A DNA stretch of 64,000 nucleotides from an uncultured Methanomassiliicoccales archaeon. Lineage in GTDB: Archaea > Thermoplasmatota > Thermoplasmata > RBG-16-68-12 > EA-27. Positions 1-64,000 of the stretch are shown here, one piece after another. A model generated the notes under the pieces. It saw only the letters and a program-made list of their open reading frames with translations. It had not been told where the DNA came from and did no database searches. A program made the translations under genes and the position numbers. Position 1 is the first letter of the stretch, and each line of letters begins with the position of its first letter. Where the stretch lies: NCBI GenBank assembly GCA_964396265.1, contig CAYNEM010000008.1, positions 72,500-136,499 on the forward strand, given 5' to 3'.

Positions 1-374
1 TGGGGAACCTACCGGAGGCGGACATCGAGGTGATGGAGAAGGTGCTCGCATCGCTCCCGGAGCGCGTGCCCCCGTGGCTCCTGAACCGCCAGCACGACGT
101 GGACACGGGCGAGGACTATCACCTCTTCGGCTCCGACGTTGACCTGCGTCGGCGCGACGACGTGAACCGCATGAAGATGATCCGTTCGTACAAGGGCGTC
201 CGGCACGAGGATGGCCAGAAGGTGCGCGGGCAGCGCACGCGGTCCAACGGCCGCACGGGCCTCACCGTCGGTGTCCAGAAGAAGGCCGCGATCCAGGCGG
301 CCCAGGCGGCAAAGAAAGAGGACGAGGCCGGCGGCAGAAAGGAGAAGGCGAAGGAGCCGGAGAAGAAGGAGTGA
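1..374 (+). CDS. rps13: 30S ribosomal protein uS13 (S13), 5'-truncated at window edge
   Basis: Open in frame from base 3 (NLPEADIEVMEKVLASLPERVPPWLLNRQHDVDTGEDYHLFGSDVDL...IRSYKGVRHEDGQKVRGQRTRSNGRTG). This matches the conserved C-terminal half of archaeal uS13 followed by a Lys/Glu-rich tail. Stop TGA at 372-374. Confidence 0.85.
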   Translation, partial: GNLPEADIEVMEKVLASLPERVPPWLLNRQHDVDTGEDYHLFGSDVDLRRRDDVNRMKMIRSYKGVRHEDGQKVRGQRTRSNGRTGLTVGVQKKAAIQAAQAAKKEDEAGGRKEKAKEPEKKE

Positions 375-378
375 GGGC

Positions 379-996
379 TTGGGCGATCCGAAGTTCCCGA
401 GAAAGAAGTATTCGCGTCCCTCCCACCCCTGGGAGGCGGATCGGATCAAGACGGAGAACGAGCTCCTGAAGAAGTACGGCTTGAAGAACAAGAAGGAGCT
501 GTGGCGTGCCCAGTCGTTCCTCTCTTCGATGCGGGGTCGCGCGCGCGAACTGCAGGCCCTCGTCCGGTACGAGAACCGCCAGGCGCTCAAGGAGCGCGAC
601 GAGCTCATGGCGCGGCTCGGCCGCCTCGGCCTCATGCCCCTCGAAGGGGCATCCCTTGACGACGTGCTCGGCCTCGATGTCGAGGCAGTGCTCTCGCGCC
701 GTCTGCAGACGATCGCGTACGTCCGAGGCCTCGCCTTCAACCCTCGTCAGGCCCGGCAGTTCATTGTCCACGGCCACATGGCGGTCGGGACCCGCACGGT
801 CCGGGTGCCCGGCTACCTGGTGACGAGGTCCGAGGAGGAGTCGATCGGGTACAACCTGCGCAGCCCGATCTCGCACGACCTCCATCCGGCGCGTCCTGGC
901 GTGCAGCAGATCACGGTTCCCGGTCCAGAGATCCAGGAGGGTCCCGGCGGCCCTGAGGAGGGGCCCCCGGAAGGCGGCGGAGGGGGTGGACCGTAG
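379..996 (+). CDS. rps4: 30S ribosomal protein uS4 (S4)
   Basis: GDPKFPRKKYSRPSHPWEADRI...KNKKELWRAQSFL...LQTIAYVRGLAFNPRQARQFIVHGHMAVGTRTVRVPGYLV is an S4 RNA-binding domain. Start placed at in-frame TTG 379, 5 nt after the rps13 stop. The longer six-frame ORF from 211 is Arg-rich out-of-frame overlap with rps13. Gly-rich tail. Confidence 0.85.
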   Translation: MGDPKFPRKKYSRPSHPWEADRIKTENELLKKYGLKNKKELWRAQSFLSSMRGRARELQALVRYENRQALKERDELMARLGRLGLMPLEGASLDDVLGLDVEAVLSRRLQTIAYVRGLAFNPRQARQFIVHGHMAVGTRTVRVPGYLVTRSEEESIGYNLRSPISHDLHPARPGVQQITVPGPEIQEGPGGPEEGPPEGGGGGGP

Positions 997-1380
997 ATGG
1001 CACGATGGGGGATTGCGCATATCTATGCGTCCTACAACAACATCCTGATTACGGTCACGGACGTCACGGGCTGCGAGACGATCACGAAGGCCACCGGCGG
1101 CATGGTCGTGAAGGCCGCAAAGGACCAGGCGTCCCCGTACGCGGCGATGAGGGCGGCGGAGAAGGTCGCGGAGGCGGCGAAGGAGAAGGGGATCGACTCG
1201 ATCCACGTGCGCGTCCGCGCGCCGGGCGGGAACAAGAGCGCGTCCCCGGGCCCAGGCGCCCAAGCTGCGATACGGGCACTCGCTCGGGCGGGCCTCACGA
1301 TCGGTCGCATTGAGGACGTCACCCCCGTGCCGCACGACGGGACAAAGCCGAAGGGCGGGCGGCGAGGACGGAGGGTGTGA
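997..1380 (+). CDS. rps11: 30S ribosomal protein uS11 (S11)
   Basis: [25 protein letters not shown]...[58 protein letters not shown] is the canonical uS11 sequence. ATG 997 directly abuts the rps4 stop. Confidence 0.92.
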
Positions 1381-1414
1381 CGTGCCCCACGGAGCCGGCG
1401 TCCAAGGTGCGGGC

Positions 1415-2263
1415 ATGTCCCTGCGCATCGACGAAATGAGCGAGCGGAGCGCGCGGTTCCTCCTCGAGGGCATCGAGCCTGGATTCGCGAACGCGCTGCG
1501 CCGGAGCCTCATCGCGGACCTGCCCAAGCTTGCGATCGAAGATGTGGAGTTCCATCTCGGACCGATCCGGGCGGAGGACGGGAAGGAGGCGGAATCCGTC
1601 GCCCCGCTCTTCGACGAAATGATCGCCCACCGCCTCGGGCTCGTCCCGCTTCCCACGGACCCCAAGCTGTTCGTCCCCCGGGCGACGTGCCCCGCTTGCG
1701 GCGGGGAGGGATGTCCGAACTGCACGGTCATCTATTCGCTGAACAAGCGCGGACCTGCAACCGTCTACAGCGGCGACCTCGAGCCGGTCGGGGACGCCAA
1801 GCTCAAGCCCGTGGACCTGGGGATTCCGCTGGTGAAGTTAGGCGAGGGACAGGCGCTGCTCGTGTACGCGACCGCGCAGCTCGGGTTCGGCCGCGAGCAC
1901 GCGAAGTGGCAGGTCGCGCAGGCGGTCGGCTACAAGTACAAGCCCGTCGTGAAGGTCGACAACCGGAAGCTCGACGCGGACAAGTTCCCCCTCGATGTCT
2001 GCCCGCCGAACATCCTTCACAACCGCGACGGCAAGATCGTCGTGGAGCCCGAGGAGGCGTGCATCCTCTGCAACGCGTGCGTCGACGCCGCGAAGGAGCG
2101 CGGGTCCGAGGGCGCCTTCGACGTGTCGGGCGATCCGACGAAGATCCTGTTCCATCTCGAGACGGATGGCTCCATGGACGCGAAGACCGCTGTGCTCGAG
2201 GCGCTCTCTATGCTCGAGACGAAGTTCTCAACGGTTTCGGACCAGACGTCGGCGATGGAGTAA
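1415..2263 (+). CDS. rpoD: DNA-directed RNA polymerase subunit D (Rpo3), with Cys-rich 4Fe-4S-type insert
   Basis: MSLRIDEMSERSARFLLEGIEPGFANALRRSLIADLP matches the Rpo3 N-terminus. Two Cys clusters are present: CPACGGEGCPNC and CILCNAC. Start chosen at ATG 1415; the ORF is open from 1310, and GTG 1382 is an alternative start. Gene order S13-S4-S11-rpoD is the conserved archaeal arrangement. Confidence 0.88.
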   Translation: MSLRIDEMSERSARFLLEGIEPGFANALRRSLIADLPKLAIEDVEFHLGPIRAEDGKEAESVAPLFDEMIAHRLGLVPLPTDPKLFVPRATCPACGGEGCPNCTVIYSLNKRGPATVYSGDLEPVGDAKLKPVDLGIPLVKLGEGQALLVYATAQLGFGREHAKWQVAQAVGYKYKPVVKVDNRKLDADKFPLDVCPPNILHNRDGKIVVEPEEACILCNACVDAAKERGSEGAFDVSGDPTKILFHLETDGSMDAKTAVLEALSMLETKFSTVSDQTSAME

Positions 2264-5200
2264 TCTCGCGCCGAGGCCGATCATCAGCGCCACCGGCAGC
2301 AGCACCGCTGCGGGTTCTGGGACTTCAGCGACGAGGACCCGGCCGCTGTCCGCCTGCCCCGTGTCGTCCCATGCGTTCGCCCCGATCGCGACGCGCCACA
2401 GGGGGTCCGACGCGAACCGGCCGCTCGCGACGGAGGTCCCGAGGCGCTCTCCGTCCTGCGCCCCGGTGAACGTCTCGTCCACGGTCTGATCGGTCGTCGG
2501 GCTGTCGAACCAGTACGCCCGGCCACGGTCCGTCCCGCCGACGTCCGCGGTCGGCGCCCCGAAGAACACGCCTGCGGTCCCGTCCCCGTCAAGGTCGACG
2601 ACCGTGACCGAATTCCCGCACTGTTCCGTCGACGTCAATCCCGCCAAGGTCGCGTCCGGAGACGCCCCCGAGGTGAGACCCGTCCCATCCGAGTTGGCGA
2701 GGAACACGTAGCCGCCGCCGACGTTGGTCGTCCTTCCCGGCGAGCCGACGGCGAGGTCCGCGTACGCGTCCGCGTTGATCGTGCCGAGTGCGACGGAGAG
2801 CCCGAACTTCTCGGCGGAGGCCTGAGCGATCAGCGTCGCCTCCGGGAGCCGGTCGCCCGATCCGCTCGTCATGTTGCTGCCCTTGAAGAAGTGCACGCGG
2901 CCGCTGTTCGAGCTCTGGAACGGTTCCCCGACGACCACGTCCGCGTACGCGTCCGAATCCACCTTCCCGACCGCGAAGTTGTAACCGAACTGCCCCGCGC
3001 TGTTCGTGCTGGGCTTGAGCGTGAAGTCCGAGGTCGATTCCGGCGAGCTGAACGGGGCCTTGTAGACGTGCACCACGCCGTCCTGGCTCGCGAGTCCTCC
3101 GTCGTTGTCCCGACCGGTTTCCCCGATGAGCACCTCGTCGAAGCTCGTGTTGTCGAGGTTGCCCGCAGCCACATACCAGCCGAAGTTCAGCGCCCCGCTC
3201 GGGGGCGTGAACTCCAGGTCCGGCGTCTCCTCGAGCCCGGACCAGCTCGATCCCCCGTAGTAGACCGAGACGTTCCCCGCGATGCCCGCGACGGACCGGC
3301 TCGAGACGAGGGCGTCCCAGAAGCCGTCCCCGTTGAACTTCCCCGCGGCGACGGAGTATCCGTGCTGGGCGTCCGTGCTCGTCCCCCGGATCCGGACGTC
3401 GGGGATCGTCTTGGAGGCGTCGAGCGGCCCATAGAAGATGTACGCGTACCCGTGCAGGGATAGGTTCAGGTTGTTCCGCGGAGCGCCCGTGAGGAGGTCC
3501 GCGAGCCCATCGTTGTTAAAGTCCCCCATGGCGACGGAGAATCCCATCTGCTCCCCGGGATCTTCGGATGCCCCGTCGTTCTCGATCTGGTACGTCGTCG
3601 GATCCACGAGGACCGGATAGGAGGCGGCGGCGAGCCATGCGCCCGGCACGAGGACCGCCAGTGCGCCCTGCCGCCATCGGAACGAGAGGTCGACGCGATC
3701 GCCCGACGCATCCTCCGCCCAGGGCCGGGACATCGCGATCCGCAATCCGCGACCGTCCGTGAGGATGAAGTCGCCCTCGATTCGGATCTCCTCCGCGGAC
3801 CCGTCCCCCGCGACCTCGACGAACAGGTCTCCGTACGCGGCGAGGCGCGTCTCGATTGCGAGCGTGTCCCCGACGCCGACCGGCGGCGGCGCGAACACGG
3901 TGATCGTCTCCTTGAGTCGGGTCGACTCCGCCTCGTACGCGACGGTCGCTTCCATCCCCGCATACGCGTCCGCATAGGTCATCCCGGCCTCGTCCGCGAT
4001 GACGCTCCCCGTCCCGGGAGAGGTCAGGAGCGCCTCGCCACCCGACCCCTCCACGAGGAACTCGGGAAGGGTCCACGAAACCGAGCCCTGCCCGGGGATT
4101 TCGAACGTGACGAGTCCGCCGGTGCCGCGGGGCAGCGTGGCCTCGTACCGTCGGATGAACGTGATGCCGCCCATCGAGGATCGCGTTCCGCGGACGCCTT
4201 CGACCGCGGTGCGGTCGCCCGTCCCCTGCCAGTCCTGGGATTCGACGACGAAATCCGCGCCGCGAAGGTCGACGCCCGCAACGTCGAGCGACCCCTCGAG
4301 CTCGCCGCCGGATGCGAACGCTTTGGCGGTGCCGGCTGCGATCCACCGACCGGACTGCCACCGGAAGCCCTCGACCGCCCGGACCCTGCCGTTCCTTCCG
4401 CGGATATCCAGGAGGGTATCCGCGACGATGCCGCCAACGCCGACTCCACCCTCCGTGAGATTCGTGTCGAAGAAGACACGGATGACATCCTCGCCTACGA
4501 CCCTCGCGGGGACGCCGGGCGGGGGCGGCGGCGCAGCCTGTCCGGGGACCGGGCGGACGCGCGCCTCTGGATGGACCGCGCCGCCGAGCGCCGTTCCCCG
4601 GACCGCCGCGTAGACATGGGCGGTCCCGTTTTGGACTGCGCTCTCGAATCGCTCGAGGTCCACGTTCGCGTTCGACACCTCGTCCGTGTCCGAGGATTGT
4701 GCCGTCCATTCCGTGAAAATCCCGTCGACGGTTCTCTCGTCGGGAATGCGCGTCACATAGGCCCGAGTGGGAGGTCCCCGGATCACGACCGGACGGTCCG
4801 CATCGATCGCCACGAGGTCTGCGGAGAGGAGCGCGGACGTCGCGAGCCCCGAGGCGTCGACGGTCAGCGTCAGCGTTCGCGGTTGCCCCACCGCGACGAC
4901 GAGGGGAGAGAAGCCGTCGATCGGGGGCGTGATGCCGAGGCGGTCGAACGTGAGCGCGTCGACGCGCACGGAGGACCCTGCGGCCCGGAAGGTGACGTTG
5001 ACGAAATCCGTGCCCGGAGCTCGTGCGACCGTCGGCCCCACCGCCTCTTGGACGACCTCGAGCGCTCCGTGCGTGGGACCGAACGCGACCTGCGAGGAGG
5101 CGCGGGACCCAGCCTGGTCGTCGGTGTGGATCACGACCCTGCCGAGGGAGTCGTCGATGGCGACGATGTCCGTGAGGTCGACCTGGACTTCGAGTTCGGA

Positions 5201-6721
5201 CCCGCGATATGCCGCAGTCGGGGCACGGATGGCCTGCCACGCGGTCCAGTTGTCCTGGTCCGTTCCGGACCACAACCAGGCGTGTTGGCCGAGGATCGTC
5301 TGGTCGCCTCCATAGACCTCCAGGAGGAGGTCCGCGCCGACCGAGCCCTCGTCGTACCCGGTCAACCTGCTTCCGTCCGCGTCGACGAACACGTAGAGGA
5401 GATCTGTGTTCGTGGGTTGCACGAACCACGTCCCCCCGACGCGGGCATAGATGGACAGTCGGTTGTCCTGCCACTTCAGGGTGTACTCTCGGAGGTCGAC
5501 GTCCGCGTTGGCGGTGCTGGAACCCTGCGTGTACCCGGGCACCCTTTGCCAATCCGAGAAGTCGCCGTCGATCACCGAGCCCCCGAACACGGGCCCGAGA
5601 GGCTCCGGCAGGAGGAACGAGACGGAAAGCAGGAGGGCCGCGGCGATTGGCACGAGGTAGAGTTTCCATCGCCCCAAGCGCGCCTCGGCGGAGGACCGGG
5701 GACCCCCCAGCCCGTTTGTGAGTCCGAGCCCGTTGGTGAGGCCATTCGTGAGGCCGTTCGTGAGGCCTGCCCGAGTGCGCTGCAGGCCGTTGACGAGGCC
5801 ATTCACGCGTCCCGCCGCAAGGCCGTTGATTGCTCCCAGGCCTTCGGTCCCTCCCGTTCGGAGGCGGACCGTTCCCCTCGGACGCGTGATCGCGCCGGGG
5901 CGTGGTGCGAGGGGGACCCTCTTTGCCCGGGCGGCGCGGTCCCGAGTGTCAGCCCGCTCGAGAAGCGTCGCCATCTCCGCTTCGATGCGCCAGATCTGAT
6001 GCGGGGAGCGGAACAGCGCTCGCACGCGCGCGATGTCCGCCTCGAGGCCATCTGCGTCGAGGGACTTCATGGTGTCCTCGAGGACCTGCACCTTGCGCAC
6101 GTTCTGGTCGAATTGGAAGAACGCCGTCCTAACGCGATCGGGGTCGTCGCGGGCGACGGCCCGAAGAGGGCCGACTTCAAACCCCGCGGCTTCCCACGCT
6201 GCGAGCCTTTCCTCGGGCGTCTCTGCGGATCCCTCCGGTCTCGTGAGCGAAGCAAGCTCCTCGAGCCCCCGGACCGCCTCCCTCTCGGCAACTTCCTCCT
6301 CCGCCGCGTGGAGCCCGTCGAGCTCCTCCGTCAGGGACGTCAGGGCTTCCTCGACGCTCGATTCTCCCGACGGCGGTTGGCCTCCGGCGGCCTGGATGGC
6401 CTTCCGTTCCGCTTCGGCGGCTTCCTCCGTCCGCCCCAGGCGGCCTAGGACGAACGACAGGAGGACCTGGAGACGGCTGAGGGAAGGATCCAGGGATTCC
6501 GCCTTGCGGAGGGCCGCCAACGCGTCGTCCCATCGATCGAACTCTGAGAGGAGGATCCCCTTCCGGAACCACAGCGTGGGATCGTCCGGGGCGCGCTCGA
6601 GCGCGGCGTCGACATCCGCGAGGGCACTCTCTGTCGGGCGCTCCTCGCGCTCGGCACGAGCCCACTTCTCAAGGAAGTCCTTGGCGAACTTCCGTCGCTC
6701 CTTGTCCTCCTCTTCCGCCAT
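2228..6721 (-). CDS. Giant membrane protein (1497 aa): cytoplasmic TPR-like N-domain, one TM, extracellular integrin-alpha-like FG-GAP beta-propeller, C-terminal VPEP-CTERM-like sorting/anchor signal
   Basis: N-terminal ~330 aa are helical and TPR-like (WFRKGILLSEFDRWDDALAALRKAESLDP), with a coding TNGL repeat (GLTNGLTNGLTNGL; 12-nt DNA repeats ~5710-5790). TM helix WKLYLVPIAAALLLSVSFLL. At least 7 FG-GAP-type repeats follow, e.g. FGYSVAAGKFNGDGFWDALV, FGYNFAVGKVDSDAYADVVVGEP, FGLSVALGTINADAYADLAVGSP, CGNSVTVVDLDGDGTAGVFFGAP. The C-terminus is AEVPEPAAVLLPVALMIGLGARLLHRRRLVRNR, i.e. a VPEP motif + TM + Arg cluster. Its last 12 codons overlap the convergent rpoD 3' end. Confidence 0.8.
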   Translation of the reverse strand: MAEEEDKERRKFAKDFLEKWARAEREERPTESALADVDAALERAPDDPTLWFRKGILLSEFDRWDDALAALRKAESLDPSLSRLQVLLSFVLGRLGRTEEAAEAERKAIQAAGGQPPSGESSVEEALTSLTEELDGLHAAEEEVAEREAVRGLEELASLTRPEGSAETPEERLAAWEAAGFEVGPLRAVARDDPDRVRTAFFQFDQNVRKVQVLEDTMKSLDADGLEADIARVRALFRSPHQIWRIEAEMATLLERADTRDRAARAKRVPLAPRPGAITRPRGTVRLRTGGTEGLGAINGLAAGRVNGLVNGLQRTRAGLTNGLTNGLTNGLGLTNGLGGPRSSAEARLGRWKLYLVPIAAALLLSVSFLLPEPLGPVFGGSVIDGDFSDWQRVPGYTQGSSTANADVDLREYTLKWQDNRLSIYARVGGTWFVQPTNTDLLYVFVDADGSRLTGYDEGSVGADLLLEVYGGDQTILGQHAWLWSGTDQDNWTAWQAIRAPTAAYRGSELEVQVDLTDIVAIDDSLGRVVIHTDDQAGSRASSQVAFGPTHGALEVVQEAVGPTVARAPGTDFVNVTFRAAGSSVRVDALTFDRLGITPPIDGFSPLVVAVGQPRTLTLTVDASGLATSALLSADLVAIDADRPVVIRGPPTRAYVTRIPDERTVDGIFTEWTAQSSDTDEVSNANVDLERFESAVQNGTAHVYAAVRGTALGGAVHPEARVRPVPGQAAPPPPPGVPARVVGEDVIRVFFDTNLTEGGVGVGGIVADTLLDIRGRNGRVRAVEGFRWQSGRWIAAGTAKAFASGGELEGSLDVAGVDLRGADFVVESQDWQGTGDRTAVEGVRGTRSSMGGITFIRRYEATLPRGTGGLVTFEIPGQGSVSWTLPEFLVEGSGGEALLTSPGTGSVIADEAGMTYADAYAGMEATVAYEAESTRLKETITVFAPPPVGVGDTLAIETRLAAYGDLFVEVAGDGSAEEIRIEGDFILTDGRGLRIAMSRPWAEDASGDRVDLSFRWRQGALAVLVPGAWLAAASYPVLVDPTTYQIENDGASEDPGEQMGFSVAMGDFNNDGLADLLTGAPRNNLNLSLHGYAYIFYGPLDASKTIPDVRIRGTSTDAQHGYSVAAGKFNGDGFWDALVSSRSVAGIAGNVSVYYGGSSWSGLEETPDLEFTPPSGALNFGWYVAAGNLDNTSFDEVLIGETGRDNDGGLASQDGVVHVYKAPFSSPESTSDFTLKPSTNSAGQFGYNFAVGKVDSDAYADVVVGEPFQSSNSGRVHFFKGSNMTSGSGDRLPEATLIAQASAEKFGLSVALGTINADAYADLAVGSPGRTTNVGGGYVFLANSDGTGLTSGASPDATLAGLTSTEQCGNSVTVVDLDGDGTAGVFFGAPTADVGGTDRGRAYWFDSPTTDQTVDETFTGAQDGERLGTSVASGRFASDPLWRVAIGANAWDDTGQADSGRVLVAEVPEPAAVLLPVALMIGLGARLLHRRRLVRNR
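5710..5790 (-). repeat. Coding 12-nt tandem repeat (TNGL x ~5) inside the FG-GAP giant gene
   Basis: Plus-strand period-12 unit gttggtgaggcc/gttcgtgaggcc encodes GLTNGLTNGLTNGLGLTNGL. Confidence 0.6.
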
Positions 6722-6826
6722 CGGTCTGCGTCCCCGCTCATGAGGGGGCGAGGGCGGATATAGGTTCTATCCTAAGGCCTCAAGTATCTATACAAATATC
6801 TCGATTCACACGTCCAATCATTGGTG

Positions 6827-7636
6827 TCAGGCGAAGTCGAAGAGGCTCTTCTGCCCCTCCTCCTTCATTCGGAAGGCCCAATCGACCGGGTCGAGCCCGT
6901 ACGCTTCCCGGAAGAGGTTCACACACGCGGGGCCGAACCCCGCGAAGTGGTTGTTGAAGAACACGTATGCGTCTGCTACGCGGTCCTCGACCTTCTTGAC
7001 TTCGCCCAGCCACGTCTTGATCTCCCCGGTGCGGTCGCGCTGGATTTCCCCGGTCAGTTTCGGAAGGCTGCGATCCCCGATGAAACGGAGGTACAGGAAG
7101 TCCGTCGTCAGGACAGGCGGTACCTGGACATAGTCGTTGTCGGACCAGCAAAGCGCGACGCCACGGTCCTCGAGCCAGGCGTACGTTTCCGGGGTGAACC
7201 ACGAGCCGTGGCGGAACTCGATCGCGTATCGATACCCGGAAGGAAGGGCGTCCACGAAGCCCTCGAGGAGCTTCCGTCCTGTCCCGATGGAGAACCGCGG
7301 GGGCAGCTGGATCACGAGCGGGCCGAGCTTGGGACGCATGAGAGAGATGGCGTTGAAGAACCAGCGCAGCGGGTCGTCGACGTTCACAAACTGCTTGTCG
7401 TGCGTAATCAGTCGCGGGAACTTGGCGGTGAACAGGAACCCTTCGGGCGTGGCGTCCGTCCAAGCGCGCGTCATGTCCTGCGACGGGATCGCGTAGAACG
7501 AGGTGTCGACCTCGACGATGTCGAACGCGCGCGCATACAAGGAGAGGTAGTCCGTCGCATCCGCCCGGGCCGGGTAGAACGAGCCGCCCCACTCCGGGTA
7601 CGACCAGCCGACGCAGCCGATCCGAAGGCGGGCCAC
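6827..7636 (-). CDS. DUF72 (UPF0759) family protein
   Basis: MARLRIGCVGWSYPEWGGSFYP...FYAIPS...AWLEDRGVALCWSDNDY...ADAYVFFNNH is a typical DUF72/YecE-like full-length match. It lies between the two co-directional giant genes. Confidence 0.8.
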   Translation of the reverse strand: MARLRIGCVGWSYPEWGGSFYPARADATDYLSLYARAFDIVEVDTSFYAIPSQDMTRAWTDATPEGFLFTAKFPRLITHDKQFVNVDDPLRWFFNAISLMRPKLGPLVIQLPPRFSIGTGRKLLEGFVDALPSGYRYAIEFRHGSWFTPETYAWLEDRGVALCWSDNDYVQVPPVLTTDFLYLRFIGDRSLPKLTGEIQRDRTGEIKTWLGEVKKVEDRVADAYVFFNNHFAGFGPACVNLFREAYGLDPVDWAFRMKEEGQKSLFDFA

Positions 7637-7689
7637 GGACGAAGATGCGTTTCAAGGATATAGATTTCCCCGGAGGTCCGGAAGGCGGC

Positions 7690-10600
7690 TCAGGCGATAG
7701 GCTGCGTAGGACCGGGCTTTCCTTCTCGCGCCTCGACGAGGGCCAGCAAGTCGGCTTCGGACATGCGGTATCCCTTTCGCCAGATCGCGAGGGCGACTAC
7801 GAGGCCCACCGTGAGGACCGCCGTGTTCGCCCAGAATCCGAGGGGGAGCCAATTCCCCGCTTCCGGGATGCGGAAGACGCCGGTCGTGAGCGACAGGACC
7901 CCAATGGCGGCCTCCCCGACCGCGAACGGCACCGCCAGCAGCATGCGCGTGAATCGTCGATCAAGGGTGACCTTCTCGTCAATCTCCGGAATCGACAGTT
8001 CTTCGAGCTTCTGCATCAGGGGGAGCCCCGCCCATCGCAGGGCACGGGCCTTCCGGTCCCCGTCTTTCGGCATGGGCACGTGTCGGTCCAGTGGACGGCT
8101 CGCGAGCGTGACGCCCGCGACGAACAGGCCGGTCGCGTAGACCAGCGCGAGGAGAGGCTTCCAGTTCGCAGACAGAGGCGCTGGCGGTGCCGCCTGAGAC
8201 ATGTACACAATGACGACGTCGAACGCGGAGTTCACCGTGAATCTGGTGGCATTCTGCGTAAACCTCGGCGGGTCCCCGGTCGTTCGGTTGGACACCTCGA
8301 GAGACCGGGCCGCATCTGCCCACGGGAACACACCGCCGATCACCGCCATCTGCATGATGACGATGCCTTCCTCGGACCACGAAGCGGTGACGGAGTGACG
8401 TTCATCGGTCCCGAGAATCGTGACCCGGGGTCGGTACTGGTGGCGGTAGGAGACGATCGTGTCCAGCGGCGCATCAATTCGCCACTCCGTCGTGCCGAGA
8501 GTCCGGTACCGTTCGCGCTCGCCCGGGAAGATGGCGTCATCCACACGGACGGCCGAGCCCGCGTCGACCCAGGCGGTCCATGCGTCGGACACGTTCGCGA
8601 GTCCCGCGGCCGCGAAGGCGGTGAAGTCCAGGGACACCGGGAGCCCGTCGAGGCCTGCGACGCGCACGTTGGTGGTGAACTGGTGCAGGTAGTGGACCGT
8701 CGCTGATAGCGGCGCGTCGACGGTCCAGAGCGTGGGGTCCGCGGTGAGGAACCTCTCCCCCACCACTCCCGGCACGAGTCCATCGACGTCGAGCGCGGAC
8801 GCATCGTCCACCCACGAAGCAAACGAGTCGTACAGCCTGTCCGAGCGGTCGCTGCCGAACAGCGTGAACCCGATTCCCGCAGGCCACGCGGCCGAGAGCC
8901 CGATCAGGGTGAGTGTTGCAGGATGCTGCAGGGCATAATTGGCGGTGATCGTCGCGTCCACGGATCCGACGGTTACGGTGTGGTCGATTGCGCCGCCATC
9001 GTCCCATCCGAGGAACGCAAGGCGCGAGCCGCCGAACGAATCGAAGTCGATCGAGGCGATGCGATGGAGTTCGCCCGGCTGCCAAACGAACGTCGCAGGG
9101 ACCGTGTAATCCGTCCCATCCACTTGGACGACGCCCCAATCCGGGGAGCGGGTGATCGTGTAGGAAACGTAGGTCGGGCAGACGGTCCAGAACAACCAAG
9201 GGTTCGGCACAGGCCCCGGCCCCAGAGAAGTGCCATCGAGGTCGGTGCCCGATGTGACGGTGACCGTGTACAACATGCACTCGGAGAAGGCCTGATGGAC
9301 GAGGTCCAAGGTCCGGGTGTCCACCCAAACGGGGTTGGTTGCGACGGACGGCGCGACCGTCCACGCGACCGAGCTGGAGTCCATGTCCTCGCTGAACTCG
9401 ATGCGGATCGTCGCATCGAGTGCGACGTCCACCGCACCATGCACCGGCGTCGTGGCGGTGATGAAGGGCGGAGTCGTGGCCGCGAGCACCTCGAGGATTC
9501 CCTGGGGGATCTCCTGATAGATAGTCGAATTGTCCCAGCGCACGTAGGTGGCTCGCGCATCCGGGCTTAGGCCGATGGCCTGGACCCCGAGCCGCGTGGA
9601 CGTCACGCCGTACTGCACCGCCCACGTCTCGTTGATGTCGATGCTGCTGACGTTCCACTGCAGGACCGTCCGGTCCGCGAGCCGGACCATGAACTCCGGC
9701 GGCCTCGGCATGCCCGACATCGGGTCCACGAAGCTACCGGGCACGACGTTCAGGTACGGCAGGATCGCGTCGGCCACCATGGGGGTGACGTCCGTGGGGT
9801 CCGGGTCCACGCCGGCCGTGCGGTTGATGCGCGTCCCGATGTCCGCGTAGATCTGGAGGAGGTCCTGCGGCGTGCTCGCCTGGTAGAACCGTCCTCCGGT
9901 CGGGATCGCGATGTTCTCGAGGAACGTCTGGTCGATGCTCGAGCCGAGTCCGATCGTGTAGATCACGATGCCCTCAGTGACCGCTTGGTTCACGATCGCG
10001 TTCGTGTTGGGGCACGGCAGACCGGCGGGCACCGTGCACTGCCCGTCCGTGAGCAGGATCTCCACGCGCGTCCGCGTGCGGTCGGAATACGTAATGAGCC
10101 ACGTGTTCCCCACTTGGAGCGCGTCGTCGATGTTCGTGCCCCCGAAGCAGCCCGGGCTGCACGCCGTGGTGTTCGCGTCGTTCATCAGGTCGATCTTCCC
10201 GGGCAGGGTCGTGTACGTGAGCGGGCGTCCGTTCACGACCCATGCGACATCCGAGAACCCGACGATGGAGGCCCGGTCGTCCACACGCATGCCGCCGATG
10301 TAGGAGTTCACTGCCTGGACGCGCACGTTCGACGGGTCGTTCGAGTTCATGCTACCCGAGACGTCGATCTGGAAGATGACGTCCTGGGGGACCTGGATCT
10401 CGACGGGGAGGCCAGCGCCCTCGATGAGGATCGTGACGTTCGCGACCTCGTTGTACGGCGACCCGGATCCTTCGAGGTACACCGTCCCCGGGATCACTGT
10501 GCGGTAGATGTCGAAGTGGGGGCTTAGTCCGATGCGCAGCCTGACGGACGCGCGGGCGACAGCCTTGGACGCGGCACTCGCGGACACGATGATCGTGTTC

Positions 10601-13095
10601 CCGTCCCCGAGCGGGGCCACGGACGGGATCTGGACCTCGGCGAGGAACGACGCGCTGCCCGAAGGACCGAGGACACCGAGGTCCGGGGTCGCGTCCGGGT
10701 CCGCTGCGGAATCCGACAGGGGCGTGCCGTTCGTCCATGTGTACGTGACCGGCCAGTTCGGCATCGCCGACGTGCCGTCCACGTTGATCACTTCCGGGAC
10801 GGACTGTCGGTTCGTCGCGGTGAGGAGAAACGCGATCGTGGTGCCGATGTCCGTGAGGATGCTCGAATCCTGTGCGAGTCCGACGAGGGCGAGGGACGGG
10901 ACTGCGTCGAAGGACCATCCGTTCGCGACGGCGCTGGGATCGTCGTGGGCACGTGAACCGCCGACGCCGGCGTTGCGGGTCGCGCTCAGCCCTGCCGTAT
11001 GCGCGGAATCCCAGCCAAACATGTCGAGGAGCCGACCGCTCGCATCGTAGAGGTACAGGTTGTCCGTCGCAGCGTCCAAGGCCGCCCACCACCCGGGGCC
11101 CGCGGATTCGAAGAAGAAGGCGTACGGGTTCGCCCCGTCGATCAGTCCGCCCGAGAAGGTGTACACGGAGTCCGCGACGAGGCGGTACCCGGTGAGGTCG
11201 GCGCTCGTCCGGGCGAAGATCTCCGCGAAGAGGTCCCCGGGCGCAGCCGGGTTGAAGAGGACCTCGTTGAGCACCACGGGCGGTGCGAGGTTTGGCGGCG
11301 GCACAAGGTTCCGCGCGCCGAAGGTCGACGCCACGGAGCGCGTCCAGGAGGTCACGTAGTCGAGCGTCCCCGCGAATCGTGCGGTCGACTCCGCCCCGAG
11401 CGGATCGGGCGCGATCCCGTACGGCCCGGATCCCGCCTTCGCGAGGACGTCGGCCCCCCGTTCGATTCGGACGAGCGCGCCCTCCGTCCCGAGGTCCAGC
11501 GCCGCCACAAGGTCCGCGCCCGTCGCCCCGACTACGACGTGGCTCCGCGCGGGCCAGGTCCCGAGGGGGGTGAGGTCCACGACGGATGCCCCTGCATACA
11601 TGGTCGCTCCGCTGAAGTCGAACGCCGTCCGGCCGAAGTTGTAGATCTCAACGCGTGCCTCGGGCGTGGGTGTGTCTTGGACTTCCGTGATCACGAGCGG
11701 AGACACCTGGACCGAGGTTGCGTACGTGTCGTACGTCCCGCCGCGCGCGTCGTCCCAGACCGCGAAAACCCCGAATCCGCCCGTCCTCAGCGTCGGGCTA
11801 ACCTGGATGGTCGCGTCGTCGGCCGGGTTCGCATTCCGGTCCGTGTCGTCGAGGCGCAGGTCGTTCCCGTTGACGACGCCGTCCCCCCAGGTGATTCCGT
11901 CCGCAGACCACGCGGCGTAGGTGTCGTAGTCCCCCGCACGGTTGTCGTCCCACGCGACCCAGATCGTCCCGGCGAGGGCGGACACGGAGGCCTGTCGCAT
12001 CGAGACGGGGGTGATGAGCGCATCATCGACGGCGACGGGCGGGGACCAGCTGGTCCCGTCGTGGCCCCATGCGTACATGGCGTGGGCGATCGTGGGCGTC
12101 TGCGACTCGATCCAAGCGACGTGCGCGACCAGCATATCGTCCACGAACACGTCCGGCGCGAACAGGTTCGCAGTCGGGTTCGCGGCCATGGAGACGACGG
12201 CGGTGGTCCAGCTCGCCCCCGCATCGTCGGATCGTGCGACGCTGATCGCCGGTCCGTTCCCGAGGACCTGCCGCCAGGCCACGGCGATCGTGTCGCCCTT
12301 CGCGTCGATCCGCGGTTGGAGGTTCGTCGCGCTCAGGGACGAGACCTGGACCTCGGCGCCCCAGGTGGCCCCCCCGTCGGGCGACCCCCGGAAGTAGACG
12401 TGAAAGGCCAGCGGGTCACGGTTGTCTGCCCAAACCGCGTAGAGGCGGCCCGACGTCGCTGCGATCGTCGGCGTGATCGACGCGTTGTTCGCCGGCGCGC
12501 TGTCGATGCGCCGAGGCGCGCTCCACGACACGCCGTTGTCCGACGAGACGAACCAGACGTCCGCGTTCGGTCCTGCCTCCGTCTGGTAGGCGACGTACGC
12601 ACGCCCCTGGACCGGGACGGCCTCGCGCTCCACGACGATGCGGGGGAACGACACGTTCCCGAGGGCCCCGTCCACGCGCACCGTGGGGCTCCAGGAGACG
12701 CCGTCCGCGGAGCGGGAGTAGTAGGCACCCCGGGGCGACGTCTTGTTCTCGGAGCGCACCACATGGAGGACGCCGTTCGCGTCGACCGCCAGCGACGGGT
12801 TCCGAGCGTCCGTCGGGCCGGGCTCGATGGGGACGTTCACATCCGCGGTCGGCAGCGCATTGACGGACAACGGCTGGGGGAGGATCGTGAGAATCAGGAG
12901 TGAGAGCGCGACGAGCGCGAATGTGCGCAAGGGTCTTGCGGGGACCCTGTCCGGCGCTCGGCGCCCTGCCTGGGCATGGGCTCCCGACCCTCCCTTTTCC
13001 ACCGCGCGGGCATTCGTCACGGGGACTAAAAGGAATCCCCCGAATGGTCTTCGCGTGCGCAGTCGGACGCTCGCGTTCTCTCCTCTCTCTATCAT
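7690..13095 (-). CDS. Giant surface protein (~1800 aa): signal peptide, BNR/Asp-box sialidase-like beta-propeller, vWA domain with MIDAS, Ig-like domain, C-terminal TM anchor with cytoplasmic tail
   Basis: Many Asp-box motifs SxDxGxTW (SADGVSWSP, SSDNGVSWSA, SPDGGATWGA, SDDAGASWTT, GHDGTSWSP, SADGITWGD). vWA/MIDAS: VIFQIDVSGSMNSN...IVGFSD...LLTDGQ...IYTIGLG. Ig-like: ATTPVHGAVDVALDATIRIEFSEDM. C-terminal TM segments are LLALVYATGLFVAGVTLA and AAIGVLSLTTGVF, plus a cytoplasmic tail. The ORF is open to 13341, but a signal peptide (RTFALVALSLLILTILPQPLSVNA) points to a start at ATG 13095 or TTG 12930. Confidence 0.8.
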   Translation of the reverse strand: MIERGENASVRLRTRRPFGGFLLVPVTNARAVEKGGSGAHAQAGRRAPDRVPARPLRTFALVALSLLILTILPQPLSVNALPTADVNVPIEPGPTDARNPSLAVDANGVLHVVRSENKTSPRGAYYSRSADGVSWSPTVRVDGALGNVSFPRIVVEREAVPVQGRAYVAYQTEAGPNADVWFVSSDNGVSWSAPRRIDSAPANNASITPTIAATSGRLYAVWADNRDPLAFHVYFRGSPDGGATWGAEVQVSSLSATNLQPRIDAKGDTIAVAWRQVLGNGPAISVARSDDAGASWTTAVVSMAANPTANLFAPDVFVDDMLVAHVAWIESQTPTIAHAMYAWGHDGTSWSPPVAVDDALITPVSMRQASVSALAGTIWVAWDDNRAGDYDTYAAWSADGITWGDGVVNGNDLRLDDTDRNANPADDATIQVSPTLRTGGFGVFAVWDDARGGTYDTYATSVQVSPLVITEVQDTPTPEARVEIYNFGRTAFDFSGATMYAGASVVDLTPLGTWPARSHVVVGATGADLVAALDLGTEGALVRIERGADVLAKAGSGPYGIAPDPLGAESTARFAGTLDYVTSWTRSVASTFGARNLVPPPNLAPPVVLNEVLFNPAAPGDLFAEIFARTSADLTGYRLVADSVYTFSGGLIDGANPYAFFFESAGPGWWAALDAATDNLYLYDASGRLLDMFGWDSAHTAGLSATRNAGVGGSRAHDDPSAVANGWSFDAVPSLALVGLAQDSSILTDIGTTIAFLLTATNRQSVPEVINVDGTSAMPNWPVTYTWTNGTPLSDSAADPDATPDLGVLGPSGSASFLAEVQIPSVAPLGDGNTIIVSASAASKAVARASVRLRIGLSPHFDIYRTVIPGTVYLEGSGSPYNEVANVTILIEGAGLPVEIQVPQDVIFQIDVSGSMNSNDPSNVRVQAVNSYIGGMRVDDRASIVGFSDVAWVVNGRPLTYTTLPGKIDLMNDANTTACSPGCFGGTNIDDALQVGNTWLITYSDRTRTRVEILLTDGQCTVPAGLPCPNTNAIVNQAVTEGIVIYTIGLGSSIDQTFLENIAIPTGGRFYQASTPQDLLQIYADIGTRINRTAGVDPDPTDVTPMVADAILPYLNVVPGSFVDPMSGMPRPPEFMVRLADRTVLQWNVSSIDINETWAVQYGVTSTRLGVQAIGLSPDARATYVRWDNSTIYQEIPQGILEVLAATTPPFITATTPVHGAVDVALDATIRIEFSEDMDSSSVAWTVAPSVATNPVWVDTRTLDLVHQAFSECMLYTVTVTSGTDLDGTSLGPGPVPNPWLFWTVCPTYVSYTITRSPDWGVVQVDGTDYTVPATFVWQPGELHRIASIDFDSFGGSRLAFLGWDDGGAIDHTVTVGSVDATITANYALQHPATLTLIGLSAAWPAGIGFTLFGSDRSDRLYDSFASWVDDASALDVDGLVPGVVGERFLTADPTLWTVDAPLSATVHYLHQFTTNVRVAGLDGLPVSLDFTAFAAAGLANVSDAWTAWVDAGSAVRVDDAIFPGERERYRTLGTTEWRIDAPLDTIVSYRHQYRPRVTILGTDERHSVTASWSEEGIVIMQMAVIGGVFPWADAARSLEVSNRTTGDPPRFTQNATRFTVNSAFDVVIVYMSQAAPPAPLSANWKPLLALVYATGLFVAGVTLASRPLDRHVPMPKDGDRKARALRWAGLPLMQKLEELSIPEIDEKVTLDRRFTRMLLAVPFAVGEAAIGVLSLTTGVFRIPEAGNWLPLGFWANTAVLTVGLVVALAIWRKGYRMSEADLLALVEAREGKPGPTQPIA

Positions 13096-13118
13096 CTGAG
13101 ATAACCGAGAAAGGCCCC

Positions 13119-13125
13119 TTAAATA
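13119..13125. promoter_or_regulatory. TATA-like box (TTAAATA) in the 73-bp divergent intergenic region between two giant genes
   Basis: The A/T-rich element ccTTAAATAgcg is the only such element between minus-strand start 13095 and plus-strand start 13169. It lies ~44 nt upstream of GTG 13169. Confidence 0.4.
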
Positions 13126-13168
13126 GCGAGCCGACCCGTGAAAAGGTAGCCAGTCTCCCGGGGAGAGT

Positions 13169-16100
13169 GTGTCCTCGCAGCATCGGCCCCAACGAGCCAT
13201 AGGCCACCGAGTGCCGGCCCTCGCGGTCGCGCTCTTCAGCGTGTTCGCTTCCCTCCTCGCGGTGATCCCGCGGGTCACCTCGGATCCGTGGGTGACCGCC
13301 AACGGGGACGGCACCTCGGACGCCGTGTGGAACTTCAGCAATCCAGGGGACTACGTCCTTACGAACACGCAGATCAGCGGGGGCGCCGGGCTGCTGGCGT
13401 CCGCAGGTCCGGGCGTCCAGTACTGGAACAGCACGACTGCGGGGGACTTCGCCGGCCCGGACTCCGCGACGAACGTGGACTTCACAAGTTCTCCGGGGGA
13501 CGTGATGCTCGCGACCACCTCCGGCGCTTCGACGCTCCTCGTGCTGCAGCCGGCCGCCACGGGCGAGGATTCCTGGCTGGAGGAGTTCAACCCCACCACG
13601 ACCCACGGAGCCGAAGCGTTCATGTCCGCCGATGGGACGGGCTCGCGGCGCCGGCCGGTGCTCCGGTTTGACCTTTCCTCACTCCCGGTGGGTGCCGTGA
13701 TCGACGGCGCCGTTCTCTACCTGTACCAGTACACCGACGCTGACGGCACCTCGGTTGTCATATCCGTGCACGAAGTGATCGCAAGTTGGACCGAGGCCGA
13801 TGTCACGTGGGACGACCGGAACGCGGTGAGTGCGTGGGCGTCCCCCGGCGGCGACTACGATCCTCACGTCATCGCGCAGGCAACGATCGACGCCGCGAAC
13901 AACGTGTGGCGGTCCTGGAACATCACCCAGCTCGCAGACCTGTGGTACCGCGGCGTGCGCCCGAACAATGGTCTTATCTTGGTCACACCGTCCGCAGCCG
14001 TCCAGCTGAACAAGGACTTCCGATCGTCCGACTACGGGGTGGCGGCCGAACGACCCCGACTGGAGATCCGATACCGTATCTTGGGCGCAACCGGAGAATA
14101 CGTATCGCAGGTTCTCGGGCCGGGCACGCCGACCGCTTGGCAGACGATTTCGTGGAACCCATCGGTCCGCAGCCTCGTCGCGGACGAGTTCAACGGTGCG
14201 TCGCTCGACCCGAAGTGGACCTGGCTCAACGCGCCCGCGTCGTTTGACGTGGGAACGACGCTGCCGGGAAACCTACACGTCGTCTCCACCGCCAATTCGC
14301 AGATCGACGGCGCCACGTTCACAGGAAACGCGTTGTGGAACGATGTTGTCGGCGACTTCAGCGCGGAGATGAAGTTCAGCAGTTCGCCGACGGCGAGCAG
14401 CAATCGCGTGGGCCTCATGGCCTTGCTCTCGCAGCGGGACTGGTTCTCCGTCGGGAAACATTATTCTGGCGGGGTCGCGAACTGGATGACCCGCGAGACG
14501 GTCGACGCGGTCACGACAACCATCTTCAACGGGGCGAGCGGCAACCCAATCCCCGCATGGGTCCGCCTCGTGCGGACGGGGAACACGTTCGACGCGTGGA
14601 CGAGTTCGGACGGAACCGCCTGGACCTTGCGGGACACATACGCGCCCTCGGACCAGTACCCGCTGGCGATCCGGCTCGCATTCTACATCGCACACGGGGC
14701 GGCGGGCTCGGGCTTCTCGGCCGACGTGGACTACATCCGAGTCACGCACGGCGCCGGCGCGACGGTCTCCGTGTCGACGCGGACCGGCGACACGAACCCG
14801 GTCGACGGGACGTGGTCCGGCTGGTCCGCCTCCTACCCGTTGTCCTCTGGGTCGGCGATGGCGGGGACCTCGAACTTCGTCGAGTACCGCCTCTCCTTCG
14901 CCGTCTCCACCGCCTCCCCCGACCACCGTCCCGTCGTCGGGGATGTGAACATGACTTCAGGGACCGCGTCCTACGTGGCCGCGGGGACGATCGAGACGAA
15001 CGATCTCGTTCCCGCAGACCTCCAGCAGTGGGGAACCCTCACCGTCGCCGACGCCCCGAACGGGCAGACCGTGAGCTACGAATACTCCCTCAACTCCGGC
15101 GGGAGCTGGACGCCCGTCGTACCCCCCGCGGACCTTTCGGGCGTGAGCGTCGCATCCGGACGGATCCGCTTCCGCGTCTCGCTCTCCACCTCGGACAGCC
15201 AGTTTACCCCCACGGTGAGCGAGATTCGCCTCACGTACACGCACCGCCTCGACCACTTCTACGTGACCGCCTGGGCGGCTGCGGCCGCGGGCGCGCCCTT
15301 CTCGGTCACGGTCACCGCCAAGGATGCCGCGAACGCGACGATCCTGAGCTGGACGGGCACCGTGACGTTGGCGGCGCGCCTCCTCGACGGCATCACGCCC
15401 GGCAACGGCATCCTCGGCACCACGAGCCTCGTGATCTCCGCGGGCGGCACCGCCACCCTCGCGACGGAGAACTACACGCGCACTGAGACGATCCGGATTC
15501 ACGCTTCCTTCGGAGCCCAGGAAGGATTGAGCGGTCCGGTCCTCATCTCCCCAGGCCCGATCGTCCGCGTCGTCGTCGCGCCGCCCTCCGTCACGCTCTT
15601 GCCCTTCGCGAGCCAGTCCTTCACCGCCACCGCGTTCGACGCTTGGGACAACCCCGTGCCGGGAGCCGTGTTCGCATGGATCGTCACGAACGGCGTCGGG
15701 ACACTGAACACCTCCTCCGGTCCGACCGTGACCCTGACCGCCCAACCGCCCGACGGTGCGAATGGGACCCTGGAGGCGACCGCCTCCGGCGTCACCGGGG
15801 TTGCGCTCATCACGGTGGGGATCCCGAGCCTCGACCACTTCTACGTCACCGCGTCTGCGTCCGCGGCGGCGGGAGCACCGTTCTCGGTCACCGTCACCGC
15901 CAAAGATGCGACGAACAACACGATCATGAGCTGGAACGGCACCGTCACCCTGGCGGCCCGTCTGCTCGACGGCATCACGCCGGGGAACGGGATCCTCGGC
16001 ACGACGAGCCTCGCGATCTCCGCCGGCGGCACCGCGACGCTTGCGACGGAGAACTACACGCGCGCGGAGACGATCCGGATACACGCTTCCTTCGGAGCCC

Positions 16101-19100
16101 CGGAGGGGTTGAGCGGCCCCGTGGTGATCACCCCCGGCCCCATCGCTCGGGTGGCGGTCGCGCCGCCCGTCGTCACCGTCCTCCCCTTCACGAACCAGTC
16201 CTTCACCGCTTCCGCGTTCGACGCCTGGGACAACCCCGTGCCCGGCGCTGCGTTCACGTGGGTCGTGACGAACGGCGTGGGCACTCTGAACACGTCCGCG
16301 GGTACGACCGTCACGATGACCGCCCAGCCGCCGGTCGGGGCAATCGGGACCGTGGAGGCGACCGCCTCCGGCATCACCGGAGTCGCCGCGGTCACCGTCG
16401 GGACGCCGACGCCTCCCTGGGTCGTGATTACCGCCCCTAACGCCGGCGCCAGCATCACGGGGACCGCTTCCATTGCTTACTCGTACAGCCCCGACACGGT
16501 CCTCGCCACGTTCGACTACGACGCCGGCGCGGGCTGGGTCCTCATCGGGAACACGTCGTCGCCGACGGGCACGTTCCCCTGGGATACGACGGGCGTCGAC
16601 GCCGTGGGCGTCGTGCTCCGCGCCTGGGTCGAGAACGCGGCCCTCATGACGAATCAGACGACCGTGACCCCGATCGAGATCGACAACACGGCGCCGACGA
16701 TCGCCATCGGCACCATCACGGACGACCAGGCGACGGCCGGGACCGTGACGATCGCCTACACCACTGCCGCGGACGTCGCCCGCGTGGACTTCACCTACTT
16801 CGACGGAGCTTGGCAGACGGTCGGGACGGACCTGACCATTGACGGCACCTATGTCTGGTCGCCCGGAGTCGCGATCAACGGCGTCACGCTCCGCGCAGTC
16901 GCCACGGACGAGGTCGGCCTCTCCGGCGCGGATGCCAAGCAGGGGGTCGGGACGCGAATCGTCGGCACAAACCCGCCCGCGATCGCCGCCATTCCCACCC
17001 TGTACGTCCGAGTTACCGCCGCGTACGATCTCAACCTCACGTTCTATCTCTCCGACCCCGATACGCCCCTGTCCGGACTGGCGGTGACGACGTCCGACCC
17101 GGCGAATGTGACCGCGTTCGCAGGGGCGTATCCCTCCCTGCGCGTCACCTATGCCGCGGCAGGCACCTACAACGTCACGCTCTGGGTCTCCGACGGCACC
17201 GACACCGCGTGGCGCATCGTGCGGGTGATCGCGTCCGGCACCAACCCGCCTGTGCTTCTCGCTCCGCTCGGGACGGTAACGTTCGACGAAGACACAGTGC
17301 TCTCGGACGCGCTCGGGGTGCTGACCACGCGGTTCTTCGATGCCGACGGGGACAACCTCACGTTCACGGTACTCGGCGCCGCTGTGATCAGTTGGCGGCT
17401 GAACCCGAACGAGACTCTGGACCTCTGGGCCTCGGCGGACTGGTTCGGTTCCGAGATCGTCCGCGTGCGGGCGTCCGACCCCTCGGGGGGATTCGCGGAG
17501 GCTCCGCTCGTCGTCGTCGTGCGCCCCGTCAACGACGCTCCGGTCCTGGCGGTGATCGCTCCCCTCCGTTGGACACGAGGCGAGTCCCGCACCCTCGACC
17601 TCACCCCCTACGTGTCCGACGTGGACACGCCGCTCGCCCAGCTGATCGTGACGACCGACAGCACCCACGTCCGCGTGAACGGCCTCGTGCTGACGATGGC
17701 GTTCCCGTCGAACTGGACCGAGGCCCAGTTCACGGTCTCCGTGTCCGACGGCCCTGCGCAGGCGTCGCAGCTCGTCCGGGTGACGCTCCTGCCCGGGTGG
17801 TGGAATCCCATGTATCTCCTTCTGCTTCCGGTTTCGGCATTTGGTTTGGTGATTGGTGTGATGGCTCGACGTGCGCGTTGGAGGCCCGCAAAGGCCTTCC
17901 TTGTGGATGACAGGAACGAACTGATTCGAGAGTTCACGATGGACACTGCGTGCGAGGTCACGTGGGAACAGGTCAGCGCGGCCGGGGCGCTGCAGGCCGT
18001 CGACGAACCCGTCAAGATCTCCAAGTACCGTGCGCAGACGGTCCGGGGCGATGCCCTCGGCCTGGTGCTCCTCGCGTACGGACCCGTGAACCACGAGCAG
18101 ATCGAGTTCGCGCGAGAGATGCTCGTGAACATCCAGGGCAAGTTCGAGGATCGCCTGAACACCCGACTCGAGCAGAACCGCGAGTTCGAGTCCCAGGTCC
18201 GCACGCTTCACGAGGAGCTGCAGAGCAAGCGCGAGGCCTTCGAAACGCGCTCCCGCGCCTTCGCAGGGATGTTCGACGCGTGGACGACCGCCCAGACAAA
18301 GATGGCGGCGGAGTCAGTGTCCATCCGGGCGACCCTGGCTGACGTGGAATCCCGGGAGGAAAGCCTCATCGAGGGCGGACACAACCTCGACCGGGAGCGC
18401 GCGACCCTTCGGAAGGAGCGCGAAGAGTTCACGGCCCTCGCGGATCGCCTCAAGCAGGAGATGGACCGCCGCACCGTGGAGCTCGAGAATCGGGAGGACG
18501 TCCTCGGGACCATGGACAGCAAGGTGAAGGAGGAGCGGAAGTCGTTCGACACGCTGCGGCAGGAGAAGATGCAGCGTCTCGCGTCGATGGACGTGGAGAT
18601 CGAGGCGAAGGCGAAGAGCTTCGAGGAGCGGGAGGCCGCGGTGAAGTCCCAGGCTGAGGAGAACGCCCGTCTTCTCTCGGATTTGGCGGCGCGCGAGGAG
18701 ACCCTGGAGATCGAGGGCGACCGCGTCGAGCGGCTCCGCCAAGAGGTCGACCAGCGCAAGGCCCAGACCGACGTCACCGCGCGCGGCATCGACGCGCGCG
18801 TTTCGGCGGTGCGGGACCAGGAGGCCCGCAAGTCCGAGGAGTATCGGAACCTGGAGGCGACGCTCGAGTCCCGGGAGTCGGTCCTCCGCGAGCAGGAGAA
18901 GGCGTTCCAATCGCAGATGATGAACCTCCACGAGACGGCGAGCGCGAAACAGCAGATGCTCGACGGCCGCGAGGGGAAGGTCGGAGAGCTCGAGTCGAAG
19001 ATCCGCGCGGAGGCGGACCGGATCAAGAAGACCGTCGACGATTTCGGCAAGCGGGAGCAGGCGGCGCAGGACGCCCTGCGCGATGCCCGTGCCCTTAAGG

Positions 19101-20257
19101 CGGAGAGCGACGCCGCCCACGATGCCCTGGAACGCCGGTCCATGGAACTGGACGAGCGCGAGGCGTCCCTGGGCTCCGAGGTCGAGCGCCGCCGTGCGGA
19201 GGTGGTCCGCATGGAGCAGGCGATGAAGGTTTCCGAGGGCGATCTCATCTCCCGGCGGGCAGAGGTCGAGACAGCCGAGCGATTCCTCGACCGCCAGATG
19301 GACGAGATCCACGAGGCCACGAGGAACGTGACGAGCCGCGAGACGGACGTTGCGGCGACGGAACGAGACCGTGAAGGGCGGGAGGCGAAGCTCGCGGCAC
19401 GGACCACAGATCTTGCTACCCTAGAGCGGGACCTCTCAGGGCGTCGGAGCACGATCGAGGAGGAGTCGAGCAGGCTCGCGAGGGGTCAGGTGGATTTCGA
19501 GGCGAGGCGCCGGGAGTTCGAGGCGCGCGTCGCGTCGGCCGATGCGACCCTACGAGATCTCTCGAACCGCGAGCGGGAGGTCGTGGGGCGGGAGAACGCG
19601 TACAAGGCGCGCGAGACCGCGCTGCAGTCGCGGGAATCGGAGTTCCTCCGGCGCGAGATGACGTTCCGCGACCGGGAGTCCCAGTTCGATCATGTCCTCC
19701 GTGGGATTGAGCAGCGCGAGGCGGTGCTCGCGGCCCGCACCGCGAAGATCGACGAGGAGCTCCGCACCGCGACCTCGCTCCGCGAGGAGGCGAAGTCCGA
19801 GAAGGAGAACACCGAGCAGGCGAAGACCGCGGCGGACGCCCAGCAGGCCGAGGTCGCACGGACCATGAAGTTCCTGCAGAAGAAGGCGGTCGACATCCTC
19901 GACCGCGAGGAGCAGCTCCGGAAGCGCGAGAAGAAGCTTGAGGAGACGGAGCGGATCCTGGACTCCCAGGTGGAGATCGTCGAGACCCAGCGCACCGCGA
20001 TCGAGGTGGAGCGTTCGGAGTCCGGGTCCAGGATCTCGCGCCTTCAGGCGGAGATAGAGCGGATGCGCGCGATCGTCGCGGATGCGGATCGGCCCTCCGC
20101 AGCGAGAGGCGCCTGGAGCCCCGAGGCGGAGAAGGACATCGAGAACCGCCTGAAGATCATCCAGCAGAAGGCGTTCGCCCTCCTCGACCGCGAGGAGCGG
20201 CTCCGGGAGCGCGAAGAGGAGCTCAACACGCGGGAACGCCTCATCACGCACCGGTAG
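13169..20257 (+). CDS. Giant membrane protein (2362 aa): signal peptide, LamG/ConA-like domain, tandem Ig-like (Big) domains, cadherin-like region, single TM, ~800-aa cytoplasmic coiled-coil tail
   Basis: Signal peptide RVPALAVALFSVFASLLAVIPRVTS (GTG 13169; alt GTG 13211). LamG-like block WNDVVGDFSAEMKFSS...VRLVRTGNTFDAW. Two ~90%-identical 194-aa Ig-like repeats. Cadherin-like VRPVNDAPVL. TM WWNPMYLLLLPVSAFGLVIGVMARRARW. The C-terminal 800 aa are charged heptad-rich (E/R/K/L), with recurring motifs KKAVDILDREEQLRKREKKLEETERIL and QKAFALLDREERLREREEELNTRERL. Stop TAG 20255-20257 abuts the convergent ygfZ stop. Confidence 0.8.
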   Translation: MSSQHRPQRAIGHRVPALAVALFSVFASLLAVIPRVTSDPWVTANGDGTSDAVWNFSNPGDYVLTNTQISGGAGLLASAGPGVQYWNSTTAGDFAGPDSATNVDFTSSPGDVMLATTSGASTLLVLQPAATGEDSWLEEFNPTTTHGAEAFMSADGTGSRRRPVLRFDLSSLPVGAVIDGAVLYLYQYTDADGTSVVISVHEVIASWTEADVTWDDRNAVSAWASPGGDYDPHVIAQATIDAANNVWRSWNITQLADLWYRGVRPNNGLILVTPSAAVQLNKDFRSSDYGVAAERPRLEIRYRILGATGEYVSQVLGPGTPTAWQTISWNPSVRSLVADEFNGASLDPKWTWLNAPASFDVGTTLPGNLHVVSTANSQIDGATFTGNALWNDVVGDFSAEMKFSSSPTASSNRVGLMALLSQRDWFSVGKHYSGGVANWMTRETVDAVTTTIFNGASGNPIPAWVRLVRTGNTFDAWTSSDGTAWTLRDTYAPSDQYPLAIRLAFYIAHGAAGSGFSADVDYIRVTHGAGATVSVSTRTGDTNPVDGTWSGWSASYPLSSGSAMAGTSNFVEYRLSFAVSTASPDHRPVVGDVNMTSGTASYVAAGTIETNDLVPADLQQWGTLTVADAPNGQTVSYEYSLNSGGSWTPVVPPADLSGVSVASGRIRFRVSLSTSDSQFTPTVSEIRLTYTHRLDHFYVTAWAAAAAGAPFSVTVTAKDAANATILSWTGTVTLAARLLDGITPGNGILGTTSLVISAGGTATLATENYTRTETIRIHASFGAQEGLSGPVLISPGPIVRVVVAPPSVTLLPFASQSFTATAFDAWDNPVPGAVFAWIVTNGVGTLNTSSGPTVTLTAQPPDGANGTLEATASGVTGVALITVGIPSLDHFYVTASASAAAGAPFSVTVTAKDATNNTIMSWNGTVTLAARLLDGITPGNGILGTTSLAISAGGTATLATENYTRAETIRIHASFGAPEGLSGPVVITPGPIARVAVAPPVVTVLPFTNQSFTASAFDAWDNPVPGAAFTWVVTNGVGTLNTSAGTTVTMTAQPPVGAIGTVEATASGITGVAAVTVGTPTPPWVVITAPNAGASITGTASIAYSYSPDTVLATFDYDAGAGWVLIGNTSSPTGTFPWDTTGVDAVGVVLRAWVENAALMTNQTTVTPIEIDNTAPTIAIGTITDDQATAGTVTIAYTTAADVARVDFTYFDGAWQTVGTDLTIDGTYVWSPGVAINGVTLRAVATDEVGLSGADAKQGVGTRIVGTNPPAIAAIPTLYVRVTAAYDLNLTFYLSDPDTPLSGLAVTTSDPANVTAFAGAYPSLRVTYAAAGTYNVTLWVSDGTDTAWRIVRVIASGTNPPVLLAPLGTVTFDEDTVLSDALGVLTTRFFDADGDNLTFTVLGAAVISWRLNPNETLDLWASADWFGSEIVRVRASDPSGGFAEAPLVVVVRPVNDAPVLAVIAPLRWTRGESRTLDLTPYVSDVDTPLAQLIVTTDSTHVRVNGLVLTMAFPSNWTEAQFTVSVSDGPAQASQLVRVTLLPGWWNPMYLLLLPVSAFGLVIGVMARRARWRPAKAFLVDDRNELIREFTMDTACEVTWEQVSAAGALQAVDEPVKISKYRAQTVRGDALGLVLLAYGPVNHEQIEFAREMLVNIQGKFEDRLNTRLEQNREFESQVRTLHEELQSKREAFETRSRAFAGMFDAWTTAQTKMAAESVSIRATLADVESREESLIEGGHNLDRERATLRKEREEFTALADRLKQEMDRRTVELENREDVLGTMDSKVKEERKSFDTLRQEKMQRLASMDVEIEAKAKSFEEREAAVKSQAEENARLLSDLAAREETLEIEGDRVERLRQEVDQRKAQTDVTARGIDARVSAVRDQEARKSEEYRNLEATLESRESVLREQEKAFQSQMMNLHETASAKQQMLDGREGKVGELESKIRAEADRIKKTVDDFGKREQAAQDALRDARALKAESDAAHDALERRSMELDEREASLGSEVERRRAEVVRMEQAMKVSEGDLISRRAEVETAERFLDRQMDEIHEATRNVTSRETDVAATERDREGREAKLAARTTDLATLERDLSGRRSTIEEESSRLARGQVDFEARRREFEARVASADATLRDLSNREREVVGRENAYKARETALQSRESEFLRREMTFRDRESQFDHVLRGIEQREAVLAARTAKIDEELRTATSLREEAKSEKENTEQAKTAADAQQAEVARTMKFLQKKAVDILDREEQLRKREKKLEETERILDSQVEIVETQRTAIEVERSESGSRISRLQAEIERMRAIVADADRPSAARGAWSPEAEKDIENRLKIIQQKAFALLDREERLREREEELNTRERLITHR
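15247..16410 (+). repeat. Tandem intragenic duplication, 2 x 582 bp (Ig-like domain pair)
   Basis: Units 15247-15828 and 15829-16410 both start ctcgaccacttctacgt (LDHFYVTA...). They encode ~90% identical 194-aa segments (...APFSVTVTAKDA...LAARLLDGITPGNGILGTTSL...TETIRIHASFGA...). Confidence 0.85.
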
Positions 20258-21328
20258 TCAAGGGCGGTAGAACGGCAGCGCGACGATCCGCGCCGGGGAC
20301 CCTCCGACGGAGACCTCCGTGCCCGGCTCCGCGGCCTGGCTGCGCACGTATCCGAGGGCGAGGACCTTCCCCCGCCAGGCGGACCGCGCGGCGCTCGTCA
20401 CGTGCCCCACACTCGCTCCCATGGAATCGACCGACGTGCCCGGAAGAGGCGGCTCCTTCGCGTCCACCTCGAGGCCGACGAGCAGTCGGTTCACGTGTCC
20501 TTGGTAGACCGCGCGCGAGACGATCTCCTGTCCCACGTAGCATCCCTTCGTCATGCTGATGGCGGGTCCGAGCCGCGCCTCGAGCGCGAGCGTGTGCTCG
20601 TCCATGTCCACGCCGAACCTCGGCCTCCCCGCCTCGATGCGGAGGGCGTCCGCCGCCAAAGTCCCGAAGGGCACGCCGCCGCCTTCGATGAAGGACCGCC
20701 AAACGCCCGCGGCGCGCGGCCCCGCGGGGATCCAGACTTCGTATCCATTGCCGCCAAAGTACGGGCTCCTTGCGAGCCGCACGGGCGTGCCGTCAACGTC
20801 CGCGATGAGGTGATCGTATGGGGACGCCCCGGGGGTCCGCCCGAAGATGCGCGAGACGAGACGTTCGCTCGAGGGACCGAAAACTCCGAGCAGCGCGTAT
20901 CCGGAGGTCGCGTCGGCGAGGGTTACGTCGTCGCTTACGAGGAGCTTCCCCAGGTAGCCCGTGACGCGGTCGCGCGTCTCCGGGTCCGTCTCGAGGAGGT
21001 AGTGGTCGCCCGCGTGGTACACGACCATGTCCCCGTGCACGTGCGCCCGGTGGTCGAGGGTGGCGGCGTACAGGCCATGCCCCTCCGCGAGCGTCTTCAG
21101 GTCGTTCGTGAGGAGGCCGTCGAGGAACGAGAGCCGATCCTCGCCTGTGACGCGGACCTTGCCCCTCGCGCTCCAGTCGATCACGCCAACCGACGCGCGG
21201 ACCGCGCGCTGTTCCGCAGCCTCGTCGCCATAGTCGAGCGGCACGCGCCAACCGGCGGCCTCGCCGAACCGCGCGCCCATCCGTTCGTGTTCCCTCGCCA
21301 GGGGAAGGTCCCGCATCACGACGACCAA
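20258..21328 (-). CDS. ygfZ: YgfZ/GcvT-family folate-binding protein (aminomethyltransferase-like)
   Basis: Carries the KGCYVGQE signature of YgfZ-type folate-dependent proteins. Has the GcvT-like N-domain (VIDWSARGKVRVTGEDRLSFLDGLLTNDL). Confidence 0.65.
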   Translation of the reverse strand: MVVVMRDLPLAREHERMGARFGEAAGWRVPLDYGDEAAEQRAVRASVGVIDWSARGKVRVTGEDRLSFLDGLLTNDLKTLAEGHGLYAATLDHRAHVHGDMVVYHAGDHYLLETDPETRDRVTGYLGKLLVSDDVTLADATSGYALLGVFGPSSERLVSRIFGRTPGASPYDHLIADVDGTPVRLARSPYFGGNGYEVWIPAGPRAAGVWRSFIEGGGVPFGTLAADALRIEAGRPRFGVDMDEHTLALEARLGPAISMTKGCYVGQEIVSRAVYQGHVNRLLVGLEVDAKEPPLPGTSVDSMGASVGHVTSAARSAWRGKVLALGYVRSQAAEPGTEVSVGGSPARIVALPFYRP

Positions 21329-21591
21329 GGGCGCGAGTCGCCCTTATACGTTTGGCGGTGGGCGGGAGACGCCCCCTGAGGACCGCTTGTTCGCGCACAA
21401 TCGCGTTGCCGCCCCCCAGCCGCTTGCAACGGACCCGTTCACCCAGTTGCGCTCGGGACTGCGACGTCTGTTTCGTGCCGCACCCCCGCTCTCGGAATGA
21501 CGAATGCCTTTGTGTCAACTCTACAATGAAGGTCGGGGCGAATCCAGTAGGGCCGGGAGTAGCTGGCCACGGCAATGGGGTCGGGGAGCTC

Positions 21592-22152
21592 CTACCGGCT
21601 CGGCCCGACCTCCAACCCCGGAAAGTGTTCCTCCAGGACCCGGCGCCAGCCCCCGGTGACCCTGAGCACCAAGGCGAGGCTTCCAACATACAGTGCGACG
21701 ACGAACACGAGCACCAATAAAAGCTGCACTTGCCCTGCGAGAAGCACAATGAGCACGTCGGCGAAGGACAACCCTAGGAGGATACCCGAGAGGACCCGTA
21801 CGCCGTTGGTGGACTCTCGCTGCCCGAGAGACTGGGTCAACCAGTCGAAGGCGGACGGAAGTGGAGCGAAGGCGAACAGGATCTGGATCGCCGGAAGGAA
21901 CAGCGAGGTGCGCAGGGGGTCGCTTGCCAGGTAGAGGAGGAGGAGGGTCAGCACGCCGATGGCCTGCCCCGTGCAGCGGGCACACAGGTGGACCGTGCGT
22001 CCGCCGACAGGGAAGCCGAGGGTCCTCGCGTAGCGGGTCGGGAGGTGATGGGACAGGAGGAATTCCCATCGGGGGGGCTCTGCTCCCGCGCCCGAGGTCC
22101 CCGTCAACGCCATTTCCATCCCCGACGGAGAGTATATCACCCTGAGAATCAT
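21592..22152 (-). CDS. DUF2085-like integral membrane protein
   Basis: Four or more TM helices and an HLCARCTG (CxRC) motif typical of DUF2085. Confidence 0.5.
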   Translation of the reverse strand: MILRVIYSPSGMEMALTGTSGAGAEPPRWEFLLSHHLPTRYARTLGFPVGGRTVHLCARCTGQAIGVLTLLLLYLASDPLRTSLFLPAIQILFAFAPLPSAFDWLTQSLGQRESTNGVRVLSGILLGLSFADVLIVLLAGQVQLLLVLVFVVALYVGSLALVLRVTGGWRRVLEEHFPGLEVGPSR

Positions 22153-22162
22153 ATCGTTTTAG

Positions 22163-22459
22163 GTGGCAGGTTACAACCAGCCCGTGATGGCGGCGGGGCC
22201 GGTCGAGTACAAGCGGAAGTACACCTTGTGGGTCTTGGTCGTCCTGCTCCTCTTCTGCTGGCCGGCGGCGCTCATCTACTACTTCACACGGGAGAAGGTC
22301 CTCGTGCAGGAGCTAAGCAACTACGCGATGCCGGTTCAGGGACCGCCAGCGTACAGCGCTCCGGCGACCGGTGCCGCTTGCCCGCGTTGCGGGCAGCCGG
22401 CCACATGGGTCGCCCAGTACAACCGCTGGTATTGCAACACGGACCGCCAGTACCTCTGA
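22163..22459 (+). CDS. Small membrane protein with C-terminal zinc ribbon
   Basis: TM helix LWVLVVLLLFCWPAALIYYF followed by CPRCGQPATWVAQYNRWYCNTD (CxxC...C). Confidence 0.4.
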   Translation: MAGYNQPVMAAGPVEYKRKYTLWVLVVLLLFCWPAALIYYFTREKVLVQELSNYAMPVQGPPAYSAPATGAACPRCGQPATWVAQYNRWYCNTDRQYL

Positions 22460-22677
22460 GCGTACGCCCGAGCTGGTGGGAAGTGTCGGCTTTCGTCAAC
22501 ATCGGACCAGGGCGGACACCTCCCCCGCGGCGATGAATGGATTCGACGTCCACTCAGTCCATCGGCGCTACGCTGCGTGTGAACCGGATCCTCGCGGGGC
22601 TTCCGACCTTCATGGCGGCGCGGCGGAAACGTCGTCTGGGGAACGCTTATCCGCGGACGATCGCCTTGTCGTCCTTC

Positions 22678-23061
22678 ATGACGTCGACGTTCGGGACTCT
22701 CTCCTACCTGTACGTGGGCACGGCGGACTTCGTGCGCGACCTAGCCTACTACAAAGACATCCTCCGCGCGGAGCTCGTTTGGAACCTCACGGGGTTCGGA
22801 GCGCATGTCGCCGCATTCCGCATGGGCGCCGGTCCCCTGGTGCTCCTCGCGGACCACCGCCCGGCGCCCAGCTGCATGCCCGTCTACGAGGTCGCAGACC
22901 TCAAGGAGACCGCGCGCACCCTGAAGAAGAGGGGTTGGAAGCCCGACGGCCGTGCGTTCGAGATCCCAAACGGTCCGTGCCTCGCGTTCGAGGACCCCAG
23001 CAAGAACCGGTATGCTTTCTTCGAGAACGTCCGGCCCCGTCCATTCGAGGGCGAGTCCTGA
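22678..23061 (+). CDS. VOC/glyoxalase-bleomycin resistance family protein
   Basis: ~127-aa single VOC-like domain (LSYLYVGTADFVRDLAYYKDIL...FRMGAGPLVLLADH...AFEDPSKNRYAFFE). Start set at ATG 22678; the six-frame ORF extends to 22537. Confidence 0.5.
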   Translation: MTSTFGTLSYLYVGTADFVRDLAYYKDILRAELVWNLTGFGAHVAAFRMGAGPLVLLADHRPAPSCMPVYEVADLKETARTLKKRGWKPDGRAFEIPNGPCLAFEDPSKNRYAFFENVRPRPFEGES

Positions 23062-23101
23062 GGGGGCGAACGTTCAAGCCGCCGCGCCCCATCGCAAGCC
23101 G

Positions 23102-23302
23102 ATGGCGGAGCGCGCGGAGGACCAGCCGCCGGACTACGCGTTCAAGTTCCGGAAGGACGGGAAGGCGATCAAGCGCCCCATCGCGATCCACTGCCCGTAC
23201 TGCCAGGGCAAGGTCATCTTCACGCGTGTCGAGGACCACCTGGAGAAGAAGAACTGCCCCCACTGCGGCATGGAGGTCGAGCGGAAGTGGGGCTACGCGT
23301 AG
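23102..23302 (+). CDS. Small zinc-ribbon protein
   Basis: 66 aa containing CPYCQGKV...CPHCGMEV. ATG 23102 lies inside the longer six-frame ORF 22952-23302. Confidence 0.4.
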   Translation: MAERAEDQPPDYAFKFRKDGKAIKRPIAIHCPYCQGKVIFTRVEDHLEKKNCPHCGMEVERKWGYA

Positions 23303-23914
23303 TCATCGCTTGTCGGTCCATGCGAACCGCGTGATCGCGGGGTGCCCGCCCTGCGCAGTCCCCGCCACCGTGAGCCCGCCGGATTGGAGAAGCACCGCCA
23401 CGTCGAGAGGGGCCTCGCCTCTCGAGAGACTGCCGTAATGGCCCGCGATCAGACGCCCGCCGGGTTCGACGCATCGGTCGAAGAGCCTTCGTGCGTATGC
23501 CCCCATGAGCTCGTTCGGCACGGAGTCGAGGAGCGCATACACGAAGCGGTACTGCCTCGGGGGCCTCCAGTCCCACGCGTTCGCGACCCAGAGGTTCGCG
23601 GCGTGTAACGCCAGGCGCCGCTCGGCGATCGCGATGAGCTTCTCGCTGATGTCGACGCCATGCGGCACGATGGTCCGCCCCCGGTCCCGCGCCCACTCGA
23701 CGAGGCACTCGAGCAAGTACCCGTTTGCGCACCCGACGTCAAGGAGGTCTCCGTCCCGGTCGATCGCGTCGAGGATGGGAGTGCGCTCCGCGCGCCATCG
23801 CTCAGGACCGCCGCCAAACCCGGACTGGCGGATCGGGTCCTCGTGGCGGAGGTACTCCTCTTCCAGGCTTCGCTTGGTCTCCGCGAACCAGCGCTCGAGG
23901 GCTTCCGCATCCAT
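23303..23914 (-). CDS. Class I SAM-dependent methyltransferase
   Basis: LLDVGCANGYLLECL (motif I GxGxG-like) and RFVYALLDSVPNEL...PGGRLIAG. Only the 3' 203 codons of the 575-aa six-frame ORF look protein-like; the upstream extension is Arg/Ala-rich junk. ATG at 23912-23914. Confidence 0.65.
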   Translation of the reverse strand: MDAEALERWFAETKRSLEEEYLRHEDPIRQSGFGGGPERWRAERTPILDAIDRDGDLLDVGCANGYLLECLVEWARDRGRTIVPHGVDISEKLIAIAERRLALHAANLWVANAWDWRPPRQYRFVYALLDSVPNELMGAYARRLFDRCVEPGGRLIAGHYGSLSRGEAPLDVAVLLQSGGLTVAGTAQGGHPAITRFAWTDKR

Positions 23915-23990
23915 CTGGCGGCGAACCGCGGGCAGGGTAAAGGGCTTATCGCGCCGTGCGGATGTACGCACGTTGGACGTCCTCGGGGCC

Positions 23991-24734
23991 ATGTTCACGG
24001 AGGAGTTCGGCTGCGCCGCCGCGGACGGGCAGCGGCTGGCGGTTCTCGCGAGGGAGCAGCGCGCCTCCTTCGGGGGTACTTCCGAGGACGGCGAGGAGGA
24101 TCTCGTGGTCCGGCTGCGGGAACCTCGCGCATTTGGAGCGTTCGCGGGGGAGTGCATCGAGGAAGGATCGCTTGCGGAGCGCACGCGCGTCACGATGGCG
24201 GGCCGCGTGTTCGACTTGTTGTCGCTGCCCCGTTCGGAGGACGAGGCGTTCTCCGTGGCCATGCGCGCGCCGCCGAACTTGCTCGTGTTCGCGCGCCACC
24301 TCGCGCGGGCGGACGAGTTCACGCCGCTCCACCTCCTCCATCTGGTGTACGCGATCTTCCTGGACCGAGGTCTTGTGGCGGCGGTCGATGCGGACGTCCG
24401 TTCGGGGGTCCTCGAAGATGTGGCGGCGGCCGCATTGCCGGACGACCGGGTCAGCGCCCTGTACGTCTCGTTGCACCTGTCCGCCGTCGAAGAGCCAGAA
24501 GCCATGGAAGAACTCCGCACCCTCCTCGAGTCCGGTGCGGTGCGATGGCCCTTCAAGCGGCTCGTCGCGGGAGTCGTCGCGCCGGACGTGCGGGGCGTGG
24601 CGGCGTGGGTCCAACTCGCGCAGGACGAGGGGCTCCTGCCCACCGGGTTGGACCCCCAGGATCCTTCCATCCATGCGAACCTCCCGAGGATGCACACGGC
24701 GTTCGCACCGCTCGTTATGAAGTGGATCGAATAG
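23991..24734 (+). CDS. Hypothetical protein (no recognisable family)
   Basis: Protein-like composition in this frame (…HLLHLVYAIFLDRGLVAAVDADV…WPFKRLVAGVV…), divergent from the methyltransferase. Start ATG 23991; alt TTG 23973. Overlapping alternative frames look Arg-rich and spurious. Confidence 0.4.
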   Translation: MFTEEFGCAAADGQRLAVLAREQRASFGGTSEDGEEDLVVRLREPRAFGAFAGECIEEGSLAERTRVTMAGRVFDLLSLPRSEDEAFSVAMRAPPNLLVFARHLARADEFTPLHLLHLVYAIFLDRGLVAAVDADVRSGVLEDVAAAALPDDRVSALYVSLHLSAVEEPEAMEELRTLLESGAVRWPFKRLVAGVVAPDVRGVAAWVQLAQDEGLLPTGLDPQDPSIHANLPRMHTAFAPLVMKWIE

Positions 24735-24791
24735 GCGACGAACAAAGATCCTTGAGCTGAATGGCGATTGTGATTCTGCACCGCACAACGT

Positions 24792-25172
24792 TTGATGAAT
24801 TCCGGGAACGGCGTTCCCATGAGGGTCCCTGGGGGTTTGGCCCGCGCCCTTCGGGGAGACGGGACGCCGGCAGGACTCCGCGTGGCGCGCGCGCTTTCCG
24901 CCTCGAGCCTGCCGTTTGTGCTCGCGGAGGTGGCCACGGGGGTTCTGTCGTATTTCAGGGGATACTTGTCGATCCCTTCTGTGATCGGCATCGGGACCTC
25001 GGTCGACGGCGCCATCTTGGCGGCGGGCATGTCTATCGCGATTCTCTGGGCGCGCCGGCCTCAGGCCTCCACCCCTCGGCCCGTACGACACGACGGTCTC
25101 GAATGGCTTTGGGGGAACCGCCTCTCATGGCGAGAGGATTTCGAAAGCTTTAAACAGGCTAAGTGCACTTAG
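24792..25172 (+). CDS. Hypothetical small membrane protein
   Basis: Two predicted TM helices (LPFVLAEVATGVLSYF; AILAAGMSIAILWA). No family recognised; weak call. Confidence 0.25.
   Translation: MMNSGNGVPMRVPGGLARALRGDGTPAGLRVARALSASSLPFVLAEVATGVLSYFRGYLSIPSVIGIGTSVDGAILAAGMSIAILWARRPQASTPRPVRHDGLEWLWGNRLSWREDFESFKQAKCT
25147..25154. promoter_or_regulatory. TATA-like box (CTTTAAAC) ~28 nt upstream of vapB ATG; implies a leaderless transcript
   Basis: gcTTTAAACaggc is the only A/T element before ATG 25182. Confidence 0.35.
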
Positions 25173-25181
25173 AACACTGAC

Positions 25182-25439
25182 ATGGCGGTCAAGACGATTA
25201 CGATCACGGAGCTCGCGTACATGCGTCTGCGCCGGCTCAAGAGGCCGGAGGAGAGCTTCTCGGAACTCGTTGTGCGGCTGACGGAAGGTCGGAAGAGTGT
25301 CATGCACCTGGCCGGAAGCTGGAAGGACATGCCCAGGAAAAAGTACGAGGAGATGGTGGAAGCGCTTCATGAGGAGGAGGCGATCAGCGATCGGAAGTTG
25401 CGCCGCCGCCTCGATTCCATGCTCAAGGAACGATCATGA
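25182..25439 (+). CDS. vapB: VapB-type antitoxin (DUF217 family)
   Basis: KTITITELAYMRLRRLKRPEESFSELVVRL matches the archaeal DUF217 VapB pattern. Its stop overlaps the vapC start (ATGA). Confidence 0.7.
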   Translation: MAVKTITITELAYMRLRRLKRPEESFSELVVRLTEGRKSVMHLAGSWKDMPRKKYEEMVEALHEEEAISDRKLRRRLDSMLKERS

Positions 25440-25822
25440 CCGTCGTCGACTCCGGATTCCTCATAGACTTCCTCCGGGGAAAGTCGGAGGCCCTGTCCCG
25501 CATGAGGGCTGCGGAGGTGGCGGGAGAGGTTCTGCTCGTCACGCCGCTGGTCGCCTACGAAGTCCTCGTGGGAGCGCACGCGGCAGGAGGACAGGTCCTC
25601 CATCGTGCGCGCGAACTGGTCCGATCGCTGAGCTTTCTGCCCCTCGACATGGACGCCGTCGAGGAGGCGGCCCGAACGGGGGCCGAACTGCGCAGGCTGG
25701 GGAAGCCCATCGGCCCCGTGGATACCCTGAACGCAGGGGCCGCCTTACACCGCCACGATCGCATCCTGACACGGGACGCGGACTTCGCTGGGGTCCGGGG
25801 GCTCGTGGTGGAGTCCTTCTAG
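25436..25822 (+). CDS. vapC: VapC toxin, PIN-domain ribonuclease
   Basis: MTVVDSGFLIDFL...LVTPLVAYEV...TRDADF contains the PIN acidic residues. 4-nt overlap with vapB. Confidence 0.8.
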   Translation: MTVVDSGFLIDFLRGKSEALSRMRAAEVAGEVLLVTPLVAYEVLVGAHAAGGQVLHRARELVRSLSFLPLDMDAVEEAARTGAELRRLGKPIGPVDTLNAGAALHRHDRILTRDADFAGVRGLVVESF

Positions 25823-25847
25823 GCCTCGGCAAGCGGCCTCAAAGGGA

Positions 25848-25932
25848 TGCGTGGGCCAGGATTTGAACCTGGGAACTCCTGCGAGACCAGACCCTGAATC
25901 TGGCGCCTTTGACCATGCTGGGCGACCCACGC
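25848..25932 (-). tRNA. tRNA-Leu (anticodon CAG), class II with long variable arm
   Basis: Reverse complement is GCGTGGGTCGCCCAGCATGGTCAAAGGCGCCAGATTCAGGGTCTGGTCTCGCAGGAGTTCCCAGGTTCAAATCCTGGCCCACGCA. It has a 7-bp acceptor stem, D-arm GCC..GGTCAAAGGC, anticodon loop TTCAGGG, an extended variable arm, T-loop TTCAAAT and discriminator A. No encoded CCA. Confidence 0.85.
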
Positions 25933-26028
25933 AACAGGGACGCGAGAGGGCCGAACCTAGAAGAACCTTGCTGAGCGGGCAACGAGGTCTATCTCTGAAT
26001 CAAGATAAAAATCGATGGACGCGGTGTG

Positions 26029-26259
26029 CTACCGCTTCTTGGAGGCCTGCATCACTTTGAGCCAGCGTCCGGACTCGTGCACCTGCAGTTTCCGTTTTTC
26101 GAGGATGTCGCGGAAAGCATCCCAGTCGATGACCTCAATGCGCGCGTTCTTCCCGTTCGTGAACTGGATATGCTCCGTCCCCTTTACCTGGCCCGCCTTG
26201 AGCCCCTGGCGTTTCGCGATTTCAATCGCACGCTCGACGCTGATGGGTTGCATCGCCAT
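26029..26259 (-). CDS. Hypothetical small protein (76 aa)
   Basis: MAMQPISVERAIEIAKRQGLKAGQVKGTEHIQFTNGKNARIEVIDWDAFRDILEKRKL is compact with balanced composition. It lies immediately 5' of tRNA-Leu on the same strand. Confidence 0.45.
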   Translation of the reverse strand: MAMQPISVERAIEIAKRQGLKAGQVKGTEHIQFTNGKNARIEVIDWDAFRDILEKRKLQVHESGRWLKVMQASKKR

Positions 26260-26432
26260 GTCGGTGTGCCTCCGCCGAGACCGCAGCTATGCGGCCCCGC
26301 GCGTCGCACCGGTTGGCGGGCTATTTAATGATTTGGCGGTGGGAATCTCGCGAGCATGGTTTCGCTTCGAATCGATCCCCGATGCGCGGTGCGGCGGGGA
26401 AACGCTTTAGTCGGCTCCCCCTATGGCGGGCC

Positions 26433-27737
26433 GTGAGATTGTTCGGGTCCTCGGGTATTCGGGGGCTCGCGAACGTCGACGTCACGCCGGAATTCCTGAT
26501 GGACGTGGGCCGTGCGGTCGGCGCGCGCTACCGCGACGTCATCGTCGGCCGCGACCCCCGCGTCTCCGGGCGCATGCTCGCGTCCGCGTTCTCCGCAGGC
26601 GTCCTGTCCGTCGGCGGCTCCGTGTGCGACGCCGGCCTCACGTCCACGCCGACCCTCGCGCGCGGCGCGTCCGCGTACGCGTGCGGCGCGGTCATCACCG
26701 CCAGCCACAACCCGGGCGAGTACAACGGGATCAAGCTCTGGAATCCCGATGGCGCAGCGTTCACCGAGGACCAGCAGACGGAGATTGAGGACTCCCTCGC
26801 CGCCAAGGACTGGACGCCCGCCGGTTGGCAGGACACGGGAAAGTTCTCGGAACGGACCGACCTCGTCGAACGCCATCGGGAGGCGATCCTGCGCGCCGTG
26901 GGGTCCGCGTCCCTTCACGTCGTCGTGGACTGCGCGTGCGGGGCCACCGCCAACGTCACGCCGTACGTGCTGCGCGAGATGGGGTGCAAGGTCACCGCGC
27001 TGAACGCGCAGATGGACGGGCACTTCCCTGGCCGTCCGCCGGAGCCGACCGAGGAGAATCTTTCTGCGCTCACGCGGGCGGTGCAGGCCCTCCAGGCAGA
27101 TCTTGGGATCGCGCACGACGGCGACGGGGACCGGATGGTCGCGGTCGACGCGATGGGCGGCTTCGTCGGCGGCGATCGCCTCCTGGCGGTGTTCGCCAAA
27201 GAGCGCGCGAGGAAGGGGCTCGTCGTCCCCGTGGACGCGTCGGCGGCCTTCGAGGACATGCTCTCCGGCGTGCCCGTGTACCGGACGCGCGTCGGGGACG
27301 TGTACGTCGCGCAGGAGCTGAAGCGCCGCGGCGCGGACTTTGGCGGCGAACCATCGGGCACGTTCATCTTCCCCGACCAGACGATGTGTCCGGACGGTCC
27401 GTTCGCGGCCGCGTACCTCGTCTCGCTCATGGCGACGCGATCGCTCAAGGACCTCGTGGCGGCGGCGCCGATGTACCCGGTCGTGCGCGGCTCCCTGCCC
27501 TTCGAGGCAGACCGCAAGGCGTCCCTGGTGAAGGCGGTCGAAAGCGCGATCGCCGCCATGGGGAAGGAGACGACGACGCTCGACGGATGGCGCGTGCGGT
27601 TCGACGACGGCTGGGCGCTCGTCCGGTTCTCAGGGACGGAGCCGAAGATCCGCCTGACCGCCGAGGCGCGGCACGTCGCCCTTGCGAAAGCGATTTACGA
27701 CGAAGTCTTCTCGGTCCTCAAGGAGGCGATCGGTTGA
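26433..27737 (+). CDS. glmM: Phosphoglucosamine mutase / phosphohexomutase (archaeal GlmM-type)
   Basis: RLFGSSGIRG N-terminus and active-site ITASHNPGEYNGIKL. Start at GTG 26433 (MRLFG...); alt ATG 26382. Stop overlaps the start of the next gene. Confidence 0.8.
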   Translation: MRLFGSSGIRGLANVDVTPEFLMDVGRAVGARYRDVIVGRDPRVSGRMLASAFSAGVLSVGGSVCDAGLTSTPTLARGASAYACGAVITASHNPGEYNGIKLWNPDGAAFTEDQQTEIEDSLAAKDWTPAGWQDTGKFSERTDLVERHREAILRAVGSASLHVVVDCACGATANVTPYVLREMGCKVTALNAQMDGHFPGRPPEPTEENLSALTRAVQALQADLGIAHDGDGDRMVAVDAMGGFVGGDRLLAVFAKERARKGLVVPVDASAAFEDMLSGVPVYRTRVGDVYVAQELKRRGADFGGEPSGTFIFPDQTMCPDGPFAAAYLVSLMATRSLKDLVAAAPMYPVVRGSLPFEADRKASLVKAVESAIAAMGKETTTLDGWRVRFDDGWALVRFSGTEPKIRLTAEARHVALAKAIYDEVFSVLKEAIG

Positions 27738-28960
27738 AGGCGTGGATCCTGGCGGCGGGGGAGGGCACGCGGATGAGGCCCCTCACCGCGAACATCCCGA
27801 AGCCGCTCCTCCCCGTCGCGGGCAAGCCGTTCCTGCGGCACGTCATCGAGGCGCTGCGGGACGGAGGCGTCGCGGACCTCTCGATCCTCATCGGCTGGCA
27901 GGCGAGGCGCGTCCGGGAGACGTTCGCGCACGGCGAGTCCCTCGGCGTCCGCATCGACTACGAGGAGCAACCGGAGAGGCTGGGCACGGCGCACGCGATC
28001 GGGCTCGCGCGGACGCATGTCGACGGGCCGTTCCTCGCGCTCAATGGCGACATCGTCCTCACCGCCAAGACCGTCCGGGGGCTCCTCGAGATGCACAAGA
28101 AGACGGGTGGCCCGGTCATGGCCGTCGCGGAGTCGTCGGACCCGTCACAGTTCGGCGTCGTGGAGACCCGGGACGGCAAGGTCGTCGGCATCGAGGAGAA
28201 GCCGAAGCACCCGAAGTCGAGCCTCATCAACGCGGGGCTCTACGTGTTCGACCCGGACGTGTTCCGGCTCATCGAGAAGACGCCGAAATCGCCGCGCGGG
28301 GAGTACGAGATCACGGACACCCTGAGCCTGTTGTTCCGCGACCGCGACGTGCACGCGTACACGATGGAGGAGGAGTGGATCGACGTCGGCCGGCCGTGGG
28401 ACCTCCTGAAGGCGAACGAGATCCTGCTGCGCGGGCTCAAGGAGGACATCCGCGGCGAGGTCCACCGGGGCGTGACGGTCGAGGGCCCCATCGTCGTTGG
28501 CGAGGGCACCCACGTCCGGTCCGGCGCGGACCTCCGAGGCCCCATCGTCATCGGCGAGGAGTCCGAGATCGGGCCGAACTGTTTCATCCGGCCGAGCTCG
28601 AGCATCGGGAGCAAGTGCAAGGTCGGCGGCGCGTGCGAGGTGAAGAACAGCATCGTCATGGACGGCACGCACGTCCCCCACCTGAACTACGTCGGCGACT
28701 CGATCCTCGGGGAGCGTTGCAACCTGGGTGCCGGGACCAAGGTCGCGAACCTCCGCCTCGACGAACGGAACGTGGTCGTCACGATGAAGGGGAAGGAGGT
28801 CGACACAGGACTCCGGAAGCTCGGGTGCATCATGGGCGACGACGTGAAGACCGGCATCAACGCGTCGATCGACGTGGGGACGATCATCGGCGAGGGCTCG
28901 TTCATCGGCGTCGGGGCGATCGCACGCGGCACGATCGCGCCGATGAGCCGCATCCACTGA
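27734..28960 (+). CDS. glmU: Bifunctional sugar-1-phosphate nucleotidyltransferase / acetyltransferase (GlmU-like)
   Basis: N-terminal NTP-transferase (KAWILAAGEGTRMRPLTANIPKPLLPV) and C-terminal left-handed beta-helix hexapeptide repeats (…VGEGTHV…IGEESEIGPNCFI…). TTG 27734 overlaps the glmM TGA (gTTGA). Confidence 0.75.
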   Translation: MKAWILAAGEGTRMRPLTANIPKPLLPVAGKPFLRHVIEALRDGGVADLSILIGWQARRVRETFAHGESLGVRIDYEEQPERLGTAHAIGLARTHVDGPFLALNGDIVLTAKTVRGLLEMHKKTGGPVMAVAESSDPSQFGVVETRDGKVVGIEEKPKHPKSSLINAGLYVFDPDVFRLIEKTPKSPRGEYEITDTLSLLFRDRDVHAYTMEEEWIDVGRPWDLLKANEILLRGLKEDIRGEVHRGVTVEGPIVVGEGTHVRSGADLRGPIVIGEESEIGPNCFIRPSSSIGSKCKVGGACEVKNSIVMDGTHVPHLNYVGDSILGERCNLGAGTKVANLRLDERNVVVTMKGKEVDTGLRKLGCIMGDDVKTGINASIDVGTIIGEGSFIGVGAIARGTIAPMSRIH

Positions 28961-28970
28961 GGACGGGACG

Positions 28971-30104
28971 ATGCGCATCGGGCTCGTGGCCCCTTGGTTC
29001 CATCCGCACGTCGGCGGCGTCGAGACGCACGTCCGGAGTATGGCAGCGGAACTCGCGAGGCGCGGCCATGAGGTCACCGTCCTCACGAGCAACTACGCGA
29101 AGCTGCCCCCGGAGGAGACGTTTGACGGGTTCCATGTGCGGCGCGTCCGGTGCATGGGCGTCGTCCTTCGCACGCCCGTGACGCCGGCCCTCCGACGGGA
29201 GTTCCCCCCGGGTCGATTCGATATCGTCCACGCGCATTCGCCGCCGCCGCTCTCCGCGTACTACGCCGCCACGGGGTGCGAGCGGTCCCGCACACCGTTT
29301 GTCGTCACGTACCATTGCGATCTCGAGATCCCCACCGCCTACGGCCGAGCGCTCACCTCGTTCTACGCGCGGACCTGGGGCGCGGGCACGATGGCACGCG
29401 CGGCGAAGGTGATCTCCACGACGGAGACGTACGCCGCCACCTCCCGCGCGATCTGGCGGTACAGTCCCCTGGTGATTCCGAACGCGGTCGACCACATGCG
29501 CTTCCGGCCGGACGTCGACGGCGCGCCCGCGCGCGAACGCCTTCACCTGAGGAAAGAGGACCCTGTCGTCTTGTTCGTCGGCCGCGTCGTGCCGCACAAG
29601 GGGATCGAACATCTCGTGGAAGCGGCGAAGTACGTTCCCGAAGCCATGTTCGTCGTCGCCGGGGACGGGCCGTTCCTTCCGACCGTCCGCCGGTTGGCGG
29701 CGTCGTTCGGCGTCGAGGACCGGATCCTCTTCCCCGGGAAGATCGCGTACCGGGACTTGCCGGAGTACTATGCGGCATGCGACGCGTTCGTGCTTCCCTC
29801 CGTCTCCCGATTGGAGGCGTTTGGCATCGTCGCCCTCGAGGCGATGGCCACCGCCAAGCCCGTGGTCGTCACGGACATCCCCGGGGTGCGCGAGGTCGTG
29901 GCGGACGGGGTGGAGGGCCTCCTGGCCGACCCCGTGAACCCGCAGGATCTGGCGGGGAAGATCCTCCGCCTACTGGGAGACCAGGCCCTCCGGCGGCAGA
30001 TGGGCGCGCGCGGTCGCGAGAAGGTAGAGGCGAAGTTCGGGATCCAGCAGGTCGCAGACGCACTGGAGCGCGTGTATCGCGCAATCGAGAGCGAAACGTC
30101 GTGA
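28971..30104 (+). CDS. GT4-family glycosyltransferase
   Basis: N-terminal GT4 domain plus C-terminal Glycos_transf_1 (…LLFVGRVVPHKGIEHLVEA…AFVLPSVSRLEAFGIVALEAMATAKPVVVTDIPG…). Confidence 0.75.
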   Translation: MRIGLVAPWFHPHVGGVETHVRSMAAELARRGHEVTVLTSNYAKLPPEETFDGFHVRRVRCMGVVLRTPVTPALRREFPPGRFDIVHAHSPPPLSAYYAATGCERSRTPFVVTYHCDLEIPTAYGRALTSFYARTWGAGTMARAAKVISTTETYAATSRAIWRYSPLVIPNAVDHMRFRPDVDGAPARERLHLRKEDPVVLFVGRVVPHKGIEHLVEAAKYVPEAMFVVAGDGPFLPTVRRLAASFGVEDRILFPGKIAYRDLPEYYAACDAFVLPSVSRLEAFGIVALEAMATAKPVVVTDIPGVREVVADGVEGLLADPVNPQDLAGKILRLLGDQALRRQMGARGREKVEAKFGIQQVADALERVYRAIESETS

Positions 30105-30260
30105 TTACCACGATGCCTCTCTGGGGCCCTTGTAGTTGACAATTGGTAGGGCGCCTGTCCACTCTTCTGCCGTAATCGGGATGTCTGGTGCAATGTGATG
30201 CGACCGCGCTCAGTCGACCTCATGGAGGTTCCGCGACGCTCTCCGTTACGAAAGCTAGGA

Positions 30261-30599
30261 CTAATCGCCAGGAACTTTGCGTCTCTGACGGAAGATCTCG
30301 ATCAGTAGACCGGTTTTCCGAAGTGTCCGACGGTAGAAGAGAGTGCCGGTGGCCGCAGGCAACAAGAATGGGAGCGGTACGACCCATAGCTGGAAATCGC
30401 CGGAAAACCACCAGCCAGCATACGCGGCCGCGGTGAGTGCGGCGGAAGCGACCCAATACCCCTTAATGAGCGAGGCTACTGCTTCTGCAGAGTCTCGTGT
30501 CGGGGCCTGCTTCCAAAGCCATCGCATTCCTCCTAGGGTCAGGACGAGGACGAGCAGCGTGAGAACGGCGACAATCAAGATCGGTTCAAGCAGGGCCAT
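30261..30599 (-). CDS. Hypothetical membrane protein
   Basis: 3 TM helices; lower-GC region; co-directional and downstream of the giant gene 31181-38736. Confidence 0.4.
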   Translation of the reverse strand: MALLEPILIVAVLTLLVLVLTLGGMRWLWKQAPTRDSAEAVASLIKGYWVASAALTAAAYAGWWFSGDFQLWVVPLPFLLPAATGTLFYRRTLRKTGLLIEIFRQRRKVPGD

Positions 30600-30668
30600 A
30601 CGGTCACCCCAATATTGGGCGGAAGTCCGTAATATTACCGCTGACGCGAGGAAGAGGTGAGGAACACC

Positions 30669-31160
30669 TCACTTTTCTGGCGGGGGGCCCTTGGGAAGGG
30701 CACCGGGGGCGTACTCGACGGCATAGTGTGCGGGGTCGAGTGCCCGTGCGATCAGGAGTTTGAGACCTTCGGGCATCGCCGAAGTCCGGATCGTATTCCG
30801 TCCCTTCCGATGAATGCTCAGCATACTCTGTCGGTCAGTCCAAGTCCATTTGAGGCTCGTAGTGTGTACGGGCGGGACAAGCTCGACCTGGTCAACGGCC
30901 TCCGCGGGAACAACAACCTTGCGCAGGAATGCGTTCATCAACGTAACGCGGCCTGGTTCGATGTCAACGCTCGTGAACACGACGAACGAGAAGCCGATGT
31001 TCAGGAGGAGGAGGACCGCGAGTGCGAGGAGCAAACTGTAGAAAATACCCAGTTGCTGGATTACCCCTGTCGGGATAGACAGCACCATTCCAAGCGCTAG
31101 GCCGCCGACGGTTATCAGGGCCTGGATGTATAGGGCTTGCGGGTTCCCATAGCGGACCAA
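30669..31160 (-). CDS. Hypothetical membrane protein (2-TM hairpin + PH-like soluble domain)
   Basis: Two adjacent TM helices followed by a ~90-aa domain. Same strand and immediately downstream of the giant gene. Confidence 0.4.
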   Translation of the reverse strand: MVRYGNPQALYIQALITVGGLALGMVLSIPTGVIQQLGIFYSLLLALAVLLLLNIGFSFVVFTSVDIEPGRVTLMNAFLRKVVVPAEAVDQVELVPPVHTTSLKWTWTDRQSMLSIHRKGRNTIRTSAMPEGLKLLIARALDPAHYAVEYAPGALPKGPPPEK

Positions 31161-31180
31161 AGCCTCACCCCCGCCTGACC

Positions 31181-34100
31181 TTAAGTTCCGTACACATTCC
31201 TGTAGAAATACCCAGACGCTGAAAGGAACCCCATGAGTGAGGCGATTGCGAAGCCTGTCATAAGTATGCCGTATGCGATCTTGTGCCCTGGCGTGAGAGC
31301 CTTGAGCACGGCTCCGACCGCGGCTTTAGAAGAAAGGATCAGGCCTATATCCGCGAAAGCCATGGCGAGAAGACCTATGGCCACAGCCCCGTCCTGACCA
31401 TCGACCCCTTTGGCAATCGCTCCCACAAGGAAGGTCACGCCCCCAAAGAGCATGGCGATCAGTATTTCCCATTCCACTGCGGGTCCTACGGGGGGAAGGA
31501 GCTTCGTCAGCCAGCCCAAGCCAAGCGTAATGGCGCCGAAGATGAAGAGGGCGCTTCCGTACTTCGTTTGTATCCCTGATAGGAAAGTCCCGACATTCCA
31601 AGGATCGGACTTTGCCGGTTCCTGCGGGAAGAGAGCCATGAAAGCCCCGATGAGAATTACTATAACGAGGCCGGCGACTAACAACCCAAGAGGAGGGATG
31701 CCGTTTATCGCCCACCCTACTCCCACCATGATCAGAAGAATCGCGCTTACGAATATCGCTATCCACGGCATCGCCCGGGCGCTAGTGGCAAGCACCGACG
31801 CCCCGATGTCACGTCCTGTTTCCAAGGCCTGGAGCAGCGCCGCAAAAACCTCATACGTTGCCTTCTTCATTCCCTCGATGGCAGGATTGAAGACGTTGTC
31901 CACGAAAGCGCGCAGAGTCGTCATTACCATGTCGACTATGAACTTGATGACTGCGAGGAGCGCGGCGACGATAGCTTCTGCGATTGCCTTCACGGCCGAG
32001 TACACCGCCTCCACGAAGGCCTTCGCCACGCTCATCGCCCACTGGACAACGGCGGCTGCGACCTGCGAGATGAACACGGCAACCGCGCGGACCGCATTCC
32101 ATAGGAACTGAGCCGCCCCTGCAATTGTATTCCAGAAGGCCCCCCAGAACGAGTTGTCGTGCGGTGGCGGGGCAGTCGGCGGCGTGAAGTTGCCGGTGTT
32201 GAAAACGGCGACGTAGGGGGTCAGTTCCACAACTCGCTGCACGAACCCCATGGTGTAGAACTCGTCCGTGACGTCCATGGAGCGCCCGATCCTCCCAAGG
32301 CTCACGTTGATGAGGAGCAAGTCCAGGAGTTCCTTCGCCTTCACAGCGGTCACGTTGTGGGAGACGATCATCTGAACGACCTTCGCGTTCAGCGCTCGGC
32401 TGTTGGTGTCGTCGTTCCCGATCACGGTCGCGCCCACGAGGGCGGAGTTCTGCACGCCCGCCCACGTGTCGTTCAGGAGCTTGTGGAACTTCGTGTCGAA
32501 GTAGATTCCGCGGGGCACAATGATCGCGTTCATGCCGTTGTCGAAGTACGAGTTTTGGCCAGAGACGTTCAACAGCACGAACACGAACTTTTGCTCGCCT
32601 ACGTATCGGTGCAGACCAGTAGAGCCGTTGAAGATCGTGCTGTAGTCCATCGGGACGATCAGGAGTGTGTTTACCTTCCCGACTTTCATGAGTTGTGCGC
32701 TGTACCCCATCTTCGCGCGGATTGCCTGCGTGCCCTCGGTCTCGAGGTACCCGGTCGCCTGGTCCGCGACGTCGAAAAGGGCGGAGAACTGAGTGGTGCT
32801 CGTGCTCGGCGTGACGTCGATCACGTTTCCGATGTTGTCCCGGACGGTGAAGTTGTAGCTCCACGTGCGGTCCCAGTCCGGGACGTTCACGGAGATGTAG
32901 TGGTCCAGATAGATGTACGTCGTTGGACCGTCGTTCTTCGTGATGGTCCACGTCCCCTCGATCCCGCCGACGGCGTAGTACTTGATCCCCTGCGGCGGGT
33001 TCGGGTACGTGATCCACATCTGGGAGAGACGGAGCTGCAGTACGAGGTCATGGAGGGGGTCCCAATCCAGATAGTCGTTGACGCCGTCCCCATCCGTGTC
33101 GGGGTTCGTCGGATCCGTCCGCTTGGGTCCGACCTCCTCGCCATCAGGGACCTGATCGCCGTCCGTGTCCGGGTTCAAGGGATGGAGGACCCATCCCGTT
33201 GCGCCGTTCTGCTCGTCCCCGTCTTCGATTCCGTCCTCGTCGGTATCCGCCTCGGTCGGCGAAGTCAGCCATCCCGTCTTCGCGACGCTCACGGAGGTGA
33301 CGGAGAGGGATCCGACAGCTTCTTGGATCGACACGCGGAGCGAGTTGTGCCCCTTCACGAGACGGGCGGAGAACGAGGCCGCCTGCGTCCACTGGACGAA
33401 GCTGGCGTATTTCCACGAGGGCATTCCATTCACGTAAATCAGCGCCGTGGCGGCCTTCCCGGACGCGGGGTAGCCGGTCGTCCCCAGCGAGAACTCGTAC
33501 GTCCCGGATTCTCCGACCGTGAGGTTCAGGGTGTAGTTCGATGACGGGGTCACGGTACGCGTCACCGCGTCGGCGTACGCGAAGCTGTACAGCTCCTCGT
33601 GGTCCGTCAGGCCGTCGAAGTCCGTGTCGCGATTGAGCGGGTCCGTAGGGTAGAGGTTGAAAGTGACTGGGGATGTGAAGCTCGAGCTGCCGAACCTGTG
33701 CTCCTCCAGCTCGCACGTCTCGAACCAGTCGCCCCAACCGTCCGCGTCCGAGTCGTTCGACAGCAGGTCGGTCGTGTCGCGCGCGTACCTGATCGCCGTC
33801 ACGGTGATGGAGCCGCCGCCCGTGTACCAAAGGCCCAAGTAATGCGTGCGGCCGCACATCGAGCCGTTCACGTACGCGGTCCCAACCCACGGCCCGACCA
33901 ACTCGAGTTTCCGGACGGAGTCGACCTCGATGATCATCTTCCCGTCCAAGGAGGAGCTGTCGATCTCGAAAGTGTACCGCCCGGGGCCGGACACGTTGAA
34001 GGCCAGGACCTTCGAATACGTCAGGGAGAACGCCGTCTCGTCCACATACGCGTATCCGTAGGTCTCCTGGAAATCTGACAGCCTGTCGAGGTCCTGGTCG

Positions 34101-37100
34101 GGGTACGCCGACAGGGCGTCGAGGAGTACAGCGACCGTAAACTGGAATCGAGCGTTCACGTTCGCGTTCCCATACCAGTCTGCGAACCAAGCGCGGTTCG
34201 CGGTCACCTGGGCGGTTCTCCACGTGGAGTCCCCCTCGAGCGGGCCGATCGTTTGCCACCCGGAGCCGTCCCACTGCTGGATCGAACCCGCCTGCGAGGC
34301 CTGGTAGGTGACCGCCAGCGTGTAGTTGGCCGAGAGGATGGGCGAATTAATGTAGATGTCCGCGAAGGCAGCCCCGGACCGAACGGTCCGCCCGGACGCG
34401 AAGTCCGAAGTCGGAGCCCCCCACTCCTGGTTCAGCGGGTGCACGAGGATCGTGATGCCCGGGTCGTGGACGCCGAGGTCCCCGTCGTCCGACTGTCCGC
34501 TAAGGGGCGTTCCAACGTTGTCCTCGAACGCCGACCACGCGACTGCGATCGAGCTCACCTCATTGGCGGGGGCCGCAACGCGCAGCTTCACATTGACCCC
34601 AGGCAGTGCGCTCGCATCCGCGTACGCCTTCGTGTCCGTGGAGAGGGCGGCGCCGCTCGTGTAGTTGCCCAGCCTGCCGATCTTCGTCCACGCGATCCCA
34701 GTCCACTGCTCGACCCACACCGGGTTGCCCGTCCCGTTGAAGGTGAACGAGAGGAGGTAGGCCGTGTCCGGGTCAGGGACCGTTAGGAAGAACTCCGCAC
34801 CCGTCGTCGCGTTCTTGTACGGCATCCCTTCGTCCATCCACCCCGTGCCAAGGAGGACGCCGGGCACGTGGAAGCGGTCGTCGGTGTCGTCGCTCCCGCT
34901 CCCGACATACGTGCGGTATCCGAAGGCGACCGCAGAGATCCGGTCCACTTGCACGGTCGCGGAGAACCGCAGGGCGACGTTCATGCCGGGAATCGCGGAC
35001 CGGGCATCGGACAGCTGCGTGCTCGAGATCCGGAAGGAGTGCGCCCACCAGTTCCCTTTCCCAGGCATCGTGGAGAGGACGGCCCATCCTCCCCCGTTGT
35101 TCACGGAGACGTTCACGTCGGCGGAGGCGTAGTACTGGACCGTGATCAGGTAGTCCGTGTATCGCTGGGACGTGTAGTTGTAGAGGTTCAGGAGGAACGT
35201 AGCGTTCGTCGAGGCCTGCCGGTAGTCCGGGTTCCCATCCAGCTGGTCCCACGTCGCGGTCGAGGCGTACGGGGACAGGGTCGAGCTTCCCCACCCTGCG
35301 GCGAGGTCTAGGCTCATGCCGGGCAGGTGGGAGTATGCGTCCCCGTCGCCCGACTTGCCCACGTCGAGGAACAGTTGATCCACGTCTCCCCCGGTGAGGT
35401 TGAGCTCGAGGTCCCAAATGCCGTAGTAGGTTCCCGAGACGTAGGTCGCCCGCACCGCCCAGGAGCCTTCGACGCCCGCGAGGGCGGACACCGTTTCCAT
35501 GGCGGAACCAGGAAGCGCCGAGGATGCGACAAGTCCCCCCGAGGGGTCGTACAATCGAAGGTCGAAGTTGTACGTCGCCGGCGGCCAAAGGGATGCGCGG
35601 ACGAGCTGACCAGGCCGAACCCACACTTTCATGTAGTCGTCGAGGTCGACGCCCTGTTCGAGCTGTCCCTTCCAACGGCCCGGGGCGATCTGCAGCGCCC
35701 CTGCGAACGTCGGCGCCGCATCCACATCACGATCCGCATCGTTCGGGGCGTACTTCGTCGTGAGCGACCCGATTCCGGCGTTGATCCGGTCGTTCGGGTT
35801 GGTCAGGGATGCGGACGTGGCGGTGAATTGATAGGTCGTCAAGGGTAGCAAGCCGGTCGCGTTCAACGAATGGCCGGTCCCGCTCCCCGCCGTCCTCGTG
35901 TAGCAATCCAGAGGATATCCCGATCGGCAGACCCAGACCTCGGTCGTGCCTGAAATCGTCGTGTTCCAGTAGAACCATGCGTAGCGCGCCTGAGGAACGA
36001 CATTGAACGCGCCCGCGAGGCCGATGCCTTTCGTCGTGAACGTGCGGTTGCTCACCTTTGCCACATCGTTGGAATTCGAGAGCGAGGCCGACTCGATGCG
36101 GAAATGATAGGTCGTACCGCTCTGCAGGTTCGTGAGGGACACGGTGTGTGACGTGCCGTCCGCCCCGGTCGCGGTGTGTGTGTACTGCTCGGTCTCCGTG
36201 ATTCCGTACTTCACGACGGACGTCGCGGGCCGCGGGACGGACCACGACGAATCGCCGACGTACGTGTCCCAGGTGAGCGTGGCGGTAGTCTCCGTCACGG
36301 TCGCGACTTGCCAGTTCCGTATCGCGATGTGCGGTACCGACAGGGGGCCGCCTGTCGTGTTGACGGAGTCCGTTGAGTCCGTGAGCGAGACGGATTTCGC
36401 GCGGAAGTAGATCGTCGTCCCCGTGGGCGGGTTTGTAAGCGTGACGTAATGCGACGTCCCGTCGGCGCCCGTCGCCGTCTGACCGTACGACTCCGTCTGG
36501 CCCCAATCGAGGACGCTCGTCCCCGCGATGTTCGTGTTCCACGTGACTGTGAAGCCGAAATCCGTCACGGTGGAGAACCAGCCCACGGAAACGCCCAGGA
36601 TGGTGATACCCGTGTGGAACGTCCGCTCGCCGCTCTGCGCCTTCATCGTCGAATCATCGACGGCGACGGACTCCACGAAGAAATAGTACTTCGTCTTCGG
36701 CGTCAGCCCCGTGAGGGGGATGCTGTGAGTGCTCCCGGTCGGCCCGGTCGCCGTCTGTCCGTAGTTGTTGGTCGTGCCGTAGTACACCTTGCCGGTCGCC
36801 ACGAGGTTCGAGTCCCACTTGATCGTCGCGGACGTGTAAGTTACGCCCTCGACGCGCAAGTCGCGGATCTGGACCGTGGTCGCAAAGGTCGCGTTCTCGG
36901 ACCACGCGGTCCGTCCGCTCCGGAGGACGCCGCCAATCTTGTAGAAGTATTCGGATCCGGTGACGAGGCTCGTCAGGACGACGGAGTATGGGGTCGTGTT
37001 GTCCCATTTTCGGAGGGGCGGTTGTTCCCAGAGCCAGTAGTCGACCCAGCTCGACAGGACCGGCGTGAACCCCGCGATGGTCTCGAAGCGCCACGTGACC

Positions 37101-38736
37101 CGCGCGGAGGTCGAGGTGATCTCGGTGACCTCGTGATCGATGGCGACGACGTCGTCTCCGGGGATGGGACCCGGGATCTGCGGCGGGTCGTCCTCCGGTG
37201 GGATATTCCCTGCGCGGGTGCCAATCTGGCCCGGGGCGTTGCGGGGAATCAGATCCCTGATGAGGAGGTCGACGAGGGGGAGCAGGTGATCCTGGGCCTC
37301 GCGGTCCACGAGGAGGTCGTCCCTCGGGTCGCCGCCTGCGGTTCCGTCCATCCGCTGACGGAGATCCCCGAGCGTCTGGACCGCTCCCCGGTTCTCCCCT
37401 GCCGCAATCTGCTTGGCAGCCATGTCGACCCTCCCGAGCAGGGCCGCCTTCGACTGCACCTGCGGCGGCGCGAAGGCGTCCAAGGGGAGTCGCCTCAGGT
37501 ACGTCCCGACGCTCCGGATGCTCGGCTTCGTGAGCCCCGCGTCGGTGTCGCCGTAGATCTCCGGCTCCCCGTCTCGGGCATCTTGCCACGCGACGAACGC
37601 AACGTCCTTCGAACGACGAGGCTCGGGGCCTCCGCCGCGGATCGCGTGTGCGTGATTCGCTGCGCGCGGAGGTTCGGGTCTCCGTTGGGAGCGAGCCCGC
37701 GGGAGAACACCTGCCACACGCCGGTCCGGGAATCCTGCCACGCGACGCGGACCCGCCCCGTCGCGTTCAGCGCGACGCTCGGCTGGCGCGCGTCGGAGTC
37801 TCCCGGGGTCAGTGGCCCCGACGATGTCCACGATGCCCCTGCATCCGCGCTGAACGCAGTGCGGACTTGGTAGTGACCGAACCGGTTGTCGCTCCACGCA
37901 AGTTGGAGATGGGGCCCCGCGGCCAAGGAGAGGGAGGCGGGGTCGAGGGAGCCTTGGAAGATGGTGATCGAGGAAGGGGATCCCGTCGCTCCCGACCCTA
38001 GATTCACCGAGACATGCACAAGGGCGGTCGCTTCCTCCACGCGCTCGTCCCACACGACATGGAGCCGGCCGCTGCGGACGACCGTCTCGACATCCGCGGC
38101 CCTTGCGGAGAAGGCGGTCAGGGCCGTCGCGTTCCCCACGGTGGTCCCCATGTGCTCGACCATGACGCTCCGAATCGCGGTCCCGTTCGGACTGTGCCAA
38201 AGGAATGTGAGGATGGCCCGATCTCCGACGACTTGGACATCGGGGGCCCAACCCGCCCCGACGAGGATCTGAGGGGTCCATCGCTGACCATCGGGTGAAA
38301 ACATGTAGAACGTGGAGCGGGTCGGCTGCCCGTCAATCGTCGCCAGGGCGTCCCATGCGAGGGCGACCGCCCGGTTGTCCGCGCCGATGCTGAGGTTTCC
38401 CGGGCTCGCGGGGGCGGCCAACGAACGGTCCGACGAGAATGTCCGACCTCCGTCGGCGGTCGCCTTGTGGAAAACGTGAAGCGAGCCCGAGCGTCCGTCG
38501 AGCCAACCGAGATGGATTGCCTCCGTCCCCGCGGCGAGCTCCGGGACAAGGGAAGAGCCCGCGGCGAGCGTAAGCCTCCGCCCGTTCTCGAGGGAGGCGT
38601 CCGGCGCATCCCCAAGGGGCGGGGCGCTCGTAGGAGTCGTACCTCCCTGTAGGCTTGAAAACGTCACCGAGACGACCACGAATGCGCAGAACAGGGCACC
38701 TAGTTTCAGACCGGATCCGACCGACAGCCACCGCAT
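31181..38736 (-). CDS. Giant surface protein (~2500 aa) with apparent internal -1 frameshift: signal peptide, BNR/Asp-box beta-propeller, >=5 fibronectin-III-like domains, PPC-like domain, thrombospondin-type-3 Ca-binding repeats, C-terminal ~10-TM polytopic membrane domain
   Basis: N-terminal part in frame A (38736-37495): signal peptide MRWLSVGSGLKLGALFCAFVVVSVTF and Asp-box-like repeats (…VRVAWQDSRTGVWQV…). The rest is in frame B (38281-31181): KDVAFVAWQDARDGEPEIYGD; FN3-like units (…TIKWDSNLVATGKVYYGTTNNYGQTATGPTGSTHSIPLTGLTPKTKYYFFVESV…, repeated with TGADGTSH motifs); TSP3-like DTDEDGIEDGDE / DPTNPDTDGDGVNDYLDWDP. The C-terminal 450 aa hold ~10 hydrophobic helices. Both frames are protein-like around 37600-37750; the junction is near a G/C homopolymer (~37625-37630). 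Confidence 0.65.
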
Positions 38737-39334
38737 GACGCTTACCTCCTCCGCCCTCCTACGACGAGGGAGGGCAGCTGTGGATGCTCCCTCCGGGATA
38801 TAAAGCAAGGGTGGAACATGTTCCGATTTTCAGAGAATTCCGCCACCAAGGTCGTCCTCATGACTCAGCGTTGAAGTCTGTCTGGACGGTGGGGCGGATT
38901 GACCTTCTCGGATGCACATTCCTTCGGCTTCTCCGAGACAGTGCGGACGCTCCTCGACGAGGAGCGCCGCGCGCTCGACAAGTGCCGGCCAGCACCTCCC
39001 CTCTCCAACTATGAGACCGCCAACGCCAGGACTTCGCTGCAAGGAGACTCCCTTTCGAGCGCCGCGATCGTCAGACCGGTCCACACCAGGATCCTCCCAT
39101 CCCGGATGAGGTAGAACTCTCCGTAGTCGTACAGCCGAACGCTCCGATCCAACTCACGGGTGACTCGTCTGCACATACACCAATCCGCGCGAGGATTATC
39201 CTCCTTCACTCTCATCCGATGCGGACGTGCATGCAGAGGGAGGGTAGGACGTCTTCAGCGCGTACTCACAACTCCCCCCTTCGGGTTCGTCGCGTTGCGC
39301 ATCGGACTACCGCCTGTCCACACCAAATCCCGTG

Positions 39335-39712
39335 CTAGGCCACAACCTCGAGGGGCCACGGCCTCCCGTAGTGGTCGTACGCCCGCCATGTGTCGTTTGC
39401 GTACGGCATCCCGGTGATGATGTGAATTCTTCCGAAGTGCGAGAACAGCTGGAGGTCCGCTTCCGACGGGTTGTAGTTCCCGCTCGGGTGGGAGTGGATC
39501 GTGCCGACGACGGAGAAGTCGATCGGGAGCATGTGGAGCTGGAAGATCGCGTGCACGTCCCCGGAGACCGTGCCGGGCAGGAGGAGGATCTCCTCGATCA
39601 CTCCCTCCTCGGCCCGGAGGATCGCGGCGAACTCCTTCGGGTACGTGTCCTTCGACGCTTCGAGAATCATCCGGAGGGTCTTGCGGCGGATCCCGTAGAC
39701 CTTCTTCGCCAT
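39335..39712 (-). CDS. JAMM/MPN+ family metalloprotease (JAB domain)
   Basis: EEILLLPGTVSGDVHAIF...GTIHSHPSGNYNPSEADL carries the JAMM motif HxHx7Sx2D. Confidence 0.8.
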   Translation of the reverse strand: MAKKVYGIRRKTLRMILEASKDTYPKEFAAILRAEEGVIEEILLLPGTVSGDVHAIFQLHMLPIDFSVVGTIHSHPSGNYNPSEADLQLFSHFGRIHIITGMPYANDTWRAYDHYGRPWPLEVVA

Positions 39713-39836
39713 CGACTAGCTCCTCGCCCCTCGGGGAAAGGGGTCGTACGCCAAGCGGTTGGGGGCTGCAAGAACCCGACGCACAAGATCCGCGGTGAGA
39801 GGATGGTCCCCCTCCCCCGAGGGCTTGCACACGACC

Positions 39837-40028
39837 TTAAACGGGGGCACGCCGCTTCAACCGCCGCTTGATCTCCGCTATGTCTATGGGAGTCTCGTTC
39901 CGCCGCTCCGCCACCACCGCCAAGTCATGCAAGTCCTCGAGAAGCTGCTCGTAGTCCTCTAGAGGAAGGACGACGGCCGAACGTCGGCCCTTCCCATCGA
40001 CCAAGAATCTCCCCGGCGCGGTCACCAT
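39837..40028 (-). CDS. Phd/YefM-family type II antitoxin (orphan)
   Basis: RRSAVVLPLEDYEQLLEDLHDLAVVAERRNE is the canonical Phd/YefM fold signature. There is no toxin ORF in the 124-nt downstream gap. Confidence 0.65.
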   Translation of the reverse strand: MVTAPGRFLVDGKGRRSAVVLPLEDYEQLLEDLHDLAVVAERRNETPIDIAEIKRRLKRRAPV

Positions 40029-40085
40029 TGTGTTCTCAACGGCGCTCCGCGTATAAGAGATTGCTCCTCATAGTCGACCGTCGCA

Positions 40086-40892
40086 TCATCTGCGTGCGAC
40101 GAGCTTCTCCTCGATCCGGCGGTAGAAGTCCTCCCCGAATTTCACGAGCCTCGCACGCGACTCCGATCCGCCGAATCGCAGGTCCTCCGTCCCCTTGAGC
40201 TCGACCTCGTGCTGGCCGTCGAGGACGAGGAGGCACTCCTTCGGCTTCGAGAGTTTCACGCGGATCTGCGCCGAGGTCGGTACGACCGTCGCTCGCGCCG
40301 CCGGCTTGAACGGCGCGATCGCGCTGATCACGAACGCTTCCACGCGCGGATCCACGATCGGCCCGCCGACGCTCAGGTTGTACGAAGTCGACCCCGTCGG
40401 CGTCGCGACGATGATGCCGTCCGCGCGGACCTTCTGCACAAGCGTCGCGTTGAGCCACACCTCGAAGTCTCGGATCTTCGCGATGTGCGCGGTGTGCAGG
40501 ACCGCCTCGTTCGTGCAGTCGTAGAGGCGCTTCCCGTCCACGGTCACCTTCAGTTTCGTGCGCGCCTCGATCGCGTAGTCCTTCCTCGCGAGGCGCGCGA
40601 GCGCCGCGGGGAACTCGTCCACCGTCACCTCCGTGAGAAAGCCGAGGGACCCGCTGTTGATCCCCAGGATCTCCCGCCGCGTCCGCTGGAGCGCGCGGAG
40701 CACTGTGCCGTCCCCCCCGACCGCGAGGACGACGTCCACGTCCATCTTCTCGAGGCTCGTCCCCTTCGTCCCGAGGGCCGCCGCGATGTCGGGCTCCAGC
40801 ACGACCCTGTGCTTCCCGACCTGCTTAAGAATGGCCTCGACGCCCCGGCGCGCGTGCGGGATGTGCGGATTGGCGGTGATGCCGAACTTCAC
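40086..40892 (-). CDS. nadK: NAD(+) kinase
   Basis: GGDGT motif (LAVGGDGTVL), NE/D short motif and the conserved C-terminal beta domain. Confidence 0.85.
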   Translation of the reverse strand: MKFGITANPHIPHARRGVEAILKQVGKHRVVLEPDIAAALGTKGTSLEKMDVDVVLAVGGDGTVLRALQRTRREILGINSGSLGFLTEVTVDEFPAALARLARKDYAIEARTKLKVTVDGKRLYDCTNEAVLHTAHIAKIRDFEVWLNATLVQKVRADGIIVATPTGSTSYNLSVGGPIVDPRVEAFVISAIAPFKPAARATVVPTSAQIRVKLSKPKECLLVLDGQHEVELKGTEDLRFGGSESRARLVKFGEDFYRRIEEKLVARR

Positions 40893-41653
40893 GGGAGGGC
40901 CTCCAGCGCACGGCGGTCGCCCACCGCCACGAGGTTCGTCCGCGACTTGAGGTCCAGGGGCATGTCGAGGTCCTCGCGATTCGAGTCCACGACGACGCCG
41001 CCCGCCTCGCGCACGAGAAGGACACCCGCGGCGACGTCCATCACCCGCAACCGCGACTCGCGAATCGTGTTCATGTAGTACAGATCGAGGGCTCCTGATG
41101 CCACCCCGCAGAGGTCGAGGCTCGCGGACCCGAGGCTACGGACGCGCCGCGCAGACCTGGCGACGTCGTACGCCGCCGCCTCCGCCATCGAGCCGAGGTA
41201 CACGGAGAACATGGCCTCCTTCGCGTCGAACGCGCGCGTCGCGATCTTCGTTCCGTTCCGGAAGCTCCCGCCGCCTTTCTCCGCGTAGAACGTGTCGCCC
41301 GAGGGCAGATGGCGCACGAGGCCGTGGCTCACATTCGCGAGCCGGTCCTCCCCGACGGCGAGGCTCGTCGCGTAGAACGGCAGGCCGCGGACCGCGTTGT
41401 ACGTGCCGTCGATCGGGTCGAGGACGAGCGTCCGAGAACCCCCGCGATCCACGAACCCCGCCTCTTCGCTGAGCACGTTCAGGTCCGAATCGTTGTACGC
41501 GAGGTACCGTAGGACCGCCTCTTCCGCGATCTTGTCGATCGCCTGCGTGGGCGTCCCGTAGGCCCCCGTCCCCATGATCTCCCCTGCATCGCCGACGAAC
41601 GAGCGGACGGCGTTCGTCACCTCGTCGGCAAGTTCGTGCAGGAGGTCCTTCAT
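40889..41653 (-). CDS. Inositol-monophosphatase/FBPase-family phosphatase (archaeal NADP phosphatase type)
   Basis: LVLDPIDGTYN and WDxAAG-like motifs (MDVAAGVLLVREAGG). 4-nt overlap with nadK, i.e. a split version of the fused MJ0917-type enzyme. Confidence 0.75.
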   Translation of the reverse strand: MKDLLHELADEVTNAVRSFVGDAGEIMGTGAYGTPTQAIDKIAEEAVLRYLAYNDSDLNVLSEEAGFVDRGGSRTLVLDPIDGTYNAVRGLPFYATSLAVGEDRLANVSHGLVRHLPSGDTFYAEKGGGSFRNGTKIATRAFDAKEAMFSVYLGSMAEAAAYDVARSARRVRSLGSASLDLCGVASGALDLYYMNTIRESRLRVMDVAAGVLLVREAGGVVVDSNREDLDMPLDLKSRTNLVAVGDRRALEALP

Positions 41654-41758
41654 GGGGCGTGCGTAGGTCCGGCAACCTATTAGGTTTGCGTCGGGCTTCC
41701 ATGTAGCGACGCATCCTTTAACTACGCGTCCATCCTACACGCGCGCGAGGGCCGGAGA

Positions 41759-44700
41759 GTGCGGGGCAGCGTTTCGCTCATCCTCGTCATCTTGGCCTTC
41801 GCAGCGCTCGCCCCGGGGTTCGCCGGAGCCGCGGACGATTTTCCTTCCTTGTCGTCGGCCAGCATTGCACCCACATCGATCCCTCCGATTCCCGCATCCG
41901 GCGATGGATCCCCCGGCACGACGATCCCGCCGATCCCTTCGCCCCTCGATGCGCCGTTCGGACCAAACGTGCGTGTGAGCGAGACGGACACCTCGGGGAA
42001 CCAGAACGAGATCACGATGGCGGTCGCCTCGGACGGGCGGATCCACATGGGTTGGAACGACGCCCGAGCTCCGAACCCGGACTACCGCTGCGGGTACTCG
42101 TACTCGACCGACGGGGGCATAACGTGGTCCGCGAACCGGCTTCTCCACCTCGATCCCTGGGAGGCCGACGGGGACCCGTTCGTCATGGTGGACTCCAACG
42201 ACGACGTGTACTTCATCTGCATGCCGTTCAACCGCACGGCAGGCGGCTCGCGGATCGTCGTCTATAAGTCCACGGACGGCGGCGTCACGTTCGCGCCGCC
42301 AGTGATTGCGAGCGACACGACGAACGGGTTCAACGACAAGCCCTGGGCGCACGCGGTCGGGACCGTCCTCCACGTCTGCTACGCGAACTTCGCGGGGGGC
42401 ACGGAGCTCCGGTACACGCGGTCGACGGACGGCGGGCAGACCTGGGCGCCGACGCGCATCCTCGACCGGAACGGGAACGGTTGCGTGTTCGCCTCCAGCG
42501 CCGCCGGGATGCTGTATCTCGGGTGGGTCCGCGGTGGCGGCATCTACGTGCTCTCCTCCTTCGACGGCGGCGCGAGCTGGTCTGTCCCCCGGTTTGCGGG
42601 GGCGGCTCCCTTCACCGGAGCCGGGGACCAGCGGGCCGGCCCGCTGCCGGCAATCGCGGCGGACTGGATCGGCGGGAACGTGTACGTCGTGTGGACCGCG
42701 GACGACGGCCTGGGGGCGTGGGACGTCCTCCTCTCGCGTTCGAGTGACAACGGGGTGACGTGGTCCGCCCCCGTCACTCCGAGCGACGATTCCAACGGCC
42801 GCCAATTCATGCCCGGCATCGGCGTCGACGCGGGCGGGATGGTCCACGTGTCCTGGTACGATTCCCGGACAGGATTGATGACGTACCGCTACGCGGCGTC
42901 GGCGAACGGGGGCCGGGATTGGATCCCCAGCTTCCGGGTGACGGACACGGAATGGGTCTCACAGTTCTTCATCGGGGACTACACGACGCTCGTCGCGGAC
43001 TCCTTCGGATACGTCAACTGCGCATGGGCGGACGCGCGGAGCGGCGAGGTTGAGGCTTATTTTGCTCGTGCGATCCCACCCGGTCCTCCCACGCTCTCGC
43101 GCATTGAGGTTACGCCGCCCGAGGCGTGGACGGACACGGACACGCCGGTCATGTTCACCGCCCTGGGCTATGACCAATTCGGCAGCCCGTACCCCTCGTT
43201 CCCCGCGTGGCAGGCGACGGGAGGGTCCATCGTCGGCGGCGCCTACATCCCGCAGGTCGCGGGAGATTGGCAGGTGTGGGCGAACCAGAGCGGCGTCTCC
43301 GGGTCCGCCGTCGTCCACGTCTCCCCGGGCGGCCTCGCGCGGATTGCGATCGACCCTGCGAGCGCGACCCTCACCGCAGACGACACGGTCCAGTTCACCG
43401 CCACGGGCTACGACGCCCGGGACAATGTCGTCGCCATCGTCCCGTCGTGGGCGTCCACGAACGGTTCCGTCAGTGCCGGCCTCTTCACGCCCTATCGTAT
43501 GGGGACGTGGGCGGTCTTCGCGAACGCCAGCGGGATTTCCGGCTCCGCCCCGGTCACCGTGCTCCCCGGCGCATTGGCGGCGATTGACGTCACGCCTCCA
43601 GTGGCGGCGATGACCGCGGACGAGGTGCTCGACTTCGATGCCACGGGACGCGACGCGAAGGGGAATCCCGTGCCGGTGTCCCCGCGCTGGTCGTCGGGCG
43701 GCGGCACGATCGATGCGCAGGGGTTTTACGACGCCCATGCGGTCGGCGTCTGGGATGTCCGGGCGGAGGCCTTCGGCGTTGCCGGGCTCGCCCAAGTCAC
43801 GGTGGTGCCCGGCGCCCTCGCGCTCATCGAAGTGACGCCGGCGAGCGTGGTGATCACCGCCGATGAGGTCGCGTCCTTCGCGGCACAGGGATTCGACGCG
43901 GATGGGAACTCCGTCGCGATCACGCCCGCATGGTCCACGGACGCGGGTTCGGTCTCCACGGCGGGCCTGTACACGCCGGGCCCCGTCGGCGCGCATGTCG
44001 TGATCGCGGCCGTCGGCTTCGTCTCAGGGCTGGCGACCGTCGCGGTCTTCCCGGGCGCCTTGGCCCGAATTGATGTCGATCCACCGGCTCCCACGATCAC
44101 CGCGGACCAGACCGTAGATCTCGTCGCGACGGGCTACGACGCCAAGGGGAATCGCATGGGCGCCGTCTTCCTCTGGGAGGCCATGTGCGGAATCGTCACG
44201 CAATCCGGGCGGTTCGAACCCGCCCTTGCCGGGGTGTGCGTGGTCTACGCGAACGCGTCCGGGGTCTCGGGGAGTGCCGCCATCACGGTCGTCCCCGGCC
44301 TCCTCGCGCGATTGGACGTCACGCCGCCAACGATCACGATTACCGCCGACGAGACCGCGCAATTCTCCGTCCGAGGATTCGACGCGAAGGGGAACGAGGT
44401 CCCTGCGGCGCCCCTCTGGACCGCGGACGCGGGAGGCATCAGCTCATCCGGGCGATACAGCCCCACGATCCGGGGGACGTGGGCGGTCCTTGCGCAGGAG
44501 GGGCTCGTGGTCGGCAGCGCCCAGGTGACCGTCGTCCCCGGGGCTCTCGTTCGCATCGTGGTCGTCCCGGACCTTGTGACGATCCGCTCGGACGAGACCG
44601 CTACGTTCTCCGCGGTGGGGATGGACCGCGCGGGCAACGAGGTCGTGCTCGGCACCGTCGTCTGGTCCACGACGAACGGGACCATCGAGGGCGGCCGGTT

Positions 44701-45142
44701 CGAACCGTGGCGCAAGGGCGTTCAACAGATCCGTGCCGCGGTCAGCACAACGCAGGGGGTCGCAACGGCCATCGTGATCCCTGGCGCGGTCGCCTCCGTC
44801 GTGCTCACGCCGGGAGCCGCCCTGGTCCGTACGGGGGAGTCCCTCGTCTTCATCGCCCGGGCGTACGATGCGAAAGGCAACCGGGTCGAGAACGCGACGA
44901 TCTCGTGGCACGTCGACGGGGGGATCGGGACCGTCGATGGCGACGGCAGGTTCACCGCCACAGCCGGAGGCTTGGGTCGCGTCGTGGTCGTCGCCACTGG
45001 CGGCGGGGGGACGTCCAGCGCCCTCGCGCGGGTGGAAGTGCCCACCTCGCCGCTCTACTTGCTCGCCTTGGCGGTCCTCATCCTCGTCCCGCCGCTCGTC
45101 CTCTGGTGGCGCCGGCGGAAGCCGCCCGACGCGGCCTCATGA
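41759..45142 (+). CDS. Cell-surface protein (1127 aa): signal peptide, BNR/Asp-box beta-propeller, ~10 Big_2-like Ig domains, C-terminal TM anchor
   Basis: Signal peptide MRGSVSLILVILAFAALAPGFAGA. Asp-boxes YSTDGGITWSA, KSTDGGVTFAP, RSTDGGQTWAP, SSFDGGASWSV, RSSDNGVTWSA. Repeated ~85-aa units (…TATGYDAxGNxV…WSxxxGxIxxxGxFTP…) and the C-terminal segment PLYLLALAVLILVPPLVLWWRRRKPP. Confidence 0.8.
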   Translation: MRGSVSLILVILAFAALAPGFAGAADDFPSLSSASIAPTSIPPIPASGDGSPGTTIPPIPSPLDAPFGPNVRVSETDTSGNQNEITMAVASDGRIHMGWNDARAPNPDYRCGYSYSTDGGITWSANRLLHLDPWEADGDPFVMVDSNDDVYFICMPFNRTAGGSRIVVYKSTDGGVTFAPPVIASDTTNGFNDKPWAHAVGTVLHVCYANFAGGTELRYTRSTDGGQTWAPTRILDRNGNGCVFASSAAGMLYLGWVRGGGIYVLSSFDGGASWSVPRFAGAAPFTGAGDQRAGPLPAIAADWIGGNVYVVWTADDGLGAWDVLLSRSSDNGVTWSAPVTPSDDSNGRQFMPGIGVDAGGMVHVSWYDSRTGLMTYRYAASANGGRDWIPSFRVTDTEWVSQFFIGDYTTLVADSFGYVNCAWADARSGEVEAYFARAIPPGPPTLSRIEVTPPEAWTDTDTPVMFTALGYDQFGSPYPSFPAWQATGGSIVGGAYIPQVAGDWQVWANQSGVSGSAVVHVSPGGLARIAIDPASATLTADDTVQFTATGYDARDNVVAIVPSWASTNGSVSAGLFTPYRMGTWAVFANASGISGSAPVTVLPGALAAIDVTPPVAAMTADEVLDFDATGRDAKGNPVPVSPRWSSGGGTIDAQGFYDAHAVGVWDVRAEAFGVAGLAQVTVVPGALALIEVTPASVVITADEVASFAAQGFDADGNSVAITPAWSTDAGSVSTAGLYTPGPVGAHVVIAAVGFVSGLATVAVFPGALARIDVDPPAPTITADQTVDLVATGYDAKGNRMGAVFLWEAMCGIVTQSGRFEPALAGVCVVYANASGVSGSAAITVVPGLLARLDVTPPTITITADETAQFSVRGFDAKGNEVPAAPLWTADAGGISSSGRYSPTIRGTWAVLAQEGLVVGSAQVTVVPGALVRIVVVPDLVTIRSDETATFSAVGMDRAGNEVVLGTVVWSTTNGTIEGGRFEPWRKGVQQIRAAVSTTQGVATAIVIPGAVASVVLTPGAALVRTGESLVFIARAYDAKGNRVENATISWHVDGGIGTVDGDGRFTATAGGLGRVVVVATGGGGTSSALARVEVPTSPLYLLALAVLILVPPLVLWWRRRKPPDAAS

Positions 45143-45148
45143 TAATGC

Positions 45149-45155
45149 TTATATA
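45149..45155. promoter_or_regulatory. TATA box (TTATATA) upstream of the thermosome gene
   Basis: gcTTATATAgaag lies ~45 nt upstream of ATG 45200. Typical archaeal promoter spacing. Confidence 0.5.
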
Positions 45156-45199
45156 GAAGAGCACGTCTATTCGCGCCCGCTGAATTGGGGGTTTAGACG

Positions 45200-46864
45200 A
45201 TGATGCCCAGTGGAACACCGATCTTTGTACTGAAAGAGGGAACGCGCCGCGAGCGTGGAAAGGGAGCGCAGTTCAACAACATCGCCGCCGCACGCGCGGT
45301 GGCCGACGCGGTCCGCTCCACGCTGGGTCCGCGCGGGATGGACAAGATGCTCGTCGACAGCCTCGGGGACGTCGTGATCACGAACGACGGGGTCACGATC
45401 CTCAAGGAGATCGACATCGAACACCCGGCCGCCAAGATGATCGTCGAGGTCGCGAAGACGCAGGACCAGGAGGCAGGGGACGGGACCACGACGGCGGTGA
45501 TCCTTGCGGGAGAACTGCTCAAGAAGGCCGAGGAGATGATCGAGCAGAACATCCATCCGACTGTCATCGCGCAGGGCTACCGCGTGGCGTCGGAGAAGGC
45601 GAACGCGATCGTGGAGAAGGTCGCCCGGCCGGTCACGCCGAAGGACCGCGAGATCCTCATCAAGATTGCACGGACCGCGATGTCGAGCAAATCCGCCAGC
45701 TCACACTCCGAGATGCTGTCCGAGGTGTGCGTCAAGGCGGTCACGATGGTCGCAGAGGAGCGCGACGGCAAGTGGGTCGTGGACGAGGACAACATCCAGG
45801 TCACGAAGAAGCAGGGCGGCTCGATCGCCGACACGCAGCTCGTCGAAGGGATCATCTGCGACAAGGAGCGGGTGCACCCGGGGATGCCGCAGCAGGTCGA
45901 GGGCGCGAAGATCGCCCTCGTGGACGCGGCCCTCGAGGTCAAGAAGACGGAAATCGACGCGAAGATCGAGATCACGGATCCGAACCAGCTCCAGGCGTTC
46001 CTGAACGAGGAGGAGAACGTGCTGCGGAAGATGGTCGAGCAGGTGAAGAAGAGCGGCGCGAACGCGCTGTTCTGCCAGAAGGGCATTGACGACCTCGTCC
46101 AGCACTACCTCGCGAAGGCGGGCATCTACGCGGTGCGCCGCGTGAAGAAGTCCGACATGGAGAAGCTCGCGAAGGCCACGGGCGGCCACATCGTCACGAA
46201 GCTCGACGAGCTCGCGAAGGAGGACCTCGGCAACGCGAAGCTCGTGTACGAGAAGAAGATTGGCGATGACGAGATGACGTTCGTCACGGGCTGCAAGAAC
46301 CCGAAGGCCGTGTCCATCCTCATCCGTGGCGGCACGGAGCACGTCGTGGACGAGCTCGAGCGAAGCCTTGAGGACGCGACGAGCGTGGTCGCGGTCGCGG
46401 TCGAGGACGGCAAGTTCATCACCGGCGCAGGCTCGACGGCGATGGAGATCGCCCTCGGGCTGCGGGACTACGCGGCGACGGTCGGCGGCCGGGAGCAGAT
46501 CGCGATCGAGGCGTTCGCGGAAGCGGTGGAAGTCGTGCCGCGCACCCTCGCTGAGAACGCGGGCCTCGACCCTATCGACACGCTTATCGATCTGAGGAAG
46601 GAGCACAAGAAGGGCCACAAGCACGCGGGGATCAACGTCTTCACCGGCAAGGTCGAGGACGCGCTGAAGAACAACGTGCTCGAGCCGATCCGGGTGGGCT
46701 CTCAGGCGATCAGCTCCGCCACGGATGCCGCGATCATGATCCTGAGGATTGACGACGTCATCGCCGCGAAGTCGGGCGGCGGCGGGGGCGGCGGCGGGGG
46801 CGGCGCCGGGGGCAAGGGCGGCGCCGGCGGCGACGACCACGACGGCGGCGGCGAGGACTACTAG
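45200..46864 (+). CDS. ths: Thermosome subunit (group II chaperonin, Cpn60/TCP-1 family)
   Basis: …[38 protein letters not shown]…[15 protein letters not shown]… is a full-length match. Gly-rich C-terminal tail. Confidence 0.92.
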
Positions 46865-46902
46865 GCCACGACGCCTCCCCCAGTCCTGCGCGGAGGGACA
46901 CG

Positions 46903-47421
46903 ATGAGCGAGGAGCGCACGGAAGCCCAGACGGCAGAGCCTGCGGCCCCCGAGGTGGATGCCGAGATCGCACGCCTCCGCTCCGAACTCCAGGTGACAAC
47001 CGAGCGCGCGACTGAGCTGCTCGATCGCGCCCGGCGTGCGCAGGCGGATTACGAGAACCTCCAGAAGCGCACCGCGCGGGAGGCGGAGGAGGTCCGCGAG
47101 GTGGCGAACGAGAGCCTCCTCGCTTCCCTCCTCCCTCTCCTCGACGACTTCGACAGCGCGGTGGCCGCCATCCCGGGCGAGGCGGGGGAGGGCGTGCGTA
47201 TGCTCCGGGAGAAGCTGTGGGGCGTGCTCGCGGACGCGGGCCTCGAAGCCGTGAACCCCGCGAAGGAATCGTTCAACCCGTACGAGCACGAGGTCGTCGG
47301 GCGGGCGAACGACGAGGATTTAAGCGACGGAACCGTGAGGGAAGTCGTGCAGAGGGGATACCGGTACCGCCGGCGCCTCCTCCGGCCCGCGAAGGTCATC
47401 GTGGTCAAGCGAGGTGAGTAG
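46903..47421 (+). CDS. grpE: Nucleotide exchange factor GrpE
   Basis: Coiled-coil N-terminus plus [16 protein letters not shown]… GrpE signature. Immediately upstream of dnaK. Confidence 0.85.
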
Positions 47422-47423
47422 CG

Positions 47424-49259
47424 ATGGGAAGGATTGTCGGAATCGACCTGGGAACGACGAACTCGGAAGCCGCGTACATGGAGAGCGGGCAGCCCAAGAT
47501 CATCCCGAGCGCGGAGGGAAGCACGTACGGAGGCAAGATGTTCCCGTCGATCATCGCCTTCACGAAGGACGGTCCCCTGGTCGGCGAGCCCGCGAAGCGG
47601 CAAGCGATCCTGAACCCGGAGCGCACGGTCATGCAGATCAAGCGCAAGATGGGGACGAACTACAAGGTTACAATCGACGACAAGACGTACACGCCGCAGG
47701 AGATCAGCGCGATGGTCCTGCGGAAGATCAGGCAGGATGCCGAGCAGTTCCTCGGGGAGAAGGTGACGCAGGTCGTGATCACCGTCCCCGCGTACTTCAA
47801 CGACAACCAGCGCCAGGCGACGAAAGACGCGGGCCAGATCGCCGGGCTCGAGGTACTGCGCCTCGTGAACGAGCCGACCGCGGCGGCCCTCGCGTACGGC
47901 CTGGACAAGGAGGCGGAAGGCAAGATCTGCGTGCTCGACCTCGGCGGGGGCACCTTCGATGTCACGCTGATGGAGATGGGCGAGGGCGTGTTCGAGGTCG
48001 CCTCGACGTCGGGCGACACGCAGCTTGGCGGCATGGACATGGACAACACGCTCGTCGACTGGCTCGTCGCGGATTTCCGCACGGAGTACGAGGCGGACCT
48101 CCGGCCCGACCGCCAGGCGATGCAACGCGTGCGCGACGCGGCGGAGAAGGCGAAGATCGAGCTCAGCAGCACCGTGAACACGACGCTGAACCTGCCGTTC
48201 ATCACGCAGAAGGCGGGCAAGCCGCTGCACCTGGAAGTTTCGATGACGCGCGCGAAGCTCGAGGAGCTCATCGAGCCCGTCCTCTCGCGGCTCGAGGCTC
48301 CGATCCGCCAGGCGTTCAAGGACGCCGGTTGGGACCCCAAGGAGGTCAACCACATCATCCTCGTCGGCGGGCCGACGCGCATGCCCGTCGTTCGCGACCG
48401 GTTCGAGCGCATCCTCGGGCGCAAGGCCGCGCGCGGCGTCGACCCCATGCAGTGCGTGGCCCTCGGGGCCGCGATCCAGGGCGCGATCCTCTCCGGCGAG
48501 ATCAAGGACATCCTGCTCCTCGACGTGACCCCCCTCAGCCTCGGCGTGGAGACGCTCGGCAGCGTGTTCACGCGCCTCATCGAGAGGAACACGACGATCC
48601 CGACGCGCAAGTCGCAGGTGTTCAGTACTGCCGCGGACGGGCAGACGACCGTCGAGGTCCACGTGCTCCAGGGCGAGCGCCCGATGGCGAGCGACGACGT
48701 GAGCCTCGGGAAGTTCTACCTGAAGGGGCTCCCGCCCGCGCCGCGCGGCATGCCGCAGATCGAAGTGACGTTCGACATCGACGCGAACGGCATGCTGACC
48801 GTGACCGCGAAGGACATGGGCACCGGGAAGTCCGAGAAGCTCACGATCCTCGCGCCGCACCGGATGGAGAAGGGTGCGATCGACAGCGCCGTCCGCGACG
48901 CCGAGCAACATGCGGAGGAGGACCGCCGCCGCCAGGAGTTCGCGGAGCTGAGGAACACGTCCGATGCCCTCCTCTACGAGACGGACAAGCAGCTCAAGGA
49001 GCTCGGTGACAAGGTCAGCGAGGGCACTCGGAAGGGGGTCGAGGCGGCGATGGAGGTCCTGCGCGAGGCCCTGAAGGCGGAGGACTTCGCCGCGCTCAAG
49101 AAAGCCTTCGAAGCATTGAAGCAGGAGACGTTGAAGGTCGGCATCGAGGTCTACCAGCGGTCCCAGGCGACGCCGCCGCCGCAGGAGCCGGGAGATGCCG
49201 CCGGTGGCGGTGCTGCGGACGTCGTCGACGTCGACTACGACGAAGTCAAGAAGGACTGA
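47424..49259 (+). CDS. dnaK: Molecular chaperone DnaK (Hsp70)
   Basis: [11 protein letters not shown]…, DLGGGTFD and [21 protein letters not shown] signatures. Confidence 0.95.
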
Positions 49260-49287
49260 GGCCGCTACGATGCCCGCGCAGCCGGGG

Positions 49288-50418
49288 ATGAAGCGCGACT
49301 ACTACGAGGTGCTCGGGGTCGGCCGAGACACAAGTCCCGAGGAGATCAAGAAGGCGTATCGTCGGCTCGCGATGAAGTTCCACCCGGACCGCGTCCCTGC
49401 AGAAGGGAAGGCCGAGGCGGAAGAGCGGTTCAAGGAGATCAGCGAGGCGTACGAAGTCCTCGCGGACGAGGAGAAGCGCAAACTGTACGATGCCTACGGG
49501 CACACCGGCGTCGAGCAGCAGGTCTGGGGCGGTCAGGGATTCGACTGGTCGCGGTTCACGCACACCTCGGACCTCGAGGACATCTTCGGGGACCTCTTCG
49601 GCGGCTCCGTCTTCGACTCCCTGTTCGGACGCAGCCCCGGCGCCCGTCAGTCGCGCCGCGGCGCGGACCTCCGGTACGACCTCGAGATCGACCTCGAGGA
49701 CGTCGTGCGGGGCACGCCGAAGACGTTCGAGATCCCCCGGGCCGCCCCGTGTCCTCCCTGCAAGGGGACCGGCGCGGAGGGCGGGCGCGTGACCCGGTGC
49801 CCGCAGTGCAACGGTTCCGGCCAGGCGGGCAAGGTGCAGCAACGCGGCTACACGCGGATGGTGACGATCACGACATGCCCGAGGTGCCGCGGGCGCGGGC
49901 AGTGGCCGGAGCGCACCTGCGCGGCGTGCAACGGCTCGGGGGCGAGGCACGAGACGTCCGCGGTCACCGTCGAGATCCCCGTGGGCGCGAGGGACGGCAT
50001 GCGCCTCCGGCTCTCGGGAAAGGGCGAGGCCGCCTCGCGGGGCGGTCCATCGGGCGACCTGTACCTCGTCCTCCACGTGCGGGACCATCCGGTCTTCCGC
50101 CGCCAGGGGGACGACCTCATCCTGGACCTGCCCATCACGGTCTCGCAGGCAACGCTTGGCGCGGACGTGGAGGTGCCCACCCTGGAAGGCACCGCGCGCC
50201 TGCGGATCCCTCCGGGCACGCAGACCCACTCGTTTCTCCGGCTGCGTGGGAAGGGGCTTCCGAACCTCGAGGCCGGGGGACGCGGGGACCAGCTCGCGCG
50301 GATCGTGCTCGTGACGCCCACGAACCTGACGCCCGAGGAGCGGAGGCACTTCGCGCAGCTCGCGGACATGGAGAGTCAAACGAGGCGCAAAGGGATCTTC
50401 TCGCGGTTCCGCCCCTAG
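49288..50418 (+). CDS. dnaJ: Molecular chaperone DnaJ
   Basis: J-domain [10 protein letters not shown]…HPDR and four CxxCxGxG zinc-finger repeats ([32 protein letters not shown]). Start at ATG 49288; alt ATG 49270. Confidence 0.9.
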
Positions 50419-50429
50419 GGATCCAGTCA

Positions 50430-51263
50430 TTGCGGGCCCACCCCTGCGTAACGTTCTTGGGCGTGGAATCCCATCGTGACTCCGTGCGCAAGGTCTTGGG
50501 CCTCCTGACGGAGGACTTCCGCCTGTACCACGACGTCGTGGCCGCGTTGAAGGCTCGCGAGATCCCGTTCCGCTCGCTGATCCGCGGCGAGCCGGTCCCG
50601 CGGGATGTGGGGGCGGTCCTGACGTCGCCTGCGGAGGCCGCCGGGATCCCGTTCTCCGACGTCGTGGCGGTGGAGAACGTCGAGGACGCGATCGCGCGCT
50701 CCCTGCAGATCCTGCGCGGGAGGCACCGCTGGCGGGAGTTCGTCATCGGCGTCGACCCCGGCGCCGAGCCCGGGGTGGCGTTCGTAGGGGACGGCGAGGT
50801 CGTCGACACACGCGCGGCCGGGAGCCCCGAGGGCGTGGCGGACATCGTGCGGTCCGCACTGCTGGGATTCCCTGCGGAACGCGTCCGCCTCCGCGTCGGC
50901 CACGGGGACCCGACGAACCGGAACCGGATCATCAACGCCCTCGCGCCCCTCGGGTTGCCGGTCGAGATTGTGAACGAAAAGGGCACGACGCCCCGGGTGC
51001 CGAGCCCCACGCCCGACGCGGACGCCGCCATCGAGATCGCACGGGGCCGCGGGGTGCGCGCCGCGCGATTCTACGTGATCGAGCCGACGGAGGGTGAGGT
51101 CCGCGAGATCCAGCGGCAGAGCCGCCTCCGAAGTGGCGGCGAGATGACGATCTCCCAGGGGCTCGCGCGCCGAGTTGCCAAGGGAGATCTGACGATTGTG
51201 GAGGCGATTGACCACCATCGCCACGAGCGGAGGAACGAGAGTGCGCGACACCCGCCGGCGTAG
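50430..51263 (+). CDS. Hypothetical protein with RNase-H-like (RuvC/YqgF-type) fold signature, DUF460-like
   Basis: Protein-like frame after dnaJ. VIGVDPGAEPGVAFVGDGEVVDT resembles the first beta-hairpin/Asp of RuvC-fold nucleases. Start uncertain (TTG 50430 or GTG 50463). Confidence 0.35.
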   Translation: MRAHPCVTFLGVESHRDSVRKVLGLLTEDFRLYHDVVAALKAREIPFRSLIRGEPVPRDVGAVLTSPAEAAGIPFSDVVAVENVEDAIARSLQILRGRHRWREFVIGVDPGAEPGVAFVGDGEVVDTRAAGSPEGVADIVRSALLGFPAERVRLRVGHGDPTNRNRIINALAPLGLPVEIVNEKGTTPRVPSPTPDADAAIEIARGRGVRAARFYVIEPTEGEVREIQRQSRLRSGGEMTISQGLARRVAKGDLTIVEAIDHHRHERRNESARHPPA

Positions 51264-51885
51264 GGTTCTCACGGCGGCCGAACCTCGGGCGTTGGCGGCG
51301 TTGATCTGGTGGAGGCGGGCATTCCTGGTACTCGGTCTTTGCCTTTTCGTGGCGGGCGCGGCTCTTGCGCAGTCGGGGGTCACGGCGGCATCGGAGTCGA
51401 CGGCGTCGTTCAACGACACGTGCACCACTGGGGGCCAGGTCTCTCGCGTTGAGATGTGCGCCCGACTCGATGCCACGCAGGCGGACAATCGCCGCCAGGC
51501 AGTTCTCGGTGCCTTCGTCGCAGGGACAGGAATTGCGTTTGCGATTGTTGCCCTGTCGGTGCCCGCCCTCCCGCGGATCCCGCGCATCGTCGTTGCGCCC
51601 GTGGCTGTCTCGCTCCTGTTTGCGGGGCTCATCCTCCCAATCACGGAGGAGGGATTGGCACCCATGGGAGCCACGGCTCGGTGCCCGGGAACGATACACT
51701 ACGGAGGTTTCATTGTCTGTTCCGAGTCGATCCCACCACTCCCCGCGGACCTCCTTCAAGCGGAAGGCATCGTGGCCGGGGGCGGGGCCCTGTTTGGCGC
51801 AGGAGCAATTCTCGCGTTCTGCAGCATGCCTGACTTCCGAAGGCGCTCGCGCACTCGTCCGGACAGTCTCGTAATCAAACGATAA
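51241..51885 (+). CDS. Hypothetical membrane protein
   Basis: 3-4 TM helices. Start uncertain (GTG 51241 or ATG 51196); overlaps the end of the previous gene. Confidence 0.35.
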   Translation: MRDTRRRRVLTAAEPRALAALIWWRRAFLVLGLCLFVAGAALAQSGVTAASESTASFNDTCTTGGQVSRVEMCARLDATQADNRRQAVLGAFVAGTGIAFAIVALSVPALPRIPRIVVAPVAVSLLFAGLILPITEEGLAPMGATARCPGTIHYGGFIVCSESIPPLPADLLQAEGIVAGGGALFGAGAILAFCSMPDFRRRSRTRPDSLVIKR

Positions 51886-51887
51886 CG

Positions 51888-51895
51888 TTTATTAA
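51888..51895. promoter_or_regulatory. TATA-like box (TTTATTAA) 22 nt upstream of cdc48 GTG start (leaderless)
   Basis: aacgTTTATTAAccg. No other A/T element precedes GTG 51917. Confidence 0.4.
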
Positions 51896-51916
51896 CCGAG
51901 GCTAGCTTGAATCGCC

Positions 51917-54133
51917 GTGCCCGAAAGGGTCATTCTCAAAGTGGCTGAAGCGCCTCAGTCGGATGTCGGTCTCGGACGTGCGCGCGTCGACACGAAGACG
52001 CGCCTCGCGCTCGGCGTCGATGTCGGCGAGGTCGTCGAAATTGTCGGGAAGAAAGGGACCGCCGCCAAGCTGTTCCGCGTGATGCAGGAGGACGAGGGCA
52101 AGGGCATCATCCGCGTGGACGGGCTGGTGCGCCGCAACCTCGGCGTCTCGATCGGGGATAGGGTCGAAGTGCGCAAGGCGGAGGTCCTGCCCGCCGAGCG
52201 CGTGACGATCGCACCGATCATTAGCGAAGGGCACAAGATTTCCTTCGGCCAAGGAATCGAGAACTTCGTGAAGCGCGGCCTCCTGAAGCGCCCGGTCACG
52301 AAAGGCGACGTGGTCATCGTCCCGGGAATCGCCCTCATGGGCGGCGCGCTCCCGTTCATGGTCATCAAGGTCGTGCCGAAGGGCGTCGTCCAGATCGTGG
52401 ACGACTCCGTCATCGAGATGAAGGAGGAGCCCGTCCGCGAAGGCGAGGTCCTTACGCAGACGATCACGTACGAGGACGTCGGCGGACTGAGCGAGGAACT
52501 GCTCAAGGTCCGCGAGATGATCGAGCTGCCGCTCAAGCATGCGGAGCTGTTCGAGCGTCTCGGCATCGAGCCGCCAAAGGGCGTACTGCTCTATGGGCCC
52601 CCAGGGACGGGCAAGACACTGATCGCGAAGGCGGTCGCGAACGAGGCTGGCGCGAACTTCTACTCGATCCAGGGCCCGGAGGTAATGTCAAAATATTACG
52701 GTCAGAGCGAGGAGCGGCTCCGGGAGAAGTTCGACGAGGCCCAGAAGAATGCCCCGTCCGTCCTTTTCATCGACGAGCTCGACTCGATCGCGCCCAAGCG
52801 CGAGGACGTCACCGGCGAGGTCGAGCGACGCGTCGTCGCTCAACTCCTGACCCTGATGGACGGCCTGACCGGCCGCGGCCAGCTCATCGTGATCGGCGCG
52901 ACGAACCGCGACGAGGCGATCGACCCCGCGCTCCGCCGCCCGGGCCGGTTCGATCGGGAGATCTATATCGGCGTCCCGGACCGGAAGGGGCGCAAGGAGA
53001 TCTTGCAGATCCACTCGCGCGGCATGCCGATCGAGGGAGCCGAGGAAGACAAGGACCGCCTCCTGTCGGATCTCGCGAACGTCAGCCACGGGTTCGTCGG
53101 CGCAGACTTGGCGGCGTTGTGCCGGGAGGCCGCGATGAAGGCGCTGCGCCGGTACCTGCCGGAGATGGACCTCGAACACCCGATCCCGGCCGAGGTCCTC
53201 GAGAGGATGCGTGTCCTCCCGGAGGACTTCAAGAACGCGCTGAAGGAGATCGAGCCGAGCGCGATGCGCGAGGTCCTCGTCGAGATCCCTCACATCACTT
53301 GGGGGGACGTGGGCGGGCTCGAGGACGTGAAGATGAAGCTTCGCGAGGCGGTGGAAATGCCGCTCAAGGATCCCGATTCGTTCACGCGGATGGGCATCAA
53401 ACCCCCGCGCGGCATCCTCCTGTACGGCCCGCCGGGTACGGGGAAGACGCTCCTCGCGAAGGCGGTCGCGCACGAGAGCGAGGCGAACTTCATTTCGATC
53501 AAGGGCCCCGAGGTGATGTCGAAGTGGGTCGGCGAGTCCGAGAAGGCCGTCCGTATGATCTTCAAGAAGGCGAAGCAGGTCGCGCCGTGCATCGTGTTCC
53601 TTGACGAGATCGACGGCATCGCGCACCGCCGCGGGACGGGGACGGACGAGGGTGTCACGGAGCGCGTTGTGAACCAGCTGCTCACGTCGCTCGATGGCCT
53701 CGAGTCCATGGAGGGCGTCGTCGTCATCGGGGCGACGAACCGCCCGGACATGATCGACCCCGGGCTGTTGCGCACGGGCCGCTTCGACCGGCTCATCCTC
53801 GTGCCCATCCCGGACAAGAAGGCCCGTCTGGCGATCATGCGCGTCCACACGCGGGACATGCCCCTCGAGAAGGACGTCGAGCTCGAGGCGCTCGTCGAGG
53901 AGCTCGACAACTTCACGGGCGCGGACATCGAGGGTTTGTGCCGGGAGGCGGCGATGATCGCCCTGCGCGAGGACCCGAAGGCGAAGAAGGTCACCATGAA
54001 GCACTTCGAGGACGCCCGTAAGATCATCCCGGCAAGCGTCGACGAGGAGACGATCCGATTCTACGACCGCATCGGGCAGGAGATCATGCGCGGCGTCGGG
54101 AAGAAGAAGGAAGAGATCGTCTACTACCGGTGA
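51917..54133 (+). CDS. cdc48: Cdc48/VCP-like AAA+ ATPase (VAT)
   Basis: CDC48-N double-psi barrel (…[24 protein letters not shown]…), then two AAA modules each with a Walker A motif (GPPGTGKT x2), a Walker B motif and SRH. Confidence 0.92.
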
Positions 54134-54228
54134 TGTGCCGCCTCAGGGAAAGTTCCTTATAGCCCGGGCAGCATGCGCCGCCAAAGGGATGGGAGCACGG
54201 GTCCGTGCTTCTTCACCGGTGATGGGAC

Positions 54229-54465
54229 ATGAGGAAATTCGCCACGGAGCTGCGCGGGAAGACCGTGATGACGAACGACGGTCAGATTTTGGGAATGATT
54301 GAGAACTTCATCGTGGACACGAGTTCGGGGAAGGTCATCGACGTCCTCGTCATGCCTGCGAATGAAATAGAGCCACGCCTCTACAAGACGGACGCCCAGG
54401 GTCGCATCATCCTGCCGTTCCAGGGGATGCAGGCGATTAAGGACGTCGTCGTCGTCAACCTTTGA
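54229..54465 (+). CDS. PRC-barrel domain protein
   Basis: LRGKTVMTNDGQILGMIENFIVDTSSGKVIDVLV is the archaeal PRC-barrel pattern. Confidence 0.7.
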   Translation: MRKFATELRGKTVMTNDGQILGMIENFIVDTSSGKVIDVLVMPANEIEPRLYKTDAQGRIILPFQGMQAIKDVVVVNL

Positions 54466-54659
54466 TCGTCTTCATCCGGGCTTTGCGGCGAAGCCCTAAG
54501 GCTCTCCCTTGCTCAGCGCCGCCAGAGCCTTCTTCCGTAGTTCGGGGTCCTCGAGCAGCGCATCCAGCACCGCCACAGTGAGGGCGGCCTCCGAAAAGGC
54601 CCCGATCGCGGCCTCCGGAGGCGCCCCTTGGGCCCACGCGGCGGAGAGCTTCGCCAGGC

Positions 54660-56126
54660 TCACTTCATGACGTCCTTTAGCTTACCGGCGAGGTCGCTGA
54701 GCTCCATGCCCGTGAGGGCTTTCACGAGGGCCGGCGCCTGCGCGGCGATGTCAACCACGGACCCGACGAGCGAGCTCGGTCCCCGCTCCCCCATGATGAT
54801 CAGCTTCGACGTGCCCTCCAGGGACTTCGCGGCGTTGCCGACGATTTCCGGCAATTTCTCGACGATGAGCTGCGTGACGGCAGCGCGACCGTACATCTCC
54901 CAGGCCTCCGCCTTAGCGCGCATCGCCTCGGCCGTGGCGAGCCCCGTCGCCTTGATCGCGTAGGCCTCCGCCTCGCCCGTGAGCCGGATGACGTCCGCTT
55001 TGGCGGTTCCCTCCTGCCGGATGCGCTCCGCCTCGCCCATCGCCACGCGCGACAGCCGCTCCTTCTCGCCCTCTGCGATGGCGATCAGGCGCCGGCGCTC
55101 CCCGTCCGCCTCCGCTGCGATCGCGTCCGCCTTCACCCTGGCGGGGACGAGCTGTTCGGCGCTCTGTTCCTGCTCCTTCCGGAGGACTTCCTGCACCTGA
55201 ACGAGGACCTCTTGCTCCTTCGAGCGGATGTCGATGCGCTTCTGCTCGACGATCAGCTCCTGCTGCCGCTTCGCCATCTGGATGTCGAAGGAGATCTCCT
55301 TGTTCGCGCGCTCCATCTCGACCGCGGTCTCCGACTTCTGCTTCGTGACGTCCCTGTCCCTGTGGTAGGTGGCGACGTTCGCCTCCGCATCCGCGTTCGC
55401 CTTCTCGGCCTGTTGCGCAGCCATCGCCTCGGCGACGGTCGCCTCGCGGTTCGCGTTCGCCTTGCCCATGCGCGCATCGCGCTTGACCTCCTCCGTCCTC
55501 TTCACGCCGAGGGCGTCGAGGTAGCCGCGCTCGTCTTCGACTTCTTTGATCACGAAAGACCGGATCTCAAGACCGAGGTTTTTGAGGTCCGCAGCCGCCA
55601 TACCCTGGATCTGCGTCGCCATCGTGTCCCGCTCGGTGTTGACCTGCTCGATCGTCAAGGTCGCGCAGATGCTCCGCACGTGCCCCTCCAACGTCTTCAG
55701 GGCAATCTCATTGATCTCCGGATCCGTCTTGTGAAGCAGCTGGCTCGCTGCGGTGCGGAGCACTTCCATGTCGTCGGAGACACGGACCTGCGCGACGGCC
55801 TTGATGTTCAGCTTCGCTCCGCTCTGCCGCACGTCCGTCACGATGTCGGTAACAACGACGTCGAGCGTGCGGACGTCGAGGCGGAGGAACTCATAAGCCT
55901 CAACGATCGGGACGATGAACTTCCCGCCGCCCGTGATTACGCTATAGCCCACGCGGCCCTGCTTCGCTCGCCGCCCATAGACGACCATCGCCTTGTCCGG
56001 CGGGACCCTCTTGTAGCGCGAGGCGTACACTGCAAAACCCAGGAACGCTGCGCCGATCAACACCACGACGACGATGATGAATTCGGTCTGTTCCAATCTC
56101 GAAATTCCCCCGGCCAGCGCACTCAT
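54660..56126 (-). CDS. Flotillin-like SPFH/band-7 family protein
   Basis: N-terminal TM, SPFH domain, then a long Ala/Glu-rich coiled-coil flotillin region (…AEANVATYHRDRDVTKQKSETAVEMERANKEI…). Confidence 0.85.
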   Translation of the reverse strand: MSALAGGISRLEQTEFIIVVVVLIGAAFLGFAVYASRYKRVPPDKAMVVYGRRAKQGRVGYSVITGGGKFIVPIVEAYEFLRLDVRTLDVVVTDIVTDVRQSGAKLNIKAVAQVRVSDDMEVLRTAASQLLHKTDPEINEIALKTLEGHVRSICATLTIEQVNTERDTMATQIQGMAAADLKNLGLEIRSFVIKEVEDERGYLDALGVKRTEEVKRDARMGKANANREATVAEAMAAQQAEKANADAEANVATYHRDRDVTKQKSETAVEMERANKEISFDIQMAKRQQELIVEQKRIDIRSKEQEVLVQVQEVLRKEQEQSAEQLVPARVKADAIAAEADGERRRLIAIAEGEKERLSRVAMGEAERIRQEGTAKADVIRLTGEAEAYAIKATGLATAEAMRAKAEAWEMYGRAAVTQLIVEKLPEIVGNAAKSLEGTSKLIIMGERGPSSLVGSVVDIAAQAPALVKALTGMELSDLAGKLKDVMK

Positions 56127-56135
56127 TGAATCCCC

Positions 56136-56696
56136 TCATCCCAGTTTCTTCCGAACATTCGCGACTCCCCCGACAAACCCAAGGATCTCGACGATGGAGT
56201 CACGGGGGATCTCGTCCTCCGCGATTGCCGAGAACAGCGTCCTGCCCCGTTCCGGCGTGATGATGAGGATCTGGCCTGATTGGCCCCGCCCGATCGGAAT
56301 CAAGACCTGCGCGTCCCGCCCGACCAGTTCCTCAGGGTGCACGTCCGAAGACGTCTGGGCTCGAACGAGGTACTTCTGGACGACGACGAACATGCCAACC
56401 GAGGCTGCTATCCCGGCGACTCCGGAAAGGAACGCCACCGGTAGGGGGTCCAATCCCTGTCGTTCGAGTACGGCGCCAAGAGCGCCGAAGGTGGAGCCGA
56501 AGGTCGCAAGGAGGGGGGGGCTCAGTGGCGAGATCCCCGGCCCGACGAACTCCCCGTAGTCCAGGTCGCCACCCACATCGACGTCTCCGCCGACCCCAAA
56601 GTCCCCTAGAACGACAAGGATGAGAAGGAACAGAAACGCGATGACTGCGATCCAGATGTAGATGCTCACGCCCAGGAGAGCGACCGCAACGGCCAT
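56136..56696 (-). CDS. NfeD-like membrane protein (SPFH-partner, OB-fold C-domain)
   Basis: N-terminal TMs plus the C-terminal beta-domain (…GRDAQVLIPIGRGQSGQILIITPERGRTLFSAIAEDEIPRDSIVEILGFVGGVANVRK). 9-nt gap to the flotillin gene. Confidence 0.7.
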   Translation of the reverse strand: MAVAVALLGVSIYIWIAVIAFLFLLILVVLGDFGVGGDVDVGGDLDYGEFVGPGISPLSPPLLATFGSTFGALGAVLERQGLDPLPVAFLSGVAGIAASVGMFVVVQKYLVRAQTSSDVHPEELVGRDAQVLIPIGRGQSGQILIITPERGRTLFSAIAEDEIPRDSIVEILGFVGGVANVRKKLG

Positions 56697-56700
56697 GAGG

Positions 56701-57198
56701 TCATCCTCCCCCGGCGCGGTTCCCGCACTGCCAGCAGAACGTGTCGTCGGAGGTCAAGCGCGCGCCGCAGAAGATGCAGAATCTTGAGTCCACCCGCTTT
56801 GGCGGCGGTGGATAGGAGTGAGTGCCCGTGGGAGGAGGCGACCGTCGAGGGGGCGATGCGCCAGCAGGTGGAGGAACCGTGGAGCTCGGTGGCGCCACGG
56901 TCCAACGCGTGCCGGGACTGGCTTCCCTCACCGGTGGGGTCGCGGACCCCTTGCGGTCGAACACCGCTCCGCACTCCGTGCACGACGGCTGATCCGCGGT
57001 GACCTGGGCCCCGCAGATCGGGCACACATACCCGCGGAAGACGGGTCCGCGCTTTCCGAAGCCGAGGTCCCGGTCGGTCAAGAACCCGCGTTCCCGGCCC
57101 GGGTCGAACCCGAGCTCGCGGTCGGGGTCGAAACCCCGGTCGCGATGCGGATCGAACCCAAGGTCCCGGTTCGGGTTGAACCCTAACACTTCAGGCAT
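56701..57198 (-). CDS. Octapeptide-repeat (xLGFDPxR x6) double zinc-ribbon protein
   Basis: N-terminal tandem units VLGFNPNR/DLGFDPHR/DRGFDPDR/ELGFDPGR/ERGFLTDR/DLGFGKRG. Then CPICG…CTECG, a Pro-rich linker, and CIFCG…CWQCG. Confidence 0.6.
   Translation of the reverse strand: MPEVLGFNPNRDLGFDPHRDRGFDPDRELGFDPGRERGFLTDRDLGFGKRGPVFRGYVCPICGAQVTADQPSCTECGAVFDRKGSATPPVREASPGTRWTVAPPSSTVPPPAGASPPRRSPPPTGTHSYPPPPKRVDSRFCIFCGARLTSDDTFCWQCGNRAGGG
57053..57195 (-). repeat. 24-bp tandem repeat x ~6 (coding for the GFDP octapeptide repeats)
   Basis: The plus strand shows period-24 units gtcgaacccgagctcgcggtcggg / gtcgaaaccccggtcgcgatgcgg / atcgaacccaaggtcccggttcgg. Confidence 0.7.
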
Positions 57199-57280
57199 AG
57201 GACCCCTCCAACCAGCTCCTCTGGACGCACGCTATGGAGAGGCTCGATATTAAGCGTTATGGGGATGTCCACGGGAGTCC

Positions 57281-57748
57281 CTAGACGAAAACCCGTTTCT
57301 CCTCCTTCACGATGTTCAGCACGACCTGCGTGTACGTGCGCTCCACGTTCTCCATGACGACGAGCTTCTTGATGAACGCGTCGAGCTCCCGCGTGTTCTT
57401 GAACCGCACCATGATCACGGAGTCCCACTCGCCCGTGACGTCGTACACCCCGAACACCCTTTCGTCCTTCGCGATCTTCCGCTGGACCTCGAGCAGCTTC
57501 CCGCGCGAGATCTTCACCCCGATGACGGAGATCACGTCGTAGCCGATGCGCTTCGGGTCGACGACGGGGACGTATCCCATGATGACGCCGCTCTCCTCGA
57601 GACGCCGCACGCGGTTGCTCACCGTGCTGATGGACACGCTGAGCGACTTCGCGATCGCGCGGAACGACCGGCGCGCGTCTTCGTTCATCTCGTGCAGGAT
57701 GCGGATGTCGAGCTCGTCGACCTTGGCGGCGGTCGGGGGTTCGTCCAT
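57281..57748 (-). CDS. lrp: Lrp/AsnC-family transcriptional regulator
   Basis: HTH (LDIRILHEMNEDARRSFRAIAKSLSVSISTVSNRVRRLEESGVI) plus a RAM/AsnC_trans C-domain. Divergent from glnA. Confidence 0.88.
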   Translation of the reverse strand: MDEPPTAAKVDELDIRILHEMNEDARRSFRAIAKSLSVSISTVSNRVRRLEESGVIMGYVPVVDPKRIGYDVISVIGVKISRGKLLEVQRKIAKDERVFGVYDVTGEWDSVIMVRFKNTRELDAFIKKLVVMENVERTYTQVVLNIVKEEKRVFV

Positions 57749-57762
57749 AGGACACGCATGCC

Positions 57763-57778
57763 GTTCAAGGGTTTGAAC
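57763..57778. promoter_or_regulatory. Inverted repeat GTTCAA-N4-TTGAAC adjacent to the lrp start (candidate autoregulatory operator)
   Basis: The sequence gTTCAAgggtTTGAAc lies 15 nt upstream of the lrp ATG on the minus strand. Confidence 0.35.
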
Positions 57779-57847
57779 CTTGCTAAGATTTCGTGCGTTT
57801 TCCGAGCAAATGTCTAGTGTCCTATGTGATTTCGATACATTCGTTTG

Positions 57848-57872
57848 GTTCTTGCCGAAGAACGTTTAAGTA
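57848..57872. promoter_or_regulatory. Palindrome GTTCTT-GCCG-AAGAAC immediately followed by TATA-like TTTAAGTA upstream of glnA (candidate operator overlapping BRE/TATA)
   Basis: Perfect 6-4-6 inverted repeat at 57848-57863. An A/T box at 57865-57872 lies ~82 nt upstream of the glnA ATG. Confidence 0.4.
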
Positions 57873-57953
57873 TGAACGGTCCAATGGCCGCAGAAGCGAC
57901 CCGAAAGAAGGGGCGCCGGACACCCCTCAGGGCCGGGATTCGGGAGGATTCAC

Positions 57954-59411
57954 ATGACGAAAACTGGAAGCAGCGAAGGAGCCGCGCGCGTGATGGCGAC
58001 CGTCCAAAAGGAGAAGGTCCGCTGGATCGACCTGTGGTTCGTCGATCTTCTGGGCAGCCTGCAGCACATCACGGTCCCCGCGAACACGGTCGGGGAAAGC
58101 GACTTCAAGGACGGGATCGGGAAGCTCGACGGATCCTCGATCAAGGGCTTCAAGGAGATCCACGAGTCGGACATGGTCCTCTACCCGGACCCCTCCACGT
58201 TCGCGATCTTGCCGTTCTATGGGGAGGCGGACAAGACCGCGCGGTTCATCGTGAACGTGCACGAGGGCGGCTCGCACGAGCGATTCTCGCGCGACTCCCG
58301 GTTCATCGCGCAGAAGGCGGCGAAGGCGGCGGCCGACGCGGGGTACGACACGACGTACTGGGGCCCGGAGATCGAGTTCTTCGTGTTCGACGGCGTCCGC
58401 ATGCTCCCCACCCCCGACGCATTGCGGAACCCGTGGAGTGGCTGCGGCTATGAGATCCTTTCCAGCGAGGCCCCGTGGGCGGACAACGGCGGCAAGAGCT
58501 ATCCGATCCGATTCAAGGAGGGTTACTACCCGGCGCCGCCGCAGGACAGCCTGCAGGATTACCGGAACGAGTTCTGCCGTATCCTGATGGACAGCTTCGG
58601 CATGACCCTCGACGCGCACCACCACGAGGTCGCGACCGCCGGCCAGGTCGAGATCGACATGCGGTACGACGAGCTCGTCACGATGGCGGACAGGGTCGTG
58701 ACGTACAAGTACGCCGCCAAGATGGTCGCCGCCAAGTTCGGGAAGCTGGCCACGTTCATGCCGAAACCGATCTACGGCGACAACGCGAGCGGGATGCACG
58801 TCCACCAGTCGCTCTGGACGAAGGGCAAGAACGCGATGTACGACCCGAAGGACGAGTACGCGGAGATCTCGCAGACGTGCCGCTACTACATCGGCGGCCT
58901 CATGGAGCACGCGCGCGCGCTGTGCGCGATCACGAACCCCACGACGAACTCCTACCGCCGGCTCGTGCCTGGGTACGAGGCGCCCGTGTTCATCGCGTGG
59001 TCTAGGCGGAACCGGAGCGCGAACGTCCGCATACCCATGTACTACAAGGGGATCGAGCACGCGAAGCGCATCGAGTACCGGACCCCGGACCCCTCGTGCA
59101 ACGCCTACCTGTCGTTCGCCGCCATGCTCTGCGCGGGCCTCGACGGCATCAAGAAGAAGATCGACCCCGGCGACCCTGTGGACGAGGACATCTACAAGCT
59201 CGATGCTTCCAAGAGGAAGCAGTACGGGATCCGCGAGCTCCCCGGGTCGTTGAAGGAGGCGGTGGACTTCCTGAACACGGACTACATGTTCCTCAAGAGC
59301 GTGTTCACGCAGGACCTCCTCGACAAGTACGTGGAGCTCAAGGTCGACGAGCACCTGCAGACGTCGCTGCGGCCGAGCCCGTACGAGTTCTACCGCTACC
59401 TGGACGCGTAG
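57954..59411 (+). CDS. glnA: Glutamine synthetase type I
   Basis: …VRWIDLWFVDLLGSLQHITV… beta-grasp N-domain and the catalytic domain (…MHVHQSLW…, …NPTTNSYRRLVPGYEAPV…). Confidence 0.92.
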   Translation: MTKTGSSEGAARVMATVQKEKVRWIDLWFVDLLGSLQHITVPANTVGESDFKDGIGKLDGSSIKGFKEIHESDMVLYPDPSTFAILPFYGEADKTARFIVNVHEGGSHERFSRDSRFIAQKAAKAAADAGYDTTYWGPEIEFFVFDGVRMLPTPDALRNPWSGCGYEILSSEAPWADNGGKSYPIRFKEGYYPAPPQDSLQDYRNEFCRILMDSFGMTLDAHHHEVATAGQVEIDMRYDELVTMADRVVTYKYAAKMVAAKFGKLATFMPKPIYGDNASGMHVHQSLWTKGKNAMYDPKDEYAEISQTCRYYIGGLMEHARALCAITNPTTNSYRRLVPGYEAPVFIAWSRRNRSANVRIPMYYKGIEHAKRIEYRTPDPSCNAYLSFAAMLCAGLDGIKKKIDPGDPVDEDIYKLDASKRKQYGIRELPGSLKEAVDFLNTDYMFLKSVFTQDLLDKYVELKVDEHLQTSLRPSPYEFYRYLDA

Positions 59412-59442
59412 GGTTTCGAGAGTCTCGTGGACGAATCCCGCT

Positions 59443-59925
59443 CTAGGGAGTCGGGGGCGGGGCGGGGAACTGGGGCGGAGCCATGGCCGCGCGGGTCCGG
59501 CTCCGCTTGCGCAACCAGAGGAGGCTCCCACCGCCCGCAGCGGCGGCCGCACCCACGCCTCCCGCGATGAGGAAAGGCGCGGCGCTGAACGGCCTCTTCA
59601 GGTCGTAGCTCACGATCGTGAGGGTGTCGGCCGTGTTCTTGAACGTGAATACGTATTGCCCGCTCGCGGTCGCGGTAAACTTCCCGATGCCGACCATCGC
59701 GGACGTCGAGAAGACCTCGCCCGTCCCCTCGCGGTCGATCGTGAACTTCGCAGAGCCTCCGGACGAGTACGTCCACTCGACGACGTCTCCCGCGTTGAGG
59801 GTCATGGTCGCGACCACGGACTCCTGTCCCCCGCTCAGTGTCGTGACCCCCGACTCCGCGGCCACGGGGCCGGCGAAGAGCGCGAGGGCAAGAACCACCG
59901 CCAAACCTGCGATCACAGTGCGCAT
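59443..59925 (-). CDS. Small secreted beta-rich protein with C-terminal hydrophobic anchor + basic cluster (PGF-CTERM-like?)
   Basis: Signal peptide MRTVIAGLAVVLALALFAGPVAAE. The C-terminus is SAAPFLIAGGVGAAAAAGGGSLLWLRKRSRTR plus a 17-aa Pro-rich tail. Confidence 0.5.
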   Translation of the reverse strand: MRTVIAGLAVVLALALFAGPVAAESGVTTLSGGQESVVATMTLNAGDVVEWTYSSGGSAKFTIDREGTGEVFSTSAMVGIGKFTATASGQYVFTFKNTADTLTIVSYDLKRPFSAAPFLIAGGVGAAAAAGGGSLLWLRKRSRTRAAMAPPQFPAPPPTP

Positions 59926-60029
59926 GGCTCCGTCGCACGCCTCGGCGGCTAAGAAAGCACCCCTCCCGTTATCGCCCAGCGAACTCATGGAAGGCCAGAG
60001 TTTAAGGGGAACCCGGGGATGGGGCGGCC

Positions 60030-60404
60030 GTGGAGCAGCGGGACCCGACCGAGGAGGAGCGCGCGGTGCTCCGCGAGGCCGGGATCATCGACGACCGCAT
60101 CCTCCCGCTCATGGACGTGTACATCGGGGACCGGGTGCGGTGGAAGTTCTTCTACGGTGAGGAGGGGTTCGAGGAGGTCGTGGGCGAGTTCCTCGGCTTC
60201 TACACGCTGTTCGAGAGCCCGGAGGGCGGGGGGGACGTGAACCTCGTCCTCAAGATCGTGCGCGAGGGGAAGCCCGTCGTCGTCTACAAGGACCGCAACT
60301 TCCTCGCAGAGTTCGAGGTCCTCGAGGCGAACGCGGCGGCGCGCGAGCAGTTCAAGCAGATCCACGAAGCGCACGGGCGTCGTGTCGGCCGCGAGTTCGG
60401 CTAG
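60030..60404 (+). CDS. Hypothetical protein
   Basis: Protein-like composition (…RWKFFYGEEGFEEVVGEFLGFYTLFESPEGGGDVNLVLKIVREGKPVVVYKDRNFLAEFEVL…). Confidence 0.45.
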   Translation: MEQRDPTEEERAVLREAGIIDDRILPLMDVYIGDRVRWKFFYGEEGFEEVVGEFLGFYTLFESPEGGGDVNLVLKIVREGKPVVVYKDRNFLAEFEVLEANAAAREQFKQIHEAHGRRVGREFG

Positions 60405-60790
60405 GCCCTCGGCGCCTCGAGCCTCGCCTCGTTCGCCGCCAGAAGGAAGTCCCACGCGGCGTCGGGGTCGAAGTCCCCCGGACGGACCGTGAGTCGGACC
60501 CATCCCCGATCGACGTAGCCGCGGACCTCGAGGGCGCCCACCACCGTTTCGCATTCCACGAGGCTAGCAGGAACGCCCTTCGCGAGGGAGGCGGCCAGGG
60601 AGAGGCCCCGGCGGCGGTCGTCGAACCGGAGCGGGCTGAGGTCCACGGTCTCGTCGTCCACGGCGGCATGGAGGGCGCTCGCCAAGGCGGGGCTCGCGCG
60701 GAACACGATGCGGCCGGCCTCGTTCACCGCCAAGGAACCCGAGCGGGTCGGCCGGCCTTCCTCGACGATCGGCACCGACGCTCGGTCCAT
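60401..60790 (-). CDS. Hypothetical protein
   Basis: Protein-like (…GYVDRGWVRLTVRPGDFDPDAAWDFLLAANEARL). Start set at the internal ATG (MDRASVP); the ORF is open to 60862. Confidence 0.35.
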   Translation of the reverse strand: MDRASVPIVEEGRPTRSGSLAVNEAGRIVFRASPALASALHAAVDDETVDLSPLRFDDRRRGLSLAASLAKGVPASLVECETVVGALEVRGYVDRGWVRLTVRPGDFDPDAAWDFLLAANEARLEAPRA

Positions 60791-60828
60791 AGGGACGCGA
60801 AGACGTGTGCGCGATAAATATGCTTCGT

Positions 60829-61041
60829 TCACGCCACCGTCGGGACGCGCGAGGTGCGCCATTCCCCGGGCATCGGCCGTCCCTGCTCGTCGCGCCGCCA
60901 GTAGTCCTCAATCGCGCCAATCGAGACCGTCGGGCCGAGGAGCTCGACGACGACCCCGTTCCGCGCGGCCGCGTGGAGCGTCGCCTCCGTCTCGTTCTCG
61001 AACACGCCCACGTACAGCTTCTGCAGGTGCCACCAGAGCAC
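60829..61041 (-). CDS. Hypothetical small protein (~70 aa)
   Basis: The C-terminal 70 aa (LWWHLQKLYVGVFENETEATLHAAARNGVVVELLGPTVSIGAIEDYWRR…) are protein-like. The N-terminal extension to 61131 is Arg-rich. GTG 61039-61041 is a candidate start. Confidence 0.3.
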   Translation of the reverse strand: MLWWHLQKLYVGVFENETEATLHAAARNGVVVELLGPTVSIGAIEDYWRRDEQGRPMPGEWRTSRVPTVA

Positions 61042-61430
61042 GAGGTACCGCGCGAGGGGCTTCGCCGCGGCTCTCCGCGTGACGCCCGTCCGAATCCCAC
61101 GCGGCCGACGGCCGCCTCTCGTTGCCGTCACAGCCCTCGGGGACGATGTATCCGGAGCGGGGGCTTAAAACCTCCATCGCCGCCAAGGCTTTGGCGGGAG
61201 CCGCCATGGGTGGCTCGTGCCCAAGCGCAAGGAGCGGCCGCCGAAGGACGCGCGGAAGAAGGAGAAGAGGTACCGACGCGGAGGCCGCAAGGGTCGCCGG
61301 GCGGTCGCCGGGGACACGCGCCCTCGTTCCTAGGGTTTCCTCGCCCGTGCTCCTCATCATGAGAATCACGGATGACAGCCGCACCGAAATCGTTAGGTCT
61401 GGGGAGCGTCTACTGTCAAGACGATTGCAC

Positions 61431-62162
61431 ATGCAGGTACGACTTCTGAGGGCGGTTAGGGGGCCACGCGTGTTCTCTCTCGCGATTGCGGCTGTCCTCC
61501 TAGCCTCGAGCCTTGCGATGCTCGGCGCCGCCGCGGGGCCGTCTTCTCCGCCGCAGCCGTCGTCCCCCCTGCCGCCCTCGAACGACCTGTGCGGCAAGAC
61601 GATCGTGGCGGACCTGGAGCTGGACCACGACCTCATCTGCATGGGCAGCGGCATCACCGTGGGAGCCGACGGGGTGGAGATCGAGCTCAACGGTCACTCG
61701 ATCACCGGGCCCAGCCGCGGTCCCCCGACCCGGGGCATCACAGTGATCGGACGGACCCACGTGTCCATCGAGGGCCCGGGCACCGTGACGAACTTCCGGA
61801 CCGGCATCCTGATCTCGAACTCGCACGACGTCGAGGTGGAGAAGGTCACGGTTTCCGGCAACGGCTTCCGCGCGTTCGGTGACGGCGACGGGATCCGCAT
61901 CCTGGGCTCGACGCACGTCGAGATCGAGAAGTGCGACATCCGCGGGAACGGCAACGATGGCATAGAGATCCGGTCCTCCACGGACGTCGAGCTCGAGAAG
62001 AACAAGATCTCGGAGAACGGGAACGGGATCGCGCTCGCCGCTACTGGCAATGAGATCGAGAAGAACAAGATCACCGCGAACGCCTGCGGCGTGAAGGGCT
62101 CGACGAGCGGGAACGAGCTCCACGGGAACAAGCTGAAGCTGAACACCGTCGACTACTGCTAG
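61431..62162 (+). CDS. Secreted right-handed parallel beta-helix repeat protein (NosD/CASH-like)
   Basis: Signal peptide MQVRLLRAVRGPRVFSLAIAAVLLASSLAMLGAAAG. Repeating ~22-aa PbH1-type units (…ISNSHDVEVEKVTVSGNG…, …GSTHVEIEKCDIRGNGNDGIEIRSSTDVELEKNKISENGNGIAL…). Confidence 0.7.
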   Translation: MQVRLLRAVRGPRVFSLAIAAVLLASSLAMLGAAAGPSSPPQPSSPLPPSNDLCGKTIVADLELDHDLICMGSGITVGADGVEIELNGHSITGPSRGPPTRGITVIGRTHVSIEGPGTVTNFRTGILISNSHDVEVEKVTVSGNGFRAFGDGDGIRILGSTHVEIEKCDIRGNGNDGIEIRSSTDVELEKNKISENGNGIALAATGNEIEKNKITANACGVKGSTSGNELHGNKLKLNTVDYC

Positions 62163-62246
62163 GCTACGACCCGGCTGAGGCGTTTTCTCGAGTTGACTGT
62201 TTAGGCGGCGCCTTCGACTGTGGAGGCGGCCCGGGGCTCTCAGCAC

Positions 62247-63005
62247 CTAGTCCAGCACCGCGTCGCCGATCTCAAGGTCGTCGTAGAACGCGATCCCTTG
62301 CATGATGGGAGTGAACGCGTCCTGGACGATGAAACCGGAGAGGACCTTGTGGTTCGGGAAGTTCGTCGTGAGGAAAGCGTTGATCTGCGCGAAGGTGCAC
62401 ACGAACGAGCCGCAGATGATCGAGGGGGTCGCGCCGGTCAGCTGCGAGGTGTCCCATCGCTGGCCCCCATCCGTCATATCGAGGTACCGCCACACCTGCT
62501 GGGCGCAGCCAGAGAAGGTGGCGAATGGACCCATGTATCCCCACGCGCTTCCCTCGGCCGTCCCGTCGCCGTTGAGGTCGACGCGGAGCGTGATGCGCGG
62601 GGATCCTCCGAAGCAGTCGATGTTCACGAGGTAGACATTGAACGCGATCTTCCGGTCGAGCGTGCCGATCGGCACGCCGAGCGCGATCGAGGCGCCCCCG
62701 AACGTGCCCGCGGGGAACGTGTCGACCCGGATGACGTCGTTGCCCAGGAACCTCACCCTCTGTGCGGTCCCGAACAGCTGCCATTTGGGATCATCCGAGC
62801 CATCATCTTCGTCGTCATCATCATTGTCGCCATCGTGGTCACCGTCCCAGGTGCCGGTGTGGTCCCCGTAGAAGTTGTTGAAGTGCGACGACTCGGAAGT
62901 CGACGGCGAGGTCGAGACGGAGGAGAGGAGCGGCATCTCGCCCAAGCTAGCAACAATCAACGCCACGATCGCCACGACCGCCAGAACCCAAGGCCATCTC
63001 TTCAT
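62247..63005 (-). CDS. Secreted hypothetical protein with poly-acidic stretch
   Basis: Signal peptide MKRWPWVLAVVAIVALIVASLG and the acidic run DGDHDGDNDDDDEDDGSDD. Cys-containing C-domain; no family recognised. Confidence 0.5.
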   Translation of the reverse strand: MKRWPWVLAVVAIVALIVASLGEMPLLSSVSTSPSTSESSHFNNFYGDHTGTWDGDHDGDNDDDDEDDGSDDPKWQLFGTAQRVRFLGNDVIRVDTFPAGTFGGASIALGVPIGTLDRKIAFNVYLVNIDCFGGSPRITLRVDLNGDGTAEGSAWGYMGPFATFSGCAQQVWRYLDMTDGGQRWDTSQLTGATPSIICGSFVCTFAQINAFLTTNFPNHKVLSGFIVQDAFTPIMQGIAFYDDLEIGDAVLD

Positions 63006-63127
63006 TTCAGCATCCCCGCATGTGTGACTGGGGGCCACCGAGTCCAAGTCTGCGTATTGAGATTAGCGTGCCAATTCTGATTCTGAGCAACCAAGACGTC
63101 CTTCCGTCGTTCCAGTGGTTCCCGCGA

Positions 63128-63226
63128 TGGATCACGGGCACCGCGGGCGGCGTGAAGGGCTCGAGGGACGGGAACGAGTTCGAGAAGAACCACTTCAAGG
63201 ACAACGTCGCCAAGTTCTGCGCGTAG
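63128..63226 (+). pseudogene. 3'-terminal fragment paralogous to the end of the beta-helix gene (gene remnant)
   Basis: ITGTAGGVKGSRDGNEFEKNHFKDNVAKFCA* aligns to the ITANACGVKGSTSGNELHGNKLKLNTVDYC* end of 61431-62162. DNA similarity is also evident (…ggcgtgaagggctcga…gggaacgag…). Confidence 0.45.
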
Positions 63227-63410
63227 GCGATCGGGTATCGCGGGAGTCTCCACGCGGGGGCTGCCCCCCCGATTGAATCTGCACTCGCTTGAGGAGGTTC
63301 AACGTTGAGATGAACCGGACCAGCGCCTGGCTGGGACGCTAGCAGCCGGGATGTGGGCTCCGACGCCCCTCCGCAGGTATTAGATAGCAGCGCGGCATCG
63401 ATGAGGCCGA

Positions 63411-63935
63411 ATGGCACACGGCGCGTGGACCGGTCGAGTGGTTTCCCTACACATTACGCCGGAGCGAGAACAGCCAACGCGCTCCGTTGAGCGCGTCCGC
63501 GCCGTCCCGGGGCGTGGCCTCGAGGGGGACCGGTACTTCCTCGCCCGAGGCACGTACTCCGACCAACCGGGGCCGGGGCGGGAGGTTACGCTCATCGAGC
63601 TCGAGGCGATCGAGGCGATGGCTCGCGACAATGAGACTCGGATATCCCCCGGCGACGCGCGGCGGAACGTGGTGACGCGCGGGGTTCCGCTCAACCATCT
63701 CGTGGGTCGTGAGTTCCTCGTCGGGAACGTGCGGATACGCGGCGTCCGGCTGTGCGAACCGTGCGCCCATCTAGAAGGTCTGACTCGGCGCGGCGTGCTC
63801 TCGGGCCTCGTCCATCGAGGGGGCTTGCGTGCCCAGATCCTCACGGAGGGTGAGATCCACGTGGGCGATGGGATCGAGCTGCTTGGGGAGACGGCGGTCG
63901 CGTCCGGACCCCGCGAACGGGTTACGGATCATTGA
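63411..63935 (+). CDS. MOSC-domain protein (YiiM-like)
   Basis: …GLEGDRYF…REVTLIELEAIEAMA…GDARRNVVTRGVPLN…GVRLCEPCAHLE… shows MOSC beta-barrel signatures with the conserved Cys. Confidence 0.75.
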   Translation: MAHGAWTGRVVSLHITPEREQPTRSVERVRAVPGRGLEGDRYFLARGTYSDQPGPGREVTLIELEAIEAMARDNETRISPGDARRNVVTRGVPLNHLVGREFLVGNVRIRGVRLCEPCAHLEGLTRRGVLSGLVHRGGLRAQILTEGEIHVGDGIELLGETAVASGPRERVTDH

Positions 63936-63963
63936 GACACGCGGCGGAGGCGTTTACGCCGAG

Positions 63964-64000
63964 AGAGCCGCAGGGGGGAATTGAACCCCCGACCTGCGCC
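63964..64000 (-). tRNA. Partial tRNA (3' half; T-arm and acceptor 3' strand), truncated by window end
   Basis: Reverse complement is …GGCGCAGGTCGGGGGTTCAATTCCCCCCTGCGGCTC, giving a T-stem GGGGG/CCCCC and a TTCAATT T-loop. The 5' half lies beyond position 64000; anticodon not visible. Confidence 0.45.

Follow-up and report, generated by a model that had tools for sequence, protein, structure and literature searches.

Two large genes on the same strand, A and B, lie in a 64-kb stretch of DNA (hereafter the window) from an uncultured, high-GC Thermoplasmata archaeon. The coordinates and reading frames originally assigned to A and B are correct, and an independent gene call on an identical public contig gives the same product for A (1497 aa), together with a DUF72 protein of 269 aa. 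That call shortens B from 1801 aa, counted from the ATG at 13095, to 1746 aa, starting 55 codons further in and just before the hydrophobic signal segment. Only the DUF72 gene separates A from B, as the original prediction held; it is 76–88% identical within the close clade. B, DUF72 and A are each preceded by their own TATA-like box (Table 1), and CTATATCC occurs three times in the window, where 0.16 occurrences would be expected.

A and B sit in a putative surface-protein gene island, in which five giant membrane proteins (A to E) fill 27.5 kb, or 43%, of the window. Gene C adjoins B, an arrangement kept in the close clade, and its product has a Disaggr_repeat/CBM96/DUF1349 ectodomain and a transmembrane (TM) helix at aa 1547–67, beyond which about 800 aa make up a coiled-coil-like cytoplasmic tail. 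Giants D and E likewise have TM anchors, and glycosyltransferase and phosphomannomutase genes lie near the giants, at 26289–30104.

Table 1. Coordinates of the A–B region, as positions in the window; aa numbers refer to the protein named.
Feature	Position	Strand	Description
Gene A	2228..6721	-	1497 aa; type-II membrane protein bearing FG-GAP propeller
A aa 1467-1497	2231..2323	-	VPEP + hydrophobic helix + RRRLVRNR; PEP-CTERM-like tripartite signal
A aa 1044-1466	2324..3592	-	Seven-blade FG-GAP (integrin-alpha-type) beta-propeller
A aa 376-1040	3602..5596	-	All-beta ectodomain modules; AF2 model
A aa 352-373	5603..5668	-	TM helix, N-terminus inside; hydropathy 2.19, R/K residues precede
A aa 296-338	5708..5836	-	Cytoplasmic juxtamembrane G-R-V-N-G / T-N-G-L repeats
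A aa 20-110	6392..6664	-	Cytoplasmic TPR-like repeats; Pfam and PDB sequence matches
TATA-like box CTATATCC	6756..6763	-	35 nt upstream of A start codon
DUF72 gene	6827..7636	-	269 aa, cytosolic; Pfam DUF72 2.4e-58; sole gene between B and A
TATA-like box CTATATCC	7656..7663	-	20 nt upstream of DUF72 GTG
Gene B	7690..13095	-	1801 aa (1746 aa alternative call); BNR, LTD, vWA, Big_5, repeated beta domain, three TMs
B aa 1647-1772	7780..8157	-	Three C-terminal TM helices; hydropathy; P1723...L1761 invariant
B aa 1207-1293	9217..9477	-	Big_5 bacterial Ig-like domain; Pfam Big_5 1.7e-12
B aa 905-1083	9847..10383	-	vWA domain; Pfam VWA 1.1e-9; AF2 pLDDT 89
B MIDAS motif DVSGS	10351-10365	-	Plus T987, D1017
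B aa 605-695	11011..11283	-	Lamin-tail (LTD) Ig-like domain; Pfam LTD 2.1e-8
B aa ~90-560	11416..12828	-	BNR/Asp-box (sialidase-type) propeller; Pfam BNR_2 1.4e-14
B aa 55-78	12862..12933	-	Signal peptide or signal anchor (LRTFALVALSLLILTILPQPLSVNA); hydropathy 2.03; alternative start just before
TATA-like box CTATTTAA	13119..13126	-	24-31 nt upstream of B ATG at 13095
Gene C	13169..20257	+	2362 aa; third of the giant TM proteins, oriented divergently to B (context)

Homologues of A are 38–53% identical to it over the full length. Its N-terminal region matches TPR proteins in the PDB (E 4.5e-10) and Pfam TPR models (E 3e-5 to 5e-3, each below its curated cut-off; TPR_16, TPR_9 and TPR_2 at 3e-5 to 1e-3), and in homologues P0007–P0011 a KaiC-type ATPase and a zinc ribbon take its place. 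We infer that the N-terminus lies inside, because the ATPase domain of these homologues must be cytoplasmic. Columns G304...L338 of the juxtamembrane repeats are invariant among 12 homologues. The modules at aa 376–1040 have no match in a Pfam search; their first 345 aa constitute the signature of a large protein family.

The seven-blade propeller proposed for A is borne out by Pfam (FG-GAP 1.8e-16, FG-GAP_3 3e-8) and by seven FG-type repeats spaced about 60 aa apart (starting at aa 1059, 1121, 1180, 1245, 1306, 1368 and 1427), with Dx[DN]xDG loops of canonical form in blades 1 and 6 and incomplete ones in blades 2 and 4. The AF2 model of the ectodomain is all-beta (pLDDT 78), with about 28 strands over the propeller, and the best 50 Foldseek matches in the PDB are without exception integrin-alpha headpiece propellers (E 3e-11, TM-score about 0.65); in PDB sequence searches the propeller matches integrin alpha5 and alphaV (E 5e-13). 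To the original prediction we add one correction, that the propeller occupies the C-terminal, membrane-proximal end of the ectodomain, stopping one or two residues before the C-terminal anchor. P1468, E1469 and P1470 within this anchor are invariant among 12 homologues, and its matches to PEP-CTERM families are all sub-threshold. The predicted order of cytoplasmic TPR-like region, external propeller and TM or sorting signal thus holds, with the Pfam TPR matches below their cut-offs.

A belongs to a modular family whose cytoplasmic and distal domains are swapped. At least 606 representative proteins or clusters are found at E<=1e-3 (393 at <=1e-10), the pattern TNGxG[FL]TNGL retrieved 77 Thermoplasmata loci, and the ectodomain signature is common to loci L011–L087. 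The juxtamembrane and membrane-proximal modules recur in dozens of paralogues per clade, in combination with varying distal domains, among them LTD and PKD, and varying cytoplasmic domains (KaiC or TPR). The plan of this family of type-II membrane proteins runs from a cytoplasmic TPR region or KaiC-type ATPase through TNGL repeats, one TM helix and a conserved membrane-proximal beta module to an exchangeable distal domain, which in A is a calcium-type FG-GAP propeller that the PEP-CTERM-like anchor would keep close to the membrane. Archaeal KaiC-like ATPases reportedly include membrane-associated signalling proteins; homologues of A resemble these in joining an N-terminal KaiC-type domain (PF06745/DUF7504) through a TM helix to an extracellular region, whereas A itself has TPR repeats and no ATPase.

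Seven-blade propellers of integrin type are already on record from prokaryotes (Chouhan et al. 2011, PMC3192720), with the VCBS supercluster as a further precedent (PMC8023676), and ITGA-like proteins have been noted in Archaea (bioRxiv 10.1101/2020.04.29.069435). Like these, A is a non-eukaryotic protein that carries the whole integrin-type propeller but is not itself a full-length integrin; it differs in that the propeller tops a modular TM protein of a Thermoplasmata-specific family and its gene is linked to a vWA gene. Neither difference is reported in the passages of the three sources retrieved by keyword, but the ITGA-like archaeal proteins as such count against the novelty first claimed.

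In B, three SxDxGxxW boxes of the BNR propeller are canonical (aa 184, 238 and 289) and others, recognized by eye, are degenerate, and the LTD scores 34.9 bits against a Pfam cut-off of 34.3 bits. The vWA domain lies mid-chain in an ectodomain of about 1570 aa; it follows the BNR propeller in order, as predicted, but not directly, the LTD and further beta domains intervening. The expected intact DxSxS MIDAS is present, and in a set of 14 homologues D911, S913, S915, T987 and D1017 are each either invariant or conserved to 90% or more. Pfam thus confirms the FG-GAP, VWA and BNR calls across the two proteins. A C-terminal membrane anchor with a cytoplasmic tail was likewise predicted correctly, but in place of a single TM helix hydropathy indicates three (aa 1647–66, 1718–37 and 1752–72), with a conserved 50-aa cytoplasmic loop among them and a 29-aa cytoplasmic tail.

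The vWA domain of B is a generic prokaryotic adhesin-type vWA. ITIH4 is its best match in a PDB sequence search, and the best Foldseek matches are 4fx5 from Catenulispora (2e-18), the pilus-tip adhesins PitA and SpaC, ArnB and ITIH1, with the pilus-tip adhesins RrgA, GBS104 and Mfa5 also near. In B, as in these bacterial adhesins and ITIH proteins, the vWA domain is flanked by Ig-like domains within a large extracellular chain. Unlike pilus-tip adhesins, B lies outside any pilin or sortase (LPXTG) context, has TM helices of its own as anchors, and possesses a BNR propeller and LTD in addition. B would be of adhesin type, with a BNR propeller resembling that of sialidases and Ig-like domains on display, and its MIDAS vWA should use a divalent cation to bind an acidic group of a ligand.

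Genes A and B are often neighbours. Of the B lineages, 18 have informative flanks, and in 14 of these no more than two genes' distance parts the B-like gene from an A of FG-GAP type. The pairing takes three arrangements and is seen at two unrelated loci, rpoD/S11/S4 and RadB/mevalonate, whereas none of some 55 A paralogues lacking the propeller has B beside it. At the RadB locus A and B are convergent, so that the linkage does not depend on co-transcription; DUF72, the spacer in the window, is missing from this arrangement and is no part of the linkage elsewhere. Synteny, which the original prediction named as a check, recurs but is not universal, and exceptions run in both directions: B lineages L008/L096 and L009 (49–50% identity) have no A within about 10 kb, L010 is a further B lineage without A, and seven lineages (L005, L006, L014–L018) have an FG-GAP A with no B within about 10 kb. 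In one genome, MAG bin_16, the A gene at rpoD is of TPR type and has no B beside it, whereas the one at RadB is of KaiC type and is accompanied by B.

We give about an even chance to the interpretation that A and B are separately anchored, multi-domain cell-surface proteins of non-integrin type serving the same adhesion or envelope process. A rather unlikely alternative is that their functions are unrelated, A being a TM sensor of the KaiC/TPR family and B an adhesin or a glycan-binding or -hydrolysing protein, and that adjacency is a historical accident of giant surface genes piling up in islands and of slow decay of ancestral gene order. The large share of the window taken by such genes fits this, as do the exceptions to adjacency. 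In the close clade the block GcvT-C-B-DUF72-A-RpoD-S11-S4 is fully collinear, housekeeping genes included, and in the distant clade RadB and the mevalonate genes are kept beside A just as B is; part of the order is plain vertical inheritance, and the neighbourhood signal is therefore weaker than the raw counts make it seem. Against accident, the linkage occurs at two unrelated loci, where we estimate the chance of relocation to within two genes of three or fewer targets among about 2000 genes at about 1%, and spares the propeller-less paralogues.

The original prediction was of an integrin-like alpha/beta pair forming a receptor or adhesion complex; in such a pair the propeller of A would dock on the vWA/MIDAS of B as a composite metal-dependent head and the cytoplasmic parts (the TPR region of A, a KaiC ATPase in relatives, and the loop and tail of B) would couple to the interior. 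The domain calls, the topology logic and the recurrent adjacency, confined to the FG-GAP subfamily, support it; both proteins are membrane-anchored with cytoplasmic parts, the MIDAS is strictly conserved, and the propeller of A shares with integrin alpha its blade number, blade length, calcium-type loops and closest structural matches. The vWA of B likewise has the Rossmann-like fold and full DxSxS...T...D MIDAS of the integrin beta I-like (betaA) domain and is predicted to be extracellular. However, integrin alpha is no closer to A than are FG-GAP proteins of bacteria (28–34% identity, E 1e-16 to 1e-25), and the architecture differs. The integrin propeller is at the distal N-terminus. A lacks the thigh and calf (Integrin_alpha2) domains; at its N-terminus it is anchored in type-II fashion behind 350 aa of cytoplasmic TPR region, and its C-terminus is PEP-CTERM-like rather than a type-I TM helix with GFFKR. 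B has no Integrin_beta match in Pfam and no integrin beta match among PDB sequences, lacks the ADMIDAS DD pair after DxSxSM, the PSI, hybrid, EGF and beta-tail domains and NPxY, and has three C-terminal TM helices. Integrin leg, PSI, hybrid and EGF domains and type-I topology are absent from both proteins. Integrin beta chains appear in the Foldseek ranking only from rank 20 down, and we reject B as a beta-I-like subunit beyond the generic vWA fold. A geometry unlike that of integrins, with the propeller of A next to its membrane anchor and the vWA of B in mid-chain, separate promoter-like boxes, convergent genes in one clade, lineages with either gene alone and the absence of a fused FG-GAP+vWA protein among homologues of A and B also argue against such a receptor, which we regard as unlikely. 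Apart from the ancient FG-GAP and vWA domains that they have in common with integrin alpha and beta, A and B are not homologues of these subunits, and the data do not call for obligate heterodimerisation.

It is improbable that A and B build a coat or glycocalyx scaffold for an archaeon without a wall instead of acting as adhesins or receptors for specific ligands: apparent anchors at both ends (N-terminal TM and PEP-type in A, N-terminal signal anchor and three TMs in B), very large all-beta ectodomains, the TM-anchored neighbours C (with its long cytoplasmic tail), D and E, and the nearby glycosyltransferase and phosphomannomutase genes are consistent with this, but the conserved MIDAS and calcium-type propeller loops point to specific ligand binding, the swapped distal domains of the A family are typical of binding modules, and the N-terminus of B may be a cleaved signal peptide.

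Returning to the interpretation of A and B as separate surface proteins, we propose that the genes tend to stay together because of a common surface process. Linkage at two loci to two FG-GAP paralogues exceeds what a loosely shared process predicts, leaving room for a direct complex, and A and B could possibly associate physically. They would most likely act in one process at the cell surface, which may be the organisation of the envelope or adhesion, whether to cells, polymers or particles.

Gene A, which encodes the FG-GAP protein, specifies 1497 amino acids: a 350-residue cytoplasmic N-terminus, a single transmembrane (TM) segment (residues 352–373) in type II orientation, and an ectodomain that comprises an all-beta stretch of about 670 residues without a Pfam model and seven FG-GAP repeats spaced by about 60 residues (residues 1059–1466; Pfam FG-GAP, E = 1.8e-16). 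Residues 20–110 are TPR-like, with Pfam TPR models at E values of 3e-5 to 5e-3 that each fall below the curated cut-off and matches to TPR proteins in the PDB at 4.5e-10, and residues 296–338 carry cytoplasmic G-R-V-N-G/T-N-G-L repeats. The propeller sequence matches integrin alpha5 and alphaV directly (E = 5e-13), and when the ectodomain was modelled with AF2 (pLDDT 78), its best 50 Foldseek PDB matches were all integrin-alpha headpiece propellers (E = 3e-11, TM-score about 0.65, 16–20% identity). The C-terminus consists of VPEP, a hydrophobic helix and RRRLVRNR; this [VI]PEP, TM and Arg-rich end is invariant in 12 homologues and in its sequence resembles the tripartite PEP-CTERM/PEF-CTERM sorting signal. 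With the last 40 residues of A and of two homologues, PEP-CTERM and archaeosortase HMMs gave nothing above threshold (15.4 bits for a PEP-CTERM-family model against a cut-off of 65, and 7.9 for TIGR02595 against 16), and the scanned ORFs of the window yielded no archaeosortase or sortase. A paralogue of A, P0017, is annotated as PEF-CTERM by NCBI. The seven-blade propeller, cytoplasmic TPR-like domain and sorting-signal-shaped C-terminus of the original prediction are all present.

The likeness of A to integrin alpha lies in the seven FG-GAP repeats forming a beta-propeller, and A is alpha-integrin-like only there. Of the Ca-binding Dx[DN]xDGxxD hairpin loops, which integrin alpha has in its last three or four blades, A has canonical versions in blades 1 (DFNNDGLAD) and 6 (DLDGDG) only and partial ones in blades 2 and 4. 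The integrin propeller is N-terminal and followed by legs, whereas in A it is the last domain, and thigh and calf domains (Integrin_alpha2) gave no Pfam match at E ≤ 0.01. Integrin alpha is a type I single-pass protein with a short GFFKR tail, unlike the type II A with its arginine-rich C-terminal tail. Because the last propeller strand, GRVLVAEV, joins the invariant PEP-TM signal directly, the propeller must sit at the membrane and not on a distal head. Bacterial FG-GAP proteins of Eisenbacteria and Myxococcota match the A propeller no less well than integrins (28–34% identity by tblastn to FG-GAP loci L069 and L079–L085).

The neighbouring giant gene B encodes 1801 amino acids from the upstream ATG, or 1746 in an independent gene call on an identical public contig (run SRR12685296 holds such a contig). 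The start is ambiguous: the public call begins 55 codons downstream and yields a classical cleavable signal peptide (…PLSVNA/LP), whereas a TATA-like box lies 24–31 nt upstream of the first ATG, so that a leaderless start and a 55-residue cytoplasmic N-terminus also fit. The protein consists, in order, of a signal segment, a BNR/Asp-box propeller, LTD, vWA, Big_5, a repeated beta domain and three C-terminal TMs, where a single one had been predicted. Residues ~1310–1630 hold three to four tandem beta domains of ~80 residues that have no Pfam match and share the motif ER(Y/F)RT...W.V..PL...V.Y.HQ(F/Y). The proposed vWA domain with an intact MIDAS behind a BNR propeller is confirmed (Pfam VWA, 1.1e-9, also VWA_2); each of its five MIDAS residues, D911-x-S913-x-S915, T987 and D1017, is either invariant or conserved to 90% or more in 14 homologues down to 36% identity.

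A MIDAS-bearing vWA fold is generic to vWA domains, and of the claim that B is integrin beta I-like only the fold stands. The AF2 model of residues 860–1200 (pLDDT 89) is closest to a Catenulispora vWA protein (4fx5, 2e-18); other close folds include the pilus-tip adhesins PitA, SpaC, RrgA, GBS104 and Mfa5, archaeal ArnB and ITIH1, and integrin beta chains appear from rank 20 only (E about 1e-10). The sole PDB sequence match of the domain is inter-alpha-trypsin inhibitor heavy chain H4 (ITIH4; 6e-9), and on reading the sequence DVSGSMNSND we find no DD pair at the beta3 ADMIDAS positions. Pfam searches gave no Integrin_beta match and no PSI, hybrid, EGF or beta-tail domain in B, finding BNR_2, LTD and Big_5 instead. 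Integrin beta has a type I TM and an NPxY tail, whereas B has its three TMs and a tail, RKGYRMSEADLL..., without NPxY. B is not beta-integrin-like beyond the shared vWA superfamily fold, and integrin homology in this pair is limited to the alpha-type propeller.

Full-length homologues 48–53% identical to A keep the TPR N-terminus, and in homologues P0007–P0011 it is replaced by a KaiC-type ATPase (PF06745/DUF7504) with a CxxC zinc ribbon. The KaiC-type proteins are 38–41% identical to A overall and 56–57% in the propeller, and are collinear with it from the TNGL repeats onward. In dozens of further proteins the similarity is confined to the repeats, the TM and the ectodomain module next to the membrane, and the distal domains are different ones, LTD for example. 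A pattern search for TNGxG[FL]TNGL plus the propeller motif, confirmed by tblastn, gave 77 distinct loci, 70 in Thermoplasmata-type archaeal MAGs and seven being bacterial FG-GAP matches; several MAGs have three to seven family paralogues, with up to seven loci in VBML01. When 1.84 billion clusters at 50% identity were searched with the first 345 residues of the A ectodomain, 606 representative proteins were found at E ≤ 1e-3 and 393 at E ≤ 1e-10. By its alignment invariants A fits the family plan of a cytoplasmic KaiC or TPR module, the G-R-V-N-G/T-N-G-L repeats, a single TM and a conserved beta module close to the membrane. Since these central elements are shared and the ends are swapped, A is an FG-GAP-capped member of a large modular transmembrane family; a literature search found no description of this Thermoplasmata KaiC/TPR family.

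The cytoplasmic swap region spans residues 1–350 of A and the family-defining block residues 296–720, the latter also being present in loci L011–L087. At 13 loci (L031, L034, L041, L042, L044, L047, L050, L051, L060, L062, L064, L076 and L084) a CDC48-like AAA ATPase gene, 43–55% identical to the CDC48 of the window, lies ~3–8 kb from an A-family paralogue, and may represent a second recurrent neighbourhood of the family. The window propeller is 56–57% identical to those of KaiC-type homologues at RadB loci (L005–L007) and only 42% to that of L018, the TPR-type positional orthologue at the rpoD locus of MAG bin_16, and the N-terminus of A has the opposite affinity; recombination between paralogues, or gene conversion, may lie behind this conflict.

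The genes of five giant membrane proteins, A–E, fill 43% (27.5 kb) of the window, which has a G+C content of 64–69% over most of its length and also contains archaeal housekeeping genes, including DnaK/DnaJ and GlnA. C diverges from B across a 73 bp gap and stays beside it throughout the close clade; C-like genes adjoin A-family paralogues at L028, L029 and L032. The 3' ends of A and rpoD overlap convergently by 36 bp, and the overlap is called likewise in relatives (L001: 14501–14536). The named relatives of A and B are all from uncultured Thermoplasmata, Methanomassiliicoccales-like or 'Methanobacteriota' MAGs of soil, sediment and groundwater. As predicted, a DUF72 gene is the sole gene separating A and B (PF01904; 2.4e-58, 198 bits against a cut-off of 25.3, covering profile positions 1–216 of 217). 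We rejected it as a component of the system: it is present in the close clade only and absent from every RadB-locus arrangement.

Positions of genes and sequence features in window coordinates
Feature	Position	Strand	Description
S4/S11/RpoD	211-2263		archaeal housekeeping genes
rpoD	1310-2263	+	
A/rpoD overlap	2228-2263		convergent 3' ends
A	2228-6721	-	giant; FG-GAP protein
A, C-terminal signal	2231-2323		[VI]PEP, TM, Arg-rich end
A, propeller	2324-3592		
A, family-defining block	4562-5836		
A, cytoplasmic swap region	5669-6721		
TATA-like box of A	6756-63		CTATATCC
DUF72	6827-7636	-	
TATA-like box of DUF72	7656-63		CTATATCC
B	7690-13095	-	giant; vWA/MIDAS protein
B, tandem beta domains	8200-9170		
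B, ambiguous start	12931-13095		
TATA-like box of B	13119-26		CTATTTAA
C	13169-20257	+	giant, 2362 aa; signal/TM, Disaggr_repeat/CBM96/DUF1349 lectin-like ectodomain, TM (aa 1547-1567), ~800 aa coiled-coil-like cytoplasmic tail
D	31181-38281	-	giant, 2366 aa; fn3/Pur_ac_phosph_N-like domains, ~6 C-terminal TMs
Third CTATATCC copy	31345-31352		
E	41759-45142	+	giant, 1127 aa; BNR_2, Ig-like repeats, C-terminal TM; Heimdall-CTERM match sub-threshold
Thermosome	45200-46864		archaeal housekeeping gene
CDC48	51917-54133		archaeal housekeeping gene

Neighbourhoods were collected by exact protein look-up, by scanning a genome collection with an A alignment and metagenomes with a B alignment, and pieces of the window were compared with 113 loci by tblastn; loci with 1.5 kb or more in common at ≥95% identity were counted as one lineage. 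B and its relatives form three clades. In the W clade (seven lineages, the window among them; B 52–69% identical) the genes invariably follow the order GcvT-C-B-DUF72-A(TPR)-RpoD-S11-S4 and the whole neighbourhood is collinear. The two lineages of the X clade (B 49–50%; L008/L095/L096/L100 and L009) have no A-type gene within 10 kb of B. Six lineages of the Y clade (B 33–39%; L020, L022, L058, L099, L101 and L102) have convergent A and B genes in the order IPK-IDI2-GGPS-RadB(-)-A(KaiC)(+)-B(-), and a seventh (L007/L011/L104) has B(-)-RadB(-)-A(+); in L010 B is followed by RadB with no A, and L105, with a more distant B-like protein, also has no A. An FG-GAP-type A lies within two genes of B in 14 of the 18 informative B lineages, seven lineages with an FG-GAP A (L005, L006 and L014–L018) have no B within the sequenced flanks, and a B-like gene is missing from all of the ~55 loci whose A paralogue lacks the propeller. 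The predicted synteny in relatives is thus upheld in part: linkage of A and B is real and recurrent but non-universal.

Two features speak against an operon. With sigma-70 promoter and terminator models not being applicable to archaea, we sought TATA-like boxes, and a separate box precedes each of B, DUF72 and A; in the Y clade, moreover, A and B are convergent. The 8-mer upstream of A and DUF72 has three copies in the window against 0.16 expected, and the position of two of them at promoter distance suggests a shared TATA/BRE-type element.

We prefer to regard A and B as adhesion or envelope proteins that are linked yet each anchored on its own, a reading to which we give about an even chance. 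Each protein has elements for secretion or anchoring and extensive beta-rich regions with known extracellular binding folds, and both would be displayed on the cell surface. By analogy with other vWA adhesins, B may bind an acidic ligand group through its MIDAS cation; the A propeller, with Ca-type loops in at least two blades, would provide a Ca-stabilised binding platform, and the exchangeable cytoplasmic module, TPR or KaiC-type ATPase, could relay events at the surface to the inside of the cell. A and B would probably work in the same surface process.

An alternative explanation, which we consider unlikely, is that A and B are accidental neighbours. The RecA-superfamily 'small KaiC' beside KaiC-type A, which we considered as a signalling partner, was rejected, being the housekeeping protein RadB (227.8 bits with TIGR02237, whose cut-off is 172.4); the conservation of RadB beside A shows that vertical inheritance accounts for part of the neighbourhood signal and for much of the Y-clade order, as accidental proximity would have it. 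One observation goes beyond inheritance. MAG bin_16 (JAFNFQ01) has a TPR-type A at rpoD/S11/S4 without B, C or DUF72 (L018) and, at the RadB locus, a KaiC-type A accompanied by B (L020), and since B of the window clade lies beside the TPR-type A at rpoD, B is found next to two FG-GAP paralogues at two loci. The chance of B landing beside such a paralogue by a single random relocation is ~1% by a rough estimate (at most three targets, two genes either side, ~2000 genes), which argues against accident; as a matter of gene order, the two-locus linkage is suggestive of functional coupling, although it is no proof.

The same recurrence, specific as it is to the propeller-bearing subfamily, also speaks for a true integrin-like heteromer of A and B, as originally predicted from domain logic and adjacency. 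We think such a heteromer quite unlikely, given a vWA domain that is not beta-I-specific and a propeller that is membrane-proximal instead of forming a distal head; the domain logic and the linkage survive, and the homology does so only in the alpha-type propeller. It is more doubtful still that the two would make up a two-subunit, divalent-cation-dependent Thermoplasmata adhesion receptor, with a propeller/vWA head outside and a swappable KaiC-ATPase/TPR module inside. Such a receptor would be a prokaryotic counterpart in function of the integrin alpha/beta head, and perhaps its evolutionary forerunner. That A and B form a structural coat seems the least probable reading.

Integrin-type propellers in bacteria (PMC3192720) and a prokaryotic VCBS/integrin-like supercluster (PMC8023676) have already been published, and ITGA-like proteins have been noted in Archaea (bioRxiv 10.1101/2020.04.29.069435); our literature search found nothing specific on either a giant adhesin family or an integrin-like pair in Thermoplasmata or MGII. 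Surface proteins assembled from FG-GAP and vWA modules are of a kind already known in prokaryotes, of which A and B would be a variant, and the added interest is in the KaiC/TPR-coupled transmembrane family. If A and B do form a complex, it would be the first prokaryotic case of a propeller subunit paired with a MIDAS-vWA subunit, and the origin of the integrin head would become testable in archaea. The modest and more likely reading defines an uncharacterised Thermoplasmata family, with at least 606 sequence clusters, of transmembrane proteins in which exchangeable binding domains outside the cell are joined to a cytoplasmic KaiC-type ATPase or TPR module. One subfamily shows recurrent linkage to a giant vWA adhesin, and the family offers a starting point for learning how these uncultured archaea of soil and sediment construct their cell surface and make use of it.

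Follow-up and report, generated by a model that had tools for sequence, protein, structure and literature searches.

The giant surface protein of this uncultured Thermoplasmata archaeon, encoded tail-to-tail with rpoD (positions 2228–6721, minus strand), ends in 31 residues that are read here, with modest confidence, as a diverged sorting signal of the PEF-CTERM/PEP-CTERM type that would be processed by an archaeosortase, and the gene has kept its convergent position next to rpoD since ancient times. Unless a locus is named, all coordinates refer to the window, which is the whole 64-kb stretch of DNA that was analysed. The signal class itself is already known; what is new here is the drift of an archaeal PEF-CTERM signal to a PEP-type sequence, found on an unusual protein with two membrane anchors.

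Gene and domain anatomy of the giant protein

The giant gene translates to a protein of 1497 aa with the C-terminus ...GRVLVAEVPEPAAVLLPVALMIGLGARLLHRRRLVRNR, which can be divided into GRVLVAE, VPEP, AAVLLPVALMIGLGARLL and HRRRLVRNR. Its GC3 of 0.85 is of the coding type in a window with an overall GC content of 66%. Run SRR12685296 contains an exact copy of the ORF, on the public Logan contig SRR12685296_19152, and full-length homologues are found in the protein database. From the N-terminus, the protein is composed of a TPR module, a first transmembrane helix, an ectodomain that includes an FG-GAP propeller, the VPEP motif, a second transmembrane helix and a basic tail.

The TPR module (aa 20–108, positions 6398–6664, minus strand) was identified by Pfam and lies within an N-terminal region of approximately 350 aa that is followed by an anchor helix, with no cleavable signal peptide at the N-terminus. 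This helix (aa 354–372, positions 5606–5662, minus strand) is single and strongly hydrophobic by hydropathy, and is preceded by Arg/Lys residues and conserved (L)TNG repeats. Due to the presence of these residues and repeats ahead of the helix, a cytoplasmic location is predicted for the first ~350 residues, and the helix would act as a signal anchor. Residues ~373–1466 are predicted to be extracellular.

The FG-GAP propeller (positions 2324–3598, minus strand) is assigned by both profile and fold. PF01839 scores 60.1 bits against a gathering score of 22.1, and the AF2 model of residues 1030–1497 (pLDDT 83.8, pTM 0.86) exhibits a propeller with seven blades. The best Foldseek matches of the propeller are integrin alpha headpieces (E 6.7e-18, TM about 0.65). 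In the same model GRVLVAE forms the last strand of the propeller and VPE a three-residue linker, after which a continuous helix runs to the end of the chain. The VPEP motif (aa 1467–1470, positions 2312–2323, minus strand) thus links the last propeller strand to the C-terminal transmembrane helix PAAVLLPVALMIGLGARLL (aa 1470–1488, positions 2258–2314), which is identified by hydropathy and corresponds to the AF2 helix at fragment residues 441–467. The basic cluster HRRRLVRNR (aa 1489–1497, positions 2231–2257), delimited from the translation and the tail alignment, completes the protein on the cytoplasmic side.

It is hardly credible that the VPEP, helix and Arg pattern and the overlap with rpoD described below are products of chance or of gene calling. 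High-GC DNA does give many long spurious ORFs, and the short HMMs stay below threshold on this tail, but the GC3, the Pfam domains, the full-length homologues and the confidently modelled fold all speak for a real gene, and both the tail and the overlap are conserved.

The Gly/Thr/Asn repeat GLTNGLTNGLTNGLGLTNGLGG is located just ahead of the first membrane helix (positions ~5690–5830, aa ~298–344), and its G, T and N positions are nearly invariant in homologues of both the TPR type and the KaiC type. In the latter (P0007–P0011 from loci L086 and L088), a KaiC/RecA-like ATPase domain (PF06745) replaces the TPR module encoded within positions 5663–6721. Their ectodomain and tail resemble those of the giant, with 41–44% identity over 80%, and their genes do not adjoin rpoD. 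P0009 and P0011 also exhibit a weak MEDS match. The cytoplasmic module has been swapped between the giant, with its TPR, and these KaiC-like proteins.

The C-terminal tail and the search for an archaeosortase

The sequence-only reading had described the end of the giant as a VPEP motif, a transmembrane helix and an Arg cluster resembling PEP-CTERM signals. The translation agrees with this description, and the motif is retained in orthologues and paralogues. The tripartite architecture of PEP-CTERM signals is present at the extreme C-terminus, where VPEP is followed by 19 hydrophobic residues and HRRRLVRNR*. The curated models score the window tail below their thresholds, with 8.2 bits for the PEP-CTERM model TIGR02595 (cut-off 16) and 9.3 bits for Pfam PF07589 (20.7). 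The PEF-CTERM model TIGR03024 (cut-off 23 bits) gave no match to the window tail at E ≤ 10, and the residues directly before the helix are PEP in place of the PEF signature. The tails of several families of PEP-CTERM proteins matched the window tail weakly.

All 26 orthologues with readable tails (15 from loci adjoining rpoD and 11 from the database) end in G-R-V-x-V-x-x-[IV]-P-E-[F/P/Y/L/N/G], followed in every case examined by approximately 20 hydrophobic residues and an R/K cluster. The variants comprise PEF, PEY, PEL, PEN, PEP and PEG, which leaves [IV]PE as the conserved core. Twenty paralogous Thermoplasmata giants with unrelated ectodomains, many of which carry an N-terminal KaiC-like ATPase and no TPR, end in [IV]PEF, a helix and an R-rich tail. 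Since the signature recurs on unrelated ectodomains, its presence is not tied to the FG-GAP strand found ahead of it in the giant. TIGR03024 scores 23.8 bits on the homologue P0017, which passes the cut-off of 23 and is named "PEF-CTERM sorting domain-containing protein" by NCBI. The orthologue in L005 scores 22.0 bits, the others 12–21 and the paralogues 14.6–21.4. Within this family a VPEP clade (the window giant, L003, P0001–P0008 and P0010) now has proline as the fourth residue, giving VPEP[A/G] with its bacterial appearance. Set beside the orthologues, the window's VPEP proves to be a derivative of a PEF-type archaeal tail and not an inheritance from the bacterial family. We conclude that the window tail is most probably a diverged member of the PEF/PEP-CTERM signal class that falls strictly within neither curated family. 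The sorting-signal reading is well supported as a resemblance and tentative as a mechanism.

No other protein in the window carries the tail of the giant. A BNR/Big-domain protein of 1127 aa that begins with a signal peptide (positions 41759–45142, plus strand) ends in VEVPTSPLYLLALAVLILVPPLVLWWRRRKPPDAAS, composed of VEVPTSP, a helix and RRRK. It scores 15.8 bits with the Heimdall-CTERM model, below the cut-off of 24, and its C-terminal anchor is different from that of the giant. A small protein at positions 59443–59988 ends in a helix and a KRSR tail without a PE motif.

In the proposed mechanism, the C-terminal helix would first retain the C-terminus of the giant in the membrane. In the next step, [IV]PE[F/P] would be recognised by an archaeosortase, probably of an ArtC-like kind and encoded at another site in the genome, which would remove the helix and the basic tail, and the new C-terminus would probably be attached to lipid. 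The mature protein would remain fixed at both ends because of the 350-aa cytoplasmic TPR module and the N-terminal anchor helix. Both the processing (cleavage and attachment to lipid) and the existence of such an enzyme in this genome are extrapolated by analogy with known sorting systems.

The sequence-only reading also stated that the window contains no archaeosortase gene, and two scans bear this out. Pfam scans of the likely genes in the window found none, and neither did an HMM based on more than 100 archaeosortase/exosortase representatives and run on all six-frame ORFs of at least 70 aa from the window, from approximately 8 kb beyond its start (L081) and from L084–86. No archaeosortase is encoded within 10 kb on either side of the orthologues and paralogues in L084–L089, or next to any gene with a PEF/PEP tail in the loci examined.

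In the related loci, which total 1.14 Mb, one gene (L032:15985–16977) scores 55.9 bits with TIGR04178 (cut-off 23). The best subfamily match of its product is ArtC (TIGR03762), which aligns over the full length with 41.6 bits, below the cut-off of 100. ArtC is given as the PEF-CTERM-specific archaeosortase in a passage of PMC9723798 that cites Haft 2012. A profile search of 1.84 billion representatives returned 631 relatives; among those with high GC, P0139 comes from a 67.7%-GC Thermoplasmatota MAG, and P0120 bears the JGI name "archaeosortase C (PEF-CTERM variant)". Archaeosortases are present in the class Thermoplasmata, and the one that was typed, from L032, is ArtC-like. A word-indexed protein search for archaeosortases gave seven proteins, and its repetition with an alignment brought no more. 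A metagenome scan with the archaeosortase alignment gave four loci, none of which (0/4) has a PEF/PEP-tailed neighbour, and the neighbourhoods of the archaeosortases in L082, L083 and L087 contain no PE[FP]-tailed substrates. No single assembly was found to contain a giant together with an archaeosortase; the assemblies looked up at NCBI all differed.

L032 belongs to a Thermoplasmata MAG with 51% GC. At L032:15077–16977, its ArtC-like gene overlaps the stop of an ORF that resembles an NAD-dependent epimerase, by eye and from the N-terminal sequence only, and this overlap suggests that the two genes form one operon. The archaeosortase gene is located 5 kb downstream of rpoD, past a convergent gene for a 1285-aa NHL-repeat surface protein. 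On the 73%-GC contig L083 (L083:1554–3513), the gene just upstream of the archaeosortase-family gene ends in ...VVAEDIPALSAAGVIAVAGGLMIGGWMNRKRRTT. This tail is composed of EDIPALSAAG, a helix and NRKRRTT, and the protein that bears it may serve as a dedicated substrate whose signature is of another kind.

A serious rival reading, to which a substantial minority chance is given, takes the tail for nothing more than a second membrane span. The helix would then be a permanent stop-transfer anchor oriented by its positive-inside Arg residues, [IV]PE[F/P] would cap the structure at the interface with the membrane, and the giant would be a two-pass, receptor-like protein with both ends in the cytoplasm and no sortase processing. 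This reading accounts for the cytoplasmic N-terminal TPR (a KaiC-like ATPase in paralogues) with its anchor helix and without a signal peptide, for the window tail falling under the curated HMM thresholds, and for the failure to find an archaeosortase near the family members examined or in the window. It also draws on P0017 (aa 814–838) and P0027 (aa 827–860), in which the PEF, helix and basic element is internal and is followed by 200–500 highly acidic residues that would form a long cytoplasmic extension. Such an internal position is odd for a "CTERM" sorting signal and is as compatible with an ordinary second membrane span as with a sorting signal. Against this rival, the signature residues, the helix spacing and the basic cluster match known archaeosortase/exosortase signals and recur on unrelated ectodomains, one homologue passes TIGR03024, and archaeosortases occur in the class, with an ArtC-like enzyme in L032.

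A further proposal is rather unlikely. The Thermoplasmata giants may represent an undescribed class of two-anchor surface receptors in which the signature is not a simple export tag, or the VPEP clade may point to a PEP-specific archaeosortase subtype. The receptor layout may consist of a TPR module or KaiC-like ATPase, an anchor helix, a huge ectodomain (with the integrin-like propeller at its end in the window's giant), [IV]PE[F/P], a second helix and a cytoplasmic tail. If this were true, the giants could combine an N-terminal helix with a C-terminal lipid, or undergo a regulated cut that releases the cytoplasmic tail (200–500 aa in P0017 and P0027), and the VPEP clade would indicate a not-yet-defined archaeal archaeosortase subtype specific for PEP.

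The end of the ribosomal cluster and the convergent overlap

The window begins within the ribosomal protein S13 gene, the 3' part of which (positions 3–374, plus strand) runs off the window start as an ORF with a Pfam Ribosomal_S13 match in the public contig. The gene for ribosomal protein S4 (positions 379–996, plus strand, 205 aa, Pfam S4) has a TTG start and is followed by that for ribosomal protein S11 (positions 997–1380, plus strand), which was identified by Pfam Ribosomal_S11 and tblastn. The last gene of the cluster is rpoD (positions 1382–2263, plus strand), which encodes the 293-aa RNA polymerase subunit D with Pfam RNA_pol_L and RNA_pol_A_bac domains. Its start is either the GTG at 1382, as in the public assembly, or the ATG at 1415, and its TAA stop is at 2261–2263. 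The C-terminus of rpoD, ...FSTVSDQTSAME*, is kept in relatives.

The canonical archaeal cluster in A. pernix and M. jannaschii consists of eight genes, S13-S4-S11-rpoD-L18e-L13-S9-rpoN (PMC10833476), and in Asgard archaea it is split elsewhere, between S11 and rpoD (PMC10833476). As the sequence-only reading had noted, the cluster in the window stops after rpoD, with no L18e, L13, S9 or rpoN next to it. That reading went on to suggest a rearrangement breakpoint in this genome, and a comparison of relatives contradicts the suggestion. A scan for rpoD, with one genome per species, gave 80 related loci, all from uncultured Thermoplasmata, and 82 sequences were searched in all (the 80 loci, the window and its Logan contig L081). 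The cluster ends at rpoD in 80/80 of these loci. With E. coli queries, L13 and S9 were found in 0/80 loci in the rpoD flank (up to 10 kb), and the control queries S11, S13 and S4 matched in 80, 71 and 28 loci, respectively. Motif scans for rpoN and S9 found neither in any related locus. The rpoD gene is followed by L18e-L13-S9-rpoN neither in the window nor in any of the 80 loci.

The first gene past rpoD was called in 60 loci and is L18e in none of them. It encodes a BlaI-like regulator in 18 loci, the giant in 13 (15 by tblastn over the 80 loci) and the large subunit of DNA polymerase D in five, where the ORFs are approximately 53% identical to the Pfam-annotated PolD of L082. Assorted other genes take this place in the remaining loci of the census. 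In several relatives, only short ORFs resembling translated tRNA genes (by eye) lie just after rpoD.

The idea that a recent rearrangement or insertion, with the giant as its mark, interrupted the S13-S4-S11-rpoD-L18e-L13-S9-rpoN order in this genome has some points in its favour. A. pernix and M. jannaschii possess the full cluster, which stops after rpoD here, and the closest relative (L001) lacks giants between rpoD and gcvT, so that the content of this slot varies. The idea is nonetheless very improbable. L18e is never the first downstream gene, and L13 and S9 are missing from the flanks (up to 10 kb) of all 80 related loci. Four clades, with rpoD identities as low as about 52%, have the giant in convergent orientation to rpoD, and in a neighbour-joining tree of rpoD, which as a single-protein tree is indicative only, the clades with an adjoining giant fall on either side of the midpoint root. 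A locus where the giant is only 49% identical also has identical synteny and an overlap of the same 36 nt. The sequence-only reading had itself proposed comparing the rpoD-L18e synteny in relatives and had named a shared operon ending as the outcome that speaks against a recent breakpoint; a shared ending is what was found. With rpoD as the last gene of the cluster across the class, there is no recent breakpoint. The split after rpoD is an old trait of the whole class Thermoplasmata, which corrects the view of it as an event in this genome, and the giant gene has been tail-to-tail with rpoD since early in the evolution of the class.

The overlap of the giant and rpoD genes (positions 2228–2263, TCAACGGTTTCGGACCAGACGTCGGCGATGGAGTAA) is convergent and 36 nt long, with both frames in codon register. 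The last 12 codons of the giant had been proposed to be encoded opposite the last codons of rpoD, and they are so exactly, codon for codon, with LHRRRLVRNR* of the giant antisense to STVSDQTSAME* of rpoD. Within it, RRRLVR of the giant is opposite SDQTSA of rpoD (positions 2237–2254). In the orthologue locus with the 49% identical giant, the overlap is the same 36 nt with 31/36 bases identical, and the neighbouring genes are alike, comprising a disaggregatase-repeat giant, a BNR/VWA giant and DUF72. At the other orthologue loci the overlap measures 8 nt in seven, 9 nt in three, and 12, 24 and 60 nt in one each, and in L004 the two genes are separated by a gap of 46 nt. Transcriptional interference had been suggested as a possible effect; an overlap conserved for so long must at least be tolerated, and its age argues that it is harmless or useful. 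A simple terminator scan gave no credible intrinsic candidate, and within 1 kb downstream of either stop there is no run of four or more T. Given this lack of T-runs and terminators after rpoD and the giant, the two transcripts probably overlap at their 3' ends. The Arg codons in the tail of the window clade are simply the antisense of the Ser/Ala/Thr-rich C-terminus of rpoD.

The pairing of RRRLVR with [SA]DQ[TA]SA of rpoD is seen in the same register in three genomes (the window, L003:692–709 and L084:~14510–14527). It is a minor instance of conserved dual coding.

Past rpoD, the window encodes the giant (minus strand), a DUF72 protein (minus), a BNR/VWA giant (minus), a DNRLRE/disaggregatase-repeat giant (plus) and gcvT (minus). 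The DUF72 gene (positions 6827–7636) is co-directional with the giant and upstream of it, and is a conserved neighbour in L003, L084 and L001. The interval from rpoD to gcvT (positions 2228–20257, approximately 18 kb) thus contains three giant surface-protein genes besides DUF72. Their products are the FG-GAP protein of 1497 aa, a BNR/VWA/LTD/Big_5 protein of 1883 aa and the DNRLRE/disaggregatase-repeat protein of 2362 aa. In the close relative L001, DUF72 alone lies between rpoD and gcvT (L001:3217–5151), without the ~18-kb giant block. Elsewhere in the window, a 2366-aa protein (positions 31181–38281, minus strand) features fibronectin-III and purple-acid-phosphatase-N domains and eight predicted membrane helices in its last 300 residues. 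A chaperone cluster (positions 45200–54133) encodes a thermosome subunit, GrpE-DnaK-DnaJ and then a Cdc48-type AAA ATPase. The sole tRNA in the window is a tRNA-Leu(CAG) at positions 25845–25933 on the minus strand.

Significance and comparison with known systems

If the sorting-signal reading of the tail holds, the range of archaeosortase-type signals would grow to include a large family of giant surface proteins from uncultured Thermoplasmata of soil and groundwater. In this family the signature has drifted naturally from PEF to PEP among orthologues of a single line. This drift may help to define what archaeosortases recognise, and the VPEP clade would be useful for improving the short curated HMMs that now miss it. 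The presence of such a signal on proteins with N-terminal cytoplasmic signalling modules also raises the question of whether it is processed at all.

The experimentally studied archaeal system is the pairing of PGF-CTERM with archaeosortase A in Haloferax volcanii. Here the protein loses its C-terminal signature, helix and basic tail and becomes lipid-anchored, and the substrates of ArtA bear N-terminal signal peptides. The logic would be alike in the giant, whereas both the signature (PGF) and the enzyme subfamily differ. A cytoplasmic N-terminal domain with an anchor helix in place of a cleavable signal peptide is atypical of known archaeosortase substrates.

The PEF-CTERM/archaeosortase C pair (TIGR03024/TIGR03762) is likewise archaeal, and most orthologues and paralogues of the giant share its order of [IV]PEF, helix and basic cluster. 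One homologue of the giant passes TIGR03024, and an ArtC-like enzyme is encoded in a Thermoplasmata relative. The window clade differs from this system in having VPEP[A/G] in place of PEF, with no TIGR03024 match, and the giant differs in having a cytoplasmic N-terminal domain and an anchor where a signal peptide would be expected. With the bacterial PEP-CTERM/exosortase system (TIGR02595 and PF07589; XrtA/EpsH), the giant shares an identical VPEP core followed by a helix and an RRR cluster, but the giant is archaeal and scores under the cut-off.

The integrin alpha subunit also features a seven-bladed FG-GAP propeller, one C-terminal membrane helix and a short basic cytoplasmic tail. Its propeller is located at the distal N-terminus, whereas that of the giant is directly against the membrane at the C-terminus; the sequence identity to the giant propeller is ~19%, and no beta subunit is evident. 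Compared with the canonical alpha/L18e cluster, the window has the first four genes, contiguous and in the same order, and ends at rpoD.

Follow-up and report, generated by a model that had tools for sequence, protein, structure and literature searches.

The window analysed here, a stretch of 64,000 nucleotides from an uncultured Methanomassiliicoccales archaeon, carries on its plus strand an open reading frame (13169..20257, stop codon included) that encodes a bitopic membrane protein of 2362 aa. The frame opens with a GTG start codon and shows a strong coding signal (GC3 0.88), and the gene singled out in an earlier note on this DNA is therefore genuine. The public gene call for the same protein (P0014) is 2348 aa long, in keeping with an alternative GTG at 13211, 14 codons downstream. 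A short divergent intergenic region (13096..13168) lies upstream and can be read directly from the sequence: it contains a TTAAATA at ~13121 as well as a GGGGAG at 13160-13165, just 5' of the GTG, and may act as a promoter region. On the minus strand, the probable start codon of the neighbouring gene is ATG 13095.

The two neighbours, both on the minus strand, encode proteins with VWA (7690-13095) and FG-GAP (2228-6721) domains. They form a VWA/BNR and FG-GAP 'integrin-like' pair, and divergent transcription from this pair was correctly described in the earlier note. Co-occurrence with these giant genes was not found: tblastn (E<=1e-10) detected a homologue of either neighbour within ~10 kb in 0 of 33 homologous loci. 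The proposal of an episymbiont-host interface was rejected, as nothing indicates it and the gene content of the window is ordinary (housekeeping and biosynthetic genes).

Membrane topology and ectodomain

Only two hydrophobic segments were found in the protein, at aa 15-33 and aa 1548-1566. The N-terminal segment (13211..13267, plus strand), preceded by R6, R9, H13 and R14, is a putative signal peptide or signal anchor. The second (17810..17866, plus strand), assigned by hydrophobicity and with a conserved WW..Y at its outer end, is the predicted single transmembrane (TM) helix. It is directly followed by the sequence RRARWRPAK, whose R, W, R and P do not vary across the family; the RRARWRPA portion (17867..17890, plus strand) was identified by family alignment as a stop-transfer/juxtamembrane motif. 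The ectodomain holds more N-glycosylation sequons than expected (21 versus 13.2 ± 3.1), whereas the tail does not (1 versus 2 expected), and paralogues with the same longin-like and coil cassette possess neither a signal peptide nor a TM segment. Because the positive-inside charges at the TM, the ectodomain-only sequon enrichment and these signal-less, TM-less paralogues all agree, the coil is predicted to be cytoplasmic, as had been supposed, with the glycan-binding/adhesin-type ectodomain outside.

The ectodomain comprises 1,514 aa following the N-terminal signal/anchor. Profile searches identified a DNRLRE/CBM96/disaggregatase-repeat domain (aa 132-300; 13562..14068, plus strand), which passes the curated cut-off of DNRLRE NF033679 (104 bits versus 34) as well as those of CBM96 PF24517 (43.8 versus 26) and PF06848 (Disaggr_repeat/CBM96 region; 46.5 versus 33.9). 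A concanavalin-A/LamG-like domain, DUF1349 and GH43_C2-like (aa 339-526; 14183..14746, plus strand), also passes its cut-off (PF07081, 34.9 bits versus 32.4). Self-comparison revealed a 194-aa unit in two tandem copies (aa 694-887 and 888-1081; 15248..16411, plus strand) with a protein identity of 83.5% and a 300-nt core of 85% identical DNA; the unit is probably Ig-like. A single tandem-95 (cadherin-like) repeat (aa 1372-1460; 17282..17548, plus strand) is a weak match below the curated cut-off (NF012211, 31 bits versus 90). Homologues contain several tandem-95 copies, have precomputed Cadherin_4/5 and Big_9 matches and are named tandem-95 repeat proteins. The membrane-proximal segment (aa 1461-1540; 17549..17788, plus strand) has no family match and, from by-eye sequence comparison, is common to P0001, P0006, P0008 and P0010 and absent from beta-helix-type relatives.

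A longin-like domain at the membrane

The tail consists of 796 aa (nt 17867-20254), matching the earlier estimate of about 17880-20257. It had been described as coiled coil throughout; while the long helical rod is indeed present, the first ~90 aa are globular. The corresponding longin/roadblock-like domain (aa 1575-1664; 17891..18160, plus strand), delineated using an AF2 model, Foldseek and the family alignment, begins eight residues past the membrane segment. In the model (pLDDT 80-89 across the domain), secondary structure elements follow the longin order strand-strand-helix-strand-strand-strand-helix, with the last helix continuing into the rod. Foldseek ranks longin/roadblock-type folds, and its best structural matches are mostly domains that serve small GTPases as dimeric platforms. 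In the model, the juxtamembrane region is a small alpha/beta domain whose topology is that of a longin. This domain is better conserved than any other part of the protein, and contains an invariant Cys as well as the motifs KYxxQTVxG and EFAREhLV. Pfam returned no match for the query tail at E<=10, 0 of 10 family members matched Longin (PF13774) or Clat_adaptor_s (PF01217), and a PDB sequence search with the juxtamembrane profile gave nothing at E<=10.

The protein differs in several respects from known longin and roadblock systems. A sequence-profile match to the adaptor mu/sigma subunits and longin-SNAREs (VAMP7, Sec22, Ykt6) is absent, the coil is >10x the length of a SNARE motif, and neither the giant ectodomain nor the non-Asgard archaeal host is shared with these longins. 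The longin-SNAREs are furthermore arranged as longin-coil-TM, in contrast to the TM-longin-coil order observed here. A SNARE identity was rejected, as the TM precedes the longin-like domain, the ~640 aa coil ends free in the cytoplasm, and there is no ~60-aa SNARE motif before a C-terminal TM. Roadblock/LC7 domains (MglB, MglC, LAMTOR and the C-terminal domains of Asgard Rag) start with a helix and run helix-strand-strand-helix-strand-strand-strand, whereas the sole helix before the first strand is here the TM helix; Pfam matches to Robl_LC7 (PF03259) were not found in family members, and there is no GTPase gene nearby.

The helical rod and its C-terminal module

The rod (aa 1665-2306; 18161..20086, plus strand), helical over nearly its whole length, was assigned from heptad periodicity, the AF2 model and the lack of proline. 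Between aa ~1640 and 2308 the tail is rich in E, R and K and contains no proline, and its AF2 model (~88% helix) contains five helices of 44-204 residues, those predicted for the rod spanning aa 1642-1735, 1741-1861, 1886-2089 and 2127-2306. The heptad score of the tail is 0.45 versus 0.24 ± 0.12 for shuffled sequences; this score is home-made and uncalibrated and, combined with the long AF2 helices, it supports the coiled-coil assignment. The overall observation of a surface giant, with an adhesin-like ectodomain joined through one TM to a long cytoplasmic helical rod, is confirmed. A conserved island (aa 1807-1866, ...AVKSQAEENARLLSDLAAREETLEIEGDRVE...; 18587..18766, plus strand) was found by orthologue alignment, with ~50% of residues in common with orthologues compared with 20-35% in the flanking rod. 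The window tail shows two large gaps in this alignment (~504 and ~411 alignment columns), and is the shortest among complete family members.

Weak rod-wide profile matches to SMC/Rad50-type and lamin-like proteins (SMC_prok_B, ASRP, CRWN, cyanobacterial HmpF) were obtained. SMC_prok_B matches with E 1.5e-6 and 26 bits; the scores for the SMC models TIGR02168 and TIGR02169 are 26 and 21 bits versus cut-offs of 567 and 729, in the coiled-coil arms only. No Walker A or hinge region was found in the tail, a lamin tail is likewise absent, and an NCBIfam scan of the tail alone gave only sub-threshold coiled-coil families. Given scores far under the cut-offs and the lack of ATPase head and hinge, an SMC identity was rejected, and the 'SMC/tropomyosin-like' character ascribed to the tail reflects coiled-coil composition. 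Among relatives, faint CRWN_N and HmpF matches occur; PF27881, found on several of them, is CRWN_N, a plant lamin-like coiled coil, and was taken as uninformative ('faint' on the one relative for which its matches are graded).

The tail closes with motif A (aa 2233-2264, MKFLQKKAVDILDREEQLRKRE...; 19865..19960, plus strand), identified by repeat scan and family comparison, the sole Pro/Gly linker of the tail (aa 2307-2317, DRPSAARGAWS; 20087..20119, plus strand), seen in both sequence and AF2 model, and motif B (aa 2321-2359, EKDIENRLKIIQQKAFALLDREERLREREEEL...; 20129..20245, plus strand), identified by family comparison. The two motifs are genuinely related, with an ungapped BLOSUM62 score of 78 for aa 2236-2263 versus 2331-2358 (shuffle best 43 ± 3.6, maximum 53) and 84% identity between DNA 19866-19938 and 20151-20223. 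They are not 'near-identical', as had been claimed, having 16/32 residues in common. Beyond motifs A and B, a diagonal scan for internal repeats gave only marginal scores (52-56 versus a shuffle maximum of 53). Motif B in relatives always lies 39-52 codons upstream of the stop, complete family members all finish in this same motif, and a longin-like match lies close to the N-terminus in 48 of the 59 motif-B ORFs whose 5' end is complete. Motifs A and B are a conserved C-terminal module of the family, consisting of related helical motifs with a Pro/Gly linker in between. The best hit of a PDB search with the motif-B profile was at chance level (E 0.066), and a word-indexed search of proteins using the C-terminal 147 aa as query gave no match at E<=0.01.

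A Thermoplasmata family with a variable ectodomain

Among 1.84 billion proteins, 52 cluster representatives match the family at E<=1e-3, of which 23 do so at E<=1e-30. Their tails are 600-1,400 aa in length, and tail length is identical (1,385 or 1,392 aa) in many species. A literature search did not find this small protein family described. The 33 genome loci belong to MAGs labelled Thermoplasmata, Methanobacteriota or Methanomassiliicoccales, with one locus per MAG and one exception, a 1.7-kb contig binned as bacterial (Paceibacterota). Frameshifted ends occur in the relatives P0005, P0007 and L002. The family is Thermoplasmata-specific and has the order ectodomain, TM, longin-like domain, long helical rod and duplicated end motif. 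Ectodomain length varies from ~20 to 3,350 aa, relatives either swapping the ectodomain or nearly dropping it, with retention of TM, longin-like domain, rod and end module. This sequence comparison indicates that the conserved unit is the cytoplasmic cassette, with the predicted working end inside the cell. Because relatives swap or almost lose the ectodomain, coupling to an external contact does not appear to be the core conserved function, and the mechanical link from outside contact to internal scaffold suggested in the earlier note is not borne out in that role.

Immediately upstream and in the same orientation, ~14 genomes carry genes for two soluble paralogues, each with a longin-like domain and a shorter coil; one of these paralogues has the same end module. 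The first ~880 ectodomain residues of the window protein show 52-57% identity to the operon-bearing loci L002-L006 and L021. Using tblastn, neither the two partner genes nor a second longin cassette was found elsewhere in the window. As the partner genes are absent nearby, the window copy may work differently or be degenerating. Neither this operon nor the longin/roadblock-like domain featured in the earlier note.

Discussion

We consider the protein to be best explained as a membrane-anchored cytoplasmic scaffold or tether with an interchangeable surface domain, a function we infer with a probability of roughly 0.45. Pairing is general among longin and roadblock domains, and the longin-like domains would pair at the inner membrane face, either among themselves or with those of the soluble paralogues. 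From there the helices would zip into a coiled-coil rod, ~95 nm long here if fully extended and ~200 nm in relatives whose tails measure 1,390 aa, that could line the membrane or extend into the cytoplasm. The end module might dock on the same module of partner chains or on a shared partner. The sum of these steps would be a membrane-attached scaffold or tether with a variable surface domain bolted on; pairing of the longin-like domains, the way in which the coil oligomerises and is oriented, and docking of the end module are all predicted. A single TM with a long cytoplasmic helical rod is a feature of bacterial EzrA and of eukaryotic golgins such as giantin, CLIMP-63 and kinectin, which serve as scaffold or tether, and the present protein resembles them in this respect. 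However, they lack a membrane longin-like domain, a 1,500-aa adhesin-type ectodomain and a duplicated C-terminal motif, and no sequence relationship to them was found in Pfam and PDB sequence searches. A more ambitious and rather doubtful proposal is that the giant and the two soluble paralogues constitute a new archaeal membrane-skeleton or trans-envelope linker, whereby three longin/roadblock-like domains and coiled-coil rods of defined length would tie variable surface adhesins of Thermoplasmata to a lattice inside the cell.

MglB, Ragulator, AP mu/sigma and SR-alpha recruit or regulate small GTPases or other switches. Since the top structural neighbours are mostly dimeric small-GTPase platforms and the longin-like domain is the most conserved region, the tethered domain could play a similar part, with the ectodomain as sensor and the rod as a spacer presenting the end module, in outside-in signalling or polarity marking. 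We regard this as unlikely: no small-GTPase G1-G3-G4 motif was found in the window or within ~10 kb of any of the 33 homologous loci, the ectodomain of some members is too nearly absent to sense with, and it is difficult to see mere spacers in rods that are 800-1,680 aa long. Alternatively, the rod might link the membrane to the nucleoid, a vesicle or another membrane, with the end module as capture site, in a golgin-like or, more loosely, longin-SNARE-like manner. A membrane/longin end, a rod of ~100 to 1,600 aa, an invariant terminal motif and the exact conservation of some tail lengths would suit such a long-range tether. It nevertheless seems quite improbable, as the domain order is the reverse of that in longin-SNAREs, there is no SNARE-length motif adjoining a C-terminal anchor, a DNA-binding or lipid-binding domain was not detected, and these archaea are not known to possess internal membranes.

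A role in division or membrane remodelling, in which a Vps4/Cdc48-type AAA ATPase would recognise the C-terminal helix motif D-I-E-x-R-h-K-I-I-Q like a MIM1 peptide, is very improbable. By our own reading, motif B loosely resembles MIM1 ([DE]xxLxxRLxxL[KR]), and reduced ESCRT systems occur in some Thermoplasmata (PMC10936438). The acidic first and basic last positions of MIM1 are, however, unmatched in motif B, no ESCRT-III or Vps4 gene adjoins any locus, and the Cdc48 gene of the window is 31 kb distant. The compositional bias of the tail could be taken to indicate an extracellular stalk or a generic low-complexity linker, and some surface proteins of archaea do have long coiled coils outside the cell. 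In tetrabrachion, the Staphylothermus S-layer stalk, a very long coil is located outside the cell with a C-terminal anchor, in contrast to the predicted cytoplasmic coil here. Such a reading is scarcely credible, given that the coil and typically extracellular domains lie on opposite sides of the single internal TM, with positive-inside charges after it and no sequon enrichment in the tail, and that same-cassette paralogues lack a signal peptide; a low-complexity linker is further contradicted by the conserved islands and motifs and the restricted family. Fusion of surface and coiled-coil genes by mis-assembly or a lost stop codon, which the presumed MAG origin of this and all 33 related loci and the frameshifted ends might suggest, is the least probable of all, as the same ecto-TM-longin-rod order recurs in >20 MAGs that were assembled independently, as well as in many contigs from metagenomes, and GC3 is uniform along the ORF; comparative data disfavour it as topology does the stalk.

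Three unannotated signatures could provide new family models: the RWRP-longin cassette, the central rod island and the KIIQKKAxxLLDREEKLR end module. The longin-like proteins of Lokiarchaeum have been described as lacking a coiled-coil or SNARE domain (2016 review, PMC4917890). The present family pairs a longin/roadblock-type domain with a long coil and an anchor outside Asgard archaea, and therefore extends the range of prokaryotic building blocks that bear on how eukaryotic trafficking scaffolds arose; were the linker system real, a module of longin, coiled coil and TM would be at work in an archaeon outside the Asgard group. Several cultured Thermoplasmata have no rigid wall, and their shape maintenance is poorly understood. 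The conserved, membrane-anchored rod, with a predicted length of 100-200 nm and soluble paralogues of its own, is a concrete candidate for a skeleton or tether at the membrane of these archaea, which are abundant in soil.

Gene, ectodomain and topology

The ORF at 13169-20257(+) encodes 2362 aa and is the longest in its region. In a window of ~67% G+C its GC3 of 0.88 and GC2 of 0.51 show the codon pattern expected of a genuine gene; the public NCBI call for the protein (P0014) starts 14 codons downstream of the 13169 start. Only two hydrophobic segments pass the threshold applied (19-residue Kyte-Doolittle, 1.7), at aa 15-33 and aa 1548-1566. Within the ectodomain are a DNRLRE/CBM96/disaggregatase-repeat domain (aa 132-300; scoring 104 bits where the cut-off is 34), a ConA/LamG-like DUF1349 domain (aa 339-526) and a single, sub-threshold tandem-95 (cadherin-like) repeat. 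Two tandem units of 194 aa (15248-16411), matching no Pfam family, share 83.5% protein identity, with a 300-nt core 85% identical in DNA, and represent a recent in-frame tandem duplication.

Four independent indications predict that the tail is cytoplasmic. Charge distribution at both hydrophobic segments (R6, R9, H13 and R14 preceding the first, RRARWRPAK directly after the second) places it inside; the ectodomain domains are of kinds usually found extracellularly; N-x-S/T sequons number 21 in the ectodomain versus 13.2 ± 3.1 expected, and 1 in the tail versus 2 expected; and paralogues with the same juxtamembrane cassette have neither signal peptide nor TM. A cytoplasmic coil, as opposed to one outside the cell, had been proposed in the earlier note and is supported on all four counts.

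Structure of the tail

The tail (796 aa) is E/R/K/L-rich, with proline absent between about aa 1640 and 2308, and the long tail with two recurring motifs observed previously is indeed present. The motifs (A, aa 2233-2264; B, aa 2321-2359) align without gaps over aa 2236-2263 and 2331-2358 at a BLOSUM62 score of 78, compared with a shuffle-best mean of 43 ± 3.6 and maximum of 53 (40 shuffles). They were described as near-identical; the recurrence stands, but protein identity is 16/32 (84% in DNA over 73 nt). Similarly, the tail had been read as coiled coil throughout, and while a long helical rod is supported, a globular domain precedes it. The tail is thus composed of four parts: juxtamembrane domain, rod, central island and C-terminal module.

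Aligned across ten relatives, the TM region plus the ~110 residues after it has a per-column identity of 71%, with R-W-R-P, KAFLVD, REF, a Cys, KY..QTV.G, LL..GP and EFARE.LV invariant. AlphaFold2 run on this alignment (pLDDT 76.7 overall, 80-89 within the domain) predicts two strands, a helix, three strands and a long helix past the TM helix, and the same elements recur in the full-tail model. Ranked structural neighbours include an Asgard Rag roadblock domain (8.4), as well as COPI delta/zeta, AP sigma, SR-alpha SRX and the VAMP7 longin domain; in Foldseek the order was the same and the E-values were weak, from 8e-3 upward. The Pfam profiles Longin, Clat_adaptor_s and Robl_LC7 matched neither the query nor the ten relatives. 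For these last two reasons we class the predicted domain as longin/roadblock-like at the level of fold only.

Rod helices are predicted by AlphaFold2 at aa 1642-1735, 1741-1861, 1886-2089 and 2127-2306, the breaks being EGGHN and two low-confidence stretches. A simple a/d-position heptad score (28-residue windows) averages 0.45 for the tail versus 0.24 ± 0.12 in shuffled tails. Profile matches of the rod are all sub-threshold and to coiled-coil families (Mplasa helix-rich, SMC arms, ASRP); matches to CRWN_N/HmpF are faint and on relatives. As a single extended coiled coil, at 0.148 nm per residue, the 643 helical residues would make a rod ~95 nm long. Within it, the central island (aa 1807-1866) is ~50% identical to orthologues versus 20-35% in the flanking rod. 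In the C-terminal module, motif A is followed by a ~45-aa helix, then by the only Pro/Gly linker and finally by motif B.

Family, partner genes and bauplan

When 1.84 billion cluster representatives were searched exhaustively with a profile, only 52 proteins matched at E<=1e-3, 23 of them at E<=1e-30; in long members another 600-1,400 residues come after the cassette. The names that relatives carry at source are 'hypothetical protein', 'tandem-95 repeat protein' or 'chromosome segregation ATPase'. The 33 related genome loci are all from MAGs, many with isolate names indicating soil surveys, and are labelled Thermoplasmata, Methanobacteriota, Methanomassiliicoccales or Euryarchaeota. The one exception, a 1.7-kb contig (L017, DATEYD010000285.1) assigned to 'Candidatus Paceibacterota bacterium', was most likely misbinned, since every other locus is Thermoplasmata. 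The tiny, lineage-restricted family, together with the conserved islands, rules out a common low-complexity S-layer linker, the other possibility raised earlier.

Full ORFs at these loci combine ectodomains of about 280 to 3,350 aa with tails of 1,040-1,680 aa, in many cases exactly 1,385 or 1,392 aa, and every complete one ends ...(W)KKDVENRVKIIQKKAMDLLDREEKLRKKEEELRALAxQLGV. The studied tail is the shortest among complete members; aligned with 15 orthologue tails, it has two large gaps, of ~504 and ~411 columns. At least four ectodomain types occur: DNRLRE/LamG/tandem-95, which includes the studied gene; T/S/G-rich and repeat-like; >3,000 aa; and almost none, with some 20 residues separating signal peptide from TM (P0003, P0024). 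Over its first ~880 residues the studied ectodomain shares 52-57% identity with loci L002-L006, L021, L016 and L031, which makes the gene an orthologue as opposed to a stray paralogue. Relatives P0005, P0007 and the L002 ORF have Arg/Gly/Pro-rich nonsense ends after an intact rod start; these look like assembly frameshifts, possibly real truncations. A more distant TM-less subfamily (P0038, P0040, P0045, P0052, P0056) starts MFGKKLxKGFLVD and runs on as coiled coil for as many as ~640 aa (e.g. L034 5375-7615), one member being annotated 'chromosome segregation ATPase'.

At ~14 loci in Thermoplasmata MAGs (L003 3572-5868, L002 4441-5868 and ~12 more), the giant gene is immediately preceded by two genes on its own strand. 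Both products are soluble, with a juxtamembrane-profile match (E 1e-7 to 1e-4, local search) followed by coiled coil. The shorter has ~240 aa; the longer, very constant at ~466-480 aa, ends with the same motif A-linker-motif B module. No copy of either gene is present in the window. Judged by their sequences, other conserved neighbours of the loci resemble ordinary genes of metabolism or housekeeping. Scanning metagenomes with motif B as the seed gave 80 loci, with the motif always 39-52 codons upstream of the stop. A longin-like match lies near the N-terminus in 48 of the 59 ORFs complete at the 5' end, the rest being mostly short and of uncertain start; minimal proteins have 247-357 aa. The shared bauplan is thus longin-like domain, rod of very variable length and end module, with TM and ectodomain as additions.

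Genomic neighbourhood

Window genes include ribosomal protein S4, RNA polymerase subunit D, thermosome, GrpE-DnaK-DnaJ, Cdc48, glutamine synthetase, glycine-cleavage T protein and others of this kind; the host is an archaeon that lives freely rather than as a reduced symbiont. The divergent neighbours previously termed an integrin-like pair do carry VWA/BNR/LTD (7690-13095) and TPR/FG-GAP (2228-6721) domains. No related locus, however, has a homologue of either one within about 10 kb, so the association is local and not conserved. Other giant surface proteins of the window end a few residues past a C-terminal TM, and in this comparison the long tail is special to the studied gene.

The 7690-13095(-) protein (~1800 aa) combines BNR, lamin-tail, VWA and Big_5 domains with three hydrophobic segments at the C-terminal end. 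In its longest form the ORF overlaps with the beginning of the studied gene; the true start is probably ATG 13095, leaving a 73-bp divergent intergenic region. The 2228-6721(-) product (1497 aa), a further surface protein of which a considerable part is cytoplasmic, has an N-terminal TPR (aa 20-106) without signal peptide, a TM at aa 354-372, then FG-GAP repeats and a C-terminal anchor (...VPEPAAVLLPVALMIGLGARLLHRRRL) resembling a putative archaeosortase-type sorting signal. A second giant ORF, 31181-38281(-), encodes 2366 aa with fn3 and purple-acid-phosphatase-N domains and about 6-8 hydrophobic segments clustered C-terminally at aa ~2067-2353; this region may be a foreign island, as local G+C is 0.58-0.62 versus 0.67 elsewhere. 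The chaperone cluster at 45200-54133 (thermosome, GrpE at 46903-47421, DnaK, DnaJ, then Cdc48) has a purine-rich strand bias (AT skew 0.19-0.25) similar to that of the coiled-coil tail (0.27). An SPFH/Band-7 protein of 488 aa with a flotillin-like C-terminal region, 54660-56126(-), is likewise of the membrane-scaffold type, with no link found to the studied gene.

Proposed role

Architecture, predicted topology, conservation pattern and the paralogue operon are shown by the analysis. We suggest that longin-like domains would pair at the inner membrane face, that the helices would form a coiled-coil rod, and that the end module would dock onto like modules or a common partner. The whole would be a membrane-attached scaffold or tether bearing an interchangeable surface domain, to which we give a probability of roughly 0.45. 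In mode of working it is closest to the bitopic coiled-coil scaffolds and tethers EzrA and golgins, and the modelled juxtamembrane domain would share its fold with longin/roadblock platforms. Membership of SMC, SNARE, Robl_LC7 and Longin failed at the sequence or architecture level.

A GTPase-type regulatory platform is improbable, as no GTPase motif lies near any locus, and a long-range tether built on the rod slightly more so. An ESCRT/AAA-linked role via motif B, which is loosely MIM1-like, is very improbable. An extracellular stalk, with the tail placed outside the membrane, is scarcely credible, and an artefact even less so.

Full-text literature searches turned up no account of the family; a 2016 review explicitly noted Lokiarchaeum longins without a coiled-coil or SNARE domain (PMC4917890). 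The folds of the studied protein are known, its architecture and the operon are both undescribed, and the family may conceivably, if with rather low likelihood, represent a new archaeal membrane-skeleton or linker system.

What the first reader, a model, noticed from the sequence alone, without database searches (positions are those of the whole stretch)
30261..38736. Giant extracellular protein anchored by a ~10-helix polytopic C-terminal domain, followed by two small membrane proteins in a lower-GC block
Giant secreted proteins normally end in a single TM or a sortase signal. Here the BNR propeller + FN3 array + PPC + thrombospondin-type-3 Ca-binding repeats end in ~450 aa with ~10 hydrophobic helices (31181-32550). 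That could be a transporter or channel-like module, or a membrane-embedded anchoring platform. Two co-directional small membrane protein genes follow at 30669-31160 and 30261-30599. GC falls to ~50-55% across 30100-32200, versus ~67% elsewhere. The drop may reflect hydrophobic codon bias or foreign origin.
Basis: partly seen in the sequence, partly recalled or inferred. Interest (0 to 1): 0.6.

Follow-up and report, generated by a model that had tools for sequence, protein, structure and literature searches.

The report
Giant archaeal protein, swappable membrane tail
The membrane-spanning tail of this giant archaeal surface protein is probably not a plain anchor or a transporter: it is the hypervariable, horizontally exchanged end of a toxin/immunity-like cassette system, paired with a matching small membrane protein encoded right after it.

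Summary
A gene of about 2,518 codons (38736..31181, minus strand) in an uncultured Thermoplasmata archaeon ends in about 320 hydrophobic residues. Two small membrane-protein genes follow, in a lower-GC block. In this window the gene is broken by a 1-nt deletion at 37607. A 99.94% identical metagenome contig has it intact.

The tail has two parts. A conserved pre-tail module (soluble α/β domain plus two long amphipathic helices) ends at the motif IKFIVD (31931). A variable tail of about 240 aa with about 6 TM helices follows.

An exhaustive profile search finds the module in 448 protein clusters. The tail is nearly always 215-265 aa with 4-6 TM helices, but its sequence is unalignable even between copies whose modules are about 90% identical.

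In related loci the main gene is followed by tandem "orphan" copies (partial module, new tail, new small gene). DNA identity of 85-90% stops within about 35 nt of one junction. In 16 of 18 cases the gene after a tail encodes a protein with 2 TM helices and a β-rich domain.

Tail type and small-protein type co-vary. GC3 falls from about 0.9 to about 0.64 at the junction.

No known transporter, channel or toxin matches by sequence or fold.

Best reading: an archaeal polymorphic membrane-toxin (or identity) system with a cognate partner.

The parts
31181..38736 (-). Giant surface-protein gene. It encodes 2,518 aa when intact. In this window a 1-nt deletion splits it into two frames.
   Evidence: ORFs and translations. 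The intact version is P0006 on L005, which is 99.94% identical in DNA. The ortholog in L003 is 46% identical and is one ORF.
38641..38736 (-). N-terminal signal peptide or signal anchor (MRWLSVGSGLKLGALFCAFVVVSVTFSSLQGG).
   Evidence: Kyte-Doolittle hydrophobic segment at aa 3-32. Read from the translation. No dedicated signal-peptide predictor was available.
37607..37607 (-). Frameshift site. One A is missing relative to L005 (cgAAAg to cgAAg).
   Evidence: Base-by-base comparison of L005 and the window: 5 SNPs and this single indel. Sequence read.
36611..36868 (-). Best-scoring FN3-type domain of the FN3 array.
   Evidence: Pfam Pur_ac_phosph_N (1e-15) and fn3 (5e-8) at P0006 aa 624-709.
33041..33265 (-). 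Asp-rich Ca-binding, thrombospondin-type-3-like repeats.
   Evidence: Only sub-threshold NCBIfam hits (CglD 7e-6, throspo3_MtsC 4e-3) at P0006 aa 1825-1899. DxDxDG-type repeats are visible in the translation.
32150..32683 (-). Conserved pre-tail module, soluble α/β part (motifs GxNAIIVPRG and LDVTDEFYTMGF), followed by a Pro-rich linker.
   Evidence: Conserved in alignments A1, A2 and A3. A profile search found 448 protein clusters. AlphaFold2 pLDDT is about 90 or more for residues 1-155. No Pfam or PDB match.
31931..32149 (-). Conserved Ala/Val-rich amphipathic helices (FWGAFWN ... AVIKFIVD). This is the 3' end of the conserved region and the recombination junction.
   Evidence: Conservation ends at IKFIVD. 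In L003, DNA identity between tandem copies stops within about 35 nt of these codons. Helices of 42 and 66 residues have pLDDT 67-78. There is a weak compositional hit to phage tape-measure proteins.
31184..31930 (-). Hypervariable C-terminal membrane tail: about 249 aa with about 6 TM helices.
   Evidence: KD scan. The family shows constant tail length but unalignable sequence. The only relatives are P0026 and L6_383, at 29-35% identity. GC3 is 0.64.
30669..31160 (-). sm1, the putative cognate partner (immunity-like). It has 2 N-terminal TM helices and a β-rich domain of about 100 aa.
   Evidence: Translation. Architecture. Its homologs lie only after the two tails of the window type in L006 (E 6e-21 and 2e-22). 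A GGTGA motif lies in the 20-nt gap after the giant gene's stop. GC3 is 0.70.
30261..30599 (-). sm2, a small membrane protein (one TM segment by KD scan, about 3 by eye) in the same low-GC3 block. Whether it belongs to the system is uncertain.
   Evidence: Translation. GC3 is 0.64. It is called as a gene on L005. It has no relative among tails, partner proteins or any fetched locus other than the near-identical L005.

Best explanation
The C-terminal domain is the exchangeable "business end" of an archaeal system built like a polymorphic toxin system.

Shown:
- A giant Sec-exported surface protein carries a conserved pre-tail module.
- A hypervariable six-helix membrane domain of fixed length follows it after a sharp junction.
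- The next gene encodes an equally variable small membrane protein (2 TM helices plus a β-rich domain), and its type co-varies with the tail type.
- Related genomes keep tandem orphan cassettes (partial module, alternative tail, alternative partner) that share 85-90% DNA identity with the main gene up to the junction.
- Tail and partner carry a foreign synonymous-site composition.

Inferred:
- Homologous recombination at the module swaps tail/partner pairs.
- The tail is a membrane-active effector, most likely an ionophore- or pore-type toxin, or else a membrane-embedded identity determinant.
- The partner binds and neutralises or recognises only its cognate tail within the membrane.
- Cells carrying different cassettes therefore harm or reject each other.
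- The route by which the tail reaches another cell (contact, vesicles or membrane fusion in these Thermoplasmata) is unknown.
For: (a) Sharp junction. Alignment A1 is conserved up to IKFIVD and unalignable after it. In L003 the DNA identity values are 87.6% over 1,619 nt, 89.5% over 717 nt and 85.5% over 751 nt. The first two matches end within 6 nt of the junction codons and the third about 35 nt further on; no similarity follows any of them.

(b) Family-wide pattern. The module is found in 448 clusters. Of 112 complete tails, 101 are 215-265 aa, and 99 have 4-6 KD-predicted TM helices. Only 6.4% of tail pairs are detectably similar, against 50.6% for the adjacent 150 aa of the module. Pairs with 80-93% identical modules often show no tail similarity.

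(c) Partner gene. In 16 of 18 tails examined, the next gene encodes a protein with 2 TM helices and a β-rich domain. It often overlaps the stop codon of the tail gene.

(d) Co-variation. Tails of the window type occur in L006 as two orphan cassettes, and only those two are followed by sm1 homologs. Across 13 cassettes the Mantel correlation is r=0.93, p=2e-4.

(e) Orphan arrays occur in five independent contigs. The same tail type sits on a full-length gene here and in an orphan cassette elsewhere. This is the pattern described for cdiA-CT/cdiI modules (PMC3150448).

(f) GC3 steps down at the junction in the window, in L003 and in L006.

(g) The same module and tail system sits on different N-terminal scaffolds, from 971 aa to 6,055 aa, with PQQ/PKD, FN3 or Laminin_G domains.

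(h) Functional precedent. CDI ionophore toxins are five-helix membrane bundles. They are polymorphic within one fold and have polymorphic, cognate-specific CdiI immunity proteins sharing about 30% identity (PMC11630599).
Against: - No toxicity or immunity has been tested.
- The tail has no similarity to any known toxin. Its AlphaFold2 model is low-confidence (pLDDT about 47-60).
- Topology is awkward for a delivered toxin. A polytopic C-terminal domain should be inserted into the producer's own membrane by Sec/YidC, at the membrane-proximal end of the protein.
- Unlike classical polymorphic toxins, all tails share one length and one hydropathy profile. That would also fit a structural membrane domain.
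- Co-variation rests mainly on one clade of three cassettes. One pair (L3_P1 and L2_P2) has similar tails but dissimilar partners.
- The window itself has no orphan cassette, and its gene copy is frameshifted.
- Orphan cassettes begin with a Cys/His-rich leader rather than being plainly silent fragments. This is unexplained.
Confidence: 0.6

Rival explanations
1. Non-lethal kin or partner recognition. The tail and the small partner form a membrane-embedded identity pair, comparable to Proteus IdsD/IdsE (from memory). The pair gates adhesion, fusion or exchange between cells displaying the giant protein, without killing.
For: The polymorphism, co-variation and cassette evidence is the same as for the best explanation. 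All tails share one length and one hydropathy profile. No catalytic or charged residues are conserved. This fits a specificity surface on a common scaffold. The large adhesin-like ectodomain (FN3, TSP3-like) suits cell-cell contact.
Against: Orphan arrays and tight effector-partner coupling are best known from toxin/immunity systems (PMC3150448, PMC3482391). It is unclear how two membrane-embedded domains in different cells would meet. Nothing here separates this reading from the toxin reading.
Confidence: 0.17
2. Plain membrane anchor with an accessory protein. The polytopic tail only tethers the ectodomain. The small protein helps insertion or stabilises the tail. The variability reflects weak constraint on TM sequence plus gene duplication.
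For: The tail is at the membrane-proximal end. It has no conserved polar residues. TM anchors evolve fast. The window has no orphan cassette. Another giant protein in the window (7690-13341) also ends in 3 TM helices.
Against: Relaxed constraint predicts gradual decay. It does not predict a step from about 90% DNA identity to none within about 35 nt between tandem copies. It does not predict a GC3 step at the same point in three lineages. It does not predict a downstream gene whose type tracks the tail type. It does not explain retention of complete alternative tail/partner cassettes.
Confidence: 0.13
3. One reading: a physiological transporter or channel module fused to a giant extracellular protein.
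Against: There is no significant match to any transporter or channel family by sequence or fold. No charged or polar residue is conserved in the membrane helices of 111 members. Mean pairwise identity is 15%, with frequent wholesale replacement. This is not expected for a substrate-specific transporter.
Confidence: 0.04
4. In this particular genome the locus is a decaying pseudogene, because the 1-nt deletion at 37607 is real. If so it has no present function.
For: The window's reading frame is broken.
Against: A 99.94% identical contig has the intact gene. The only other differences are 5 SNPs, and there are no further stops over 7.5 kb. The indel lies in a short A run, which is typical of an assembly or sequencing error or a very recent variant.
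Confidence: 0.2

Closest known systems
CDI ionophore toxins (CdiA-CT ionophore domains with CdiI), E. coli and relatives (PMC11630599)
   Same: A very large surface protein has a C-terminal multi-helix, membrane-spanning domain. That domain is polymorphic within one predicted fold. Immunity proteins are polymorphic to a similar degree (about 30% identity within a group) and are cognate-specific. The result is self/nonself discrimination. In the window's tail type, tails are 29-35% identical and partners 35-43% identical.
   Different: There is no sequence or fold homology. There is no CdiB/TPS partner, no FHA repeats, no VENN motif and no separate entry domain. The host is an archaeon with no outer membrane. 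The tail has about 6 helices in about 240 aa rather than 5. The partner has 2 TM helices plus a β-rich domain. The delivery route is unknown.
Polymorphic toxin systems with orphan CT/immunity modules (CDI and Rhs; PMC3150448, PMC3482391)
   Same: The N-terminal and central parts are conserved. There is a sharp switch to a variable C-terminus. A small gene follows immediately. Tandem orphan modules retain 5' homology to the main gene. Modules are orphan in one genome and fused to a full-length gene in another. Composition is distinct.
   Different: The variable domains here are all membrane domains of one length, not an assortment of nucleases, deaminases and so on. No known toxin, immunity, pre-toxin or releasing-peptidase domain is present. 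Orphan cassettes carry a conserved Cys/His leader. Classical polymorphic toxin systems are reported to be rare in archaea (PMC3482391).
TspA/TsaI and other T7SS LXG membrane-depolarising toxins of Staphylococcus aureus (bioRxiv 10.1101/443630 = PMC7456083; PMC9484751)
   Same: A polymorphic membrane-depolarising toxin is neutralised by an immunity protein (TsaI), and the immunity genes evolve by recombination between tandem paralogues. That the toxic part is hydrophobic and C-terminal, and that TsaI is a membrane protein, is from memory.
   Different: The secretion route differs (T7SS, LXG domain). In S. aureus the tandem arrays are of immunity genes, not toxin-plus-immunity cassettes. There is no homology.
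VARTIG modules of Thermococcales (PMC8416519)
   Same: This is an archaeal locus with a large secreted protein whose C-terminal region is hypervariable through recombination. Small, mostly membrane proteins follow it. The authors compare it to polymorphic toxin systems.
   Different: In VARTIG the variable part is an Ig domain, not a polytopic membrane domain. The downstream genes differ. The phylum differs. That study found no counterparts outside Thermococcales.
Membrane proteins with bacterial PH domains in bacteriocin loci (DdE and DdF of enterocin DD14, PMC8657885; Bacillus YdbS/YdbT from memory)
   Same: In the bacteriocin locus, PH-domain proteins are needed for export of a bacteriocin whose intracellular accumulation is toxic to the producer. 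The sm1 model shows 8 short strands and a C-terminal helix after the TM hairpin, which is a PH-like pattern. The 2-TM-plus-β-domain layout of the bacterial proteins is from memory.
   Different: Pfam bPH models do not hit sm1 or any of the six other partners tested, even at E≤10. The model is low-confidence (pLDDT 47). The resemblance is a lead, not a result.

Membership tests
Polymorphic toxin system (sensu Zhang/Aravind 2012, PMC3482391) | Multidomain secreted protein with an N-terminal export signal. | tested here: met
   The N-terminal hydrophobic signal and the large ectodomain were read from the translation and the KD scan. No dedicated predictor was available.
Polymorphic toxin system (sensu Zhang/Aravind 2012, PMC3482391) | Hypervariable C-terminal domain after a conserved region, with a sharp recombination boundary. 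| tested here: met
Polymorphic toxin system (sensu Zhang/Aravind 2012, PMC3482391) | Small gene immediately downstream that varies together with the C-terminal domain (immunity gene). | tested here: met
   Adjacency holds in 18 of 18 tails, and 16 of these partners have the 2-TM-plus-β-domain architecture. Co-variation is shown. The immunity function itself is not testable here.
Polymorphic toxin system (sensu Zhang/Aravind 2012, PMC3482391) | Standalone orphan CT/immunity cassettes downstream. | tested here: inconclusive
   Present in related loci L002, L003, L004, L006, L094 and L095. Absent from this window.
Polymorphic toxin system (sensu Zhang/Aravind 2012, PMC3482391) | The C-terminal domain is toxic and is neutralised by the cognate immunity protein. 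| not testable with these tools
   This needs expression and competition assays.
Polymorphic toxin system (sensu Zhang/Aravind 2012, PMC3482391) | Homology to catalogued toxin, immunity, pre-toxin or releasing-peptidase domains. | tested here: not met
   No hit in Pfam, NCBIfam or PADLOC.
CDI (CdiB/CdiA/CdiI) | TPS secretion domain, FHA repeats, VENN pre-toxin motif and a CdiB transporter. | tested here: not met
   No such Pfam hit in the protein. The host is an archaeon.
   Searches give nothing significant. One search shows that only Pro, Gly and Leu columns are conserved. The tail model is low-confidence, so fold evidence is weak.
Archaeal C-terminal sorting signals (PGF-CTERM/archaeosortase type; features from memory) | A short motif, one TM helix and a basic tail at the extreme C-terminus. 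| tested here: not met
   The C-terminus has about 8 helices over about 320 aa and ends ...FYRNVYGT.
bPH_2 / YdbT-like bacterial PH-domain membrane proteins (for sm1) | Match to the Pfam bPH models; 2 TM helices followed by a PH-fold β-sandwich with a C-terminal helix. | tested here: inconclusive
   No Pfam hit even at E≤10. No PDB sequence hit. The secondary-structure order fits, but pLDDT is 47.
VARTIG (Thermococcales) | arCOG07710 large Ig-domain protein with a hypervariable C-terminal Ig domain. | tested here: not met
   The variable part here is a polytopic membrane domain. The lineage is Thermoplasmata. Compared with the description in PMC8416519.

The most novel reading that the evidence does not exclude
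This is a widespread, so far unannotated, archaea-specific system of intercellular conflict or kin discrimination with no homology to bacterial CDI, Rhs, T6SS or T7SS. Giant surface proteins would present a hypervariable six-helix membrane domain that acts as an ionophore in the membranes of neighbouring cells. It could reach them by direct membrane contact, by vesicles or by cell fusion in Thermoplasmata. Each variant would be neutralised only by its cognate partner protein (2 TM helices plus a β-rich domain). Arrays of orphan cassettes with zinc-ribbon-like leaders would serve as a switchable arsenal.
Probability: 0.35. Interest if true: 0.85.

Novelty: new variant of a known kind. Interest (0 to 1): 0.72.

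Why it matters
Classical polymorphic toxin systems are reported to be scarce in archaea (PMC3482391). How uncultured Thermoplasmata compete with, or recognise, each other is essentially unknown.

This locus points to a family of at least 448 protein clusters. It has the full genetic grammar of a polymorphic effector/immunity system but is built from uncharacterised parts:
- a new conserved pre-tail module with a confidently predicted fold that has no PDB match;
- a hypervariable membrane domain;
- a hypervariable small membrane partner.

The family offers a testable entry point into archaeal social interactions: express tail and partner pairs and measure membrane potential. It may also provide a new class of membrane-active domains with programmable cognate inhibitors.

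For annotation, it shows that "PKD repeat protein", "PhoD-like" and "hypothetical" giants in archaeal MAGs can hide a conflict system.

Tried and rejected
- Pfam, NCBIfam and PADLOC scans of the tail, the module, sm1 and sm2 found nothing relevant.
- A PDB sequence search with the module profile gave only weak compositional hits. These were to a phage tape-measure protein and FtbJ (E=1.2e-5) and to designed helical bundles. I treat them as amphipathic-helix composition, not homology.
- The sm1 structure came out at pLDDT 47, too poor for a fold search. Searches for sm1 relatives in the indexed protein database returned only sm1 itself or query members.
- A GTDB genome scan with the module alignment found no relatives, because the search patterns were narrow. 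The broader alignment was too divergent to derive patterns from.
- I looked for orphan cassettes or a second module in the window and found none.
- I tested whether sm2 is a remnant of a tail or a partner. It has no similarity to either.
- The explanation of the GC drop by hydrophobic codon bias is rejected on GC3 evidence.
- The mBio 2019 survey of archaeal polymorphic toxins (Makarova et al.) is not held in the library. I could not check whether this family is listed there.

Full report
**1. What is in the window**

On the minus strand there is an ORF at 31181..38281 (2,366 aa).

The 38736 frame starts with a signal-peptide-like segment (MRWLSVGSGLKLGALFCAFVVVSVTF...). It carries two Asp-box motifs.

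The two frames join only across a frameshift:
- The protein database holds an intact 2,518-aa version, P0006.
- P0006 is encoded on JGI contig Ga0136847_11505922 (L005). L005 is 99.94% identical to window 29168-39565.
- The differences are 5 SNPs and one indel. The window lacks one A at 37607.
- The ortholog in L003 is also a single ORF.

The frameshift is therefore an assembly error or a very recent variant, not a feature of the gene.

Two co-directional small ORFs follow:
- sm1 (30669-31160, 163 aa) has two N-terminal TM helices and a soluble part of about 100 aa.
- sm2 (30261-30599, 112 aa) gives one TM segment by KD scan and about three by eye.

A thermosome gene at 45200-46864 is 82-83% identical to those of uncultured Thermoplasmata MAGs. 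The host is therefore an uncultured Thermoplasmata archaeon.

**2. Anatomy of the C-terminus**

Kyte-Doolittle scanning and an AlphaFold2 model agree on the following order:
- a soluble α/β domain (ORF aa 1867-2020, pLDDT about 90 or more);
- a Pro-rich linker;
- two long Ala/Val-rich amphipathic helices (42 and 66 residues, pLDDT 67-78);
- about six TM helices (pLDDT about 47-60).

The hydrophobic part is about 320 aa with about 8 helices.

**3. The tail is polymorphic**

The first homology search found only four relatives. Their alignment is strongly conserved up to the motif IKFIVD (window codons ending at 31931) and unalignable afterwards.

A profile of the conserved part was searched exhaustively against 1.84 billion representative proteins:
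- 448 clusters at E≤1e-3;
- 172 clusters at E≤1e-10.

Of the 129 listed members in which the end of the module could be placed, 47 are giants of 1,400 aa or more (the longest 6,055 aa) and 76 are shorter than 1,000 aa.

In 112 members with a complete tail:
- median tail length is 238.5 aa, and 101 tails fall within 215-265 aa;
- 99 tails have 4-6 KD-predicted TM helices.

Yet the sequences differ:
- only 6.4% of tail pairs are detectably similar, against 50.6% for the adjacent 150 aa of the module;
- pairs with 80-93% identical modules frequently have no tail similarity at all;
- mean pairwise identity is 15% for tails and 26% for the module.

The aligned tails share a hydropathy profile (a TM1-2 hairpin, TM3, TM4, then TM5-6). 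The only conserved columns are Pro, Gly and Leu. No charged or polar residue is conserved.

Single-linkage clustering at E<1e-3 joins 83 of 111 tails. They probably share one fold that is hypervariable in sequence.

**4. Cassette arrays**

In L003 (JGI Ga0334722_10000423) the order of genes is as follows:
- the 2,540-aa ortholog;
- a 141-aa protein with 2 TM helices;
- P0001 (partial conserved region plus a different tail);
- a 155-aa protein with 2 TM helices;
- P0003 (a shorter conserved part plus a third tail);
- a 166-aa protein with 2 TM helices;
- a further fragment.

At DNA level the copies are 85-90% identical. Two of the three matches end within 6 nt of the IKFIVD codons and the third about 35 nt further on; nothing is similar downstream.

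Comparable arrays occur in L002, L004, L006 (also seen as L007 and L008 in two further samples), L094 and L095.

Of 18 tails examined:
- 16 are followed at once by a protein with 2 TM helices and a β-rich domain, often overlapping the tail gene's stop codon. Many of these proteins share a motif like IP[YW]S.[IM]..V.L.
- 2 are followed by other small polytopic proteins.

**5. Co-variation of tail and partner**

The window's tail has only two relatives, both orphan cassettes in L006. They are P0026 (414 aa) and L6_383, at 29-35% identity over the whole tail. The small proteins after exactly those two cassettes are the only homologs of sm1 (35-43% identity, E 6e-21 and 2e-22).

The other two tails in the same L006 array are followed by unrelated partners.

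Across 13 cassettes, tail and partner similarity matrices correlate (Mantel r=0.93, p=2e-4). This is driven by that one clade, with one weaker second case and one discordant pair.

So one tail/partner type sits on the full-length gene here and in orphan cassettes elsewhere. This is the situation described for cdiA-CT/cdiI modules (PMC3150448).

**6. Composition**

GC in the block is 56-61%, against 65-71% in the flanks. The drop is at synonymous sites:

| Region | GC3 |
|---|---|
| gene body and housekeeping genes | 0.86-0.92 |
| conserved amphipathic part | 0.77 |
| variable tail | 0.64 |
| sm1 | 0.70 |
| sm2 | 0.64 |
| TM-rich 3' end of another giant gene in the window (control) | 0.79 |

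In 50-codon windows the step lies between 31975 and 31750, that is, at the junction. The same step occurs in L003 (0.94 falling to 0.60-0.67) and in L006 (0.83-0.89 falling to 0.62-0.69). The cassette is therefore compositionally foreign. Hydrophobic codon bias is not the cause.

**7. What it is not**

- No Pfam, NCBIfam or PADLOC family matches the module, the tail, sm1 or sm2.
- The module profile hits a phage tape-measure protein at E=1.2e-5, alongside designed helical bundles. I read this as amphipathic-helix composition.
- The sm1 model has the order TM hairpin, eight short strands, C-terminal helix. That order is PH-like, but pLDDT is 47 and no bPH model matches. "PH-like" stays a lead.
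- Source annotations of family members are only "hypothetical protein", "PKD repeat protein" or "PhoD-like".

**8. Interpretation**

Shown:
- a conserved module;
- a sharp junction;
- a fixed-length hypervariable membrane tail;
- a co-varying partner gene directly downstream;
- orphan arrays;
- foreign synonymous-site composition;
- diverse N-terminal scaffolds.

This is the genetic grammar of polymorphic toxin systems (PMC3482391, PMC3150448). The closest functional analogue is the family of CDI ionophore toxins. These are five-helix membrane bundles, polymorphic within one fold, each blocked only by a cognate polymorphic CdiI immunity protein (PMC11630599).

Inferred:
- The tail is a membrane-active effector or an identity determinant.
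- sm1 is its cognate neutraliser or recogniser.
- Recombination at the module swaps the pairs.

Weak points:
- No function has been tested.
- The tail should insert into the producer's own membrane, so the route to a target cell is unknown.
- The uniform tail architecture would also suit a structural domain.
- Co-variation rests mainly on one clade.
- The window has no orphan cassette.

**9. Novelty**

I found no description of this family in the searchable literature. The nearest archaeal analogue is VARTIG. It varies an Ig domain in Thermococcales, and its authors found no counterparts in other archaea (PMC8416519). The 2019 survey of archaeal polymorphic toxins could not be read.

I rate this a new variant of a known kind. 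The logic is that of a polymorphic toxin system, but the parts are new and the host domain is one where such systems are reported to be rare.

Noticed in passing
L002 13532; L003 10025, 13251, 15629; L004 3918; L006 about 11980 (outside the window): Every orphan cassette begins with a short conserved Cys/His-rich leader instead of a signal peptide. Type 1 reads MSGPM..VPACLAC.W...HRLF.HRRG..CPFR. Type 2 reads [TP][AP]CL[AL]C..VHE.PG.C. It looks like a zinc-ribbon knuckle. It could be a real N-terminal domain of independently expressed orphan genes, or a DNA recombination element read in frame.
   Followed up: partly
window 37607: There is a single-base deletion (AAA to AA) relative to a 99.94% identical metagenome contig. 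It splits the giant gene into two frames. It is probably an assembly error or a very recent strain variant.
   Followed up: yes
window 30600-30671: The intergenic region between sm1 and sm2 has a hairpin (GAGGTG..CACCTC) right after the sm1 stop. It also has two palindromes with an AATATT core (GTAATATTAC and CCCAATATTGGG). sm2 may therefore have its own promoter or operator.
   Followed up: no
window 2228-6721 (-): Another giant ORF (1,497 aa) ends in ...VPEPAAVLLPVALMIGLGARLLHRRRLVRNR. This is a PEP-CTERM-like motif, one TM helix and a basic tail, so it is a classical C-terminal sorting-signal type. It contrasts with the polytopic tail studied here.
   Followed up: no
window 7690-13341 (-): A 1,883-aa ORF ends in three predicted TM helices separated by charged loops. 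It lacks the conserved pre-tail module. It is a second giant protein in the window with a multi-helix anchor.
   Followed up: partly
window 13169-20257 (+): A 2,362-aa ORF has an N-terminal TM helix and a TM helix near aa 1546-1568. An extremely E/R/K-rich coiled-coil tail of about 800 aa follows, presumably cytoplasmic.
   Followed up: no
window 47049-48911 (-): This ORF gives a strong Pfam NAD-GH hit (7e-106). It overlaps ORFs of 531 and 611 aa on the opposite strand (47414-49009, 47424-49259). From memory, NAD-GH hits are a known artefact of antisense translation in high-GC DNA. The ORF is probably not a real gene.
   Followed up: no
window 42647-43060 (+) and 11719-12492 (-): There is weak similarity (E 2e-7 to 7e-9) between the Asp-box N-terminal region of the giant protein and two other loci in the window. 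This suggests several BNR/propeller-type surface proteins in this genome.
   Followed up: no
L095 6692-7246; L089 20479-20901: Two tails are followed not by the usual protein with 2 TM helices and a β-rich domain, but by small polytopic proteins (6 TM helices in 185 aa; 4 TM helices in 140 aa). This may be an alternative partner class.
   Followed up: no
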